The notes: generated by a model not told the origin, from the letters alone. A stretch of 64,000 nt of DNA from Eledone cirrhosa (GCA_964016885.1 OZ024744.1:107446001-107510000), one strand, 5' to 3'; positions 1-64,000 are shown, counted from the first letter of the stretch. Program-made: numbers and translations.

Positions 1-1002
1 CTGATTGCCTTACTTACTACGCTGCCGCTGACTTGTACTGCTGGTCCCTCTATAGGGTCTACGTGGGGTAGGGTCTCTTCTTCCCATGCATTCTCCTCAT
101 TTAGTAATCTATCATAATGACTCTTCCATGCATCTTTCTTCTCAGCACTTGTGAGGGCAAGCTCACCTTTATCATTCCGGATACACTTCTCTCCAATGAC
201 ATCACAACTATCTCTGACACACTGCCTCGCAATCTTGAATACCTCCTGTTTCTGGTCCTCACGTTGTAAAACATGCTTGAATTTTCTATCCTCTGCTTCC
301 CTCCTAGCTAAGTATACTTGTCGCCTAGCTTCCCTCTTGGTCTCTATGTAATGTACCCTGCTCCCCCCGTTCTTCCATTCTTTCCATGCCTGTCTCTTGG
401 CCTTGACTGCTTCATCTACCTTATTGTTCCACCACCAAGTCACTCTCCTCCTGCTTGAGGTCTTACTCCAGCCACAAACCTCATCCGTCGCCTCTAGTAA
501 GTTATTTTTTAGGAACTCCCAGTTCTCTTCTACGTTAAATGTCTCTATCTGTTCTTCTTTACTGTCGTAGGCGTTGAGTAAAATATCTTTAAATCTGTTA
601 CTGGTTGAGGGGACTTTCAGCTTCCAGATCTTTCTTCTCCAGGTTGGCCTCTGTTTCAGGGCTCGTCTAGTTCTGACCGTGAGGTCGCTGACAACTAAGC
701 TATGTTGGGATGTACATTCCTCACTAGGGAAGGCTTTTGTGTTTACGACCGTCCATCTGTCACGTCCTCTGATGAGGATAAAATCTAACTGACTAGAGTG
801 CTCCCCTGATCTATAGGTGATCAGGTGGTTGTCGGGTTTTTTAAAGTTTGTGTTACATATCGACATGTCATTGGCGTCGCAGAATTCTAGAAGTCTGAAT
901 CCTTCCTCATTCCTTGTGCCAACTCCATGGCCTCCATGTACTCTATTGAAGCCGTCGCAGTGTTTACCTACGTGTCCGTTAAAATCTCCTGCAATGATTA
1001 GG
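1..1002 (-). mobile_element. RTE-clade LINE fragment (APE endonuclease C-terminus plus linker up to the start of RT), cut by an assembly gap
   Basis: The reverse strand is colinear with the RTE copies at 21800-22650 and 28900-29520 (LIIAGDFNGHVG, SQLDFIL, RVTWWWN, EVFKIARQCVR-type motifs). It is a diverged sister family. Confidence 0.85.
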
Positions 1003-1202
1003 NNNNNNNNNNNNNNNNNNNNNNNNNNNNNNNNNNNNNNNNNNNNNNNNNNNNNNNNNNNNNNNNNNNNNNNNNNNNNNNNNNNNNNNNNNNNNNNNNN
1101 NNNNNNNNNNNNNNNNNNNNNNNNNNNNNNNNNNNNNNNNNNNNNNNNNNNNNNNNNNNNNNNNNNNNNNNNNNNNNNNNNNNNNNNNNNNNNNNNNNNN
1201 NN
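1003..1202. other. Assembly gap (200 N)
   Basis: Run of N; contiguity across it is not guaranteed. Confidence 0.99.
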
Positions 1203-1527
1203 AGAGCATTGGCCTTGCAATTGAAAGGTTGTGAGTTCAATTCTCAGACCGGGTGATGTGTTGTTTCCTTGAGCAAGACACTTTATTTCACATTGCTCCA
1301 GTTTACTCAGCAGTAGAAATGAGATGATAGGGACTGGGGTCCATATCATTCCACTGTAAAGTGGTCGTGGAGGTGCCACGGCAAAAAGCACCCAGCACTC
1401 ACTGTAAATGAGGTTGGTGTTAGGAAGGGCATCCAGCTGTAGAAATCAAGCCAGAATCAGTTCCCGTCCCACCCTTGCAAGCAGGGAAAAGTGGACGTAA
1501 AATGAAATGATGATGATGATGATGATG
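1203..1527 (+). mobile_element. tRNA-derived SINE with an RTE-derived 3' end and (ATG)n tail
   Basis: B-box-like GAGTTCAATTC and a CORE/V/Meta-like motif TCCTTGAGCAAGACACTT. The 3' end CCACCCTTGCAAGCAGGGAAAAGTGGACGTAAAATG+(ATG)n nearly matches the RTE 3' end at 9799-9885. Confidence 0.8.
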
Positions 1528-1900
<373 letters not shown>

Positions 1901-1943
1901 CGATATTAAATAAATGGAAACTATATTTATAAAACCATATTTA

Positions 1944-2004
1944 TTTCATTATATATATTTCAGGGATATCATATTAACAATATGTTATGCCTTCCTCAGA
2001 CAAA
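1944..2004 (-). ncRNA. Minimal type-I hammerhead ribozyme motif (family D)
   Basis: Minus strand: UUUUGU-CUGAGGA-AGGCAUAACAUAUU(GUU)AAUAUGAUAUCCCU-GAAA-UAUAUAU-A^AUGAAA, then AAUAAA. Homologous to 25988-26046 and 26374-26432. Confidence 0.65.
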
Positions 2005-2156
2005 ATACAATATAGACAGTTTTATAGAAAATATACCTTTCATATCGTAAAATATACTTTTCATATCGTAAATATACTCCAAATACTTGTTGAGTGCTTT
2101 TATATCAGTTATAAATATTTACTAGTTGTAACCCAACAATTTAAATATAACTTTCC

Positions 2157-2252
2157 ATATACATATATATATATATATATTCATATATATATACATGTAT
2201 GTATATATACACATATATATATATATATATATACATATATGTATATATACAC

Positions 2253-2319
<67 letters not shown>

Positions 2320-3040
2320 CATATATATATACATATATATATATATACATATATATATATATTCATATATATATATTCATATATATATATATATATATAT
2401 AATACATATATATATATATATATATATTCATATATATATATATTCATATATATATATATATATATATTCATATATATATATATTCATATATATAATATAT
2501 ACATATATATATACACATATATATATACATATATATATAATACATATATATATACATATATATATATATACATATATATATACATATATATATATACATA
2601 TATATATATACATATATATATACATATATATATATATACATATACTATACATATATATATATATATACATATATATATACATATATATATACATATATAT
2701 ATACATATATATATACATATATATATACATATATATATATACATACATATATATATACATATATATATATACATACATATATATATACATATATATATAT
2801 ATACATATATATATATACATATACATAAATATATACATATATACATATACATATATATATACATATACATATATATATACATATACATACATATACATAT
2901 ATATATATATATACATATATATATATTCATATATATATACATATATATATACATAGATATATATATATATACATATATATATATTCATATATATATACAT
3001 ATATATATACATAGATACATATATATATATACATAGATAC

Positions 3041-3073
<33 letters not shown>

Positions 3074-3084
3074 CATATATATAG

Positions 3085-3171
<87 letters not shown>

Positions 3172-3285
3172 TATATACATATATATATATATGTATACAT
3201 ATATATATATATACACATATATATATACACATATATATATACATATATATATATACATATATATATATACATATATATGTATATA

Positions 3286-3318
<33 letters not shown>

Positions 3319-3340
3319 GTGTATATATATATATATATAT
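2157..3340. repeat. (TA)n/(TACA)n microsatellite field
   Basis: Direct reading. Confidence 0.97.
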
Positions 3341-3493
3341 AGAGATTTTGAGTATATGTTGGTTGTATACCAACACCTCAGTATGCAGGCTGGAGCACTC
3401 GAAGAAGTGCGCAGGTTGGTTTGGTTACTCCTGGGAAATGTAAAATAAAGTAAAATAAATAAGTCAAATGTTTAAAATTTAGCTTCGTTTATT

Positions 3494-3548
3494 ACTGCTA
3501 TATATATTTCGGTGACAGTCATCTTTGGCTGTGACCTCTTCAGGCAGT
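3494..3548 (-). ncRNA. Minimal type-I hammerhead ribozyme (family A), minus copy
   Basis: ACUGC-CUGAAGA-GGUCACAG..CUGUCACC-GAAA-UAUAUAU-A^GCAGU. Confidence 0.75.
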
Positions 3549-3683
3549 CCGAATTAGTGTGGTATAGAGAAGTACATATGTTGTTGAGGTGTATATGATT
3601 CCAGTTCCTCAGTGAAATAACAACCCAACCAGGAACTGGGCATATCAGAGTATTGACAAAATTATACACCTCAACAACATATG

Positions 3684-3738
3684 ACTGCCTGAAGAGGTCT
3701 CAGCCAAAGATGACTGTCACCGAAATATATATAGCAGT
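3684..3738 (+). ncRNA. Minimal type-I hammerhead ribozyme (family A), plus copy
   Basis: Stem I ACUGC/GCAGU, core CUGAAGA + GAAA, palindromic stem III AUAUAUAU, triplet AUA (cut after 3733), AATAAA immediately downstream. Confidence 0.72.
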
Positions 3739-3784
3739 AATAAACGAAGCTAAATTTTAAACATTTGACTTATTTATTTTACTT

Positions 3785-3859
<75 letters not shown>

Positions 3860-3879
3860 TATATTCATATTTATATACA

Positions 3880-5080
3880 TATCATCATCAATATTATCGT
3901 TTAGCATCCATATTCCACGCTTGCGTGGGTTTGGACGGGAATTTTCCCACTTGAGGCGAGAGTGGTTGTCTTACTCGCATAAGACTGTCTGGCGGGTTTT
4001 CTACGGCCTGATGTCCTTTATAACACCAACCACATTTACAGTGTGGGGCTGGGAGGTTTTTACCGTGTTACCTACAAGGCCACATTACAGCGTGGACTGT
4101 GTGTTTTTTTTGTCATGACACCTACACGACCTCATTTTTTTCGGGCTGGATGTTGTGGCACCAACATAACTTTACATTGAAAGGGGTGGGGTGGTGTGGG
4201 GGTGGTGGGACGGGGGTTTATTTTGTTAGAGGTGCCTACTGACTGTAGTAGGTTTCACTTTGTACTTAGGTAAGGCGGGTCTTCTCTATTACTGTATAGC
4301 GCCAAAGCTCCCGGTCCTGTGACATTGTCTTGGAGAGGTGTAAGTGTGTGAGGTCGGAATTTATCAAGTCGTTTTTATACAGCTGTCGTCTTTCATGCAG
4401 CTGTCGTCTTTCATGCGCATCATGTGACCATACCAACGTAGTCTTCTCTCGAGTAAACAACATCTGATCCCTCTTATTTCTAATTTTCCCCTTCGTTTAT
4501 GCTTTGCCGTTCATGTATATTACTAATACACATCCAGCGGAGCATGCAAGCTTCGTTCCTCTCCAGTCTGCGTATATCCTCTGCACACAATGCCCAGGTC
4601 TCACTGCCATGCAGCATTGCTGTTCGTATGCAGGCATCGTACAGCCTGTCTTCATTTTTAGGGAGAACCTTTTAGCGGCTAATAGTGGTATAAGCTCTCT
4701 GAACTTTTTCCATCCAGTTCTGACTCTAGCTACTGTACTTTCAGAGCACCCTCCCCCACTGCTGATTTTGTCACCCAGGTAACGGAAGCTGTCCACTATT
4801 TCTATAGAACCCTCTGCGCAATTGAAAGAGCTAGTATTTTGTTGGCACTTGCTGCTACTTATTGCACCAGAGCACCGGCCACATGTAAAATCTATGTTCT
4901 TAGTTAGCTTACCTGTGATCCCACTACATCTTTTATGCACCCATACTTTGCATTTAGGACATAAAATGGAGTTTCTACCTACGCCTTTCCTACACACTGA
5001 GCATGGCCATTTCCTGGATGGGACCGGCGCCCTATTTTCCTTCCTACAAACTAGAACTTTAGTCTTAGACAGGTTAATTT
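3880..5080 (-). mobile_element. RTE LINE family A, 5'-truncated 3' fragment with internal deletion
   Basis: ORF 4497-5216 carries INLSKTKVL, a C4HC3 finger and FRYLG; the C-terminus is ELWRYTVIEKTRLT. The 3' UTR and (CAT)n tail are shared with the copies at 19780 and 26931. Confidence 0.9.
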
Positions 5081-5118
5081 GTATATGTATATATATATAT
5101 ATATATACATATTTATAA

Positions 5119-5176
<58 letters not shown>

Positions 5177-5245
5177 TTATAAACATATATATATATATAT
5201 TAGTGAAAAAGAACAAAGGAACTATTATGACATTATAACAACTTT

Positions 5246-5296
5246 ATTGACGACAGCCGTTTCGTCCGACCACACGGTGGGACTTATCAAGGCATA
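5246..5296 (-). ncRNA. Hammerhead-like motif with U3-A8 core variant (family E)
   Basis: UAUGCC-UUGAUAA-GUCC(CACCGUGUGGUC)GGAC-GAAAC-GGCU-GUC^GUCAAUAAA. Stem I is imperfect. Confidence 0.55.
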
Positions 5297-6622
5297 TAAC
5301 ATGTGATTGTAAGATCATTATTTACATCAACGTATCACTTAAGGCTAGCAGTTTGAAATTGTGGTATACATCAGCAACTCCGCTTGTATAGTTGGGGTCT
5401 ATATTCTAATGGGGCTCTTTTATATTAGTTGTCGGGGTCAGGGATTGAAGTTTAAAAATTAGATAATATATAATTTACGCATTAACAGACTTGGGGTCCC
5501 GTAGAAGCACCTTAGAAAATCCTCAATAAGTGCATAAAGCTTACAGGCTCCAATAAACCTACTAGACTAGAAAAAATTAAGAGGCTAATAAAATAAAAAA
5601 TAAAAATATAAAGTTTCCCTAAAAAATATATAAAGTTTCCTATGAAATTCCTTCTAGAGAAAAAAATTTTTTTCCGAAAGAAAAAAACTTTCTTCCCCCG
5701 AGGTCACGTTTACAAATTTCAGAAAACTTACGAAGTTTTGATATTCCCTTCTAAGTTGAAAGAAACTAATCAATTGAAGGTTAATTCAAAGAGCCTTCTA
5801 TAATTCTCTCAGAAAAGCCCCTTTAATATTTTTAATAGGAACTTCTTCCGAGAGACCCTTCGAAGAATTAAAATTTTAAAGAGCCTTTAAGGATATATAT
5901 AAAAAACGAATTGAGGAAAATGATACATTAAAAGTTAAAAATTACGGTATTTGGGATATCCGAGGAATTTTCAAAGGGCTGCTTCAACAGATACAACTTA
6001 GGCATAATAGATACAATAATTTAAGTAATTTAAGTAATTTAATTAGGGAGCAATTCAAGGAGTTTATCAAGTTGGGCAAGATTAAAGAAAGTGGTAAATA
6101 AGAAAATACATAAGCAAAAAGACAATAATTATAAAATGTATTTTTAAGAAGGTATAAGGTAGCTTCAGTAATCTAACAATGTATTATCACAAACAATTAT
6201 TATAAAATTATTGATACAGGATTAACAAAGACATAATAATATATATTCCTGCCTAATTAACAAGTAATCAAAACACTATTAACAGTCAGGCAAAATTAGC
6301 TCAGGGATATCCCGCGCTCGGATACTTTACACACACACAGCAACACATAGGATTAGCACAGACACAATGGTATATTCCTGCCTAATTAACAAACAATCAA
6401 TTAACAATTGATGGTCAAGAAGATGTACATATACATATTTATAAACATATATATATATATATATATATACATATTTATATACATATATATATATATATAT
6501 ACATATTTATATACATATATATATATACATATTTATATACATATATATATATACATATTTATATACATATATATATCAAGTAAGTATATTTTGAAACAGT
6601 GCGCAGGTTTGAAATTAGAAAA

Positions 6623-6704
6623 TAGAATAGCTTTCACCGTATTTTTGACTAAAGGAATTTCTAAAGGAATTCCTTTAGTCAAAAATACGGTGAAAGCTAT
6701 TCTA
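6623..6704. repeat. Perfect 37-bp inverted repeat with 8-nt spacer, between microsatellites
   Basis: 6623-6659 is the reverse complement of 6668-6704. Confidence 0.95.
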
Positions 6705-7976
6705 CATATATATATATATACATATGTATATACATATATATATATACAATGTATATACATATATATATACAATGTATATACATATATATATACAATGTAT
6801 ATACATATATATATATACAATGTATATGCATATATATACATATATATATATACATATGTATATACACACATATATGTATATACATATATATACATATATA
6901 CATATATATATACATATATATATAAATGTATATATATGTATATGTATATATATATATAAATGTATATATATATATAAATGTATATGTATATATATATATA
7001 TAAATGTATATATATATATAAATGTATATGTATATATATATATAAATGTATATGTATATATATATGTATATGTATATATATATATAAATGTATATGTATA
7101 TATATATATAAATGTATATATATATATATAAATGTATATATACATATATATATAAGTATATATATATATATAAATGTATATATACATATATATATATACA
7201 TATATAAATGTATATATATATAAATGTATATATATACATATATAAATGTATATATATACATATATATAAATGTATGTATATATATAAATGTATGTATATA
7301 TATAAATGTATGTATATATATAAATGTATATGTACATATATATATATGTATATATTTATATGTACATATATAAATGTATATATACATATATATATACATA
7401 TACATATATATGTATATATATAAATGTATATGTACATATATATATATGTACATATATATATATATGTATATATTTTATATGTACATATATATATGTATAT
7501 ATTATATGTATATATATATAAATGTATATGTACATATATATAGATATGTATATATTTATATGTATATATATATAAATGTATATGTACATATATATAGATA
7601 TGTATATATTTATATGTATATATTTATATGTATATATATATAAATGTATATGTACATATATATATATGTATATATTTATATGTACATATATATATATGTA
7701 TATATTATATGTACATATATATATGTATATATTATATGTACATATATATATGTATATATTTATATGTACATATATATATATATATGTATATATTTATATG
7801 TATGTATATATATATATGTATATATTTATATGTGCATATATATATGTATATATTTATATGTGCATATATATATGTATATATTTATATGTACATATATGTA
7901 TATATATAAATGTATATGTACATATATATATATATGTATACATATAAATGTATATGTATATATATATAAATGTATA
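6705..7976. repeat. Degenerate (TA)n/(TATG)n microsatellite field
   Basis: Direct reading. Confidence 0.96.
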
Positions 7977-8049
7977 TGGAGGCACATGGCTTAGTGGCTA
8001 GAGCACTGGCCTTGCAATCAAAATGTTGTGACTTCAATTCTCAGACCGG
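7977..8049 (+). mobile_element. tRNA-like SINE head (Pol III A/B boxes)
   Basis: A box TGGCTTAGTGG and B-box-like GACTTCAATTC. Its distal part matches the SINE at 1203-1251. Confidence 0.75.
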
Positions 8050-8069
8050 ATGAGAATTGAACTCACAAC

Positions 8070-9831
8070 ATTGAGTCATTATGAGAGTTTCATGAATGTG
8101 GAGAACAAATGGGAGAGAGAGAAATTATCCTCAGTAGATCCGACAGAGGTACCAGCTATTGAGATTGGCGAATATAGGGTCCAAGAGGCAATTAGGGAAA
8201 TTAAAAATGGTAAGGCTTCTAGACCATTGGGGATAGTTGCTGAGATGCTGAAGGCATCAGGGGACGTAGGCACTAAACTGGTTACACGCATCATCAATCA
8301 GGCTATATATGGTGGTGTCATACCCAAAGACTGGTGCAGCAGTATTCTCATAAATTGCTACAAAGGTAAAGGGGAAGCTCTGGAGAGGAGCAATTATAGG
8401 GGTATAAAACTGATGGATCAGGTTATGAAAGTGGCAGAAAGGATATTAGCACAACTAATTAGAGAAAGGGTCAAACTAGATGAGATGCAGTTTGGTTTTG
8501 TGCCTGGCAAGAGTACAACAAATGCCCTCTTCTTGGTGAGACAATTACAAGAGAGGTTCTTAGAGAAGAATAAGCCACTATACTTAGTCTTTGTTGACCT
8601 AGAGAAGGCCTTTGATAGGGTACCCTGATCTGTCATCTGGTGGTCCCTAAGGAAACTAGGTGTTGAGGAATGGCTTCTGAGGACAGTGCAAACTTTGTAC
8701 AGAGGTACTGTCAGTAAAGTCAGGGTAGGAATGGAGTTTAGTGAGGAATTCCAAATACAAGTAGGAGTACATCAAGGTTTGGTCCTCAGCCCGCTCTTGT
8801 TCATTATAGTCCTCCAAGCCATAACAAGAGTTTAAGACTGGCTGTCCATGGGAACTTCTCTATGCTGACGATCTGGTTCTTATAGCAGAATCAGTAGAGG
8901 AGCTAGAGAATAAATTCTGGCTATGGAAACAGCAGTTGGAAGCAAGAGGACTGAGAGTGAACCTAGCTAAGACAAAAGTGTTGATGAGTAGAAAAGAGGA
9001 CAAAACCCTGATTCCGTCAGGGAAATGGCCATGTTAGATATGCAGAAAAGGAACTGGCATAAATTCTATAAAATGCACACAATGCAGATCCTAGGTACAC
9101 AAGAGATATAGCGGGATAGCAGGCAAACTAACAGGTAGGGAGAAATACATATGCAGTAGATGTACAGGGAAATTAGACAGTAGAAGTCGCATTGATACAC
9201 ACATTTTTCAAATGCAGGCGGGTGCTATAGAAGTGGTTGATAGCTTCCGGTACCTAGGAGATCAGATTAGCATGGGAGGGGGTTGTTCCGAGGCCATAGT
9301 ATCTAGAATAAGGACGGGTTGGAAGAAGTTTAGGGAGCTGCTTCCTCTGCTGATGAAGAAGGGTTTCTCCCTGCGTACGAAAGGCCAGTTATATGATGCC
9401 TGTGTGAGAAGTGCGATGCTGCATGGTAGTGAGACAATGGCAGAGGATATGCGACGGCTGGAGAGAAATGAGGCAAGCATGCTCCGCTGGATGTGCAATG
9501 CCAATGTGCGTGAACAACCCAGCATGAATGTGTTGAGAGAGAAACTGTGTCTGAGAGGGATAGAACATAGTGTGCGAGAGAGGAGACTGAGGTGGTATGG
9601 ACATGTGATGAGCATGGAGGATGACCGATGGGTGAAGAAGTGCCAGGAAATGCCAGTTGAAGGAAGATGTGGTAGAGGTAGACCACAGAAAACATTTGGC
9701 GGAGATGGTGAGAACAGACCTCAGATCACTGAAGCTCACGGTGGAGATGACGAAGGACCGTAACAAGTGGAGAAATGCTGTGCTAAATAAGACCCGTTCC
9801 ACCCTTGGAAGCAGGGAAAAGCGGACGTAAA

Positions 9832-9885
<54 letters not shown>
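8070..9885 (+). mobile_element. RTE LINE family B, 5'-truncated and decayed (RT + Cys finger + C-terminus), (ATG)n tail
   Basis: [49 protein letters not shown], with stops and a frameshift. Confidence 0.93.
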
Positions 9886-9895
9886 TATATATATA

Positions 9896-11115
9896 TATAA
9901 TTGCGCAGAGGGTTCTATAGAAATAGTGGACAGCTTCCGTTACCTGGGTGACAAAATCAGCAGTGGGGTAGGGTGCTCTGAAAGTACAGTAGCTAGAGTC
10001 AGAACTGGATGGAAAAAGTTTAGAGAGCTTATACCATTATTAGCCGCTAAAGGGTTCTCCCTAAAAATGAAAGGCAGGTTGTATGATGCCTGCATACAAA
10101 CAGCAATGTTACATGGCAGTGAGACCTGGGCATTGTGTGCAGAGGATATACGCAGACTAGAGAGGAACGAAGCTTGCATGCTCCGCTGGATGTGTAATAG
10201 TAATATACGTGAACGGCAAAGCATAAGCGAACTAAGGAAAAAATTAGAAATAAGAGGGATCAGATGTTGTTTACTCGAGAGAAGGCTACGTTGGTATGGT
10301 CACGTGATGCGCATGAAAGACGACAGCTGTATAACAAAGTGCAGGGCAATAAAGATAGACGGTAGCCACGGAGTAGGCAGACCCAGAAAAACCTGGGACG
10401 ACTTGTTAAATTCCGACCTCACACACTTACACCTCTCCAAGACAATGTCACTGGACCGAGACCTTTGGCGGTACTCAGTAATAGAGAAGACCCGCCTTAC
10501 CTAAATACAAAGTAAAACCTACTACAGTCAGTAGGCATCTCTAACAAAATACACCCCTGTCCCACCACCCCCACCCCATCCACACCGCCCCCTTCTATGT
10601 AAAGTTATGTTGGTGCCACACCATCCAGGCCGAAACAAATGAGATCGTGTAGGTGTCAGGACAAAAAAACACACAGTCCACGCTGTAATGTGGCCGTGTA
10701 GGCAACACAGTAAAAACCTCCCAGCCCCACACTGTAAATGTGGTTGGTGTTAGGAAGGGCATCCAGCTGTAGAAAACCTGCCAGACAGTCCACGCTGTAA
10801 TGTGGTCGTGTAGGCAACACAGTAAAAACCTCCCAGCCCCACACTGTAAATGTGGTTGGTGTTAGGAAGGGCATCCAGCTGTAGAAAACCTGCCAGACAG
10901 TCCACCCTGTAATGTGGCCGTGTAGGCAACACAGTAAAAACCTCCCAGCCCCACACTGTAAATGTGGTTGGTGTTAGGAAGGGCATCCAGCTGTAGAAAA
11001 CCCGCCAGACAGTCCTATGCGAGCAAGACAATCACTCTTGCCTCAAGTGGGAAAACCCCCGTCCAAACCCATGCAAGCGTGGAACACGGACGTTAAACGT
11101 TGATGATGATGATGA
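9896..11115 (+). mobile_element. RTE LINE family A, 3' fragment in plus orientation
   Basis: ORF 9926-10504 is nearly identical to the C-terminal part of 20180-21322. Complete 3' UTR and (TGA)n tail. Confidence 0.93.
10673..11008 (+). repeat. 3 x 112-bp tandem repeat inside the RTE 3' UTR
   Basis: Units start at 10673, 10785 and 10897, bounded by ACAGTCC microhomology. Sibling copies carry one unit. Confidence 0.93.
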
Positions 11116-11130
11116 TATATATATGTATGT

Positions 11131-11600
11131 GCTGACTTTTGGGAGGCTCCCATACACCTCTGAGTTTTTCATCCACAGTGTATACTGATGAATGTTCAAA
11201 GCCATCCTCAGCATTCTCGTGTAGCACCCATCCCCCATCTGAGTGAGTTTCTTCGTCAGTGTCCCAGTCTCAGACCTGTACAGCAGCACAGACTCCACCA
11301 CAGCAATGAAGAGGCGGATCTTCAGGTCTCTACGAAGTCAGCTCAAAAGTGACACAGTGGAGACTGAGGTTAGCTGGACATGCTCACTGACATCCACAGT
11401 TGACATTGCACTCAGTGCTCCTGTGGGAGCCCCTACATGGACACACTAGAAGAGGAAGACCGAGGTTAACATATGTTGATGCCCTAAGGACAGACACTGG
11501 TCTGTTGGAGACGCAGGACATGGCAGCGTTAATGAGGGACAGAGACCGCTGGAGAGAACTCGTCCATGGATCTCGGGAATTTTACCCGCCCTAGATAGAT
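11131..11600 (+). mobile_element. RTE/RTEX-like LINE 3' end with inverted 5' segment (11131-11334 on minus, 11335-11594 on plus)
   Basis: Minus piece: VESVLLYRSET..DGCYTRMLR..YGSLPKVS. The plus piece continues VSSKVTQWRLRLAGH..LLWEPLHG..RGRP..DRDRWRELV. Confidence 0.8.
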
Positions 11601-11701
11601 ATGTGTATGTATATATATATTTACATATGTGCATATGGATATACGTATATGTGTATGTATATATGTGCACGTGCATGTATATATGTATGTATGTATGTAT
11701 G

Positions 11702-12900
11702 TGAAATCTCACTTAGGATTAGGAAAGCAAGTGATGCTTTCGGAAAGCTAGAAAGACTGTGGGGTCGGCGAGATATATGCAGGAAGACAAAGGTAAAGGT
11801 GTACAGGGCATGTGTGCTCTATTGTCTTCTTTATGCCTGCGAGACCTGGGTCATATATCAACACCATCTTAAGCAATTGGAGCGTTTCCACCTGATGTGT
11901 CTCAGACGGATCCATGGCGTTCACTGGAGGGACCACATCAGTGATGTCGAGATTTTGGAAAGCTCTCTGTGTGACAGTATTAAGCAATGACTCCGTTGGA
12001 GTGGTCACCTTGCCAGGATGAAGGATTCTAGAATACCAAAACAACTCTTTTATGGAGAGTTGGTTAAAGGAAAACGACCGCCACATAAACCAAAAAAGAG
12101 GTATAAGGATTTCTTGAAAGCCTCTCTGAAAGACGCTAACATCTCTGCTGCTACATGGGAAAATATTGCTGCTGATCGTGATAAATGGAGAAAGACTGTA
12201 TATGAGGGAAAAGTTGCCTTTGAGGCATTTCGAATTGCATACGAGAAAGTAAAGCGGGATGTGAGGAAGGGCATTGCTGTTGCACTTCCAGACGGCGAGG
12301 GTCCTCATATGGTGCTGACATGCAGCGTCTGTGCGAGACTCTGCCTAAGCAAAGCTGGACTCGAAAGTCATCTTCGCAGTCATAAAGTAAGACCAGTGGT
12401 TGACTACCAGGCTACTGTTGGAGATGCTACTCATCATGCTTGCCAAACATGTGGTAGAGAATGTAAATCAGCAGGAGGGCTCAAGCGACATGCAAAAGTA
12501 CACAAACTCCAACCACAGCCGACTATTCCCAGTGAATGTTTTGGTTGCCGACTCTGTGCAAGACATTTTAGATCATTGGCTGGGCTAAAAAGCCACATTC
12601 GATCGCAGCGCTGTTAGTTGCTATCGTGTGTGTGTATAGATATGTTTATGTGTGTGCGTGTATGTGTATATATATATATGTATATCTATATTATTATTGT
12701 TGTTGTCGTTATTATTGTTATTATTATTATTATTGTTATTAATGTATATGTGTGTGTATATATGTATGTGTATATGTGTATGTGTATATATATATATATA
12801 TATTTTTTTTTTTTAAATTTATTTATTTTTATTTATTTATTTATTAATTTTTTTTCTCCTCGTGCAATGGCCATACTCGATAACGAGGGGGCAGCCATCA
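11702..12900 (+). mobile_element. RTE LINE family C, 3' fragment ending in three C2H2 zinc fingers, followed by (ATGT)n
   Basis: EISLRIRKASDAFGKL, LLYACETW, RWSGHLARM, RIPKQLFYGEL, then CxxC..HxxxH fingers (the third is degenerate). 3' hairpin CTCG-ATAA-CGAG. Confidence 0.88.
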
Positions 12901-12952
12901 TGTATGTATGTATGTATGTGTATATGTATGTATGTATGTATGTATGTATATA

Positions 12953-13200
12953 GAACCTGTCTCATGGTCAGGTCGTTGGCGACTAAACTGGCAACCCCAC
13001 CAAGGTTTCTTGGTGAGGAGGGTCACTTTGGAAATCCTGCAGGACTAAAAAAAAAAACCTGTCAAAGGGCAAAGGAGCTCTTAAGAGTCAATGGCCATCA
13101 AAAATCACTGGGAGAGATGACCCCTTAGCCTTTGTCAAGGCAGAATTCTAGGAGAAGGAAAACTCTGATATAACACCTGCAACCCTGATGGTATCCAATG
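12953..13200 (+). mobile_element. Possible RTE 5'-UTR-derived repeat fragment
   Basis: Contains CTAGGAGAAGGAAAACTCTGA, which I recall from RTE-type 5' UTRs. No ORF support. Confidence 0.35.
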
Positions 13201-13369
13201 ATGTTGACTTGTTCTTCTTTTTGGTAAATATCATCTTGGTTAAGAGAGTGGGACTGGTTTTGTGCAGTGCCTTTGCTCACTATAAAAGCTTCATGGCACA
13301 GGCATTGCTTTGTATCTGGAGATCTCTCTGCACTTGTCGTCACATTGTACCATGAGCCCAGCCCTGTGT

Positions 13370-13520
13370 CAATAGTTGTCAAAAGTGTAGTGTTTGTACC
13401 AGAGTTTTGAAGTCGCTGGCTGCACTAAAAAGTCACACTCGTTCAACGCATCGGTAGGGGTTCTGCTACATGGATATAAAGTAGTGGCCGTACTCGAAAA
13501 CGAGTTGGCAGCCACCATGT
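13370..13520 (+). mobile_element. Extreme 3' end of a second zinc-finger RTE (family C-like)
   Basis: Reads CSVCTRVLKSLAALKSHTRSTHR*. The terminus GGCCGTACTCGAAAACGAGTTGGCAGCCACC+(ATGT)n parallels 12869-12900. Confidence 0.7.
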
Positions 13521-14170
13521 ATGTATATATGTATGTATATATGTATGTATATATGTATGTATATGTTTTCTCTTTCTTTTTATTTTGAGTATATTTTTTT
13601 GACCGGCCACCTTCCTGGTGGCAAGGTTGTAAAAGAAAAGAAATTGTCATCCCTTGAATCACAAGAATGTTTTGCAAATTTTGAAGGTGCCAGCTATCGC
13701 AGCCATTTGTAGACTATGAATTAGGGAGCTGTGCTTTTTGTCCGCAAATCCAAGTTCAGTCATACTTTGGTCCAAGCATATATATGTATGTATATATGTA
13801 TGTATGTATGTATATATGTATGTATGTATATATGTATGTATATATGTATATATATATGTATATATATGTATATATGTATATATGTATATATGTGTATATA
13901 TGTATATATGTATATATATGTATGTATGTATATATGTATGTATATATGTATGAATATATGTATGTATATATATATATATGTATGTATGTATATATGTATA
14001 TATATATGTATACATATATATATAAGGATTAGAATACTGGAGCGTGTTGGAGTTAAACACCCTCTCCGTATTATAGAAATGACAGTAAAAGGTATAGCTC
14101 AATGCAGTTAAACAGAGCCAAAAAATTAAGAGAGTAAAACAAAGAATCCTTTAATACATCAAAAGTTTTT

Positions 14171-14215
14171 ATTAGCCGACAATGTTTCGTCCTATTAAGG
14201 ACTCATCAGGGCAAT
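14171..14215 (-). ncRNA. Minimal type-I hammerhead ribozyme (family B), minus copy
   Basis: Exact reverse complement of 14422-14466. Confidence 0.82.
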
Positions 14216-14421
14216 CAAAACAACAAGAAGTAATATCGGCAGATACAAGCCGCAAGCTCCGAAGAATATGGAGTGTACATACACTAAAGTCTTGCAAAAA
14301 TATATAATAATAAAAATAAAAATAAAAATAATAAAAATATATAATAAGAATAACTAAGGATGTATACTCCATATTCTTCGGAGCTTCCGGATTGTATCTG
14401 CCGATATTACTTCTTGTTTTG

Positions 14422-14466
14422 ATTGCCCTGATGAGTCCTTAATAGGACGAAACATTGTCGGCTAAT
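14422..14466 (+). ncRNA. Minimal type-I hammerhead ribozyme (family B), plus copy
   Basis: AUUGCC-CUGAUGA-GUCCU(UAAU)AGGAC-GAAAC-AUU-GUC^GGCUAAU: canonical core and GUC triplet (cut after 14459), followed by AATAAA. Confidence 0.85.
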
Positions 14467-14512
14467 AAAAACTTTTGATGTATTAAAGGATTCTTTGTTT
14501 TACTCTCTTAAT

Positions 14513-15212
14513 ACATATATATATATGTATATATATATGTATACATATATATATATGTATATATATATGTATACATATATATATATGTATACATATATAT
14601 ATATGTATACATATATATATATGTATACATATATATATATGTATATATATATGTATACATATATATATATGTATACATATATATATATGTATACATATAT
14701 ATATATGTATACATATATATATATGTATACATATATATATATGTATATATATATGTATACATATATATATATGTATATATATATGTATACATATATATAT
14801 ATGTATATATATATGTATACATATATATATATATGTATATATATATGTATACATATATATATATATGTATACATATATGTATATATATATGTATATATAT
14901 ATGTATATATATATGTATATATATATGTATATATATATGTATATATATATGTATATATATATATGTATATATATATGTATATATATATATGTATATATAT
15001 ATGTATATATATATGTATATATATATGTATATATATATATGTATACATATATATATATGTATATATATGTATATATATATGTATATATATATGTATATGT
15101 ATATATATGTATATGTATATATATATATATGTATATGTATATATATATGTATATATATATGTATACGTATATATATATGTATATATATATGTATACATAT
15201 ATATATATGTAT

Positions 15213-15243
<31 letters not shown>

Positions 15244-16063
15244 TATATATGTAAGTATATATATATATATATATATATAGTAAGTATATATGTATATATA
15301 TATATGTATGTATATATGTATATATATATATGTATGTATATAGGTATATATATATATATATATGTATGTATATATGTATATATATATATATGTATGTATA
15401 TATGTATATATATATATATGTATGTATATATGTATATATATATATATGTATGTATATATGTATATATATATATATGTATGTATATATGTATATATATATA
15501 TATGTATGTATATATGTATATATATATATATGTATGTATATATGTATATATATATATATGTATGTATATATGTATATATATATATATGTATGTATATATG
15601 TATATATATATATATGTATGTATATATGTATATATATATATATATGTATGTATATATATATATATGTATGTATATATGCATATATATATATATGTATGTA
15701 TATATGTATGTATATATATATATGTATGTATATATGTATATATATATATATGTATGTATATATGTATATATATATATATGTATGTATATATGTATATATA
15801 TATATATGTATGTATATATGTATATATATATATATGTATGTATATATGTATATATATATATATGTATGTATATATGTATATATATATATATGTATGTATA
15901 TATGTATATATATATATATGTATGTATATATGTATATATATATATATGTATGTATATATGTATATATATATATATGTATGTATATATGTATATATATATA
16001 TATATATGTATGTATATATATATATGTATGTATATATGTATATATATATATATATGTATGTAT

Positions 16064-16094
<31 letters not shown>

Positions 16095-16202
16095 TATATA
16101 TATATATGTATATGTATATATATATATATGTATGTATATATATATATATATATGTATGTATATATGTATATATGTATGTATATATGTATATATATATGTA
16201 TG

Positions 16203-16263
<61 letters not shown>

Positions 16264-17057
16264 GTATATGTATGTGTATATGTATATATATATTATATAT
16301 ATATGTATGTGTATATGTATATATATATATATGTATGTGTATATGTATATATATATTATATATATATGTATGTGTATATGTATATATATGTATGTGTATA
16401 TGTATATATATATGTATGTGTATATGTATATATATATTATATGTATATATGTATATATATGTATATATGTATATATATGTATATATGTATATATGTATAT
16501 ATATGTATATATATGTATATATGTATATATATATATATATATGTATATATATGTATATATATATATATATGTATATATATGTATATATATATATATGTAT
16601 ATATATGTATATATATATATATATGTATGTATGTATATATATCTATATATATATATATATATGTATGTATATATGTATATATATATATGTATGTATATAT
16701 GTATATATATATATGTATATATGTATATATGTATATATGTATATATATATGTATATATGTATATATATATGTATATATGTATATATATATGTATATATGT
16801 ATATATATATGTATATATGTATATATATATATATATATGTATGTATATATGTATATATATATATATATGTATGTATATATGTATATATATGTATGTATAT
16901 ATATATGTATGTATATATGTATATATATATATATATGTATGTATATATGTATATATATATATATATGTATGTATATATGTATATATATATATATATGTGT
17001 ATATATATATATATATGTATGTATATATGTGTATATATATATATATATATGTATGTA

Positions 17058-17139
<82 letters not shown>

Positions 17140-17165
17140 TGTATATATATATGTATATATATGAA
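14513..17165. repeat. Large (TA)n/(TATG)n microsatellite field with locally amplified ~28-bp units
   Basis: Direct reading. Confidence 0.97.
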
Positions 17166-17321
17166 TATACAGTATTAAGGATACTATTTATGGTTATGTA
17201 TATACTAAAACCTTTTATAGTTATATATATTTAAACCCTAAATAGTGAAAGACAGTAATTTATTACTACCGTATTACCAGTAAAATAAATAGCTCAATGT
17301 AATAACATCAGTTATATAGTT

Positions 17322-17997
17322 ATATAGAAATTACATGAATCAAAGTTATGTTCAAATCATTTATTTGCTTACAATTGTTTCTTCCAAACCGAGGTTTGGA
17401 GTGTTCGTAGCAATTTTTCAATGATTTTTTACATACTTGACCGCCTGTCCAACACAAGAGACATACAGAAACATATGTATATATTGATGCACAGTGGGGT
17501 GACATCCATTATAATATTATAGCATGGCAATTTACATTCAAAGATTAAAGAAAAAAATTAAAGTTAAAATACAACATTGGCAGTTTACGAAGATAAAGCA
17601 AGAGGATAGTTTGAAGTAGTTAGTGTATGCAATAGTTACACGTGGGGCATGCACGTGTGTCTTATTTATATAAGATTATAGTGCGGCAGGGTGTTATATG
17701 TAATACAAGCACTTTAAGCGGGCAATCAAGAGTATTATGGGGATTGTATTTTTTATATACGTATGATATAGAAGCCTGTGTGTAGAGAAATATCAAAAAT
17801 GAGAAGCAAAACAAAGCCACGGTCCTCGCATACACCACCATTTTCACAATCCAGGAAACGCAATATATGGAAAGTAGGTCAAGTATGTAAAAAATCATTG
17901 AAAAATTGCTCCGAAGACTCCAAACCTCGGTTTGGAAGAAACAATTGTAAGCGAATAAATGGTTTAAACAGAACTTTGATTCATGTAATTTCTATAT
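17322..17997. repeat. Inverted repeat, ~120-bp arms (17322-17441 / 17877-17997), ~435-bp spacer
   Basis: Reverse-complement arms with scattered mismatches. Confidence 0.9.
17906..17954 (+). ncRNA. Degenerate hammerhead motif (family C)
   Basis: UUGCU-CCGAAGA-CUCCAAACC(UC)GGUUUGGAA-GAA-ACAAUUGU-A^AGCGA, then AATAAA. U4C change in the core; the minus copy (~17365-17413) is more decayed. Confidence 0.5.
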
Positions 17998-18437
17998 GTA
18001 TATATATATGTATATATATATGTATACATATATATATATGTATACATATATATGTATATATGTATATGTATATATGTATACATATATATGTATATATGTA
18101 TATGTATATATGTATATATATGTATATATATATATGTGTATTTATATATATGTATGTATATATGTATATATATATGTATACATATATAAATATGTATACA
18201 TATATATATATATATATGTGTATATATGTATATATATGTATATATGTATATATATGTATATATATGTATATATGTATATATATGTATATATGTATATATA
18301 TGTATATATGTATATATATGTATATATGTATATATATGTATATATATATGTATATATATGTATGTATGTATATATGTATGTATGATATATATATATGTAT
18401 ATATATATATGTATATATTTATGTATATATATATATG

Positions 18438-18468
<31 letters not shown>

Positions 18469-18601
18469 GTATATATATATGTATATGTATATATATATGT
18501 ATATATGTATATATATATGTATATATATATGTATGTATATATATATGTATGTATATATATATGTATATATATGTATGTATATATATATGTATATATATAT
18601 G

Positions 18602-18632
<31 letters not shown>

Positions 18633-18645
18633 GTATATATATATG

Positions 18646-18676
<31 letters not shown>

Positions 18677-18735
18677 GTATATATATATGTATATATATAT
18701 ATATGTATGTATATATGTATATATATATATGTATG

Positions 18736-18806
<71 letters not shown>

Positions 18807-18923
18807 GTATGTATATGTATGTATGTATATATATATATGTATGTATATATATATATGTATGTATATATATATATGTATGTATATATATATATGTATGTAT
18901 ATATATATATGTATATATATATG

Positions 18924-18954
<31 letters not shown>

Positions 18955-19053
18955 GTATATATATGTATGTATGTATATATATATGTATGTATATATATAT
19001 GTATGTATATATATATGTATGTATATATATATGTATGTATATATATATGTATG

Positions 19054-19086
<33 letters not shown>

Positions 19087-19686
19087 GTATGTATATATAT
19101 GTATGTATGTATGTATACGTATGTATATATATATATGTATGTATATTATATGTATGTATGTATGTATATGTATGTATGTATGTATATATATGTATGTATA
19201 TATACGTATGTATATATATATATGTATGTATATTATATATATGTATGTATATTATATATATGTATGTATATTATATATATGTATGTATATTATATATATG
19301 TATGTATATTATATATATGTATGTATATTATATATATGTATGTATATTATATATATGTATATATATATATGTATGTATATATATATATGTATGTATATAT
19401 ATATATGTATGTATATATATATATGTATGTATATTATATATATGTATGTATATTATATATATGTATGTATATATATATATATGTATGTATATGTATATAT
19501 GTATGTATATGTATATATGTATGTATGTATGTATATATATATATGTGTATGTATGTATGTATATATATATATGTATGTATGTATATATATATATATGTAT
19601 GTGGATATATATATATGTGTATATATATATATATATATGTATGTGTATATATATATATATATATGTATGTGTATATATATATATAT
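17998..19686. repeat. (TA)n/(TATG)n microsatellite field
   Basis: Direct reading. Confidence 0.97.
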
Positions 19687-19780
19687 TAATAAGAGGAATT
19701 CCAACTTATTAATATAATCTTCTATACACAATCATACACACCCGTGTATATTTACCTATCTATATCTATATATATATATA

Positions 19781-22660
19781 TCATCATCATCATCATCATC
19801 ATCATCAACGTTTAACATCCGTGTTCCACGCTTGCATGGGTTTGGACGGGGGTAGTCCCACTTGAGGCAAGAGTGATTGTCTTGCTCGCATAGGACTGTC
19901 TGGCAGGTTTTCTACAGTTGGATGCCCTTCCTAACACCAACCACATTTACAGTGTGGGGCTGGGAGGTTTTTACCGTGTTGCCTACACGGCCACATTACA
20001 GCGTGGACTGTGTGTTTTTTTTGTCGTGACACCTACACGATCTCATTTATTTCGGCCTGGATGGTGTGGCACCAACATAACTTTACATAGAACGGGGTGG
20101 TGTGGATGGGGTGGGGGTGGTGCGACGGGGGGGATTTTGTTAGAGATGCCTACTGGCTGTAGTAGGTTTTACTATGTATTTAGGTAAGGCGGGTCTTCTC
20201 TGTTACTGAGTACCGCCAAAGGTCTCGGTCCAGTGACATTGTCTTGGAGAGGTGTAAGTGTGTGAGGTCGGAGTTTATCAGCTCGTCCCAGGTTTTTCTA
20301 GGTCTGCCTATTCCGTGGCTACCGTCTATCTTTATTGCCCTGCACTTTGTTATACAGCTATTGACTTTCATGCGCATCACGTGTCCATACCAACGTAGCC
20401 TTCTCTCGAGTAAACAACACCTGATCCCTCTTATTTCTAATTTTTTCCTTAGTTCGTTTATGCTTTGCCGTTCACGTATATTACTGTTACACATCCAGCG
20501 GAGCATGCAAGCTTCGTTCCTCTCTAGTCTGCGTATATCCTCTGCACACAATGCCCAGGTCTCACTGCCATGCAACATTGCTGTTCGTATGCAGGCATCG
20601 TACAACCTGCCTTTCATTTTTAGGGAGAACCCTTTAGCAGCTAATAGTGGTATAAGCTCTCTGAACTTTTTCCAACCAGTTCTGACTCTAGCTACTGTAC
20701 TTTCAGAGCACCCTCCTCCACTGCTGATTTTATCACCCAGGTAACGGAAGCTGTCCACTATTTCTATAGAACCCTCTGCGCAATTGAAAGAGCTAGTATT
20801 TTGTGGGCACTTGCTGCTACTTATTGCACCAGAGCACCGGCCACATGTAAAATCTATGTTCTTAGTTAGCTTACCTGTGATCCCACTACATCTTTTATGC
20901 ACCCATACTTTGCATTTAGGACATAAAATGGAGTTTCTACCTACGCCTTTCCTACACACCGAGCACGACCATTTCCCAGAAGGGACCGCCGCCTTATTTT
21001 TTTTCCTACAAACTAGAACTTTAGTCTTAGCCAGGTTAATTTTAAGTCCTTTTGATTCTAGGCCGTGCTTCCATGTTTGGAATTTCTTCTCTAGCTCGGC
21101 CATTGATTCCGCTATGAGTGTCAGGTCGTCTGCGTATAGGAGTTCCCATGGGCAGCCCGTCTTGAACTCCTCTGTTATAGCCTGAAGGGCAATAATAAAT
21201 AGTAGGCGGCTGAGAACAGAGCCCTGATGGACGCCAACTTTTACGCTAAACTCTTCACTATATTCGTTGTTAATTCTAACCTTGCTGACTGTTTCTTTAT
21301 ACATGGCTTGTATAGCTCTCACAAGCCATTCGTCAGCGCCTAGTTTTCTAAGAGCCCACCAGATAATGGAACGGGGGGACTCTGTCGAAGGCTTTCTCTA
21401 AGTCGACAAAAGCTAAGTAGAGGGGTTTACCTTTAGCTAGGTACTTCTCCTGTAGTTGTCGTACAATGAAAAGAGCGTCTGTGGTACTTTTGCCTGACAC
21501 AAACCCGAACTGCATTTCATCTAGGTCAATTCTCTCTCTGATTAGTTGTGCTATTACTTTTTCCATGACCTTCATGACCTGGTCGATTAATTTAATGCCT
21601 CTATAGTTACTCCTATCTAGGGCATCTCCTTTACCCTTATAACAGTTAACGATGATGCTGCTATGCCAGTCCTTCGGAACAACTCCATTCTGTACGACTT
21701 GGTTAACTATGCGGGTGACCATGGTGTGTCCCACCGTGCCAGATGCCTTCAGCATCTCAGCAACTATTTCCGAAGGCCCAGCCGCCTTACCCGTCTTCAT
21801 ATCCTTGATTGCCTTACTTATTATACTCCCCTCGACTAACACTGCTGGTCCCTCTATTGGGTCGATATGGGGGAGACTGTCTTTCTCCCATTTATTCTCC
21901 TCATTTAGTAGCCTTTCATAGTGACACTTCCAAGCTACCTTCTTATCAGCGTCGGTGATGGCAAGTATGCCATCATCGTTAAGTACACACTTCTCCCCGA
22001 CAATATCACGGTTTTCCTTGACGCATTGCCTAGCAATCCTGAACACCTCACGTTTTTGGTCATCGCGTTGTAGAACATGCTTGAACTTTCTTTCCTCAGC
22101 TTCCCTTCTTGCTAAGTACACTTGTCTCCTAGCTTCCCTCCTGGCCACTTGATAGTCTTCTCTACTTCCCCCATCCCGCCATACTTTCCAAGCCTGCTTT
22201 TTGGCCTTAATTGACCCCTCCACCTTACTGTTCCACCACCACGTTACTCTCCTCCTGCCTATAAGCCTGCTCCAGCCACAGACTTCGTCTGTCGCCAACA
22301 GCAGGTTTGCTTTCAGAAATTCCCACTGTCCCTCTATATTGTCCGACTCTAAATGTTCTTCCTTACTGTCGAAAGCATCAAGTAATATGCTTTGAAATTT
22401 ATTTCTGGCTGTGGGGTCCTTTAGCTTCCATATTTTTCTCCTGAGGATAGTCCTCTTCTGCTGTCGAGTACGTCCCGTCCTGACTATGAGGTCGCTAATT
22501 ATCAGTCTATGTTGGGAGGTGCATTCTTCATGGGGAAGGGATTTAGTGTTTACAACAGACACTCTGTCACGTCTTCTGGTAAGGATATAATCTACCTGGC
22601 TTGTGTGTTCCCCGGATCTATAGGTGATCAGGTGATTGTCACGTTTTTTGAAGTTAGTGT
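19781..22660 (-). mobile_element. RTE LINE family A, 2.9-kb 5'-truncated young copy (EN end, RT, PHD-like finger, 3' UTR)
   Basis: ORFs 21348-22562 and 20180-21322 are separated by one frameshift in a G/C run at ~21373. Motifs [30 protein letters not shown]; (CAT)n tail. Confidence 0.95.
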
Positions 22661-22661
22661 T

Positions 22662-23876
<1,215 letters not shown>

Positions 23877-23879
<3 letters not shown>

Positions 23880-24261
23880 CACTCCAACCGCAAACACTGA
23901 CCAAGAAGCAGTCGAGTCACTTCCTGAATTTATGGATGAGTTTTTCTTTTCCCAACTTATCCTTGCACCGACAAGGTATCAGAAGAACATTTGAGAGGGA
24001 GGTGAGATCACGAATAACCCATTTTCTTGAAAGCAACAGACTGCTGTACTCCAACCAACATGGGTTACGTAATGGAAGGGACTGCCTAACGCAGCTTCTG
24101 CATTTCTTTGACGATGTTTTGAGAGCCTTGGGAGAGGGCTCCAACACTGATGTCATCTACCTTGATTTCAACAAGGCCTTTGACAGGGTTGATCATAAGA
24201 TTCTATTGATAAAACTATCCAACATTGGTGCGTCTGGAGAGATACTGCAGTGGATCAAGTG
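23877..24261 (+). mobile_element. CR1/L2-group LINE fragment (RT subdomains 2-3)
   Basis: NQHGLRNGRDCLTQLLHFFD..DVIYLDFNKAFDRVDHKILLIKL..QWIK. Confidence 0.8.
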
Positions 24262-24870
24262 TGGAACATGTTTAAATTTCTTATCTTCCCCCATCTCACC
24301 ATTCTTTCCATGCCTTCCTTTTGGCCTTGATTGTCTCCTCCACCCTATTGTTCCACTACCAAGTCACTCCTTTTCTCCCTAGAGACCTGCTTCAAGCACA
24401 GATTTTGTTTGTCACCTTCAGGAATTCCCACTGCTCCCTTATACAGTATGTCTCTATTTTCTCTTCCTTACTGTTAAAAACATCAAGCAACATGTCTGTT
24501 GTTACTAGCTGTGGGAGCCTTCAACATCCACATTCTTCTCCTCAAGGTTGTCCTCTGACATCGAGATCGTCTGACCCTGACTATAAGGTCACTAACTACT
24601 AAGTTATGTTGGGAGAGACTTTGTATTAACAACTGTCACTCTGTCTTACCTTCTGGTATGGATAACATTTATCTCACTGGTGTGCTCTGCTGATCTAAAT
24701 GTGATCAAGTGATTGTCTCACTTTTTGAAGTTTGTGTTACAGATAGATAGGTCATTAACATTGCAGAATTCCAGGAATCTGAAACCTTCCCCAATTCTAG
24801 TACCGAAACCATAAGCTCCATGAACCCCGGCGTAGCCATCACAGTGTTGTCCAGCATGCCCAGACTCACA
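24262..24870 (-). mobile_element. Old, eroded RTE fragment (EN/linker)
   Basis: Patchy similarity to 270-970 and 22070-22650. Confidence 0.65.
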
Positions 24871-25014
24871 ATCCAAACTATTAGAGGTATAGGCCATACA
24901 ATCAATGATGTGAGATACTCATACCATCAGAGTGGTCACCTACCTTATAGGAAAATGTTAAGCTGAATACATGCTACCTATCTTAATAAATAACAAAAAC
25001 AAAAGCGTGAAATG

Positions 25015-25058
<44 letters not shown>

Positions 25059-25099
25059 TATATAAACGTATACACGCGTGCGCACACACATATACTCAT

Positions 25100-25265
25100 G
25101 TGTAAATGTGGATGGCATTAAGAAGGGCATCCAGCCATAGAAACCAAACCAGAAAAAGTTTAGTATGGGCAAGACATGGTCATCTGGTCTGGTTTGTCTC
25201 ACAGCAGGACAACTCGTCTGATCCAAACTAGCATGGAACAATAGACGTTAAATGATGATGATGAT
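25100..25265 (+). mobile_element. SINE 3' half with RTE-type tail
   Basis: GGCATTAAGAAGGGCATCCAGCCATAGAAACC..GACGTTAAATGATGATG. Confidence 0.7.
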
Positions 25266-25337
25266 ATATATATACACAAAACAAGGGAAACGCAAGCAAA
25301 ATAAGTTTAACGTAAAAGATTTACACTCATGTCAATT

Positions 25338-25424
25338 TTCCCTTACAGCAGCTTCAAAACACAAGAACAATATTAATTATTTTAATTAAGACTATCAAGA
25401 TTGTGAGATTCTCATCAGAGGGAA
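25338..25424 (-). ncRNA. Decayed hammerhead-like motif with long stem II (family F)
   Basis: UUCCCU-CUGAUGA-[56-nt eroded hairpin]-GAAG-CUGCU-GUA^AGGGAA. Stem I is a perfect 6 bp, but GAAG replaces GAAA. Confidence 0.45.
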
Positions 25425-25689
25425 GTCTCCAGCAATAAAGAAAATCACTTTCATGAAGCCAATAATACATGCGTTGTTTAAAAAAGGGCACATCCGCAAT
25501 GGCAAGGATGAAATCAGCAACAAGTGAACAAGTGACAAGCCATCAAGAATGCTCAAAATAGCCTGCCAACTAATCATAACTCAACCAAAGAAAGTGTAGA
25601 GAACAATCAGAAATTTAGATTTTAAAATGTCCAAATGAATCATTGATAGTTCTATGAATAGTTGCTAACTCACTTTGATTTTCCCTTGC

Positions 25690-25738
<49 letters not shown>

Positions 25739-25794
25739 GGAAATCAGTAAAATCGAATCTCTGGCGGTTTGCAAGTAAATTCGGCCTACTTATA

Positions 25795-25856
<62 letters not shown>

Positions 25857-25987
25857 AAAGTTCTATTTAAAATTGTTGGGATACAACAAGTAAATATTTT
25901 TATAACTGATATAAAGCACTCGACAAGTATTTGGAGTAGATATACGATATTAATAAATGGAAACTATATTTATAAAACCATATTTAT

Positions 25988-26046
25988 TTCATTATACATA
26001 TTTCAGGGATACCAAATTAAATTATGGTATGCCTTCATCAGACAAA
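25988..26046 (-). ncRNA. Minimal hammerhead ribozyme (family D), minus copy
   Basis: Reverse complement of 26374-26432. Confidence 0.65.
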
Positions 26047-26373
26047 GTACAATATATACCAGTTTTACAAATAAGCTTTGACGTACCCTTTTAAAATGCA
26101 ACCATTATTTTTGGAAGCCATCTGGATAGTGAATTGTTTATATTATTTTAATAAGTCTTAGTGTTAAGGACAATTAGAAAAAGACGGAGAGAAAAAAGAA
26201 AAAGTTTTTTTCTTTTTCTTTTTTCTCTCTCTCCGTCTTTTTCTAATTGTCCTTAACACTAAGACTTATTAAAATAATATAAACAATTCACTATCCAGAT
26301 GGTTTCCAAAAATAATGGTTGCATTTTAAAAGGGTATGTCAAAGCTTATTTGTAAAACTTATATATATTGTAC

Positions 26374-26432
26374 TTTGTCTGATGAAGGCATACCATAATT
26401 TAATTTGGTATCCCTGAAATATGTATAATGAA
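26374..26432 (+). ncRNA. Minimal hammerhead ribozyme (family D), plus copy
   Basis: UUUGU-CUGAUGA-AGGCAUACCA..UGGUAUCCCU-GAAA-UAUGUAU-A^AUGAA, then AAUAAA. Stem I relies on G-U pairs. Confidence 0.65.
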
Positions 26433-26745
26433 ATAAATATGGTTTTATAAATATAGTTTCCATTTATTAATATCGTATATATATATATGTATGTATGTAT
26501 GTATGTGTGTATGTGTGTGTGTGTATATATATATGTAGGTCTATTATATATTTCGTTTCTGAATTTGTTTAGCAAGATTCTTTATCTGAAAACGTGTTGA
26601 AACCGATATTGTTATACTTTGGGAGGGTCATGTTGCCAATAAGAAACACACGCACCAGTTGCTTTCACTTCAATTTATTATAAATTAAATTTATAAATTT
26701 CCTGTTGGTTGGTTGGTTCCACAACCAGATGATTGTTCATATATT

Positions 26746-26788
26746 GTCAAAGTTCTTTCGTCACACATTCCGTGACCTCTTCAGTGAC
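26746..26788 (-). ncRNA. Hammerhead-like motif (family G)
   Basis: GUCA-CUGAAGA-G-GUCAC(GGAAUGU)GUGAC-GAA-AGAACU-U^UGAC, with one extra G after A9. Confidence 0.55.
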
Positions 26789-26930
26789 TGGGGATTCTTT
26801 TCTTTGTTTTTGTGTGTGTTGTGTGCTTAGTTTGCGCATGTGTTACAGCCGGGTGTCTGTGTGTGTTTATATTTGTTTATTTATTTGTTCATTTACATGT
26901 TACTGGTTGGTTGTTATAGTATATATATAT

Positions 26931-29528
26931 ATCATCATCATCATCATCATCGTTTAACGTCCATGTTCCACGCTTGCATGGGTTTGGACGGGAGTTTTCC
27001 CACTTGAGGCAAGAGTGGTTGTCTTGCTCGTATAGGACTGTCTGGCAGGTTTTCTACAGCTGGATGCCCTTCCTAACACCAACCACATTTACAGTGTGGG
27101 ACTGGGAGGTTTTTACCGTGTTACCTACACGGCCATATTACAGCGTGGACTGTGTGTTTTTTTTTGTCGTGACACCTACACGACCTCATTTGTTTCGGCC
27201 TGGATGTTGTGGCACCAACATAACTTTACATTGAAAAGGGGCGGTGTGGATGGGGTGGGGGTGGTGGGACGGGGGTGTATTTTGTTAGAGGTGCCTACTG
27301 GCTGTAGTAGGTTTTACTTTGTATTTAGGTAAGGCGGGTCTTCTCTATTACTGAGTACCGCCAAAGATCACGGTCCAGTGACATTGTCTTGGAGAGGTGT
27401 AAGTGTGTGAGGTCGGAATTTAACAAGTCGTCCCAAGTTTTTCTGGGTCTGCCTACTCCGTGGCTACCGTCTATCTTTATTGCCCTGCTCTTTTTTATAC
27501 AGCTGTTGTCTTTCATGCGCATCACGTGACCATATCAACGTAGCCTTCTCTCGAGTAAACAACATCTGATCCCTCTTATTTCTAATTTTTCCCTTAGTTC
27601 GTTTATGCCTTGCCGTTCACGTATATTACTATTACACATCCAGCGGAGCATGCAAGCTTTGTTCCTCTCTAGTCTGCGTATATCCTCTGCACACAATACC
27701 CAGGTCTCACTGCCATGCAACATTGCTGTTCGTATGCAGGCATCGTACAACCTACCTTTCATTTTTACGGATAACCCTTTAGCGGCTAATAGTGGTATAA
27801 GCTCTCTGAACTTTTTCCATCCCGTTCTGACTCTAGCTACAGTACTTTCAGAGCACCCTCCCCCACTGCTGATTTTGTCACCCAGGTAACGGAAGCTGTC
27901 CACTATTTCTATAGAACCCTCTGCGCAATTGAAAGAGCTAGTGTTTTGTGGGCACTTGCTGCTGCTTATTGAACCAGAGCACCGGCCACATGTAAAATCT
28001 ATGTTCTTAGTTAGCTTACCTGTGATCCCACTACATCTTTTATGCACCCATACTTTGCATTTGGGACATAAAATGGAGTTTCTACCTACGCCTTTCCTAC
28101 ACACTGAGTATGGCCATTTCCCGGAAGGGACCGGCGCCTTATTTTTTTTCCTACAAACTAGAACTTTAGTCTTAGCTAGGTTAATTTTAAGGCCTTTTGA
28201 TTCTAGGCCGTGCTTCCGTGTTTGGAATTTCTTCTCTAGCTTGGCCATTGACTCAGCTATGAGCGTTAGATCATCTGCATATAGGAGTTCCTATGGGCAG
28301 CCGGTCTTGAACTCCACTGTTATAGCCTGAAGGGCAATAATAAATAGTAGGGGGCTAAGAACAGATCCCTGATGAACACCAACTTTTACGCTAAACTCTT
28401 CACTATATTCGTTGTTAATTCTAACCTTGCTGACTGTTTCTTTATACATGGCTTGTATAGCTCTCACAAGCCATTCATCAACACCTAGTTTTCTAAGAGC
28501 CCACCAGATAATGGAACGGTGGACTCTGTCGAAGGCTTTCTCCAAGTCAACAAAAGCTAAGTATAGGGGTTTACTTTTAGCTAGGTACTTCTCCTGTAGT
28601 TGTCGTACAATGAAAAGAGCGTCTGTTGTACTTTTGCCTGACACAAACCCGAACTGCATTTCATCTAGATCGATTCTCTCTCTGATTAGTTGCGCTATTA
28701 CTTTTTCCGTGACCTTCATGACCTGGTCGATTAATTTAATGCCTCTATAGTTACTCCTATCTAGGGCATCTCCTTTACCCTTGTAGCAGTTAATGATGAT
28801 GCTGCTACGCCAGTCCTTCGGAACAACCCCATTCTGTATGACTTGGTTTACTCTCTGGGTGTCCATGGTGTGTCCCACCGTTCCAGAGGTCTTCAGCATC
28901 TCAGCAACTATTTCCGAAGGTCCAGCCGCCTTACCCGTCTTCATATCTTTGATTGCCTTACTTATTATACTACCTTCGACTAACACTGCTGGTCCCTCTA
29001 TTGGGTCGATGTGGGGGAGACTATCCTTCTCCCATTTATTCTCCTCATTTAGTAGCCTCTTGTAGTGACACTTCCAAGCAACCTTCTTATCAGCATCGGT
29101 GATGGCAAGTATGCCATCATCGTTAAGTACACACTTCTCCCCGACAATATCACGATTTTCCTTGACACATTGCCTAGCAATCCTGAACACCTCACGTTTT
29201 TGGTCCTCGCGTTGTAGAACATGCTTGAACTTTCTTTCCTCTGCTTCCCTTCTTGCGAAGTACACTTGTCTCCTAGCTTCCCTCCTGGCCACTTAATAGT
29301 TTTCTCTACTTCCCCCATCCCGCCATACTTTCCAAGCCTGCTTTTTGGCCTTAATTGACTCCTCCACCTTACTGTTCCACCACCATGTTACTCTCCTCCT
29401 GCCTATAGGCCTGCTCCAGCCACAGACTTCGTCTGCCGCCATCAGCAGGTTTGCTTTCAGGAATTCCCACTGTTCCTCTATATTGTACGACTCTAAATGC
29501 TCTTCCTTACTATCGAAAGCATCAAGTA
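26931..29528 (-). mobile_element. RTE LINE family A, 2.6-kb 5'-truncated copy with in-frame stops
   Basis: ORFs 28291-29292, 27535-28248 and 27325-27525 are highly similar to 19781-22660. Confidence 0.95.
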
Positions 29529-29649
29529 AATATATATATTATATAAGATCTCAACACAAATGCATACTACCTAATGTTTCAGCATAGGGCATAGATATTC
29601 TTCAGAAACTCTTGGCACTATATATATTTACATTTCTGTATATAAACAT

Positions 29650-30190
29650 TTGCTTTCCCTGCTAGCAAGAGTTGGATGAATCTACATTGACCAAGTCAGT
29701 ACTGAAGTGTGGCTACTCACATCCCAGACAGGCCAAGGAGGTATGCATCCTCCTTATGTATGGTCATTACCCAATGCAGAGAAGTTGTGTCTTTTGACAC
29801 AAACTGAAGGATCCTCCTAACCTTGTTTGGCGAGCTTTCTACAGCTGAATTCCCCTTCCTAACACAACCACTTTACAGTGTGTACTGGGTGTTTTTATTG
29901 TGTAGTTCACTGGCACTAGGGAGGTTGTCATGTCACTGACACAACTAAAGTGTACTCCAAATCCTTGTTTGGCAAGCTTTCTGTGGCTGGATGCCCTTCC
30001 TATCACCAACCACTTTACAGTGTGTACTGGGTATGTTTATCAGTAGATCACCAACACTAGAGAGGTTGTTGTGTTTTTGACCCTTTTAGGCATGGTTTCT
30101 ACAACGAGGTGCCCTTCCTGTCACCAACCAACCAGCCTATGGAGTGTGTCAGGTGCATTTTTGTGGCACCATCATTAGAGAGCTCAGCCG
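29650..30190 (-). repeat. Old SINE-like element with ~3 tandem ~125-140-bp internal units
   Basis: Recurrent GGATGCCCTTCCT..AACCACTTTACAGTGTGTACTGGGT..CACTAGAGAGGTTG motif. Confidence 0.6.
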
Positions 30191-30297
30191 TCGGGGTCCT
30201 GACTATTTTCCTATTACCCACTCTACTACCCTAAGTATCAAGTACTCTGGTGGGTTATGGTCCATCTGGTTTCTTACCACACTTTCTTTGTTATATA

Positions 30298-30652
30298 TCA
30301 TCATTATCATCATTTAACATCCATTTTCCATGTTAACATGGCTAGGATGGGCTGCCCCTTTGTGAGAGATCCAGGTCAAAGGATTGTATTGCTCACACAG
30401 AACTGATTTTGGCGACGGCTGAATGCTTCCTGATGCCAACAACATTTACAGTGTTGTCTGGGTCCTTTTTGTCGTGACACTTGTACGACCACTTTACAGC
30501 ATTGACTTGGTGCTTTTTGTTGTGACACATGACCACTTAACAGTGTAGACTGGGCACTTTTTGTTGTGTCGCCAATATGACCCACTTTACCATGTGGACT
30601 GGGTGATTTTGTCGTGGCTCCAGTGGGACCACTTTATGCTGTGGGTTGGGGA
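30298..30652 (-). mobile_element. SINE-like element with ~5 degenerate 47-bp units (unexpanded relative of the satellite locus)
   Basis: Its flanks match 33712-33825 and 52623-52760; internal CCACTTTACAG..GACTGGG..TTTTGTCGTG repeats. Confidence 0.75.
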
Positions 30653-30664
30653 ATTGAATATATA

Positions 30665-31140
30665 GCTAAAACTTCCTGAACCTAACCAGGCAATATATTC
30701 CATAAAGCCATAATTACTACAAACTCTTTTAATGCACACAATGGGAAAGTTAGTTATTCCTGTTTAACTAACATCCCTTCAATTGTTGAAACCATGCCAA
30801 CTGTCATAAGTGGATCCTGCTTCTCTTAGGCTGTAATCTACAGAATCACCTTTACATCTTGAGACCGCTTCCAGAGGAACTATATGAACCTAACAGTCAA
30901 TGAGTTTAAGGCTAGATTTACCCAGCACGTACACTCATTTAGGTGTGAGAATTCCATCACCCTGTCTCAGCATCAAATGGAGCATTTGTGACAGGCACAA
31001 AAATTCACACCTACTAAATATCACCATAAACATCTAATTGATCATTTAACCAGTCAGCAGCATCACGTTCACAGAAGAAAACCCACAAGATTCATTGATA
31101 CCAATAAGATAATACACCTTATGTCGCTGGATTCTACTGA
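30665..31140 (+). mobile_element. Decayed Penelope-like element fragment (RT-EN linker / GIY-YIG region)
   Basis: Pieced translation ..NFLNL..KVSYSCLTNIPSI..EFKARFTQHVHSFR..SITLSQH resembles PLE C-termini. Many indels. Confidence 0.5.
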
Positions 31141-31149
31141 GATTATTGG

Positions 31150-31345
31150 TGCCACCGAGACACAAACTTCCTCGTGTTGTAAAGTGGTAGTGCTGTGCTA
31201 CAATCAAATGTTCCCTCTACATACTGTAAGATTATTGGCATTAGAAAGGGCATCCAGTCACAGAAATTATTCAAAAATGGTATATATGAGCAAGATGAGG
31301 TCATCAGATTTGCCCTTGCCTCAGAAATTACAACCTGTCCATAAC
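31150..31345 (+). mobile_element. SINE fragment, plus orientation
   Basis: TGGCATTAGAAAGGGCATCCAGTCACAGAAA motif shared with 1416-1445 and 25114. Confidence 0.55.
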
Positions 31346-31567
31346 ATGCACACATAACATGCCTCCACAAGGTTTCTATCTACCAAATCCATCTACAACT
31401 AAGACTGAGGAGATACTTGCCTAAGGTGGTGGAACTGAACCAAAAGTCACGTAATTGTAAAACACTCATTAATCACACTGGTATTTTCTGAAAATAATTA
31501 CCACCAACAGTTAACAATTAAGAATTGCACTTCAATCTCATCAGTAATACAAAGAAAGATGTTTCTG

Positions 31568-31822
31568 TTAACTCTTTTCATACAAAACTGCTTGAAACTG
31601 CTCCCCATTCTATCTATGACACAAAGCTATTTCTTTTAAACTGTTTATATCTAACTAAAAACCTTCCATCATAATTTTATGTAAGAACCTTTGTTAAGTT
31701 ATGTTCTCAAGATAATGAGAAAGTTATATTACTAAATCCCTCCAGATTTTTGATTATTTTCAAAATTATTTGAAAACTATATAAAAGAGTGTTTTTCATT
31801 ACATAAATGGTAACGAGAGAAT
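31568..31822. mobile_element. AT-rich MITE-like repeat (piggyBac-like TTAA-C(C/T)CTTT ends)
   Basis: Homologous to 32780-32935, 32960-33138, ~57920-58250 and 61322-61894. Confidence 0.6.
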
Positions 31823-31956
31823 AAAATATTTCATTTCATTTGAGGAATTTTTTGCTTCCAACTCAACTTCATCTTACATTAATTTGCCAACTTTGTAAAC
31901 CCATGGTGCAACTAAATTAATTAATTAATTTTGTTCTCCTTTTATTTATATTGCAG

Positions 31957-31992
31957 GTGTATGTGTGTGATATTGATCATGAACCAATGCCT
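31957..31992 (+). CDS. EP400: EP400/domino exon (36-nt microexon, VYVCDIDHEPMP), phase 0/0
   Basis: ttgcAG| ... |GTaagt. Joins in frame to MWAPPTPPQ and matches the EP400 segment ..VYED..EVMPLWTPPTPPQ as recalled. Confidence 0.8.
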
Positions 31993-32004
31993 GTAAGTTG
32001 TTGT

Positions 32005-32281
32005 TTCTTCTTTTTCTTTTTCTTTTTCTTTTTTCTTTTTTTCTTCTCTTTTTTCTCTTTTTTCTTTTTCTTCTCTTTCTTTTTCTTTTTTCTTTTTCTT
32101 CTCTTTCTTTTTCTTCTTTCTTTTTCTTCTCTTTTCTTTTTTCTTCTTTTTTTCTTTTCTTTTTTTCTTTTTTCCTTTTTCTTTTTCTTTCATTTTTTCT
32201 TTTTCATTTTTTTTTCTTTTCTTGTTCTTCTTTTCTTTCTTCTTTTGTCTTTTTTTGTCTCCTCCTCCTCCTCCTCCTTTG
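32005..32281 (+). repeat. Polypyrimidine (TTTTC/TCC)n low-complexity tract in the 501-bp intron
   Basis: Direct reading. Confidence 0.95.
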
Positions 32282-32493
32282 TCCAGGTGATTCCACCCCA
32301 GTACTCTGCACATTCAACCTATATTGTCTCCATTTCACTGCCAAATACTTTAGCCTTCAGACTCTCACTATGTTTACTTTTAGTATTGCAGTGCTTGTAC
32401 TAGTGGGTGGGTCTTTTACATTGAAATTAACAATGAATCATATTTAAAACATTGTTTCTTTCTTTCATTCTCTTTATCTTTTCTTAAACATAG

Positions 32494-32650
32494 ATGTGGG
32501 CTCCTCCCACACCACCCCAGGATGATAATGATGTGTACATTGATCAAACACTATTCTTCTTATATGAGCCCACCATTATGCCGGAGACACAGCTGCCACC
32601 TGTTTATATCAGAAAGGAACATAAACGACCCAAAATTGAGACTGTTACAA
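32494..32650 (+). CDS. EP400: EP400/domino exon (MWAPPTPPQDDNDVYID..LPPVYIRKEHKRPK), phase 0/1
   Basis: catAG| ... A|GTacgt. Strong match to EP400 WTPPTPPQDDSDIYLD..LPPVYVRKE. Confidence 0.93.
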
Positions 32651-32779
32651 GTACGTATATTTTTATTTTTACAAATGTTGCTAAAGAAATATAACTTACC
32701 TCAAATTGTATGTATAAATGTGTTCATTGACATCAAATTCTTTGTATTAAAGTGTTTATATTTATATAAAAACCGTAAT

Positions 32780-33138
32780 TCATAAATTTATGTAAGAAGT
32801 TTTATGTTCCAAACACCCACCTAATAATGAGAAAGTTATATTACTAAATCTCTCCAATTTTCTGATTATTTTCAAAATGATCTGAAAACCATAGTCATTG
32901 CCTTTCATTAGAAATATGGTAACAAAACCGTTAAATTGTTTATATTCACCTAAAAATCTTCTAGCAAAATTTTATGAGGGATTTCGTAATATATCTAACT
33001 TTCTCATTTTTAAGCTGGTGTTTGGAACTTAACTTAAAGACTCTTACATAAAATTATGATAGAAGGTTTTTAGACGAATATAAACATTTTAAAACAAATA
33101 AATTTTTGTGTCGTAGAATTTGTTGTCAAAAGAGTTAA
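32780..33138. mobile_element. Two opposed copies of the AT-rich MITE-like repeat
   Basis: 32780-32935 has the same orientation as 31660-31820; 32960-33138 is reversed and ends AAAAGAGTTAA. Confidence 0.6.
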
Positions 33139-33289
33139 AAGAAATTCTGAACCCAATAACTTCATTCCAAAATATATTGAACTATGAACAATATATTGGT
33201 ATATTTGAGGAATTAATGTCAATGGTGTATTTATTGAAACATTAGTAAATTAATGGATTTCATTTCAAAATAAAAACTTTTGTAATCAG

Positions 33290-33560
33290 GTTATCATTGC
33301 TGATTTGTTGAGGTTTGGTCCAACAGCTTTTGTCACAACATATGGCCGACTCCATTGTTTAATTGCCCCACAACCATGCAGTTTTTCTCTGGCTATGGTC
33401 TGCTGGTTATGGTGAACAAGACTGAAAGGACTGAAAATATACTTTATTTTGGCCAAGCCCTCATCAAACTTTTCAAGATCCACTTATAAAGGAAGGTGAG
33501 GGTGGAGAGAACCAGTACATATTTTTAAAGGTGGGTGAATGTAGTGAGGATGACTTGAGT
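33290..33560 (+). mobile_element. L1/Tx1-like LINE 3' fragment
   Basis: Reverse-complement similarity to 63030-63260. Confidence 0.45.
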
Positions 33561-33711
33561 GAATGGACCTACTCTAAGTATGTACCTGTAGACTTTAGAG
33601 CTGAGAGATGCACTTGCCAAAGGTACCTATGGTGATTGGGGTGATCTCTGGTCAGTGGAGTTCCTAAATTATCCCTGGGTAATCCTGTTGTTATATTTCT
33701 ATTGTTACTTT

Positions 33712-33825
33712 CATCATCATCATCGTTTAACGTCCATCTTCCACTCTAGCATGCATTGGGGGACCATGATTTGCTCATTCAGAACTGATTTGGGCTTGGT
33801 TTCTATGGCTGGATGCCCTTCCTAA
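33712..33825 (-). mobile_element. 3' end of the SINE-like element hosting the satellite
   Basis: (CAT)n-CGTTTAACGTCC..GGCTGGATGCCCTTCCTAA runs directly into the first unit. Confidence 0.8.
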
Positions 33826-36800
33826 TACAGTGTGTGCTGGGTGATTGTTGCCGTGTCGCCTACACAACCTCTTTACAGTGTGTGCTGGGTGATTGTTGCC
33901 ATGTTGCCTACACGACCACTTTACAGTGTGTACTGGGTGATTGTTGCCGTGTCGCCTACACGACCTCTTTACAGTGGGTGCTGGGTGATTGTTGCCGTGT
34001 TGCCTACACGACCACTTTACAGTGTGTGCTGGGTGATTGTTGCCGTGTCACCTGGTGACCTCTTTACAGTGTGTACTGGGTGATTGTTGCCATGTCGCCT
34101 ACACGACCTCTTTACAGTGTGTGCTGGGTGATTGTTGCCGTGTCACCTGGTGACCACTTTACAGTGTGTGCTGGGTGATTGTTGCCGTGTCACTTGGTGA
34201 CCACTTTACAGTGTGTGCTGGGTGATTGTTGCCGTGTCACCTGGTGACCACTTTACAGTGTGTACTGGGTGATTGTTGCCGTGTCGCCTACACGACCTCT
34301 TTACAGTGTGTACTGGGTGATTGTTGCCGTGTCGCCTGGTGACCACTTTACAGTGTGTACTGGGTGATTGTTGCCGTGTGCCTACACGACCTCTTTACAG
34401 TGTGTACTGGGTGATTGTTGCCGAGTCGCCTACACGACCTCTTTACAGTGTGTACTGGGTGATTGTTGCCGTGTTGCCTACACGACCTCTTTACAGTGTG
34501 TACTGGGTGATTGTTGCCGTGTTGCCTACACGACCTCTTTACAGTGTGTACTGGGTGATTGTTGCCGTGTTGCCTACACGACCTCTTTACAGTGTGTGCT
34601 GGGTGATTGTTGCCGTGTCGCCTACACAACCACTTTACAGTGTGTGCTGGGTGATTGTTGCCGTGTCGCCTACACAACCACTTTACAGTGTGTGCTGGGT
34701 GATTGTTGCCGTGTCGCCTACACAACCTCTTTACAGTGTGTACTGGGTGATTGTTGCCGTGTTGCCTACACGACCACTTTACAGTGTGTACTGGGTGATT
34801 GTTGCCGTGTCGCCTACACGACCTCTTTACAGTGTGTACTGGGTGATTGTTGCCGTGACACCTACACAACCTCTTTACAGTGTGTGCTGGGTGATTGTTG
34901 TCGTGTTACCTACACGACCACTTTACAGTGTGTACTGGGTGATTGTTGCCGTGTCGCCTACACGACCTCTTTACAGTGTGTGCTGGGTGATTGTTGCCGT
35001 GTTGCCTACACAACCTCTTTACAGTGTGTACTGGGTGATTGTTGCCGTGTCACCTACACGACCACTTTACAGTGTGTACTGGGTGATTGTTGCCGTGTCA
35101 CCTGGTGACCTCTTTACAGTGTGTACTGGGTGATTGTTGCCGTGACACCTGGTGACCACTTTACAGTGTGTACTGGGTGATTGTTGCCGTGTCGCCTACA
35201 CGACCTCTTTACAGTGTGTGCTGGGTGATTGTTGCCGTGTTGCCTACACGACCTCTTTACAGTGTGTGCTGGGTGATTGTTGCCGTGTCACCTGGTGACC
35301 TCTTTACAGTGTGTGCTGGGTGATTGTTGCCGTGTCACCTGGTGCCCACTTTACAGTGTGTGCTGGGTGATTGTTGCCGTGTCACCTGGTGACCTCTTTA
35401 CAGTGTGTACTGGGTGATTGTTGCCGTGTCACCTGGTGACCACTTTACAGTGTGTACTGGGTGATTGTTGCCGTGTCGCCTACACGACCTCTTTACAGTG
35501 TGTGCTGGGTGATTGTTGCTGTGTTGCCTACACGACCACTTTACAGTGTGTGCTGGGTGATTGTTGCCGTGTCACCTGGTGACCTCTTTACAGTGTGTGC
35601 TGGGTGATTGTTGCCGTGTCACCTGGTGACCTCTTTACAGTGTGTACTGGGTGATTGTTGCCGTGTCACCTGGTGACCACTTTACAGTGTGTACTGGGTG
35701 ACTGTTGTTGTGTCGCCTACACGACCTCTTTACAGTGTGTACTGGGTGATTGTTGCCGTGTCGCCTACACGACCTCTTTACAGTGTGTACTGGGTGATTG
35801 TTGCCGTGTTGCCTACACGACCTCTTTACAGTGTGTACTGGGTGATTGTTGCCGTGTCGCCTGGTGACCACTTTACAGTGTGTACTGGGTGATTGTTGCC
35901 GTGTCGCCTGGTGACCACTTTACAGTGTGTACTGGGTGATTGTTGCCGTGTCGCCTACACGACCTCTTTACAGTGTGTACTGGGTGACTGTTGCCGTGTC
36001 GCCTACACAACCTCTTTACAGTGTGTACCGGGTGATTGTTGCCGTGTCGCCTGGTGACCACTTTACAGTGTGTACTGGGTGATTGTTGCTGTGTCGCCTA
36101 CACGACCTCTTTACAGTGTGTACTGGGTGATTGTTGCCGTGTCACCTACACAACCTCTTTACAGTGTGTACTGGGTGATTGTTGCCGTGTCGCCTACACG
36201 ACCTCTTTACAGTGTGTACTGGGTGATTGTTGCCGTGTCGCCTGGTGACCACTTTACAGTGTGTACTGGGTGATTGTTGCCGTGTTGCCTACACGACCTC
36301 TTTACAGTGTGTACTGGGTGATTGTTGTCGTGACACCTGGTGACCTCTTTACAGTGTGTACTGGGTGATTGTTGCCGTGTTGCCTACACGACCTCTTTAC
36401 AGTGTGTACTGGGTGATTGTTGCCGTGTTGCCTACACGACCTCTTTACAGTGTGTACTGGGTGATTGTTGCCGTTTCACCTACACGACCACTTTACAGTG
36501 TGTACTGGGTGATTGTTGCCGTGTCGCCTGGTGACCACTTTACAGTGTGTACTGGGTGATTGTTGCCGTGTTGCCTACACGACCTCTTTACAGTGTGTAC
36601 TGCGTGATTGTTGTCGTGACACCTGGTGACCTCTTTACAGTGTGTACTGGGTGATTGTTGCCGTGTTGCCTACACGACCTCTTTACAGTGTGTGCTGGGT
36701 GATTGTTGCCGTGTTGCCTACACGACCTCTTTACAGTGTGTGCTGGGTGATTGTTGCCGTGTTGCCTACACAACCTCTTTACAGTGTGTACTGGGTGATT

Positions 36801-39800
36801 GTTGCCGTGTCACCTACACGACCACTTTACAGTGTGTACTGGGTGATTGTTGCCGTGACACCTGGTGACCTCTTTACAGTGTGTACTGGGTGATTGTTGC
36901 CGTGACGCCTGGTGACCACTTTACAGTGTGTACTGGGTGATTGTTGCCGTGTCGCCTACACGACCTCTTTACAGTGTGTGCTGGGTGATTGTTGCCGTGT
37001 TGCCTACACGACCTCTTTACAGTGTGTGCTGGGTGATTGTTGCCGTGTCACCTGGTGACCTCTTTACAGTGTGTGCTGGGTGATTGTTGCCGTGTCACCT
37101 GGTGACCACTTTACAGTGTGTGCTGGGTGATTGTTGCTGTGTCACCTGGTGACCTCTTTACAGTGTGTACTGGGTGATTATTGCCGTGTCACCTGGTGAC
37201 CTCTTTACAGTGTGTACTGGGTGATTGTTGCCGTGTCGCCTACACGACCTCTTTACAGTGTGTGCTGGGTGATTGTTGCCGTGTTGCCTACACGACATCT
37301 TTACAGTGTGTGCTGGGTGATTGTTGCCGTGTCACCTGGTGACCTCTTTACAGTGTGTACTGGGTGATTGTTGCCGTGTCACCTGGTGACCACTTTACAG
37401 TGTGTCATGGGTGACTGTTGTTGTGTCGCCTACACGACCTCTTTACAGTGTGTACTGGGTGATTGTTGCCGTGTCGCCTACACGACCTCTTTACAGTGTG
37501 TACTGGGTGATTGTTGCCGTGTTGCCTACACGACCTCTTTACAGTGTGTACTGGGTGATTGTTGCCGTGTCGCCTGGTGACCTCTTTACAGTGTGTACTG
37601 GGTGATTGTTGCCGTGTCGCCTGGTGACCACTTTACAGTGTGTACTGGGTGATTGTTGCCGTGTCGCCTGGTGACCACTTTACAGTGTGTACTGGGTGAT
37701 TGTTGCCGTGTCGCCTACACGACCTCTTTACAGTGTGTACTGGGTGACTGTTGCCGTGTCGCCTACACAACCTCTTTACAGTGTGTACCGGGTGATTGTT
37801 GCCGTGTCGCCTGGTGACCACTTTACAGTGTGTACTGGGTGATTGTTGCTGTGTCGCCTACACGACCTCTTTACAGTGTGTACTGGGTGATTGTTGCCGT
37901 GTCACCTACACAACCTCTTTACAGTGTGTACTGGGTGATTGTTGCCGTGTCGCCTACACGACCTCTTTACAGTGTGTACTGGGTGATTGTTGCCGTGTCG
38001 CCTGGTGACCACTTTACAGTGTGTACTGGGTGATTGTTGCCGTGTTGCCTACACGACCTCTTTACAGTGTGTACTGGGTGATTGTTGCCGAGTCGCCTAC
38101 ACGACCTCTTTACAGTGTGTACTGGGTGATTGTTGCCGTGTTGCCTACACGACCTCTTTACAGTGTGTACTGGGTGATTGTTGCCGTGTTGCCTACACGA
38201 CCTCTTTACAGTGTGTACTGGGTGATTGTTGCCGTGTTGCCTACACGACCTCTTTACAGTGTGTGCTGGGTGATTGTTGCCGTGTCGCCTACACAACCAC
38301 TTTACAGTGTGTGCTGGGTGATTGTTGCCGTGTCGCCTACACAACCACTTTACAGTGTGTGCTGGGTGATTGTTGCCGTGTCGCCTACACAACCTCTTTA
38401 CAGTGTGTACTGGGTGATTGTTGCCGTGTTGCCTACACGACCACTTTACAGTGTGTACTGGGTGATTGTTGCCGTGTCGCCTACACGACCTCTTTACAGT
38501 GTGTACTGGGTGATTGTTGCCGTGACACCTACACAACCTCTTTACAGTGTGTGCTGGGTGATTGTTGTCGTGTTACCTACACGACCACTTTACAGTGTGT
38601 ACTGGGTGATTGTTGCCGTGTCGCCTACACGACCTCTTTACAGTGTGTGCTGGGTGATTGTTGCCGTGTTGCCTACACAACCTCTTTACAGTGTGTACTG
38701 GGTGATTGTTGCCGTGTCACCTACACGACCACTTTACAGTGTGTACTGGGTGATTGTTGCCGTGTCACCTGGTGACCTCTTTACAGTGTGTACTGGGTGA
38801 TTGTTGCCGTGACACCTGGTGACCACTTTACAGTGTGTACTGGGTGATTGTTGCCGTGTCGCCTACACGACCTCTTTACAGTGTGTGCTGGGTGATTGTT
38901 GCCGTGTTGCCTACACGACCTCTTTACAGTGTGTGCTGGGTGATTGTTGCCGTGTCACCTGGTGACCTCTTTACAGTGTGTGCTGGGTGATTGTTGCCGT
39001 GTCACCTGGTGCCCACTTTACAGTGTGTGCTGGGTGATTGTTGCCGTGTCACCTGGTGACCTCTTTACAGTGTGTACTGGGTGATTGTTGCCGTGTCACC
39101 TGGTGACCACTTTACAGTGTGTACTGGGTGATTGTTGCCGTGTCGCCTACACGACCTCTTTACAGTGTGTGCTGGGTGATTGTTGCTGTGTTGCCTACAC
39201 GACCACTTTACAGTGTGTGCTGGGTGATTGTTGCCGTGTCACCTGGTGACCTCTTTACAGTGTGTGCTGGGTGATTGTTGCCGTGTCACCTGGTGACCTC
39301 TTTACAGTGTGTACTGGGTGATTGTTGCCGTGTCACCTGGTGACCACATTACAGTGTGTACTGGGTGACTGTTGTTGTGTCGCCTACACGACCTCTTTAC
39401 AGTGTGTACTGGGTGATTGTTGCTGTGTCGCCTACACGACCTCTTTACAGTGTGTACTGGGTGATTGTTGCCGTGTTGCCTACACGACCTCTTTACAGTG
39501 TGTACTGGGTGATTGTTGCCGTGTCGCCTGGTGACCACTTTACAGTGTGTACTGGGTGATTGTTGCCGTGTCGCCTGGTGACCACTTTACAGTGTGTACT
39601 GGGTGATTGTTGCCGTGTCGCCTGGTGACCACTTTACAGTGTGTACTGGGTGATTGTTGCCGTGTCCCCTGGTGACCACTTTACAGTGTGTACTGGGTGA
39701 TTGTTGCCGTGTCGCCTACACGACCTCTTTACAGTGTGTGCTGGGTGATTGTTGCCGTGTTGCCTACACGACCTCTTTACAGTGTGTGCTGGGTGATTGT

Positions 39801-42800
39801 TGCCGTGTCACCTGGTGACCTCTTTACAGTGTGTGCTGGGTGATTGTTGCCTTGTCACCTGGTGACCTCTTTACAGTGTGTACTGGGTAATTGTTGCCAT
39901 GTCACCTGGTGACCACTTTACAGTGTGTACTGGGTGACTGTTGTTGTGTCGCCTACACGACCTCTTTACAGTGTGTACTGGGTGATTGTTGCCGTGTCGC
40001 CTACACGACCTCTTTACAGTGTGTACTGGGTGATTGTTGCCGTGTTGCCTACACGACCTCTTTACAGTGTGTCCTGGGTGATTGTTGCCGTGTCGCCTGG
40101 TGACCACTTTACAGTGTGTACTGGGTGATTGTTGCCGTGTCGCCTGGTGACCACTTTACAGTGTGTACTGGGTGATTGTTGCCGTGTCGCCTACACGACC
40201 TCTTTACAGTGTGTACTGGGTGACTGTTGCCGTGTCGCCTACACAACCTCTTTACAGTGTGTACTGGGTGATTGTTGCCGTGTCGCCTGGTGACCACTTT
40301 ACAGTGTGTACTGGGTGATTGTTGCCGTGTCGCCTACACGACCTCTTTACAGTGTGTACTGGGTGATTGTTGCCGTGTCACCTACACAACCTCTTTACAG
40401 TGTGTACTGGGTGATTGTTGCCGTGTCGCCTACACGACCTCTTTACAGTGTGTACTGGGTGATTTTTGCCGTGTCGCCTGGTGACCACTTTACAGTGTGT
40501 ACTGGGTGATTGTTGCCGTGTTGCCTACACAACCTCTTTACAGTGTGTACTGGGTGATTGTTGTCGTGACACCTGGTGACCTCTTTACAGTGTGTACTGG
40601 GTGATTGTTGCCGTGTTGCCTACACGACCTCTTTACAGTGTGTACTGGGTGATTGTTGCTGTGTTGCCTACACGACCTCTTTACAGTGTGTACTGGGTGA
40701 TTGTTGCCGTGTTGCCTACACGACCTCTTTACAGTGTGTGCTGGGTGATTGTTGCCGTGTCGCCTACACAACTACTTTACAGTGTGTGCTGGGTGATTGT
40801 TGCCGGGTCGCCTACACAACCACTTTACAGTGTGTGCTGGGTGATTGTTGCCGTGTCGCCTACACAAACTCTTTACAGTGTGTACTGGGTGATTGTTGCC
40901 GTGTTGCCTACACGACCACTTTACAGTGTGTACTGGGTGATTGTTGCCGTGTCGCCTACGCGACCTCTTTAGAGTGTGTACTGGGTGATTGTTGCCGTGA
41001 CACCTACACAACCTCTTTACAGTGTGTGCTGGGTGATTGTTGTCGTGTTGCCTACACGACCACTTTACAGTGTGTACTGGGTGATTGTTGCCGTGTCGCC
41101 TACACGACCTCTTTAGTGTGTACTGGGTGATTGTTGCCGTGTCGCCTACACAACCTCTTTACAGTGTGTGCTGGGTGATTGTTGCCGTGACACCTACACA
41201 ACCTCTTTACAGTGTGTGCTGGGTGATTGTTGTCGTGACACCTGGTGACCTCTTTACAGTGTGTACTGGGTGATTGTTGCCGTGACACCTGCTGACCTCT
41301 TTACAGTGTGTACTGGGTGATTGTTGCCGTGACACATGGTGACCTCTTTACAGTGTGTACTGGGTGATTGTTGCCGTGTCGCCTACACGACCTCTTTACA
41401 GTGTGTACTGGGTGATTATTGCCGTGTCGCCTACACGACCTCTTTACAGTGTGTACTGGGTGATTGTTGTCGTGACACCTGGTGACCTCTTTACAGTGTG
41501 TACTGGGTGATTGTTGCCGTGTCGCCTACACGACCTCTTTACAGTGTGTACTGGGTGATTGTTGTCGTGACACCTGGTGACCTCTTTACAGTGTGTACTG
41601 GGTGATTGTTGCCGTGTCGCCTACACGACCTCTTTACAGTGTGTACTGGGTGACTGTTGCCGTGTTGCCTGGTGACCTCTTTACAGTGTGTGCTGGGTGA
41701 TTGTTGCCGTGTCACCTGGTGACCTCTTTACAGTGTGTACTGGGTGATTGTTGTCGTGTCACCTGGTGACCTCTTTACAGTGTGTGCTGGGTGATTGTTG
41801 CCGTGTCACCTGGTGACCACTTTACAGTGTGTACTGGGTGATTGTTGCCGTGTCGCCTACACGACCTCTTTACAGTGTGTGCTGGGTGATTGTTGCCGTG
41901 TTGCCTACACGACCTCTTTACAGTGCGTGCTGGGTGATTGTTGCCGTGTCACCTGGTGACCACTTTACAGTGTGTACTGGGTGATTGTTGCCGTGTCGCC
42001 TACACGACCTCTTTACAGTGTGTGCTGGGTGATTGTTGCCGTGTTGCCTACACGACCTCATTACAGTGTGTGCTGGGTGATTGTTGCCGTGTCACCTGGT
42101 GACCTCTTTACAGTGTGTGCTGGGTGATTGTTGCCGTGTCACCTGGTGACCTCTTTACAGTGTGTACTGGGTGATTGTTGCCGTGTCACCTGGTGACCAC
42201 TTTACAGTGTGTACTGGGTGACTGTTGTTGTGACGCCTACACGACCTCTTTACAGTGTGTACTGGGTGATTGTTGCCGTGTCGCCTACACGACCTCTTTA
42301 CAGTGTGTACTGGGTGATTGTTGCCGTGTTGCCTACACGACCTCTTTACAGTGTGTACTGGGTGATTGTTGCCGTGTCGCCTGGTGACCACTTTACAGTG
42401 TGTACTGGGTGATTGTTGCCGTGTCGCCTGGTGACCACTTTACAGTGTGTACTGGGTGATTGTTGCCGTGTCACCTGGTGACCACTTTACAGTGTGTACT
42501 GGGTGATTGTTGCCGTGTCGCCTACACGACCTCTTTACAGTGTGTGCTGGGTGATTGTTGCCGTGTTGCCTACACGACCTCTTTACAGTGTGTGCTGGGT
42601 GATTGTTGCCGTGTCACCTGGTGACCTCTTTACAGTGTGTGCTGGGTGATTGTTGCCTTGTCACCTGGTGACCTCTTTACAGTGTGTACTGGGTGATTGT
42701 TGCCGTGTCACCTGGTGACCACTTTACAGTGTGTACTGGGTGACTGTTGTTGTGTCGCCTACACGACCTCTTTACAGTGTGTACTGGGTGATTGTTGCCG

Positions 42801-45800
42801 TGTCGCCTACACGACCTCTTTACAGTGTGTACTGGGTGATTGTTGCCGTGTTGCCTACACGACCTCTTTACAGTGTGTACTGGGTGATTGTTGCCGTGTC
42901 GCCTGGTGACCACTTTACAGTGTGTACTGGGTGATTGTTGCCGTGTCGCCTGGTGACCACTTTACAGTGTGTACTGGGTGATTGTTGCCGTGTCGCCTAC
43001 ACGACCTCTTTACAGTGTGTACTGGGTGACTGTTGCCGTGTCGCCTACACAACCTCTTTACAGTGTGTACCGGGTGATTGTTGCCGTGTCGCCTGGTGAC
43101 CACTTTACAGTGTGTACTGGGTGATTGTTGCTGTGTCGCCTACACGACCTCTTTACAGTGTGTACTGGGTGATTGTTGCCGTGTCACCTACACAACCTCT
43201 TTACAGTGTGTACTGGGTGATTGTTGCCGTGTCGCCTACACGACCTCTTTACAGTGTGTACTGGGTGATTGTTGCCGTGTCGCCTGGTGACCACTTTACA
43301 GTATGTACTGGGTGATTGTTGCCGTGTTGCCTACACGACCTCTTTACAGTGTGTACTGGGTGATTGTTGTCGTGACACCTGGTGACCTCTTTACAGTGTG
43401 TACTGGGTGATTGTTGCCGTGTTGCCTACACGACCTCTTTACAGTGTGTACTGGGTGATTGTTGCCGTGTTGCCTACACGACCTCTTTACAGTGTGTACT
43501 GGGTGATTGTTGCCGTTTCACCTACACGACCACTTTACAGTGTGTACTGGGTGATTGTTGCCGTGTCGCCTGGTGACCACTTTACAGTGTGTACTGGGTG
43601 ATTGTTGCCGTGTTGCCTACACGACCTCTTTACAGTGTGTACTGGGTGATTGTTGTCGTGACACCTGGTGACCTCTTTACAGTGTGTACTGGGTGATTGT
43701 TGCCGTGTTGCCTACACGACCTCTTTACAGTGTGTGCTGGGTGATTGTTGCCGTGTTGCCTACACGACCTCTTTACAGTGTGTGCTGGGTGATTGTTGCC
43801 GTGTTGCCTACACAACCTCTTTACAGTGTGTACTGGGTGATTGTTGCCGTGTCACCTACACGACCACTTTACAGTGTGTACTGGGTGATTGTTGCCGTGA
43901 CACCTGGTGACCTCTTTACAGTGTGTACTGGGTGATTGTTGCCGTGACGCCTGGTGACCACTTTACAGTGTGTACTGGGTGATTGTTGCCGTGTCGCCTA
44001 CACGACCTCTTTACAGTGTGTGCTGGGTGATTGTTGCCGTGTTGCCTACACAACCTCTTTACAGTGTGTGCTGGGTGATTGTTGCCGTGTCACCTGGTGA
44101 CCTCTTTACAGTGTGTGCTGGGTGATTGTTGCCGTGTCACCTGGTGACCACTTTACAGTGTGTGCTGGGTGATTGTTGCTGTGTCACCTGGTGACCTCTT
44201 TACAGTGTGTACTGGGTGATTATTGCCGTGTCACCTGGTGACCTCTTTACAGTGTGTACTGGGTGATTGTTGCCGTGTCGCCTACACGACCTCTTTACAG
44301 TGTGTGCTGGGTGATTGTTGCCGTGTTGCCTACACGACATCTTTACAGTGTGTGCTGGGTGATTGTTGCCGTGTCACCTGGTGACCTCTTTACAGTGTGT
44401 ACTGGGTGATTGTTGCCGTGTCACCTGGTGACCACTTTACAGTGTGTCATGGGTGACTGTTGTTGTGTCGCCTACACGACCTCTTTACAGTGTGTACTGG
44501 GTGATTGTTGCCGTGTCGCCTACACGACCTCTTTACAGTGTGTACTGGGTGATTGTTGCCGTGTTGCCTACACGACCTCTTTACAGTGTGTACTGGGTGA
44601 TTGTTGCCGTGTCGCCTGGTGACCTCTTTACAGTGTGTACTGGGTGATTGTTGCCGTGTCGCCTGGTGACCACTTTACAGTGTGTACTGGGTGATTGTTG
44701 CCGTGTCGCCTGGTGACCACTTTACAGTGTGTACTGGGTGATTGTTGCCGTGTCGCCTACACGACCTCTTTACAGTGTGTACTGGGTGACTGTTGCCGTG
44801 TCGCCTACACAACCTCTTTACAGTGTGTACCGGGTGATTGTTGCCGTGTCGCCTGGTGACCACTTTACAGTGTGTACTGGGTGATTGTTGCTGTGTCGCC
44901 TACACGACCTCTTTACAGTGTGTACTGGGTGATTGTTGCCGTGTCACCTACACAACCTCTTTACAGTGTGTACTGGGTGATTGTTGCCGTGTCGCCTACA
45001 CGACCTCTTTACAGTGTGTACTGGGTGATTGTTGCCGTGTCGCCTGGTGACCACTTTACAGTGTGTACTGGGTGATTGTTGCCGTGTTGCCTACACGACC
45101 TCTTTACAGTGTGTACTGGGTGATTGTTGTCGTGACACCTGGTGACCTCTTTACAGTGTGTACTGGGTGATTGTTGCCGTGTTGCCTACACGACCTCTTT
45201 ACAGTCTGTACTGGGTGATTGTTGCCGTGTTGCCTACACGACCTCTTTACAGTGTGTACTGGGTGATTGTTGCCGTTTCACCTACACGACCACTTTACAG
45301 TGTGTACTGGGTGATTGTTGCCGTGTCGCCTGGTGACCACTTTACAGTGTGTACTGGGTGATTGTTGCCGTGTTGCCTACACGACCTCTTTACAGTGTGT
45401 ACTGGGTGATTGTTGTCGTGACAGCTGGTGACCTCTTTACAGTGTGTACTGGGTGACTGTTGCCGTGTTGCCTACACGACCTCTTTACAGTGTGTGCTGG
45501 GTGATTGTTGCCGTGTTGCCTACACGACCTCTTTACAGTGTGTGCTGGGTGATTGTTGCCGTGTTGCCTACACAACCTCTTTACAGTGTGTACTGGGTGA
45601 TTGTTGCCGTGTCACCTACACGACCACTTTACAGTGTGTACTGGGTGATTGTTACCGTGACACCTGGTGACCTCTTTACAGTGTGTACTGGGTGATTGTT
45701 GCCGTGACGCCTGGTGACCACTTTACAGTGTGTACTGGGTGATTGTTGCCGTGTCGCCTACACGACCTCTTTACAGTGTGTGCTGGGTGATTGTTGCCGT

Positions 45801-48800
45801 GTTGCCTACACGACCTCTTTACAGTGTGTGCTGGGTGATTGTTGCCGTGTCACCTGGTGACCTCTTTACAGTGTGTGCTGGGTGATTGTTGCCGTGTCAC
45901 CTGGTGACCACTTTACAGTGTGTGCTGGGTGATTGTTGCTGTGTCACCTGGTGACCTCTTTACAGTGTGTACTGGGTGATTATTGCCGTGTCACCTGGTG
46001 ACCTCTTTACAGTGTGTACTGGGTGATTGTTGCCGTGTCGCCTACACGACCTCTTTACAGTGTGTGCTGGGTGATTGTTGCCGTGTTGCCTACACGACAT
46101 CTTTACAGTGTGTGCTGGGTGATTGTTGCCGTGTCACCTGGTGACCTCTTTACAGTGTGTACTGGGTGATTGTTGCCATGTCACCTGGTGACCACTTTAC
46201 AGTGTGTCATGGGTGACTGTTGTTGTGTCGCCTACACGACCTCTTTACAGTGTGTACTGGGTGATTGTTGCCGTGTCGCCTACACGACCTCTTTACAGTG
46301 TGTACTGGGTGATTGTTGCCGTGTTGCCTACACGACCTCTTTACAGTGTGTACTGGGTGATTGTTGCCGTGTCGCCTGGTGACCACTTTACAGTGTGTAC
46401 TGGGTGATTGTTGCCGTGTCGCCTGGTGACCACTTTACAGTGTGTACTGGGTGATTGTTGCCGTGTTGCCTACACGACCTCTTTACAGTGTGTGCTGGGT
46501 GACTGTTGCCGTGTCACCTGGTGACCTCTTTACAGTGTGTGCTGGGTGATTGTTGCCGTGTCACCTGGTGACCTCTTTACAGTGTGTACTGGGTGATTGT
46601 TGCCGTGTCACCTGGTGACCACTTTACAGTGTGTCATGGGTGACTGTTGTTGTGTCGCCTACACGACCTCTTTACAGTGTGTACTGGGTGATTGTTGCCG
46701 TGTCGCCTACACGACCTCTTTACAGTGTGTACTGGGTGATTGTTGCCGTGTTGCCTACACGACCTCTTTACAGTGTGTACTGGGTGATTGTTGCCGTGTC
46801 GCCTGGTGACCACTTTACAGTGTGTACTGGGTGATTGTTGCCGTGTCGCCTGGTGACCACTTTACAGTGTGTACTGGGTGATTTTTGCCGTGTTGCCTAC
46901 ACGACCTCTTTACAGTGTGTGCTGGGTGACTGTTGCCGTGTCACCTGGTGACCTCTTTACAGTGTGTGCTGGGTGATTGTTGCCGTGTCACCTGGTGACC
47001 TCTTTACAGTGTGTACTGGGTGATTGTTGCCGTGTCACCTGCTGACCACTTTACAGTGTGTACTGGGTGACTGTTGTGTTGCCTACACGACCTCTTTACA
47101 GTGTGTACTGGGTGATTGTTGCCGTGTCGCCTACACGACCTCTTTACAGTGTGTACTGGGTGATTGTTGCCGTGTTGCCTACACGACCTCTTTACAGTGT
47201 GTACTGGGTGATTGTTGCCGTGTCGCCTGGTGACCGCTTTACAGTGTGTACTGGGTGATTGTTGCAGTGTCGCCTGGTGACCACTTTACAGTGTGTACTG
47301 GGTGATTGTTGTCGTGACACCTGGTGACCTCTTTACAGTGTGTACTGGGTGATTGTTGCCGTGTTGCCTACACGGCCTCTTTACAGTGTGTACTGGGTGA
47401 TTGTTGCCGTGCTGCCTACACGACCTCTTTACAGTGTGTACTGGGTGATTGTTGCCATGTCGCCTACACGACCTCTTTACAGTGTGTGCTGGGTGATTGT
47501 TGCCGTGTCGCCTACACAACCACTTTACAGTGTGTGCTGGGTGATTGTTGCCGGGTCGCCTACACAACCACTTTACAGTGTGTGCTGGGTGATTGTTGCC
47601 GTGTCGCCTACACAACCTCTTTACAGTGTGTACTGGGTGATTGTTGCCGTGTTGCCTACACGACCACTTTACAGTGTGTACTGGGTGATTGTTGCCGTGT
47701 CGCCTACACGACCTCTTTACAGTGTGTACTGGGTGATTGTTGCCGTGACACCTACACAACCTCTTTACAGTGTGTGCTGGGTGATTGTTGTCGTGTTGCC
47801 TACACGACCACTTTACAGTGTGTACTGGGTGATTGTTGCCGTGTCGCCTACACGACCTCTTTACAGTGTGTACTGGGTGATTGTTGTCGTGACACCTGGT
47901 GACCTCTTTACAGTGTGTACTGGGTGATTGTTGCCGTGACACCTGGTGACCTCTTTACAGTGTGTACTGGGTGATTGTTGCCGTGACACCTGGTGACCTC
48001 TTTACAGTGTGTACTGGGTGATTGTTGCCGTGTCGCCTACACGACCTCTTTACAGTGTGTACTGGGTGATTGTTGCCGTGTCGCCTACACAACCTCTTTA
48101 CAGTGTGTGCTGGGTGATTGTTGCCGTGACACCTACACAACCTCTTTACTGTGTGTGCTGGGTGATTGTTGTCGTGACACTTGGTGACCTCTTTACAGTG
48201 TGTACTGGGTGATAGTTGCCGTGACACCTGGTGACCTCTTTACAGTGTGTACTGGGTGATTGTTGCTGTGACACCTGGTGACCTCTTTACAGTGTGTACT
48301 GGGTGATTGTTGCCGTGTCGCCTACACGACCTCTTTACAGTGTGTACTGGGTGATTGTTGCCGTGTCGCCTACACGACCTCTTTACAGTGTGTACTGGGT
48401 GATTGTTGTCGTGACACCTGGTGACCTCTTTACAGTGTGTACTGGGTGATTGTTGCCGTGTCGCCTACACGACCTCTTTACAGTGTGTACTGGGTGACTG
48501 TTGCCGTGTTGCCTGGTGACCTATTTACAGTGTGTGCTGGGTGATTGTTCCCGTGTCGCCTACACGATCTCTTTACAGTGTGTACTGGGTGACTGTTGCC
48601 GTGTTGCCTACACAACCTCTTTACAGTGTGTACTGGGCGATTGTTGCCGTGTCGCCTACACGACCTCTTTACAGTGTGTACTGGGTGATTGTTGCCGTGT
48701 CGCCTACACGACCTCTTTACAGTGTGTACTGGGTGATTGTTGCCGTGTCACCTACACAACCTCTTTACAGTGTGTACTGGGTGATTGTTGCTGTGTTGCC

Positions 48801-51800
48801 TCCACGACCTCTTTACAGTGTGTACTGGGTGATCGTTGCCGTGACACCTGGTGACCTCTTTACAGTGTGTACTGGGTGATTGTTGCCGTGTCACCTGGTG
48901 ACCTCTTTACAGTGTGTACTGGGTGATTGTTGCCGTGTCGCCTACACAACCTCTTTACAGTGTGTGCTGGGTGATTGTTGCCGTGACACCTGGTGTCCAC
49001 TTTACAGTGTGTGCTGGGTGGTTGTTGCCGTGTCACCTGGTGACCTCTTTACAGTGTGTACTGGGTGATTGTTGCCGTGTCGCCTGGTGACCTCTTTACA
49101 GTGTGTACTGGGTGATTGTTGCCGTGTCGCCTACACGACCTCTTTACAGTGTGTACTGGGTGATTGTTGCCGTGTCGCCTACACGACCTCTTTACAGTGT
49201 GTGCTGGGTGATTGTTGCCGTGTCGCCTACACGACCTCTTTACAGTGTGTACTGGGTGATTGTTGCCGTGTCGCCTACACAACCTCTTTACAGTGTGTGC
49301 TGGGTGATTGTTGCCGTGTCGCCTACACGACCTCTTTACAGTGTGTACTGGGTGATTGTTGCCGTGTCGCCTACACGACCTCTTCACAGTGTGTGCTGGG
49401 TGATTGTTGCCGTGTCGCCTACACGACCTCTTTACAGTGTGTGCTGGGTGATTGTTGCCGTGTTGCCTACACGACCTCTTTACAGTGTGTACTGGGTGAT
49501 TGTTGCCGTGTCGCCTACACAACCTCTTTACAGTGTGTGCTGGGTGATTGTTGCCGTGTCGCCTACACGACCTCTTTACAGTGTGTGCTCGGTGATTGTT
49601 GCTGTGTCGCCTACACGACCTCTTTACAGTGTGTACTGGGTGATTGTTGCCGTGTCGCCTACACAACTTGTTTACAGTGTGTGCTGGGTGATTGTTGCCG
49701 TGACACCTGGTGACCACTTTACAGTGTGTGCTGGGTGATTGTTGCCGTGTCACCTGGTGACCTCTTTACAGTGTGTACTGGGTGATTGTTGCCGTGTCGC
49801 CTGGTGACCTCTTTACAGTGTGTACTGGGTGATTGTTGCCGTGTCGCCTACACGACCTCTTTACAGTGTGTACTGGGTGATTGTTGCCGTGTCGCCTACA
49901 CGACCTCTTTACAGTGTGTGCTGGGTGATTGTTGCCGTGTCGCCTACACGACCTCTTTACAGTGTGTACTGGGTGATTGTTGCCGTGACACCTGGTGACC
50001 ACTTTACAGTGTGTACTGGGTGATTGTTGCCCTGTCACCTGGTGACCACTTTACAGTGTGTACTGGGTGATTGTTGCCGTGTTACCTGGTGACCACTTTA
50101 CAGTGTGTACTGGGTGATTGTTGCCGTGTCACCTGGTGACCACTTTACAGTGTGTACTGGGTGATTGTTGCCGTGTCACCTGGTGACCACTTTACAGTGT
50201 GTGCTGGGTGATTGTTGCCGTGTCACCTGGTGACCTCTTTATAGTGTGTACTGGGTGATTGTTGCCGTGTCACCTGGTGACCACTTTACAGTGTGTGCTG
50301 GGTGATTGTTGCCATGTCACCTGGTGACCTCTTTACAGTGTGTACTGGGTGATTGTTGCCGTGTCGCCTGGTGACCTCTTTACAGTGTGTGCTGGGGACC
50401 TCTTTACAGTGTGTGCTGGGTGATTGTTGCCGTGTCACCTGGTGACCACTTTACAGTGTGTACTGGGTGATTGTTGCCGTGTCACCTGGTGACCACTTTA
50501 CAGTGTGTACTGGGTGATTGTTGCCGCGTCGCCTACACGACCTCTTTACAGTGTGTGCTGGGTGATTGTTGCCGTGTCACCTGGTGACCTCTTTACAGTG
50601 TGTACTGGGTGATTGTTGTCGTGTCGCCTGGTGACCTCTTTACAGTGTGTACTGGGTGATTGTTGCCGCGTCGCCTACACGACCTCTTTACAGTGTGTAC
50701 TGGGTGATTGTTGCCGTGTCACCTGGTGACCACTTTACAGTGTGTGCTGGGTGATTGTTGCCGTGTCACCTGGTGACCTCTTTATAGTGTGTACTGGGTG
50801 ATTGTTGCCGTGTCACCTGGTGACCACTTTACAGTGTGTGCTGGGTGATTGTTGCCATGTCACCTGGTGACCTCTTTACAGTGTGTACTGGGTGATTGTT
50901 GCCGTGTCGCCTGGTGACCTCTTTACAGTGTGTGCTGGGGACCTCTTTACAGTGTGTGCTGGGTGATTGTTGCCGTGTCACCTGGTGACCACTTTACAGT
51001 GTGTACTGGGTGATTGTTGCCGTGTCACCTGGTGACCACTTTACAGTGTGTACTGGGTGATTGTTGCCGCGTCGCCTACACGACCTCTTTACAGTGTGTG
51101 CTGGGTGATTGTTGCCGTGTCACCTGGTGACCTCTTTACAGTGTGTACTGGGTGATTGTTGTCGTGTCGCCTGGTGACCTCTTTACAGTGTGTACTGGGT
51201 GATTGTTGCCGCGTCGCCTACACGACCTCTTTACAGTGTGTACTGGGTGATTGTTGCCGTGTCACCTGGTGACCTCTTTACAGTGTGTGCTGGGTGATTG
51301 TTGCCGTGTCACCTGGTGACCACTTTACAGTGTGTACTGGGTGATTGTTGCCGTGTCACCTGGTGACCACTTTACAGTGTGTACTGGGTGATTGTTGCCG
51401 TGTCGCCTACACGACCTCTTTACAGTGTGTGCTGGGTGATTGTTGCCGTGTCGCCTACACGACCTCTTTACAGTGTGTGCTGGGTGATTGTTGCCGTGTC
51501 ACCTGGTGACCACTTTACAGTGTGTGCTGGGTGATTGTTGCCGTGTCACCTGGTGACCACTTTACAGTGTGTGCTGGGTGATTGTTGCCGTGTCACCTGG
51601 TGACCTCTTTACAGTGTGTACTGGGTGATTGTTGCCGTGACACCTGGTGACCTCTTTACAGTGTGTGCTGGGTGATTGTTGCCGTGTCACCTGGTGACCT
51701 CTTTACAGTGTGTACTGGGTGATTGTTGTCGTGTCGCCTGGTGACCTCTTTACAGTGTGTACTGGGTGATTGTTGCCGTGTTGCCTACACAACCTCTTTA

Positions 51801-52622
51801 CAGTGTGTGCTGGGTGATTGTTGCCGTGTCACCTGGTGACCTCTTTACAGTGTGTACTGGGTGATTGTTGCCGTGTCGCCTGGTGACCACTTTACAGTGT
51901 GTGCTGGGTGATTGTTACTGTGTCGCCTACACGACCTCTTTACAGTGTGTACTGGGTGACTGTTGCCGTGTCGCCTACACAACATCTTTACAGTGTGTAC
52001 TGGGTGATTGTTGCCGTGTCGCCTGGTGACCACTTTACAGTGTGTGCTGGGTGATTGTTACCGTGTCGCCTACACGACCTCTTTACAGTGTGTACTGGGT
52101 GACTGTTGCCGTGTCGCCTACACAACATCTTTACAGTGTGTACTGGGTGATTGTTGCCGTGTCGCCTGGTGACCACTTTACAGTGTGTGCTGGGTGATTG
52201 TTGCCGTGACACCTGGTGACCTCTTTACAGTGTGTACTGGGTGATTGTTACCGTGTCGCCTACACGACCTCTTTACAGTGTGTACTGGGTGATTGTTGCC
52301 GTGTTGCCTACACGATCTCTTAACAGTGTGTACTGGGTGATTGTTGTTGTGTCGCCTGGTGACCTCTTTACAGTGTGTGCTGGGTGATTGTTGCCGTGTC
52401 ACCTGGTGACCTCTTTACAGTGTGTACTGGGTGATTGTTGCCGTGTTGCCTACACAACCTCTTTACAGTGTGTGCTGGGTGATTGTTGCCGTGTTGCCTA
52501 CACGATCTCTTAACAGTGTGTACTGGGTGATTGTTGTTGTGTCGCCTGGTGACCTCTTTACAGTGTGTACTGGGTGATTGTTGTTGTGTCGCCTGGTGAC
52601 CACTTTACAGTGTGTACTGGGT
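33826..52622. repeat. Intronic satellite, ~395 units of 47/48 bp (CTTTACAGTGTGTRCTGGGTGATTGTTGCCGTGTYRCCT[ACAC|GGT]GACCW), with higher-order repeats
   Basis: Continuous tandem array inside EP400 intron 32651-52999. Degenerate units continue to ~52760. Confidence 0.98.
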
Positions 52623-52999
52623 ACTTTTTGTATTGATATCGACATGACCACTATAGTGAGGACTGGGTACTCGCTTTTGTCATGACACTTACATGACCAC
52701 TATACTATGGTCTGGGCTCTTTTATCGTGGATCCAAAGGGGATCACTTTATAGAGGAGTGTGGAAGCCTTAGAGGAGTAGGGAATTTGGGGCTGTAGGTA
52801 TAGGGGTGGGGAGATGGTAGGGAATGGTGTTGCCTACTCTGTACCCCCCCCCCCTCTTTGTTACCTGTTTTTGTTTTTCTGTTTATCTTTTGTTTATTTG
52901 TATTGCCTGAATGTCATTGGCCCCAGTGGACAATAAAGAAATTATCATTATTGTTGTTGTAAAATGTCAATTCTTTATGAAATTTTGTCTCCAAAATAG

Positions 53000-53229
53000 C
53001 TCGTAAACAAAAACAACGCAAGGAGGAGCAACTGCGCGTTCCACGGTCGTTGTTTGATCGTCCAACAGCAGCACAGCTTAAGATGCGACGTGAGGCAAAA
53101 ATGCAGAAACTAAAGCATGGATTAATCAAAAATTTCCGTTCCATATCATCTGTGTCCAACAAACAACCCCTGGAACCGGCTGAAGAACATCCAGAATGGT
53201 TAATTCATGAAGATTGGGCATTGTTACAG
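53000..53229 (+). CDS. EP400: EP400/domino exon (RKQKQRK..PRSLFDRP..HPEWLIHEDWALLQ), phase 1/0
   Basis: aatAG| ... CAG|GTaagt. Phase matches the previous exon; matches EP400 PRSLFDR and PEWLISEDWALLQ. Confidence 0.95.
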
Positions 53230-53584
53230 GTAAGTTAAAGTTCAGGATTAAAGTTTTGAGAGACATGTACATTTCTTGTAATTATATCGTATTACTATTT
53301 ATTAACTTGTTCTACAATCATTATTGTTGTTTTACGTCCATTGTTGTGACCAAATTAAAAAGAAATCATTAAAAAATTATCGATTTTTCATTGTTTAAAA
53401 AGATAAAGTGTCTTTAACTCTTGATGTCATCGTAGAGGCACCGTACTGACATATTCTTACTCTTGGGCATTAAAAACCTAGCAGAACATATCACTTTCCA
53501 TGTTGGAACCAGCTGATTTCTTCCAAAGAATGTAAAGAAGAGAGAAAGTGAGATGAAGGGAAATAGAGGAAGAACCATGCCTGG

Positions 53585-53715
53585 ATTGGACTAGTTCTTC
53601 ATTTATCGACCTTAAAAGGATGAAAGGCAAAGTTGACCTCGGCTAGATTTGAACTCAGAACACAGTGTCTCGGAAGAAATAACAAATCATTTGTAATCTT
53701 AACAACTCTGCCAAT
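53585..53715 (-). mobile_element. SINE fragment (Nin/Deu-domain-like)
   Basis: TTTATCGACCTTAAAAGGATGAAAGGCAAAGTTGACCTCGGCTAGATTTGAACTC (B box on the minus strand). Confidence 0.55.
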
Positions 53716-55591
53716 TTTTTGTTTACAAATGTTAAAAGGAAAAAACTACTCTCTGAAATAAGGGAGATAACCTATGATTTTTTTCAGTTTAAATTTCAAT
53801 GGAAATGGATTGTAGTTTTTTCCAATTCATCCCCAAGCTGGACCCACTTTCCATGGCATTTACTGGCATGGCTTGTACAGGTCAACATAGACTCAAACTA
53901 GATGGGTTGGGGCCACCTCTAGTCACCTTTATAATAAAGAATAATGTCTGATTACCATCTTGTCCAAGGAATATTAATGCTAAAAGGTTCTTTATCTGGA
54001 AAAAAAAAATGTTCTTCTTCTGATTGCTGTTGTTGCTGCTACTACTACCACTACTACTATTACTGCCACTACAAAAAAGAAAAAGACAAAGGTAGTTCGA
54101 AATTTACAAAGTTCAAAGAAAACTCAAAGCTTTCCAGCATCTTCATATGGAATATTGTAATCAAGGAATTAATAACTTTTATATTCTTTTTTCTATTACA
54201 CTCCATCAAACAAAGAAATTCTTCAGTGTGACACTTGTGAAAGGAAGGCGAAAAGAAGTGAAGTATGAGGTTACAGGCGAGGTCATGTCAACAATTGCAG
54301 AGAAGTCTGTGAATAATCTTGGGAGGGGGAGGGGGGCTGTACTGTGGGCCACTCAATGATAGAAATATGGGACTAAGAATCCAGAAGATGGCCAAGGATA
54401 GACATTCAGTGATAGATTACTGCCAGGCAAGTTCAGGATCTGTTGCATGTAGTTTGCACTGTACTCAGACTGCAGTGGTCACTGATGTATGAAGTCACAC
54501 GCAGTCAACCAAGATTGTTTGGGATTGAGTGGAAGGAATTGTGTCATGGGAGCTATCCAGAACCAGTTTTGGTTTGCTCTGTCAATGACACACTTCCTGG
54601 AACCACAAACATAAACGTTGGAAAATAGAAGAGTGGGGCTTCTACAAACGTGGGAAGGTTGGAACAATGAAGCACATGCTGTTTAGTTGCCCACAGGGCC
54701 AGAAGAATAGATGTACTTAGTGGCATCAGCCAGTACTTTAACCAGGTGCTTAGAGTACTGATGTACTGGGTGAAGAGGATGATTACCAGTAGTGGAGAAG
54801 AGCAGGATAAAGTTTTGTAAAGAACATTGCAAGCCAGTGACTATAAGAAAGAAGACTAACCCAAAATGGGAGGGAATCTGGTAGGTCTCAGTTGACCTGG
54901 ATGGCAAATAAAATGTTCCCCTTATTATCACCAAGAGACCCGACCCTGTCTTGTAGTACAAGGAAAGGAAGGTGGTAAATATAGTGAAACTTACTATCTC
55001 TTGGGAGGCAAACATTGATGATGTATTTCGCGGGAAGTACAGAGAATTGCTTGAACTCTGAAACCTGTGGATGGGAGGCATCCTGTTTCCTTGTAGAGGT
55101 AGGAATCAGGGTTGACTCACTCTTCAGGGACCTTGAACTGGCACCAAAGGAAAGGAAACACCTTTCTAGGGCATTGTCTGAGGCAGCTGATAAAGCAAGT
55201 CACTACATCAGGTGCAAAAGAGATGATGAATGGTGCACTTGACACATTGAGGTGGATGTTTCGCTAGGACCCATAACACCAGACCCATCAAATTTCATGC
55301 TGTTCTGCTACGTTGAGGTGGAAGGTTTCCCAACATCAGTTACCAAAGATTGTGCTGTTGTGCAGGAGTTTCTTTGCCTACAACTGTGGGTGGTAAATCT
55401 GGTGTTGGAAGGGGCTGAAACACCGTTACATCACCACCTGATGAGACAGTACAGAATCACCTGCAGTACAGATCTGTGTTTACTAAACACCATACACTCC
55501 ATCTTTTTTAACAGGTATTTTTTAACTAGTTGTATTTTTTTAAAGATTTTTATATATATATATATATATTTTTGTTTCTATTATATTTCAG

Positions 55592-55819
55592 GCTGTTTTG
55601 ACACTTTTAGATTTAGCTTTGAATCTGACGGTCTTGACTCCAGCTCGCATTGCAAATTGGGAGCTAGTTGCAGACGTTGTGAATTGCTGCAGCAGGAATT
55701 ACCGATCTCCGAAGCAATGTAAAAACCGTTATGAAAACATAATTATTCCACGTGAAGAAGGCCGTGTTTTGTACGACATCAACCCCAGAAAACAGAAGAA
55801 GACAAAAGGAATATACAAA
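55592..55819 (+). CDS. EP400: EP400/domino exon, SANT/Myb-like domain, phase 0/0
   Basis: ttcAG| AVLTLLDL..NWELVADVVN..YRSPKQCKNRYENIIIPREEG..GIYK |GTatga. Confidence 0.96.
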
Positions 55820-56442
55820 GTATGATTTATGTTCATCATCATTTTCCGTTCACTTTCTACACTGATTTGGGTTTGACTGGTTGTCAGGGTGACCTCATTT
55901 TGCTCATACATTCCATATTTGACATGGCTTCTAAGGCTGGATGCCCTTACTAATGCCAACCAGCTTACAGAGTGTACTGCGTGCATTTTTTTCATTGCAC
56001 CAGCACTGCAGAGGTCATATGCTAGGTTAATGCTAATGGCTCCTCTCAAACCCTATATTGTCCCCATTTAATTTACCAAACACTGTAGCCTTCTGTCTCT
56101 CACCACATTTATTTTTAATATTGCAGTGTTTGTACTGATGGATGGGCCTTTTGTATTATGGCATATTGCCAGTCAGCTTGGTCTGGTGTCATCTTCATAA
56201 GGTTGTTTTGTTAAAGTCATTCTTTCTACCTCTTCTACAGGTTTCATCCCCCTCAAGCACTTGGCACTTTTTTAAATACAACTTAAGTTTTCTTAACACA
56301 TCAAATGACAAAACCAGTGCAATCATCGCTCTTGTGCCTTGTTCAATGTCTCTTATACCCAGCTTTTCTCTCAGCTCACATGTACTCTGTCATTTATTGA
56401 TGTAATTACATAGCAGCCATTGCATTTATAATTACATGTATT

Positions 56443-57110
56443 TCATCATCATCGTCATTTAATGCCTGTTGTTCCCTGCTAGCAAGGGTTGGACTGGTCA
56501 TCCCAGACTAAGCTAGTACTGAACCAGAGTCCCTACCTCTTAGATGGGCCAGAGACTCACAAGTCACATACATGCACTCTGCAGAAATGTAGTGGGTACA
56601 TTTTATCATGGAATCAGCATTAGGGAGGTTCTCATGTCTTTGAAGAGTCTTCTCAACCCTTTTGTTTGGCAGGTTTTCTATGGTTGGACGACTTTCTTAT
56701 TTCCATCCACTTTACAGAGTACTAGGCGTGTTTATAATGTAGATCACCTTTAGAGAGGTCATCATACCTGAGATCTGGGTGCATTTTATTATGCCATCAA
56801 CACTAGAGATTTAGCTGTGCTTTGACAATGCAAAAGACCTCTCAACCCTTTTTGTTAGGTTTCTATAGGTGGATGTCCTTCCTGTAATCAACTAGCCTAT
56901 GTGATATACTGAGTGCACATGTACTACAGAGGTTGTCATGCATGTCATGATGGAAACATTCTCTCAATACTTTTGGCATGGTTTCATTTACTAAAAGCCC
57001 TTCCTAACACCAATCACTTTACAGGGTGTACTGAGTACATTTTATTGTGGAACTAGCACAAGGGAGATTATCAGTCATTGATATGATTGAAGAGTCTTCT
57101 ACCCTGCAGG
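56443..57110 (-). repeat. Old SINE-like element with tandem ~120-bp internal units
   Basis: (CAT)n tail plus repeated CTCTCAACCCTTTT..GGTTTCTA..CACTTTACAG motif; similar blocks at 55830-56030, 59470-60050 and 60470-60800. Confidence 0.6.
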
Positions 57111-57369
57111 GGAATAGGATGAAGGAGGTAAGAAAGAAAGTATATCATAGCTGCATGGTGGGTAGATGAAGGGTGAGAAAGTACGGCAGAGTGATAATAA
57201 GTAGGAGTTGAGTGTGTGTGTGTGGGGGGGGGGGGGGTACTGTGCCACTAATGAGTCATGACTGGAATATTAGAATAATCAATAAATTTGTAAAGTGTTG
57301 CAGAAAAATGTGTTGGAGCTAGGTATCTTAGAAATCTTTTTTCATCAGATCTTTTTTGATATTTTTCAG

Positions 57370-57663
57370 ACAAAAAATAACCGACCGATCAAAACTAGCC
57401 AACTTTATGGACAGGATAGCTATGCTGCAGTAACTGCTCTGTATTCAGGCCGCTTTGATATGATAAAAAGTCTGGCGAGTAAACGACAGCCACCTCTCCG
57501 GCAGAGCACCAACCAAGGGCAGAAGAACCCAAAACACACATCTGTGCTCCAGAACAGTGGAATTGACTATGAATTTCCACGCAATCCGGTTCAAGTTGCT
57601 TTGATTCGAGCAGAGAGGATACAACATGAAAAGAAGAAGAACCAAGCAGCTGCTGCTGCTGCT
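57370..57663 (+). CDS. EP400: EP400/domino exon (TKNNRPIKTSQLY..KNPKHTSVL..RAERIQHEKKK), phase 0/0
   Basis: ttcAG| ... GCT|GTgagt. Matches EP400 KNNRPLRTSQ, KNPKHASVL and LRAERI. Confidence 0.95.
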
Positions 57664-58304
57664 GTGAGTTTCTTGTTAACATTTTAGATAACTGGCAATT
57701 GTTAACATGTTAACCTCTTCATTACCAAATGTTTATAAAACCTTGGAACAGCTTTCATAGTTTTGGTGGATAAAATTAAATTCTTTAGTAAAGGACATCC
57801 AAAATAAAACTGAATGTTCGAATCTTTATATTGCAAAATATTTTCTGTTCTGTTATAAAGAATATATTAGTCTGTCTAATTCACCTTTTCATTATCATAT
57901 TTCTAATGAATGATACTGCCTGTGTTGTTTTGTCAAATAGTTACAAAAATAAAGAATTTTTTTTGGAGGGATTTAGTAATATAACTAACATTATCTTAAG
58001 TTGGAACATAAATTAAATGTTCTTACATAAAATTATAATGGAAGATTTTTAGTTAATATAGACTTTAGGACTTTTGTTACCATATTTTTAATTAAATAAA
58101 CTATGAAGAATTGTATGAGATTTACTAAAATTATTAATTACTTGATTATTAAGATGATCAAACTATGTTCAGAGATTTAAATTTAAATAATTTAAAATGT
58201 GTGATTTTGTTTCATAGAACCAGAAGTAATTTTGAGCATGTTAGTATGAGTGTCTGTCTGTGTTTTTATTCATAGAATTAATGTTTTGTTATGTGTTAAT
58301 ACAG

Positions 58305-58556
58305 CATGTGTCAGCTGACCAGCAGTTAGCCCTCCAGCGTACCCAACAGCCCGGTGGCCAGGTCCAGGGTCAAGTTACCCAACAACAACAACAACAACAG
58401 CAGCAACAACAACAGCAACAACAACAGCAACAGCAACAAGTACCACAGGTGGTTGCTGCTGCTGTAGCAACACCATCTACCCATGTTTCTCAAAATGTTG
58501 CCACAGTCCAGGCACAGCAACTTCAATCACTCACTAATGTATCCAGTTCAGTTATG
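58305..58556 (+). CDS. EP400: EP400/domino exon with Q20 tract, phase 0/0; the gene continues beyond
   Basis: tacAG|CAT..ATG|GTaaga. ADQQ motif and Q-rich tail as in p400/Domino-A. Confidence 0.85.
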
Positions 58557-58639
58557 GTAAGATCAATAATTCTCTCTTTCTTCCCTTGCTTGTCTTACTT
58601 AATCTACTACACCATCTCTGCCATTGCAACATTGCCAAA

Positions 58640-58920
58640 TGGTTTAGAGGCTCACTTCACAATCGTTAGGTCCTGGATTTGATCCCGCTGCGTGGCATCT
58701 TGGGGTAGTGCCTTTTATCAAAGCCTCAAGTTAATCTATACCTGTGAGGGAATGTTGGATAGATAGAAACTGTTTGAAAGCCTGTCAGATAATAATTCAA
58801 AGGGTCTGAATATTACATTAAGGGTACACATGTATGTGGAATACTCAACCACTTACGCATTAATACAAGAAAAAAGGCTGCTCCATTGATCAAACAACTG
58901 GAATACTAATGGAGGTGCAC
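58640..58920 (+). mobile_element. Degenerate tRNA-derived SINE
   Basis: tRNA-like head (GGTTTAGAG..GGATTTGATCCC) and CTTGGGGTAGTG core-like motif; related minus copy at ~31365-31480. Confidence 0.5.
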
Positions 58921-61321
58921 TCCACCCTTCTTATACCACCTTTCCACTCCAGTTTACAATTATTATAGTTAAGACTTAAGGGGCATGTAATAAGATTGAA
59001 ACTTAAGACAATTTTTTGCTTCTCATGAAGGCTACTACAACACATTAACTGTAATATAGTTGAATAACAGTGAGGACATAATCTTGTGAGATAGAAAATA
59101 ATTAAACAGAACCACCTGCAGGAATTGAACCACATCACTGCTCTCCACTGGAAGGCTGGGTTACCACACTAGCATTTCTTTCTGTTAACTTAAAGTTCAA
59201 ATCTTTCAGATATACTGTTAGAATGTAGACAAATGGTTATGTTCCTGATTTTATTCAATTATATTACTGTTAATATGCATTGTGATGGCTTTTGTAAGGG
59301 GCCAAACATTCTCTTAAATATCATTATTTTAGTTGGTTTTTTAAAAAAAATCCATACACCTTTATTTCCTCTTCCCCTTAATAACTCATTTATTTAAATA
59401 CCAATTCTTCATTAATCATTTATTTCACCTTACTCTTTGCACTTCCTTCCTGCTCAGTGATCGTGATCATCATCATCAGCAGCAGCATTATCATCATTTT
59501 AATGTCTGTTCATTCCTGCCAGCAAAGGTTGGACAGGTCATCACTGACCAAGTCATTACTTAATTGAAACCACTGGCCTTTCAAGCAAGCTGGAGGCTGA
59601 TCTTGCTTATCTACATTCCCGAATTCTACAGGGTTCATTTTCTCATTTTCTCCTGTACTAGAGAGGTTGTCATGTCTTTGATTCAACTGATTGGCTACCA
59701 ATTCCTATTATCAAACACTTTACAAAGTCTATTGGGTACATTTATCATGTCACCAACCTTAGATAGGTTGTTGTACCCTTCACACAACTGAAAAGTCTTC
59801 TTGTCCGTATTCTTTATATGGTTTCTACAGCTGGATGTCTTTCCTATGATAACCACATTACATAGTGTACTGGAGGCATTTCTTATGGCAACAGCATTTG
59901 AGAGGTTGTCCTTTCAACCCTTTTTGGCATGGTTTCTATGGCTAGAAGCCTTTCCTTACAGCAACCACATTAGTGTGTATTGGGGACATTTTATCATAGC
60001 ACCAGCACTAGAGAGGTTACTCATGATTCACTTGAAGAACCCCCTCAACCCTATTGAAGAGGAAAACCTAAATTTTAAATATATAGAAAACATCTATTAG
60101 GCCTTCCCCATCCACTGCTTGATGCTACCCAAATCCATGTTTCAAGTCTTATGAATCTATTCCCCCTCTCCCACTATCTCCTCTTAGTCACCAGCCATCA
60201 TTCCCTTTCCTCAATCCACCAGCCAACCCCTGCTCACTCCAGCTCTCACTCTTCCTCAACAACATACTACATGTTGCTGCCATTACTCCTTATCCTCTAA
60301 GGCCTTCTCTGTCATATCGTCAACCCCTGCTCTTCCATTCTACTGAGGGTACTATCAACTCTCTAGTGTTGATGTTATGGTAAAACACACCCAGTACATT
60401 CTGTAAAGTGGTTGGTGATACGAAATGCATTCAGCTGAAGACACTATGCCAAAATGGTACATACCAATAATACATTTTTATATCTGCTTTCCACACTGGC
60501 ATGGATTAGACGAGTTGTCACAGTCTGAGACCAGAAAGGTGGGTGTAACCTCATTTTGCGCATATGTTCCATATTTGGCATTGTTTTTATGGCTGGATGT
60601 TGTTCCTGATCCCAACCACCTTCCAGGTTGTACTGACTACGTTCTTGTCATGGGACCTGCACTACCACTTTACAGAATTAACTATGTGTTTTATTGTGGC
60701 ATCAGCACTAATACTTTACAGTGTGGATTGAGTGCATTTTATTGTGATACCGGCATTTGAGGGCTTGTCACATGATCATTCTGACTGAAGGGTCCTCTCA
60801 AACCTTGTATTGTCACCAACACTGACGTCTGTCTAGCATGAAAAATCGATGTAAAATGATGATTATGATGTTATGAGTTAACTCTATATTTCTTTTGTGT
60901 TTGCCTCTTTTATCCTTCCCCTGCTTCTTCCTCATTCTGCTTGTCCTGACTTTAACACAAAATCCACATGTATTTCTTGTTGGTGCTTCTCTAGAAAAGC
61001 CCATCCCAACTGAGGATAAATAGATAAATTAATATAAGACATTATAATCCAAACTAGGATTAGGATTAAGGTTAACTCATGTTTTCTGTTTGTATAGCTA
61101 TTAATATGGAGTTAATTAATTACAGGAAATTGATTGAATTAACCCTAAACATGATTTGAAATAAAATAGTTCAGATTATATCAATATCTTTATATTAATT
61201 TATCACAGAGTTGGAATGTGTTCTGGAGAAGCACTTTTCTTGAGTTGCTTATATAAAAGTTCCTCATCTTCTCTTCACTATCTATTTTATCTACTTTGTT
61301 TTTGTGTTGGTCTATCTATAC

Positions 61322-61894
61322 TTAACCCCTTTATTACCATGTTTTTAATGAAACATGCTGCTTATTGTCTTCAAATAATTTTTTAAATAATCAAGAATTT
61401 GGAAGGATTTAATAACACAACCAACTTTCCTATTATTTAGCTGGTGTTTAAAACATTAATTAACAATTGTTCTCACATGAAATTATGATTTATTTAATTG
61501 AAATAACAGATAAGTTTATTATCTATTAGGATATTATTGATAATATTAATGATACCAAACCACCTGAAACCACACCTGTTAAACCACCTGAAACCATACT
61601 TCTCAAACCACCTGAAACCACACCTGTCAAACCACCTGAAACCACACCTGTCAAACCACCTGAAACCACACCTGTCAAACCACCTGAAACCACACCTGTT
61701 TCTATGATAGAAAACTGTTTTAAGATGTTTATATTTATTTAAAAACCTGATTTATGTAAGAACCTATGTTAAGCTATACTCTACTAACTTAATAATAAGA
61801 AAGTTACTTGTGTTAAAAATTCCTCTAAATTCTTGATTATTTTCAAAAGGATTTAAAAATTGTTTCCATAGAAATATGGTAAGAAGAGGGTTAC
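61322..61894. mobile_element. MITE-like element with terminal inverted repeats
   Basis: TTAACCCCTTTATTACCATGTTT ... AAATATGGTAAGAAGAGGGTTA. Confidence 0.6.
61556..61699. repeat. 6 x 24-bp minisatellite (CAAACCACCTGAAACCACACCTGT)
   Basis: Direct reading. Confidence 0.93.
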
Positions 61895-62077
61895 TGTTAA
61901 ATTGTAGGTTTAAAGGAGTAAAAATAACACCCAACATTTACTGATGTGGTAACTGTTACTGGAGTTTCACCAAAACCAATGGTTAATTTGTCCAGACTGG
62001 ATGAACTAGCTTTTGGTTTCCATGAACTCCTGTACAAGTCAGCCTAGGTACATAACAACAACAACAACAACAACAAC

Positions 62078-62260
62078 CAGGACCTAAAGAGGGAACTGAA
62101 AAGGATTTGGGGATGACATAAGATCAAGGTCTTCCCCATCATCTTAGAGACACTAGGTACTATCTTGAAGAGTTTCCAAGGCTGGTTTAAGAACATTATC
62201 TCAGCCGCATTTTTTGGGGAACACTTCAAAAGAATATATGTCCTGAATATCTGAGGCTGC
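62078..62260 (+). mobile_element. Fragment of a restriction-like-endonuclease LINE (R4/Dong-like C-terminus)
   Basis: QDLKRELKRIWG*HKIKVFPIILETLGTI resembles the REL C-terminal motif (L..E...W...V.PI..G.LG). Confidence 0.45.
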
Positions 62261-62599
62261 AGGTAACAGCTTGATGTTCATTGGAGTAAATTTTCCAGTT
62301 AAATAACATCAATGACTGAGATACCAAAGTAATAATGATAGTAATATATATTTTATTGACTGCAAGGGCACAAGACATTGTGAGCAAGTACAGGAAAGGG
62401 AAGATAGCAACAGACATAACAATAATAGAAATTGTAATAAATTGTCCAGAAACAATATCAAACAATGACAATTGTCAACTAGGAACACTTCCCCAATAGT
62501 AGGGGGACTGTGCTTTAGAGTAATTATAGGGATCATCACCACAAAATTTCAGATTACTGTGTTGCATCAAGGGCATTGAAAGTGCCCTCTCTTGGTTTC

Positions 62600-64000
62600 T
62601 GTATAGAAAAGTACAGTCAGAGTTGAGCCTCATCAATTTCATTGTTCTCACCCATCTTTCATAAAACACATTAGACTGCAGTACCTCTCTCTCTACTTTC
62701 AACTTCCTCTTCAAGTGGAAGTTGATGAGGGCATGGCTGGAGAGAAAGATTCCTGTCCTCAAATCTTTCTCTTATGTCTACCATACAGCTTCTTTCACCA
62801 TAACCACCTAGCAGATGAAGACTTGCGCTTTTCCTTTCTAAAGGAAGCTGTCAGTTAGATTTAATAATAATAACAATAATAATTTCTTTATTAGCCACTA
62901 CAGCCAAAACATACAGGACAATACAAAAACAAAGACGTGGGGATTTACATAAAATGCGTAAAACAAAGATAGTTAAGCACCATCAGATGGCACCCTTTTC
63001 CTCTCTAAACTCTCCAGCTTACAGGTGCATGGTCAGACCCATTCACATTGGCCATTCTTGCAAATTCACCCACCTTTTAGCAAATGTACTGAGTCACAGC
63101 ACTTCTCTCTCCACCATCACCTTCCTTTCCAAGTGGAACTTGAAAAAATTGATGAGGGATTGGCTGAGGGAAAAGTGCCTGTCTTCAGTTGTTTCAGCTG
63201 TTTCCACCACACAACCTCTTTCACTACAGCCACAGACCAAAAGAATACGGAGGGGTGATCTTCACTGTAGAATTGGTTGATAGCTGAATCCATCCTACAC
63301 ATGATAATAGCTGTTCAACAAAATTCCACAAGTCTGCAATGCACGGACACTGGACAAGTGCATGCAGAACAGTTTTACACATCTCAGACAAGTTTGTCTG
63401 AATGCATTTCCATGCCTGTAGAGTTTGTCTCGAACCAGCAACAACTTCACTGGTCTGTCTGTCCAGCATCTAACAATGCTGTTGAACGGCATGGGTTTCC
63501 CTCTCCAGGTGCCAAGCTGCGAATCCACTGACTTGTCTGTTAAGGTTTCATATTCCTCTAAGTTGCTGATCCAGCCTTCCATATCCCGGTTCAAGCAGGA
63601 TGACCTGCAAGAGCTCCAGCTTCTGCAGTAGTGGCTCGAGAGTCGATATATACAGAAAGGAGGAAAGAGGAGATACTTGATGGACTGAGTGTGTAATCTG
63701 GAATGGTTCCAACAGGTGGCCATTTACATTGACCACCGAGTAGATGTCGCTGTGCATTGCTGCAATCCAGTTTCTGAAGACAGAACCAAAGCCAGCTGCT
63801 TTGAGGACAGCCTCTAGGTTTCAATGGTTGGCCCCCATCGAAAGCTTTCGATTGATCCAAATTGATCACAACCAGGTTTACTCCCTACCCTCTCTATGAT
63901 CTATCACATGAGGTTGTCGTGTGTGGACCTTGTTGGGATTGTACACATTTGCGCCTCCTCTATCTGGCTCTTGATAACAATAACCAACCTCATTTCTAAC
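62600..64000 (-). mobile_element. Decayed L1/Tx1-clade LINE (RT fragment plus duplicated 3' region)
   Basis: INLDQSKAFD, VNVNGHLLEPFQITHSVHQ.SPLS..LY..TLEPLLQKL; many frameshifts. Confidence 0.7.

What the first reader, a model, noticed from the sequence alone, without database searches (positions are those of the whole stretch)
33712..52760. 18.8-kb intronic satellite born inside a retroelement, with a monomer shared with RTE 3' UTRs
The array starts right after a SINE/RTE-type tail and GGATGCCCTTCCTAA, and ends in degenerate units plus the element's other flank. The monomer (TTTACAGTGTG..CTGGG..CCGTGTTGCCTACACGACC) occurs 2-3 times in each family-A RTE 3' UTR (e.g. 19941-20045, 27083-27190) and in many old SINE-like copies. 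It makes up ~92% of a 20,349-bp intron of an essential chromatin gene. It is far more GC/CpG-rich than its surroundings, so it could affect methylation or elongation (inference).
Basis: partly seen in the sequence, partly recalled or inferred. Interest (0 to 1): 0.72.

Follow-up and report, generated by a model that had tools for sequence, protein, structure and literature searches.

The report
LINE tail repeat balloons inside EP400
An 18.8-kb run of a 48-letter repeat fills most of one intron of the chromatin gene EP400 and sits inside an old, broken jumping-gene tail, where it likely grew on the spot; arrays of the same unit sit on such tails at many other places in this genome, so this is one case of a known route to satellite DNA, with no effect on the gene shown.

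Summary
The array is real: 395 units of 47/48 bp (33826-52622), 92% of a 20,349-bp EP400 intron that one public contig skips exactly. It lies inside an old, 5'-truncated RTE-like LINE 3' UTR (33712-~52838, minus strand). The host is not a SINE and not family A, but an older family whose 39 sampled relatives carry 1-8 units (one has 33 or more). Two diagnostic words are private to this locus (166 of 166 and 157 of 157 genome matches). Internal blocks are 99.6-99.8% identical, while the host is 8-14% diverged, so growth likely followed insertion. The locus is not special: 18 of 23 arrays examined adjoin such a tail, one spans 66 kb, and 3 arrays of 7 or more units lay in 390 kb of blind samples. 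Short-read word depth gives about half the assembled unit count (length polymorphism or over-assembly). CpG density is five times that of the intron flanks but close to that of young LINE copies. No effect on EP400 was tested. It works like Ogre 3'-UTR satellites, here from a LINE. This scan noted the same process at other loci of this genome.

The parts
32494..32650 (+). EP400/domino exon upstream of the intron
   Evidence: phmmer to human p400 2247-2294, E 8.5e-16; covered without mismatch by a 1076-nt contig of run X4
32651..52999 (+). 20,349-bp GT..AG intron of EP400
   Evidence: the X4 contig joins 32650 to 53000 exactly
33712..33825 (-). 3' end of the host LINE (family B): (ATG)n tail and terminal segment, with two short deletions (about 32 bp inside, 13 bp next to the array)
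   Evidence: 102/111 to family B against 98/116 to family A; alignments
33826..52622 (-). Tandem array of about 395 units, two interspersed types (48 and 47 bp), with 0.4-2.7-kb internal block duplications
   Evidence: private to this locus
52623..52750 (-). Remaining unexpanded, degenerate UTR units of the host
   Evidence: aligned to family-B relatives
52751..52838 (-). Rest of the host's 3' UTR up to its 5' truncation point, shortly before where relatives enter the ORF end
   Evidence: 189/220 over 52623-52843
53000..53230 (+). EP400 exon downstream of the intron
   Evidence: phmmer to p400 2301-2378, E 5.7e-12; X4 contig
19946..20047 (-). Two homologous units in the 3' UTR of a young family-A LINE copy (related, not the parent)
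27088..27190 (-). Two homologous units in the 3' UTR of a second family-A copy
30445..30640 (-). Old multi-unit LINE 3' UTR copy, unexpanded (about 4 units); shows the seed state
   Evidence: blastn to the host's right flank, E 3.7e-18; TRF row 30448-30568

Best explanation
The array sits inside the 3' UTR of an old, 5'-truncated RTE-like LINE lying antisense in an EP400 intron, and it likely grew there after insertion from the few 48-bp units that this LINE family already carries, likely by slippage and unequal recombination. Steps: (1) shown: related LINE families and a tRNA-headed SINE share this unit in 1-8 copies at their 3' ends. (2) shown: this copy kept both sides of the element around the array. 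(3) inferred: a tail-proximal unit was duplicated, picked up private changes including the 47-bp type, and was then multiplied in blocks of 0.4-2.7 kb. (4) shown: similar arrays, mostly with their own variants, sit on tails of four different classes elsewhere, so the LINE likely acts as a genome-wide seeder of minisatellites. (5) inferred: the array is methylated like ordinary gene-body DNA, is spliced out, and is probably near neutral and variable in length.
For: Seed state: 39 relatives found by the right flank alone carry 1-8 detected units, median 3; one has 33 or more. 30 of the 39 continue into the LINE ORF end (tblastn). Timing: the host is 86% (right flank) and 92% (tail) identical to the family majority; monomers within a type are 94.6% identical; blocks of 2664, 1667 and 1713 bp recur at 99.6-99.8% (monomer-order score 46 against a maximum of 5 in 200 shuffles). 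Private variant: all 166 genome matches of a 30-letter word of the 47-bp type (up to 2 mismatches) lie in this window; a 31-letter word has 157 genome matches, the count of its neighbouring word in this array. No close sister host: best other matches are 72-86%; best monomer matches elsewhere are 86% or less among 39 scored candidates. Recurrence: 18 of 23 arrays (window included) have a tail match on the expected side, and 1 of the other 5 has a strong UTR/ORF match on the far side; consensus identity between arrays averages 85%. Hosts fall into four tail classes. A 65.8-kb array on C3 has the tail on one side and UTR plus ORF end on the other. Blind sample: 34 unit runs in 39 x 10 kb, 3 of them with 7 or more units, 26 of 34 with the tail motif, 0 hits in the reversed control. 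Splicing: one X4 contig joins the two exons exactly. Methylation: deamination-type alleles per site are 0.13-0.19 at CpG against 0.005-0.008 at other C/G.
Against: Word depth in one sample (X1-X3) gives about 42-55% of the assembled count, so the 18.8-kb length may hold for one allele only or be over-assembled. Five of 23 arrays lack a tail match, and an array on C1 (L123/L124) shows no host flank on either side. Only 120 of 158 sampled monomers had their nearest neighbour in their own array, 20 tied, and two arrays share an identical consensus, so some copying between loci is not excluded. CpG allele counts are not independent events. The monomer does not fold better than shuffles (z -1.7 to +0.3), so no hairpin driver is shown. 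Expansion itself was not observed.
Confidence: 0.8

Rival explanations
1. The array is real but much shorter than assembled, or strongly polymorphic: the near-identical internal blocks are assembly duplications, or one allele is about 19 kb and the other short.
For: A shared 31-letter word has 2027 assembled copies and depth 8500 in X1 (4.2 per copy, equal to the single-copy depth 4.24). Private words give 326/157 = 2.1 and 105/60 = 1.75 per copy; X2 gives 315 and X3 453 against single-copy depths of 4.4-5.6. Blocks are 99.6-100% identical.
Against: The depth still implies at least about 70-85 copies of a word private to this locus, so a multi-kb array exists. The long blocks differ by 0.2-0.4% and the array has no gap. 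The runs are one sample that may be another individual, and the tool warns that contig depth is no copy number. This rival changes the length, not the origin.
Confidence: 0.45
2. An existing satellite family spread between loci (gene conversion, extrachromosomal circles) and landed in homologous LINE UTRs, or the long array was retrotransposed with its element as SVA VNTRs are.
For: Arrays are 85% alike on average and two share a consensus. 38 of 158 monomers were tied or nearer to another array. Some arrays lack flanks.
Against: This array's variants occur nowhere else. No host relative above 86% exists. The likeness between arrays matches their likeness to the ancestral units (85-88%). An 18.8-kb insert is far longer than the roughly 3.5-kb contigs holding full-length relatives.
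Confidence: 0.1
3. The array has been kept or enlarged by selection because it tunes EP400 (methylation, elongation delay or decoy splice sites).
For: It makes up 92% of the intron, has 5-fold more CpG than the flanks, and carries 266 acceptor-like and 365 donor-like motifs on the gene's strand. All of this is sequence description only.
Against: Equal or longer arrays occur elsewhere. Multi-kb arrays of other units fill 2 of 39 blind samples almost wholly. The one transcript-like contig skips the intron cleanly. The variants look like neutral CpG decay.
Confidence: 0.07

Closest known systems
Satellites from tandem repeats in the 3' UTR of Ogre/Tat LTR retrotransposons (Lathyrus FabTR families; PMC7004042, abstract and Discussion read; Macas 2009 seen only as cited there)
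   Same: Short, variable tandem arrays in an element's 3' UTR are spread by transposition and occasionally expand in place; intermediate lengths are visible.
   Different: The host here is a non-LTR LINE in an animal; arrays keep private variants; this one is intronic. Pericentromeric enrichment was not tested.
SINE-derived satellites of squamates (PMC10702118, abstract and Discussion read)
   Same: Tandem arrays with the parent element's terminus still attached, up to about 1000 units per locus, repeated independent origins.
   Different: There, long arrays become homogeneous between loci and favour subtelomeres, and the parent is a SINE. Here the unit is already repeated in the LINE and this array's variants are private.
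Helentron-carried satellite-like arrays of the Pacific oyster (PMC7492417, PMC8268682: search listings only; PMC12628747: passages read, which also name LINE untranslated regions as a source of satDNA)
   Same: Mollusc genomes with dispersed arrays inside mobile elements.
   Different: DNA transposon hosts, not LINE 3' ends.
RTE-clade LINEs (PMC2887409 passages; RTE-2_OV in PMC9115989 passages)
   Same: Single ORF with AP endonuclease and RT in full-length relatives, simple-repeat tail, many 5'-truncated copies that look like SINEs.
   Different: Those papers describe microsatellite tails; the passages seen mention no 48-bp UTR unit or minisatellites. Relatives here carry a PHD-like finger after the RT. 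Clade not confirmed by a tree.

Membership tests
RTE-clade LINE (host) | Single ORF with AP endonuclease and reverse transcriptase | tested here: met
   Family-A ORF pieces hit RVT_1; the best full-length relatives are about 1040-1100 aa with PF03372 and PF00078. Family B matches the same ORF end in 30 of 39 relatives. The host copy itself is truncated before the ORF.
RTE-clade LINE (host) | 3' end of simple-sequence repeats, no poly(A) | tested here: met
   (ATG)n-type tail at 33712-33725 and in relatives; feature from PMC2887409 passages.
RTE-clade LINE (host) | Target-site duplication | tested here: inconclusive
   Only a 7-bp match (33702 and 52858), 20 bp outside the homology end.
RTE-clade LINE (host) | Placement in the RTE clade by RT phylogeny | not tested
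   No named RTE reference among the 120 listed hits; 'RTE-like' rests on domain layout, tail and recall.
Satellite expanded from an element-internal 3' UTR repeat (Ogre type) | Short, variable tandem array in the parent's 3' UTR | tested here: met
   1-8 units in 38 of 39 relatives; 2 units in family A.
Satellite expanded from an element-internal 3' UTR repeat (Ogre type) | Expanded arrays keep element sequence at their ends, with intermediate sizes | tested here: met
   18 of 23 arrays with tail; sizes 7-20, 25-103, 395 and about 1370 units.
Satellite expanded from an element-internal 3' UTR repeat (Ogre type) | Parent is an Ogre/Tat LTR retrotransposon | tested here: not met
   Parent is a non-LTR LINE: it works like the Ogre case but is not a member.
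Satellite expanded from an element-internal 3' UTR repeat (Ogre type) | Long arrays concentrated at centromeres | not testable with these tools
   Centromere positions are unknown; this array is intronic.
SINE-derived satellite | Parent is a SINE (small-RNA head) | tested here: not met
   The host's far side is LINE UTR and its relatives enter the ORF. One other array (L030) does carry the SINE-class tail.
Classical satellite DNA family | Monomers homogenised across loci | tested here: not met
   Private variant 166 of 166; 85% mean identity between arrays.
SVA-like mobile VNTR | Array mobilised with its element (near-identical hosts elsewhere) | tested here: not met
   Best other hosts 72-86% among 40 scored of 1401 candidates.
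Known structured RNA or ribozyme | Rfam match at the family's threshold | tested here: not met
   Nothing near a gathering score in two UTR stretches.

The most novel reading that the evidence does not exclude
The 48-bp unit is a conserved two-hairpin RNA module that these LINEs and their SINE need at their 3' ends. Because it is pre-duplicated, each insertion plants a seed, and the family has produced on the order of ten thousand hypervariable minisatellites. Some, like this one, change the length of introns in essential genes by tens of kilobases between alleles and so tune expression or splicing.
Probability: 0.15. Interest if true: 0.72.

Novelty: new variant of a known kind. Interest (0 to 1): 0.4.

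Why it matters
It shows satellite birth with the parent still attached on both sides, from a LINE rather than from the LTR elements, SINEs or Helentrons of the published cases. Because very many copies plant the same seed in different places, the genome is a natural experiment on what lets a tandem repeat run away (unit number, unit likeness, recombination, transcription). It may also add to intron and genome size in this animal. For EP400 itself nothing beyond a long, cleanly skipped intron is shown.

Tried and rejected
Ribozyme or known RNA family in the unit: Rfam found nothing near threshold in two UTR stretches; the wider scan listed only sub-threshold miRNA hits on AT microsatellites (150 of 330 rows shown). 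Unusual folding as the driver of expansion: DNA z-scores -1.7 to +0.3 for 6 strands; RNA z-scores -2.4 to -0.4 with no consistent strand. Conserved RNA hairpins: 94.5% of cells pair and 2 of 16 pairs change on both sides, but the number of such pairs does not exceed shuffles (463/500), I drew the structure from these sequences and picked the 16 copies closest to their family majority, and RNAalifold prefers a different 3' helix; kept as a weak lead only. A pseudoknot was considered by eye and dropped because its register differs between families; not run. Coding role: ORFs over the array are stop-free repeat frames. Sister-species intron: no related genome is held and all listed runs carry one organism label. 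No RNA holder was listed on record. X4 shows no cover on the private array words; this blank is not used as evidence. A direct genome-wide count of arrays by one long spaced pattern could not be run; the count rests on blind samples. Literature: six searches with results or blanks (searches listed papers; two searches returned none) showed no paper describing this unit or its arrays; I read only parts of PMC13282606 (part 1 of 3), PMC5786205, PMC4824008, PMC9115989, PMC12628747, PMC2887409 (passages), PMC7004042 and PMC10702118 (abstract, Discussion). No supplements were read; repeat libraries in them (for example of PMC13282606) or in Repbase/Dfam may already hold this unit.

Full report
Observation. 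TRF finds one array at 33826-52622, period 48, 395.4 copies, 90% matches, without gaps. It mixes a 48-bp and a 47-bp type (214 and 176 of 396 pieces). The flanking exons match human p400 at consecutive positions and join in frame across a GT..AG intron of 20,349 bp, of which the array is 92.4%. A 1076-nt contig of run X4 covers 32494-32650 and 53000-53230 in adjacent record positions, and its loose end is the upstream exon's last 30 letters. So the intron is skipped exactly in that contig; the run's kind is not on record. That the animal is octopus-like is my recollection from its repeat landscape and was not tested.

The host. The array starts after a simple-repeat tail and a conserved 15-letter motif and ends in degenerate units. 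A genome search with the right flank alone gave 40 scored places out of 1401 candidates; I fetched all 39 other than the window's own. They form an older LINE family, here called B: 30 of 39 continue into the ORF end. The host matches B better than the neighbouring family A in the tail (102/111 against 98/116) and in the unit (79-88% against 70-80%), and its right flank is 189/220 to B. It is cut off at about 52838, before the ORF, which explains its SINE-like look. Family A encodes RT and a PHD-like finger, and its full-length relatives have one ORF with endonuclease and RT. This layout and the tail fit the RTE clade as described in PMC2887409 (passages), but no tree was made.

Seed and growth. 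The 39 relatives, chosen without regard to arrays, carry 1-8 detected units (median 3), and one has 33 or more. Four of them on C2 lie close together and may be local duplicates. None of 16 young family-A ends has a 48-bp array. The host is 8-14% diverged from its family majority, monomers of one type are 94.6% alike, and blocks of 2664, 1667 and 1713 bp recur at 99.6-99.8%, far beyond shuffled monomer order (score 46 against at most 5). A word of the 47-bp type has 166 genome matches, all in this window. I infer growth in place, long after insertion, by slippage followed by block duplication. The step itself was not observed.

Not a single event. A four-unit query hit arrays on many contigs at 77-86% (39 scored of 2550 candidates). 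In 20 of these loci plus the window, 23 arrays were found. Eighteen have the tail on the expected side, consensus identity between arrays averages 85%, and hosts fall into four tail classes. A 65.8-kb array on C3 has tail on one side and UTR plus ORF end on the other (interior not read in full), and arrays of 16.6 kb and at least 19 kb lie on C1. Scaled up, that is very roughly 23,000 arrays (Poisson range about 5,000-67,000; my arithmetic). Against full independence: five arrays lack a tail, one C1 array lacks both flanks, two arrays share a consensus, and only 120 of 158 sampled monomers were nearest to their own array, with 20 ties.

Length check. In run X1 a shared word with 2027 assembled copies has depth 8500, or 4.2 per copy, equal to the single-copy depth of 4.24. 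Private words give 2.1 and 1.75 per copy; X2 and X3 give similar ratios. So a multi-kb array exists in that sample but at about half the assembled count. Unequal alleles, another individual, library bias or over-assembly could each explain this. The three runs are one sample, and the tool warns that contig depth is no copy number.

CpG and function. The array has 38 CpG/kb against 8 in the intron flanks, but young LINE copies nearby have 30-32 and the same observed/expected ratio. Variant alleles are about 23-fold enriched for transitions at CpG (counts are not independent events), which suggests germline methylation. The gene's strand carries 266 acceptor-like and 365 donor-like motifs, yet the one transcript-like contig skips them all. 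No effect on EP400 is shown.

The unit. It is shared by three LINE tail classes and a SINE. Two hairpins can be drawn, with two pairs changing on both sides, but controls are mixed, RNAalifold differs in part, folding z-scores are weak and Rfam has no match. A role in reverse-transcriptase recognition is a guess.

Comparison. The process matches satellites grown from Ogre 3'-UTR repeats (PMC7004042) and SINE-derived satellites of squamates (PMC10702118). A review names LINE untranslated regions as a known source (PMC12628747). What differs is the host class, the pre-duplicated unit and the private variants at many loci. My searches showed no paper on this unit; supplements and repeat databases were not seen. 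Earlier notes of this scan report the same process at other loci of this genome; I consulted them after forming my reading and do not count them as support.

Verdict. Real, well explained, a new variant of a known kind; this locus is one of many. Interest 0.4.

Noticed in passing
window 10673-11015; L113 4282-4959; also L068, L072, L073, L112, L122: A second tandem class in young family-A ends: a 112-bp unit spanning the first 48-bp unit and the tail motif, 3.1 copies at 98% in the window and 6.1 copies in L113. Six of 16 young ends show the motif more than once, so such duplications may arise at or soon after insertion.
   Followed up: partly
L033 1854-5562 (C23, 9.74 Mb): Two arrays of the unit (53 and 25 copies) meet in opposite orientation, suggesting a fold-back or template switch.
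   Followed up: no
L123 4827-5210 (C1, 421.45 Mb): A 47-bp array (8 copies or more) built from a piece of the LINE ORF, close to a 16.6-kb array of the UTR unit, which is followed by an unrelated 49-bp array.
   Followed up: no
window 20183-21397 and 27538-28290 (minus strand): The LINE ORF carries a PHD-like finger right after the RT domain, also in many database relatives.
   Followed up: partly
L082, L098, L105: Blind 10-kb samples hit unrelated multi-kb arrays (94-bp period 4 kb, 30-bp period 8.5 kb or more, 84-bp period 10 kb or more): the genome is very rich in tandem repeats.
   Followed up: no
window 52889-52958 and 62866-62933: A short 3' end of another element with a polyadenylation-like signal and a simple-repeat tail follows the host on the plus strand.
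   Followed up: no
window 14073-14511 and 25860-26480: Long inverted-repeat (fold-back) elements in the intergenic part; the second draws sub-threshold miRNA hits.
   Followed up: no
window 32734-33125: A high-copy interspersed repeat lies in the 5' part of the same intron (very high depth).
   Followed up: no
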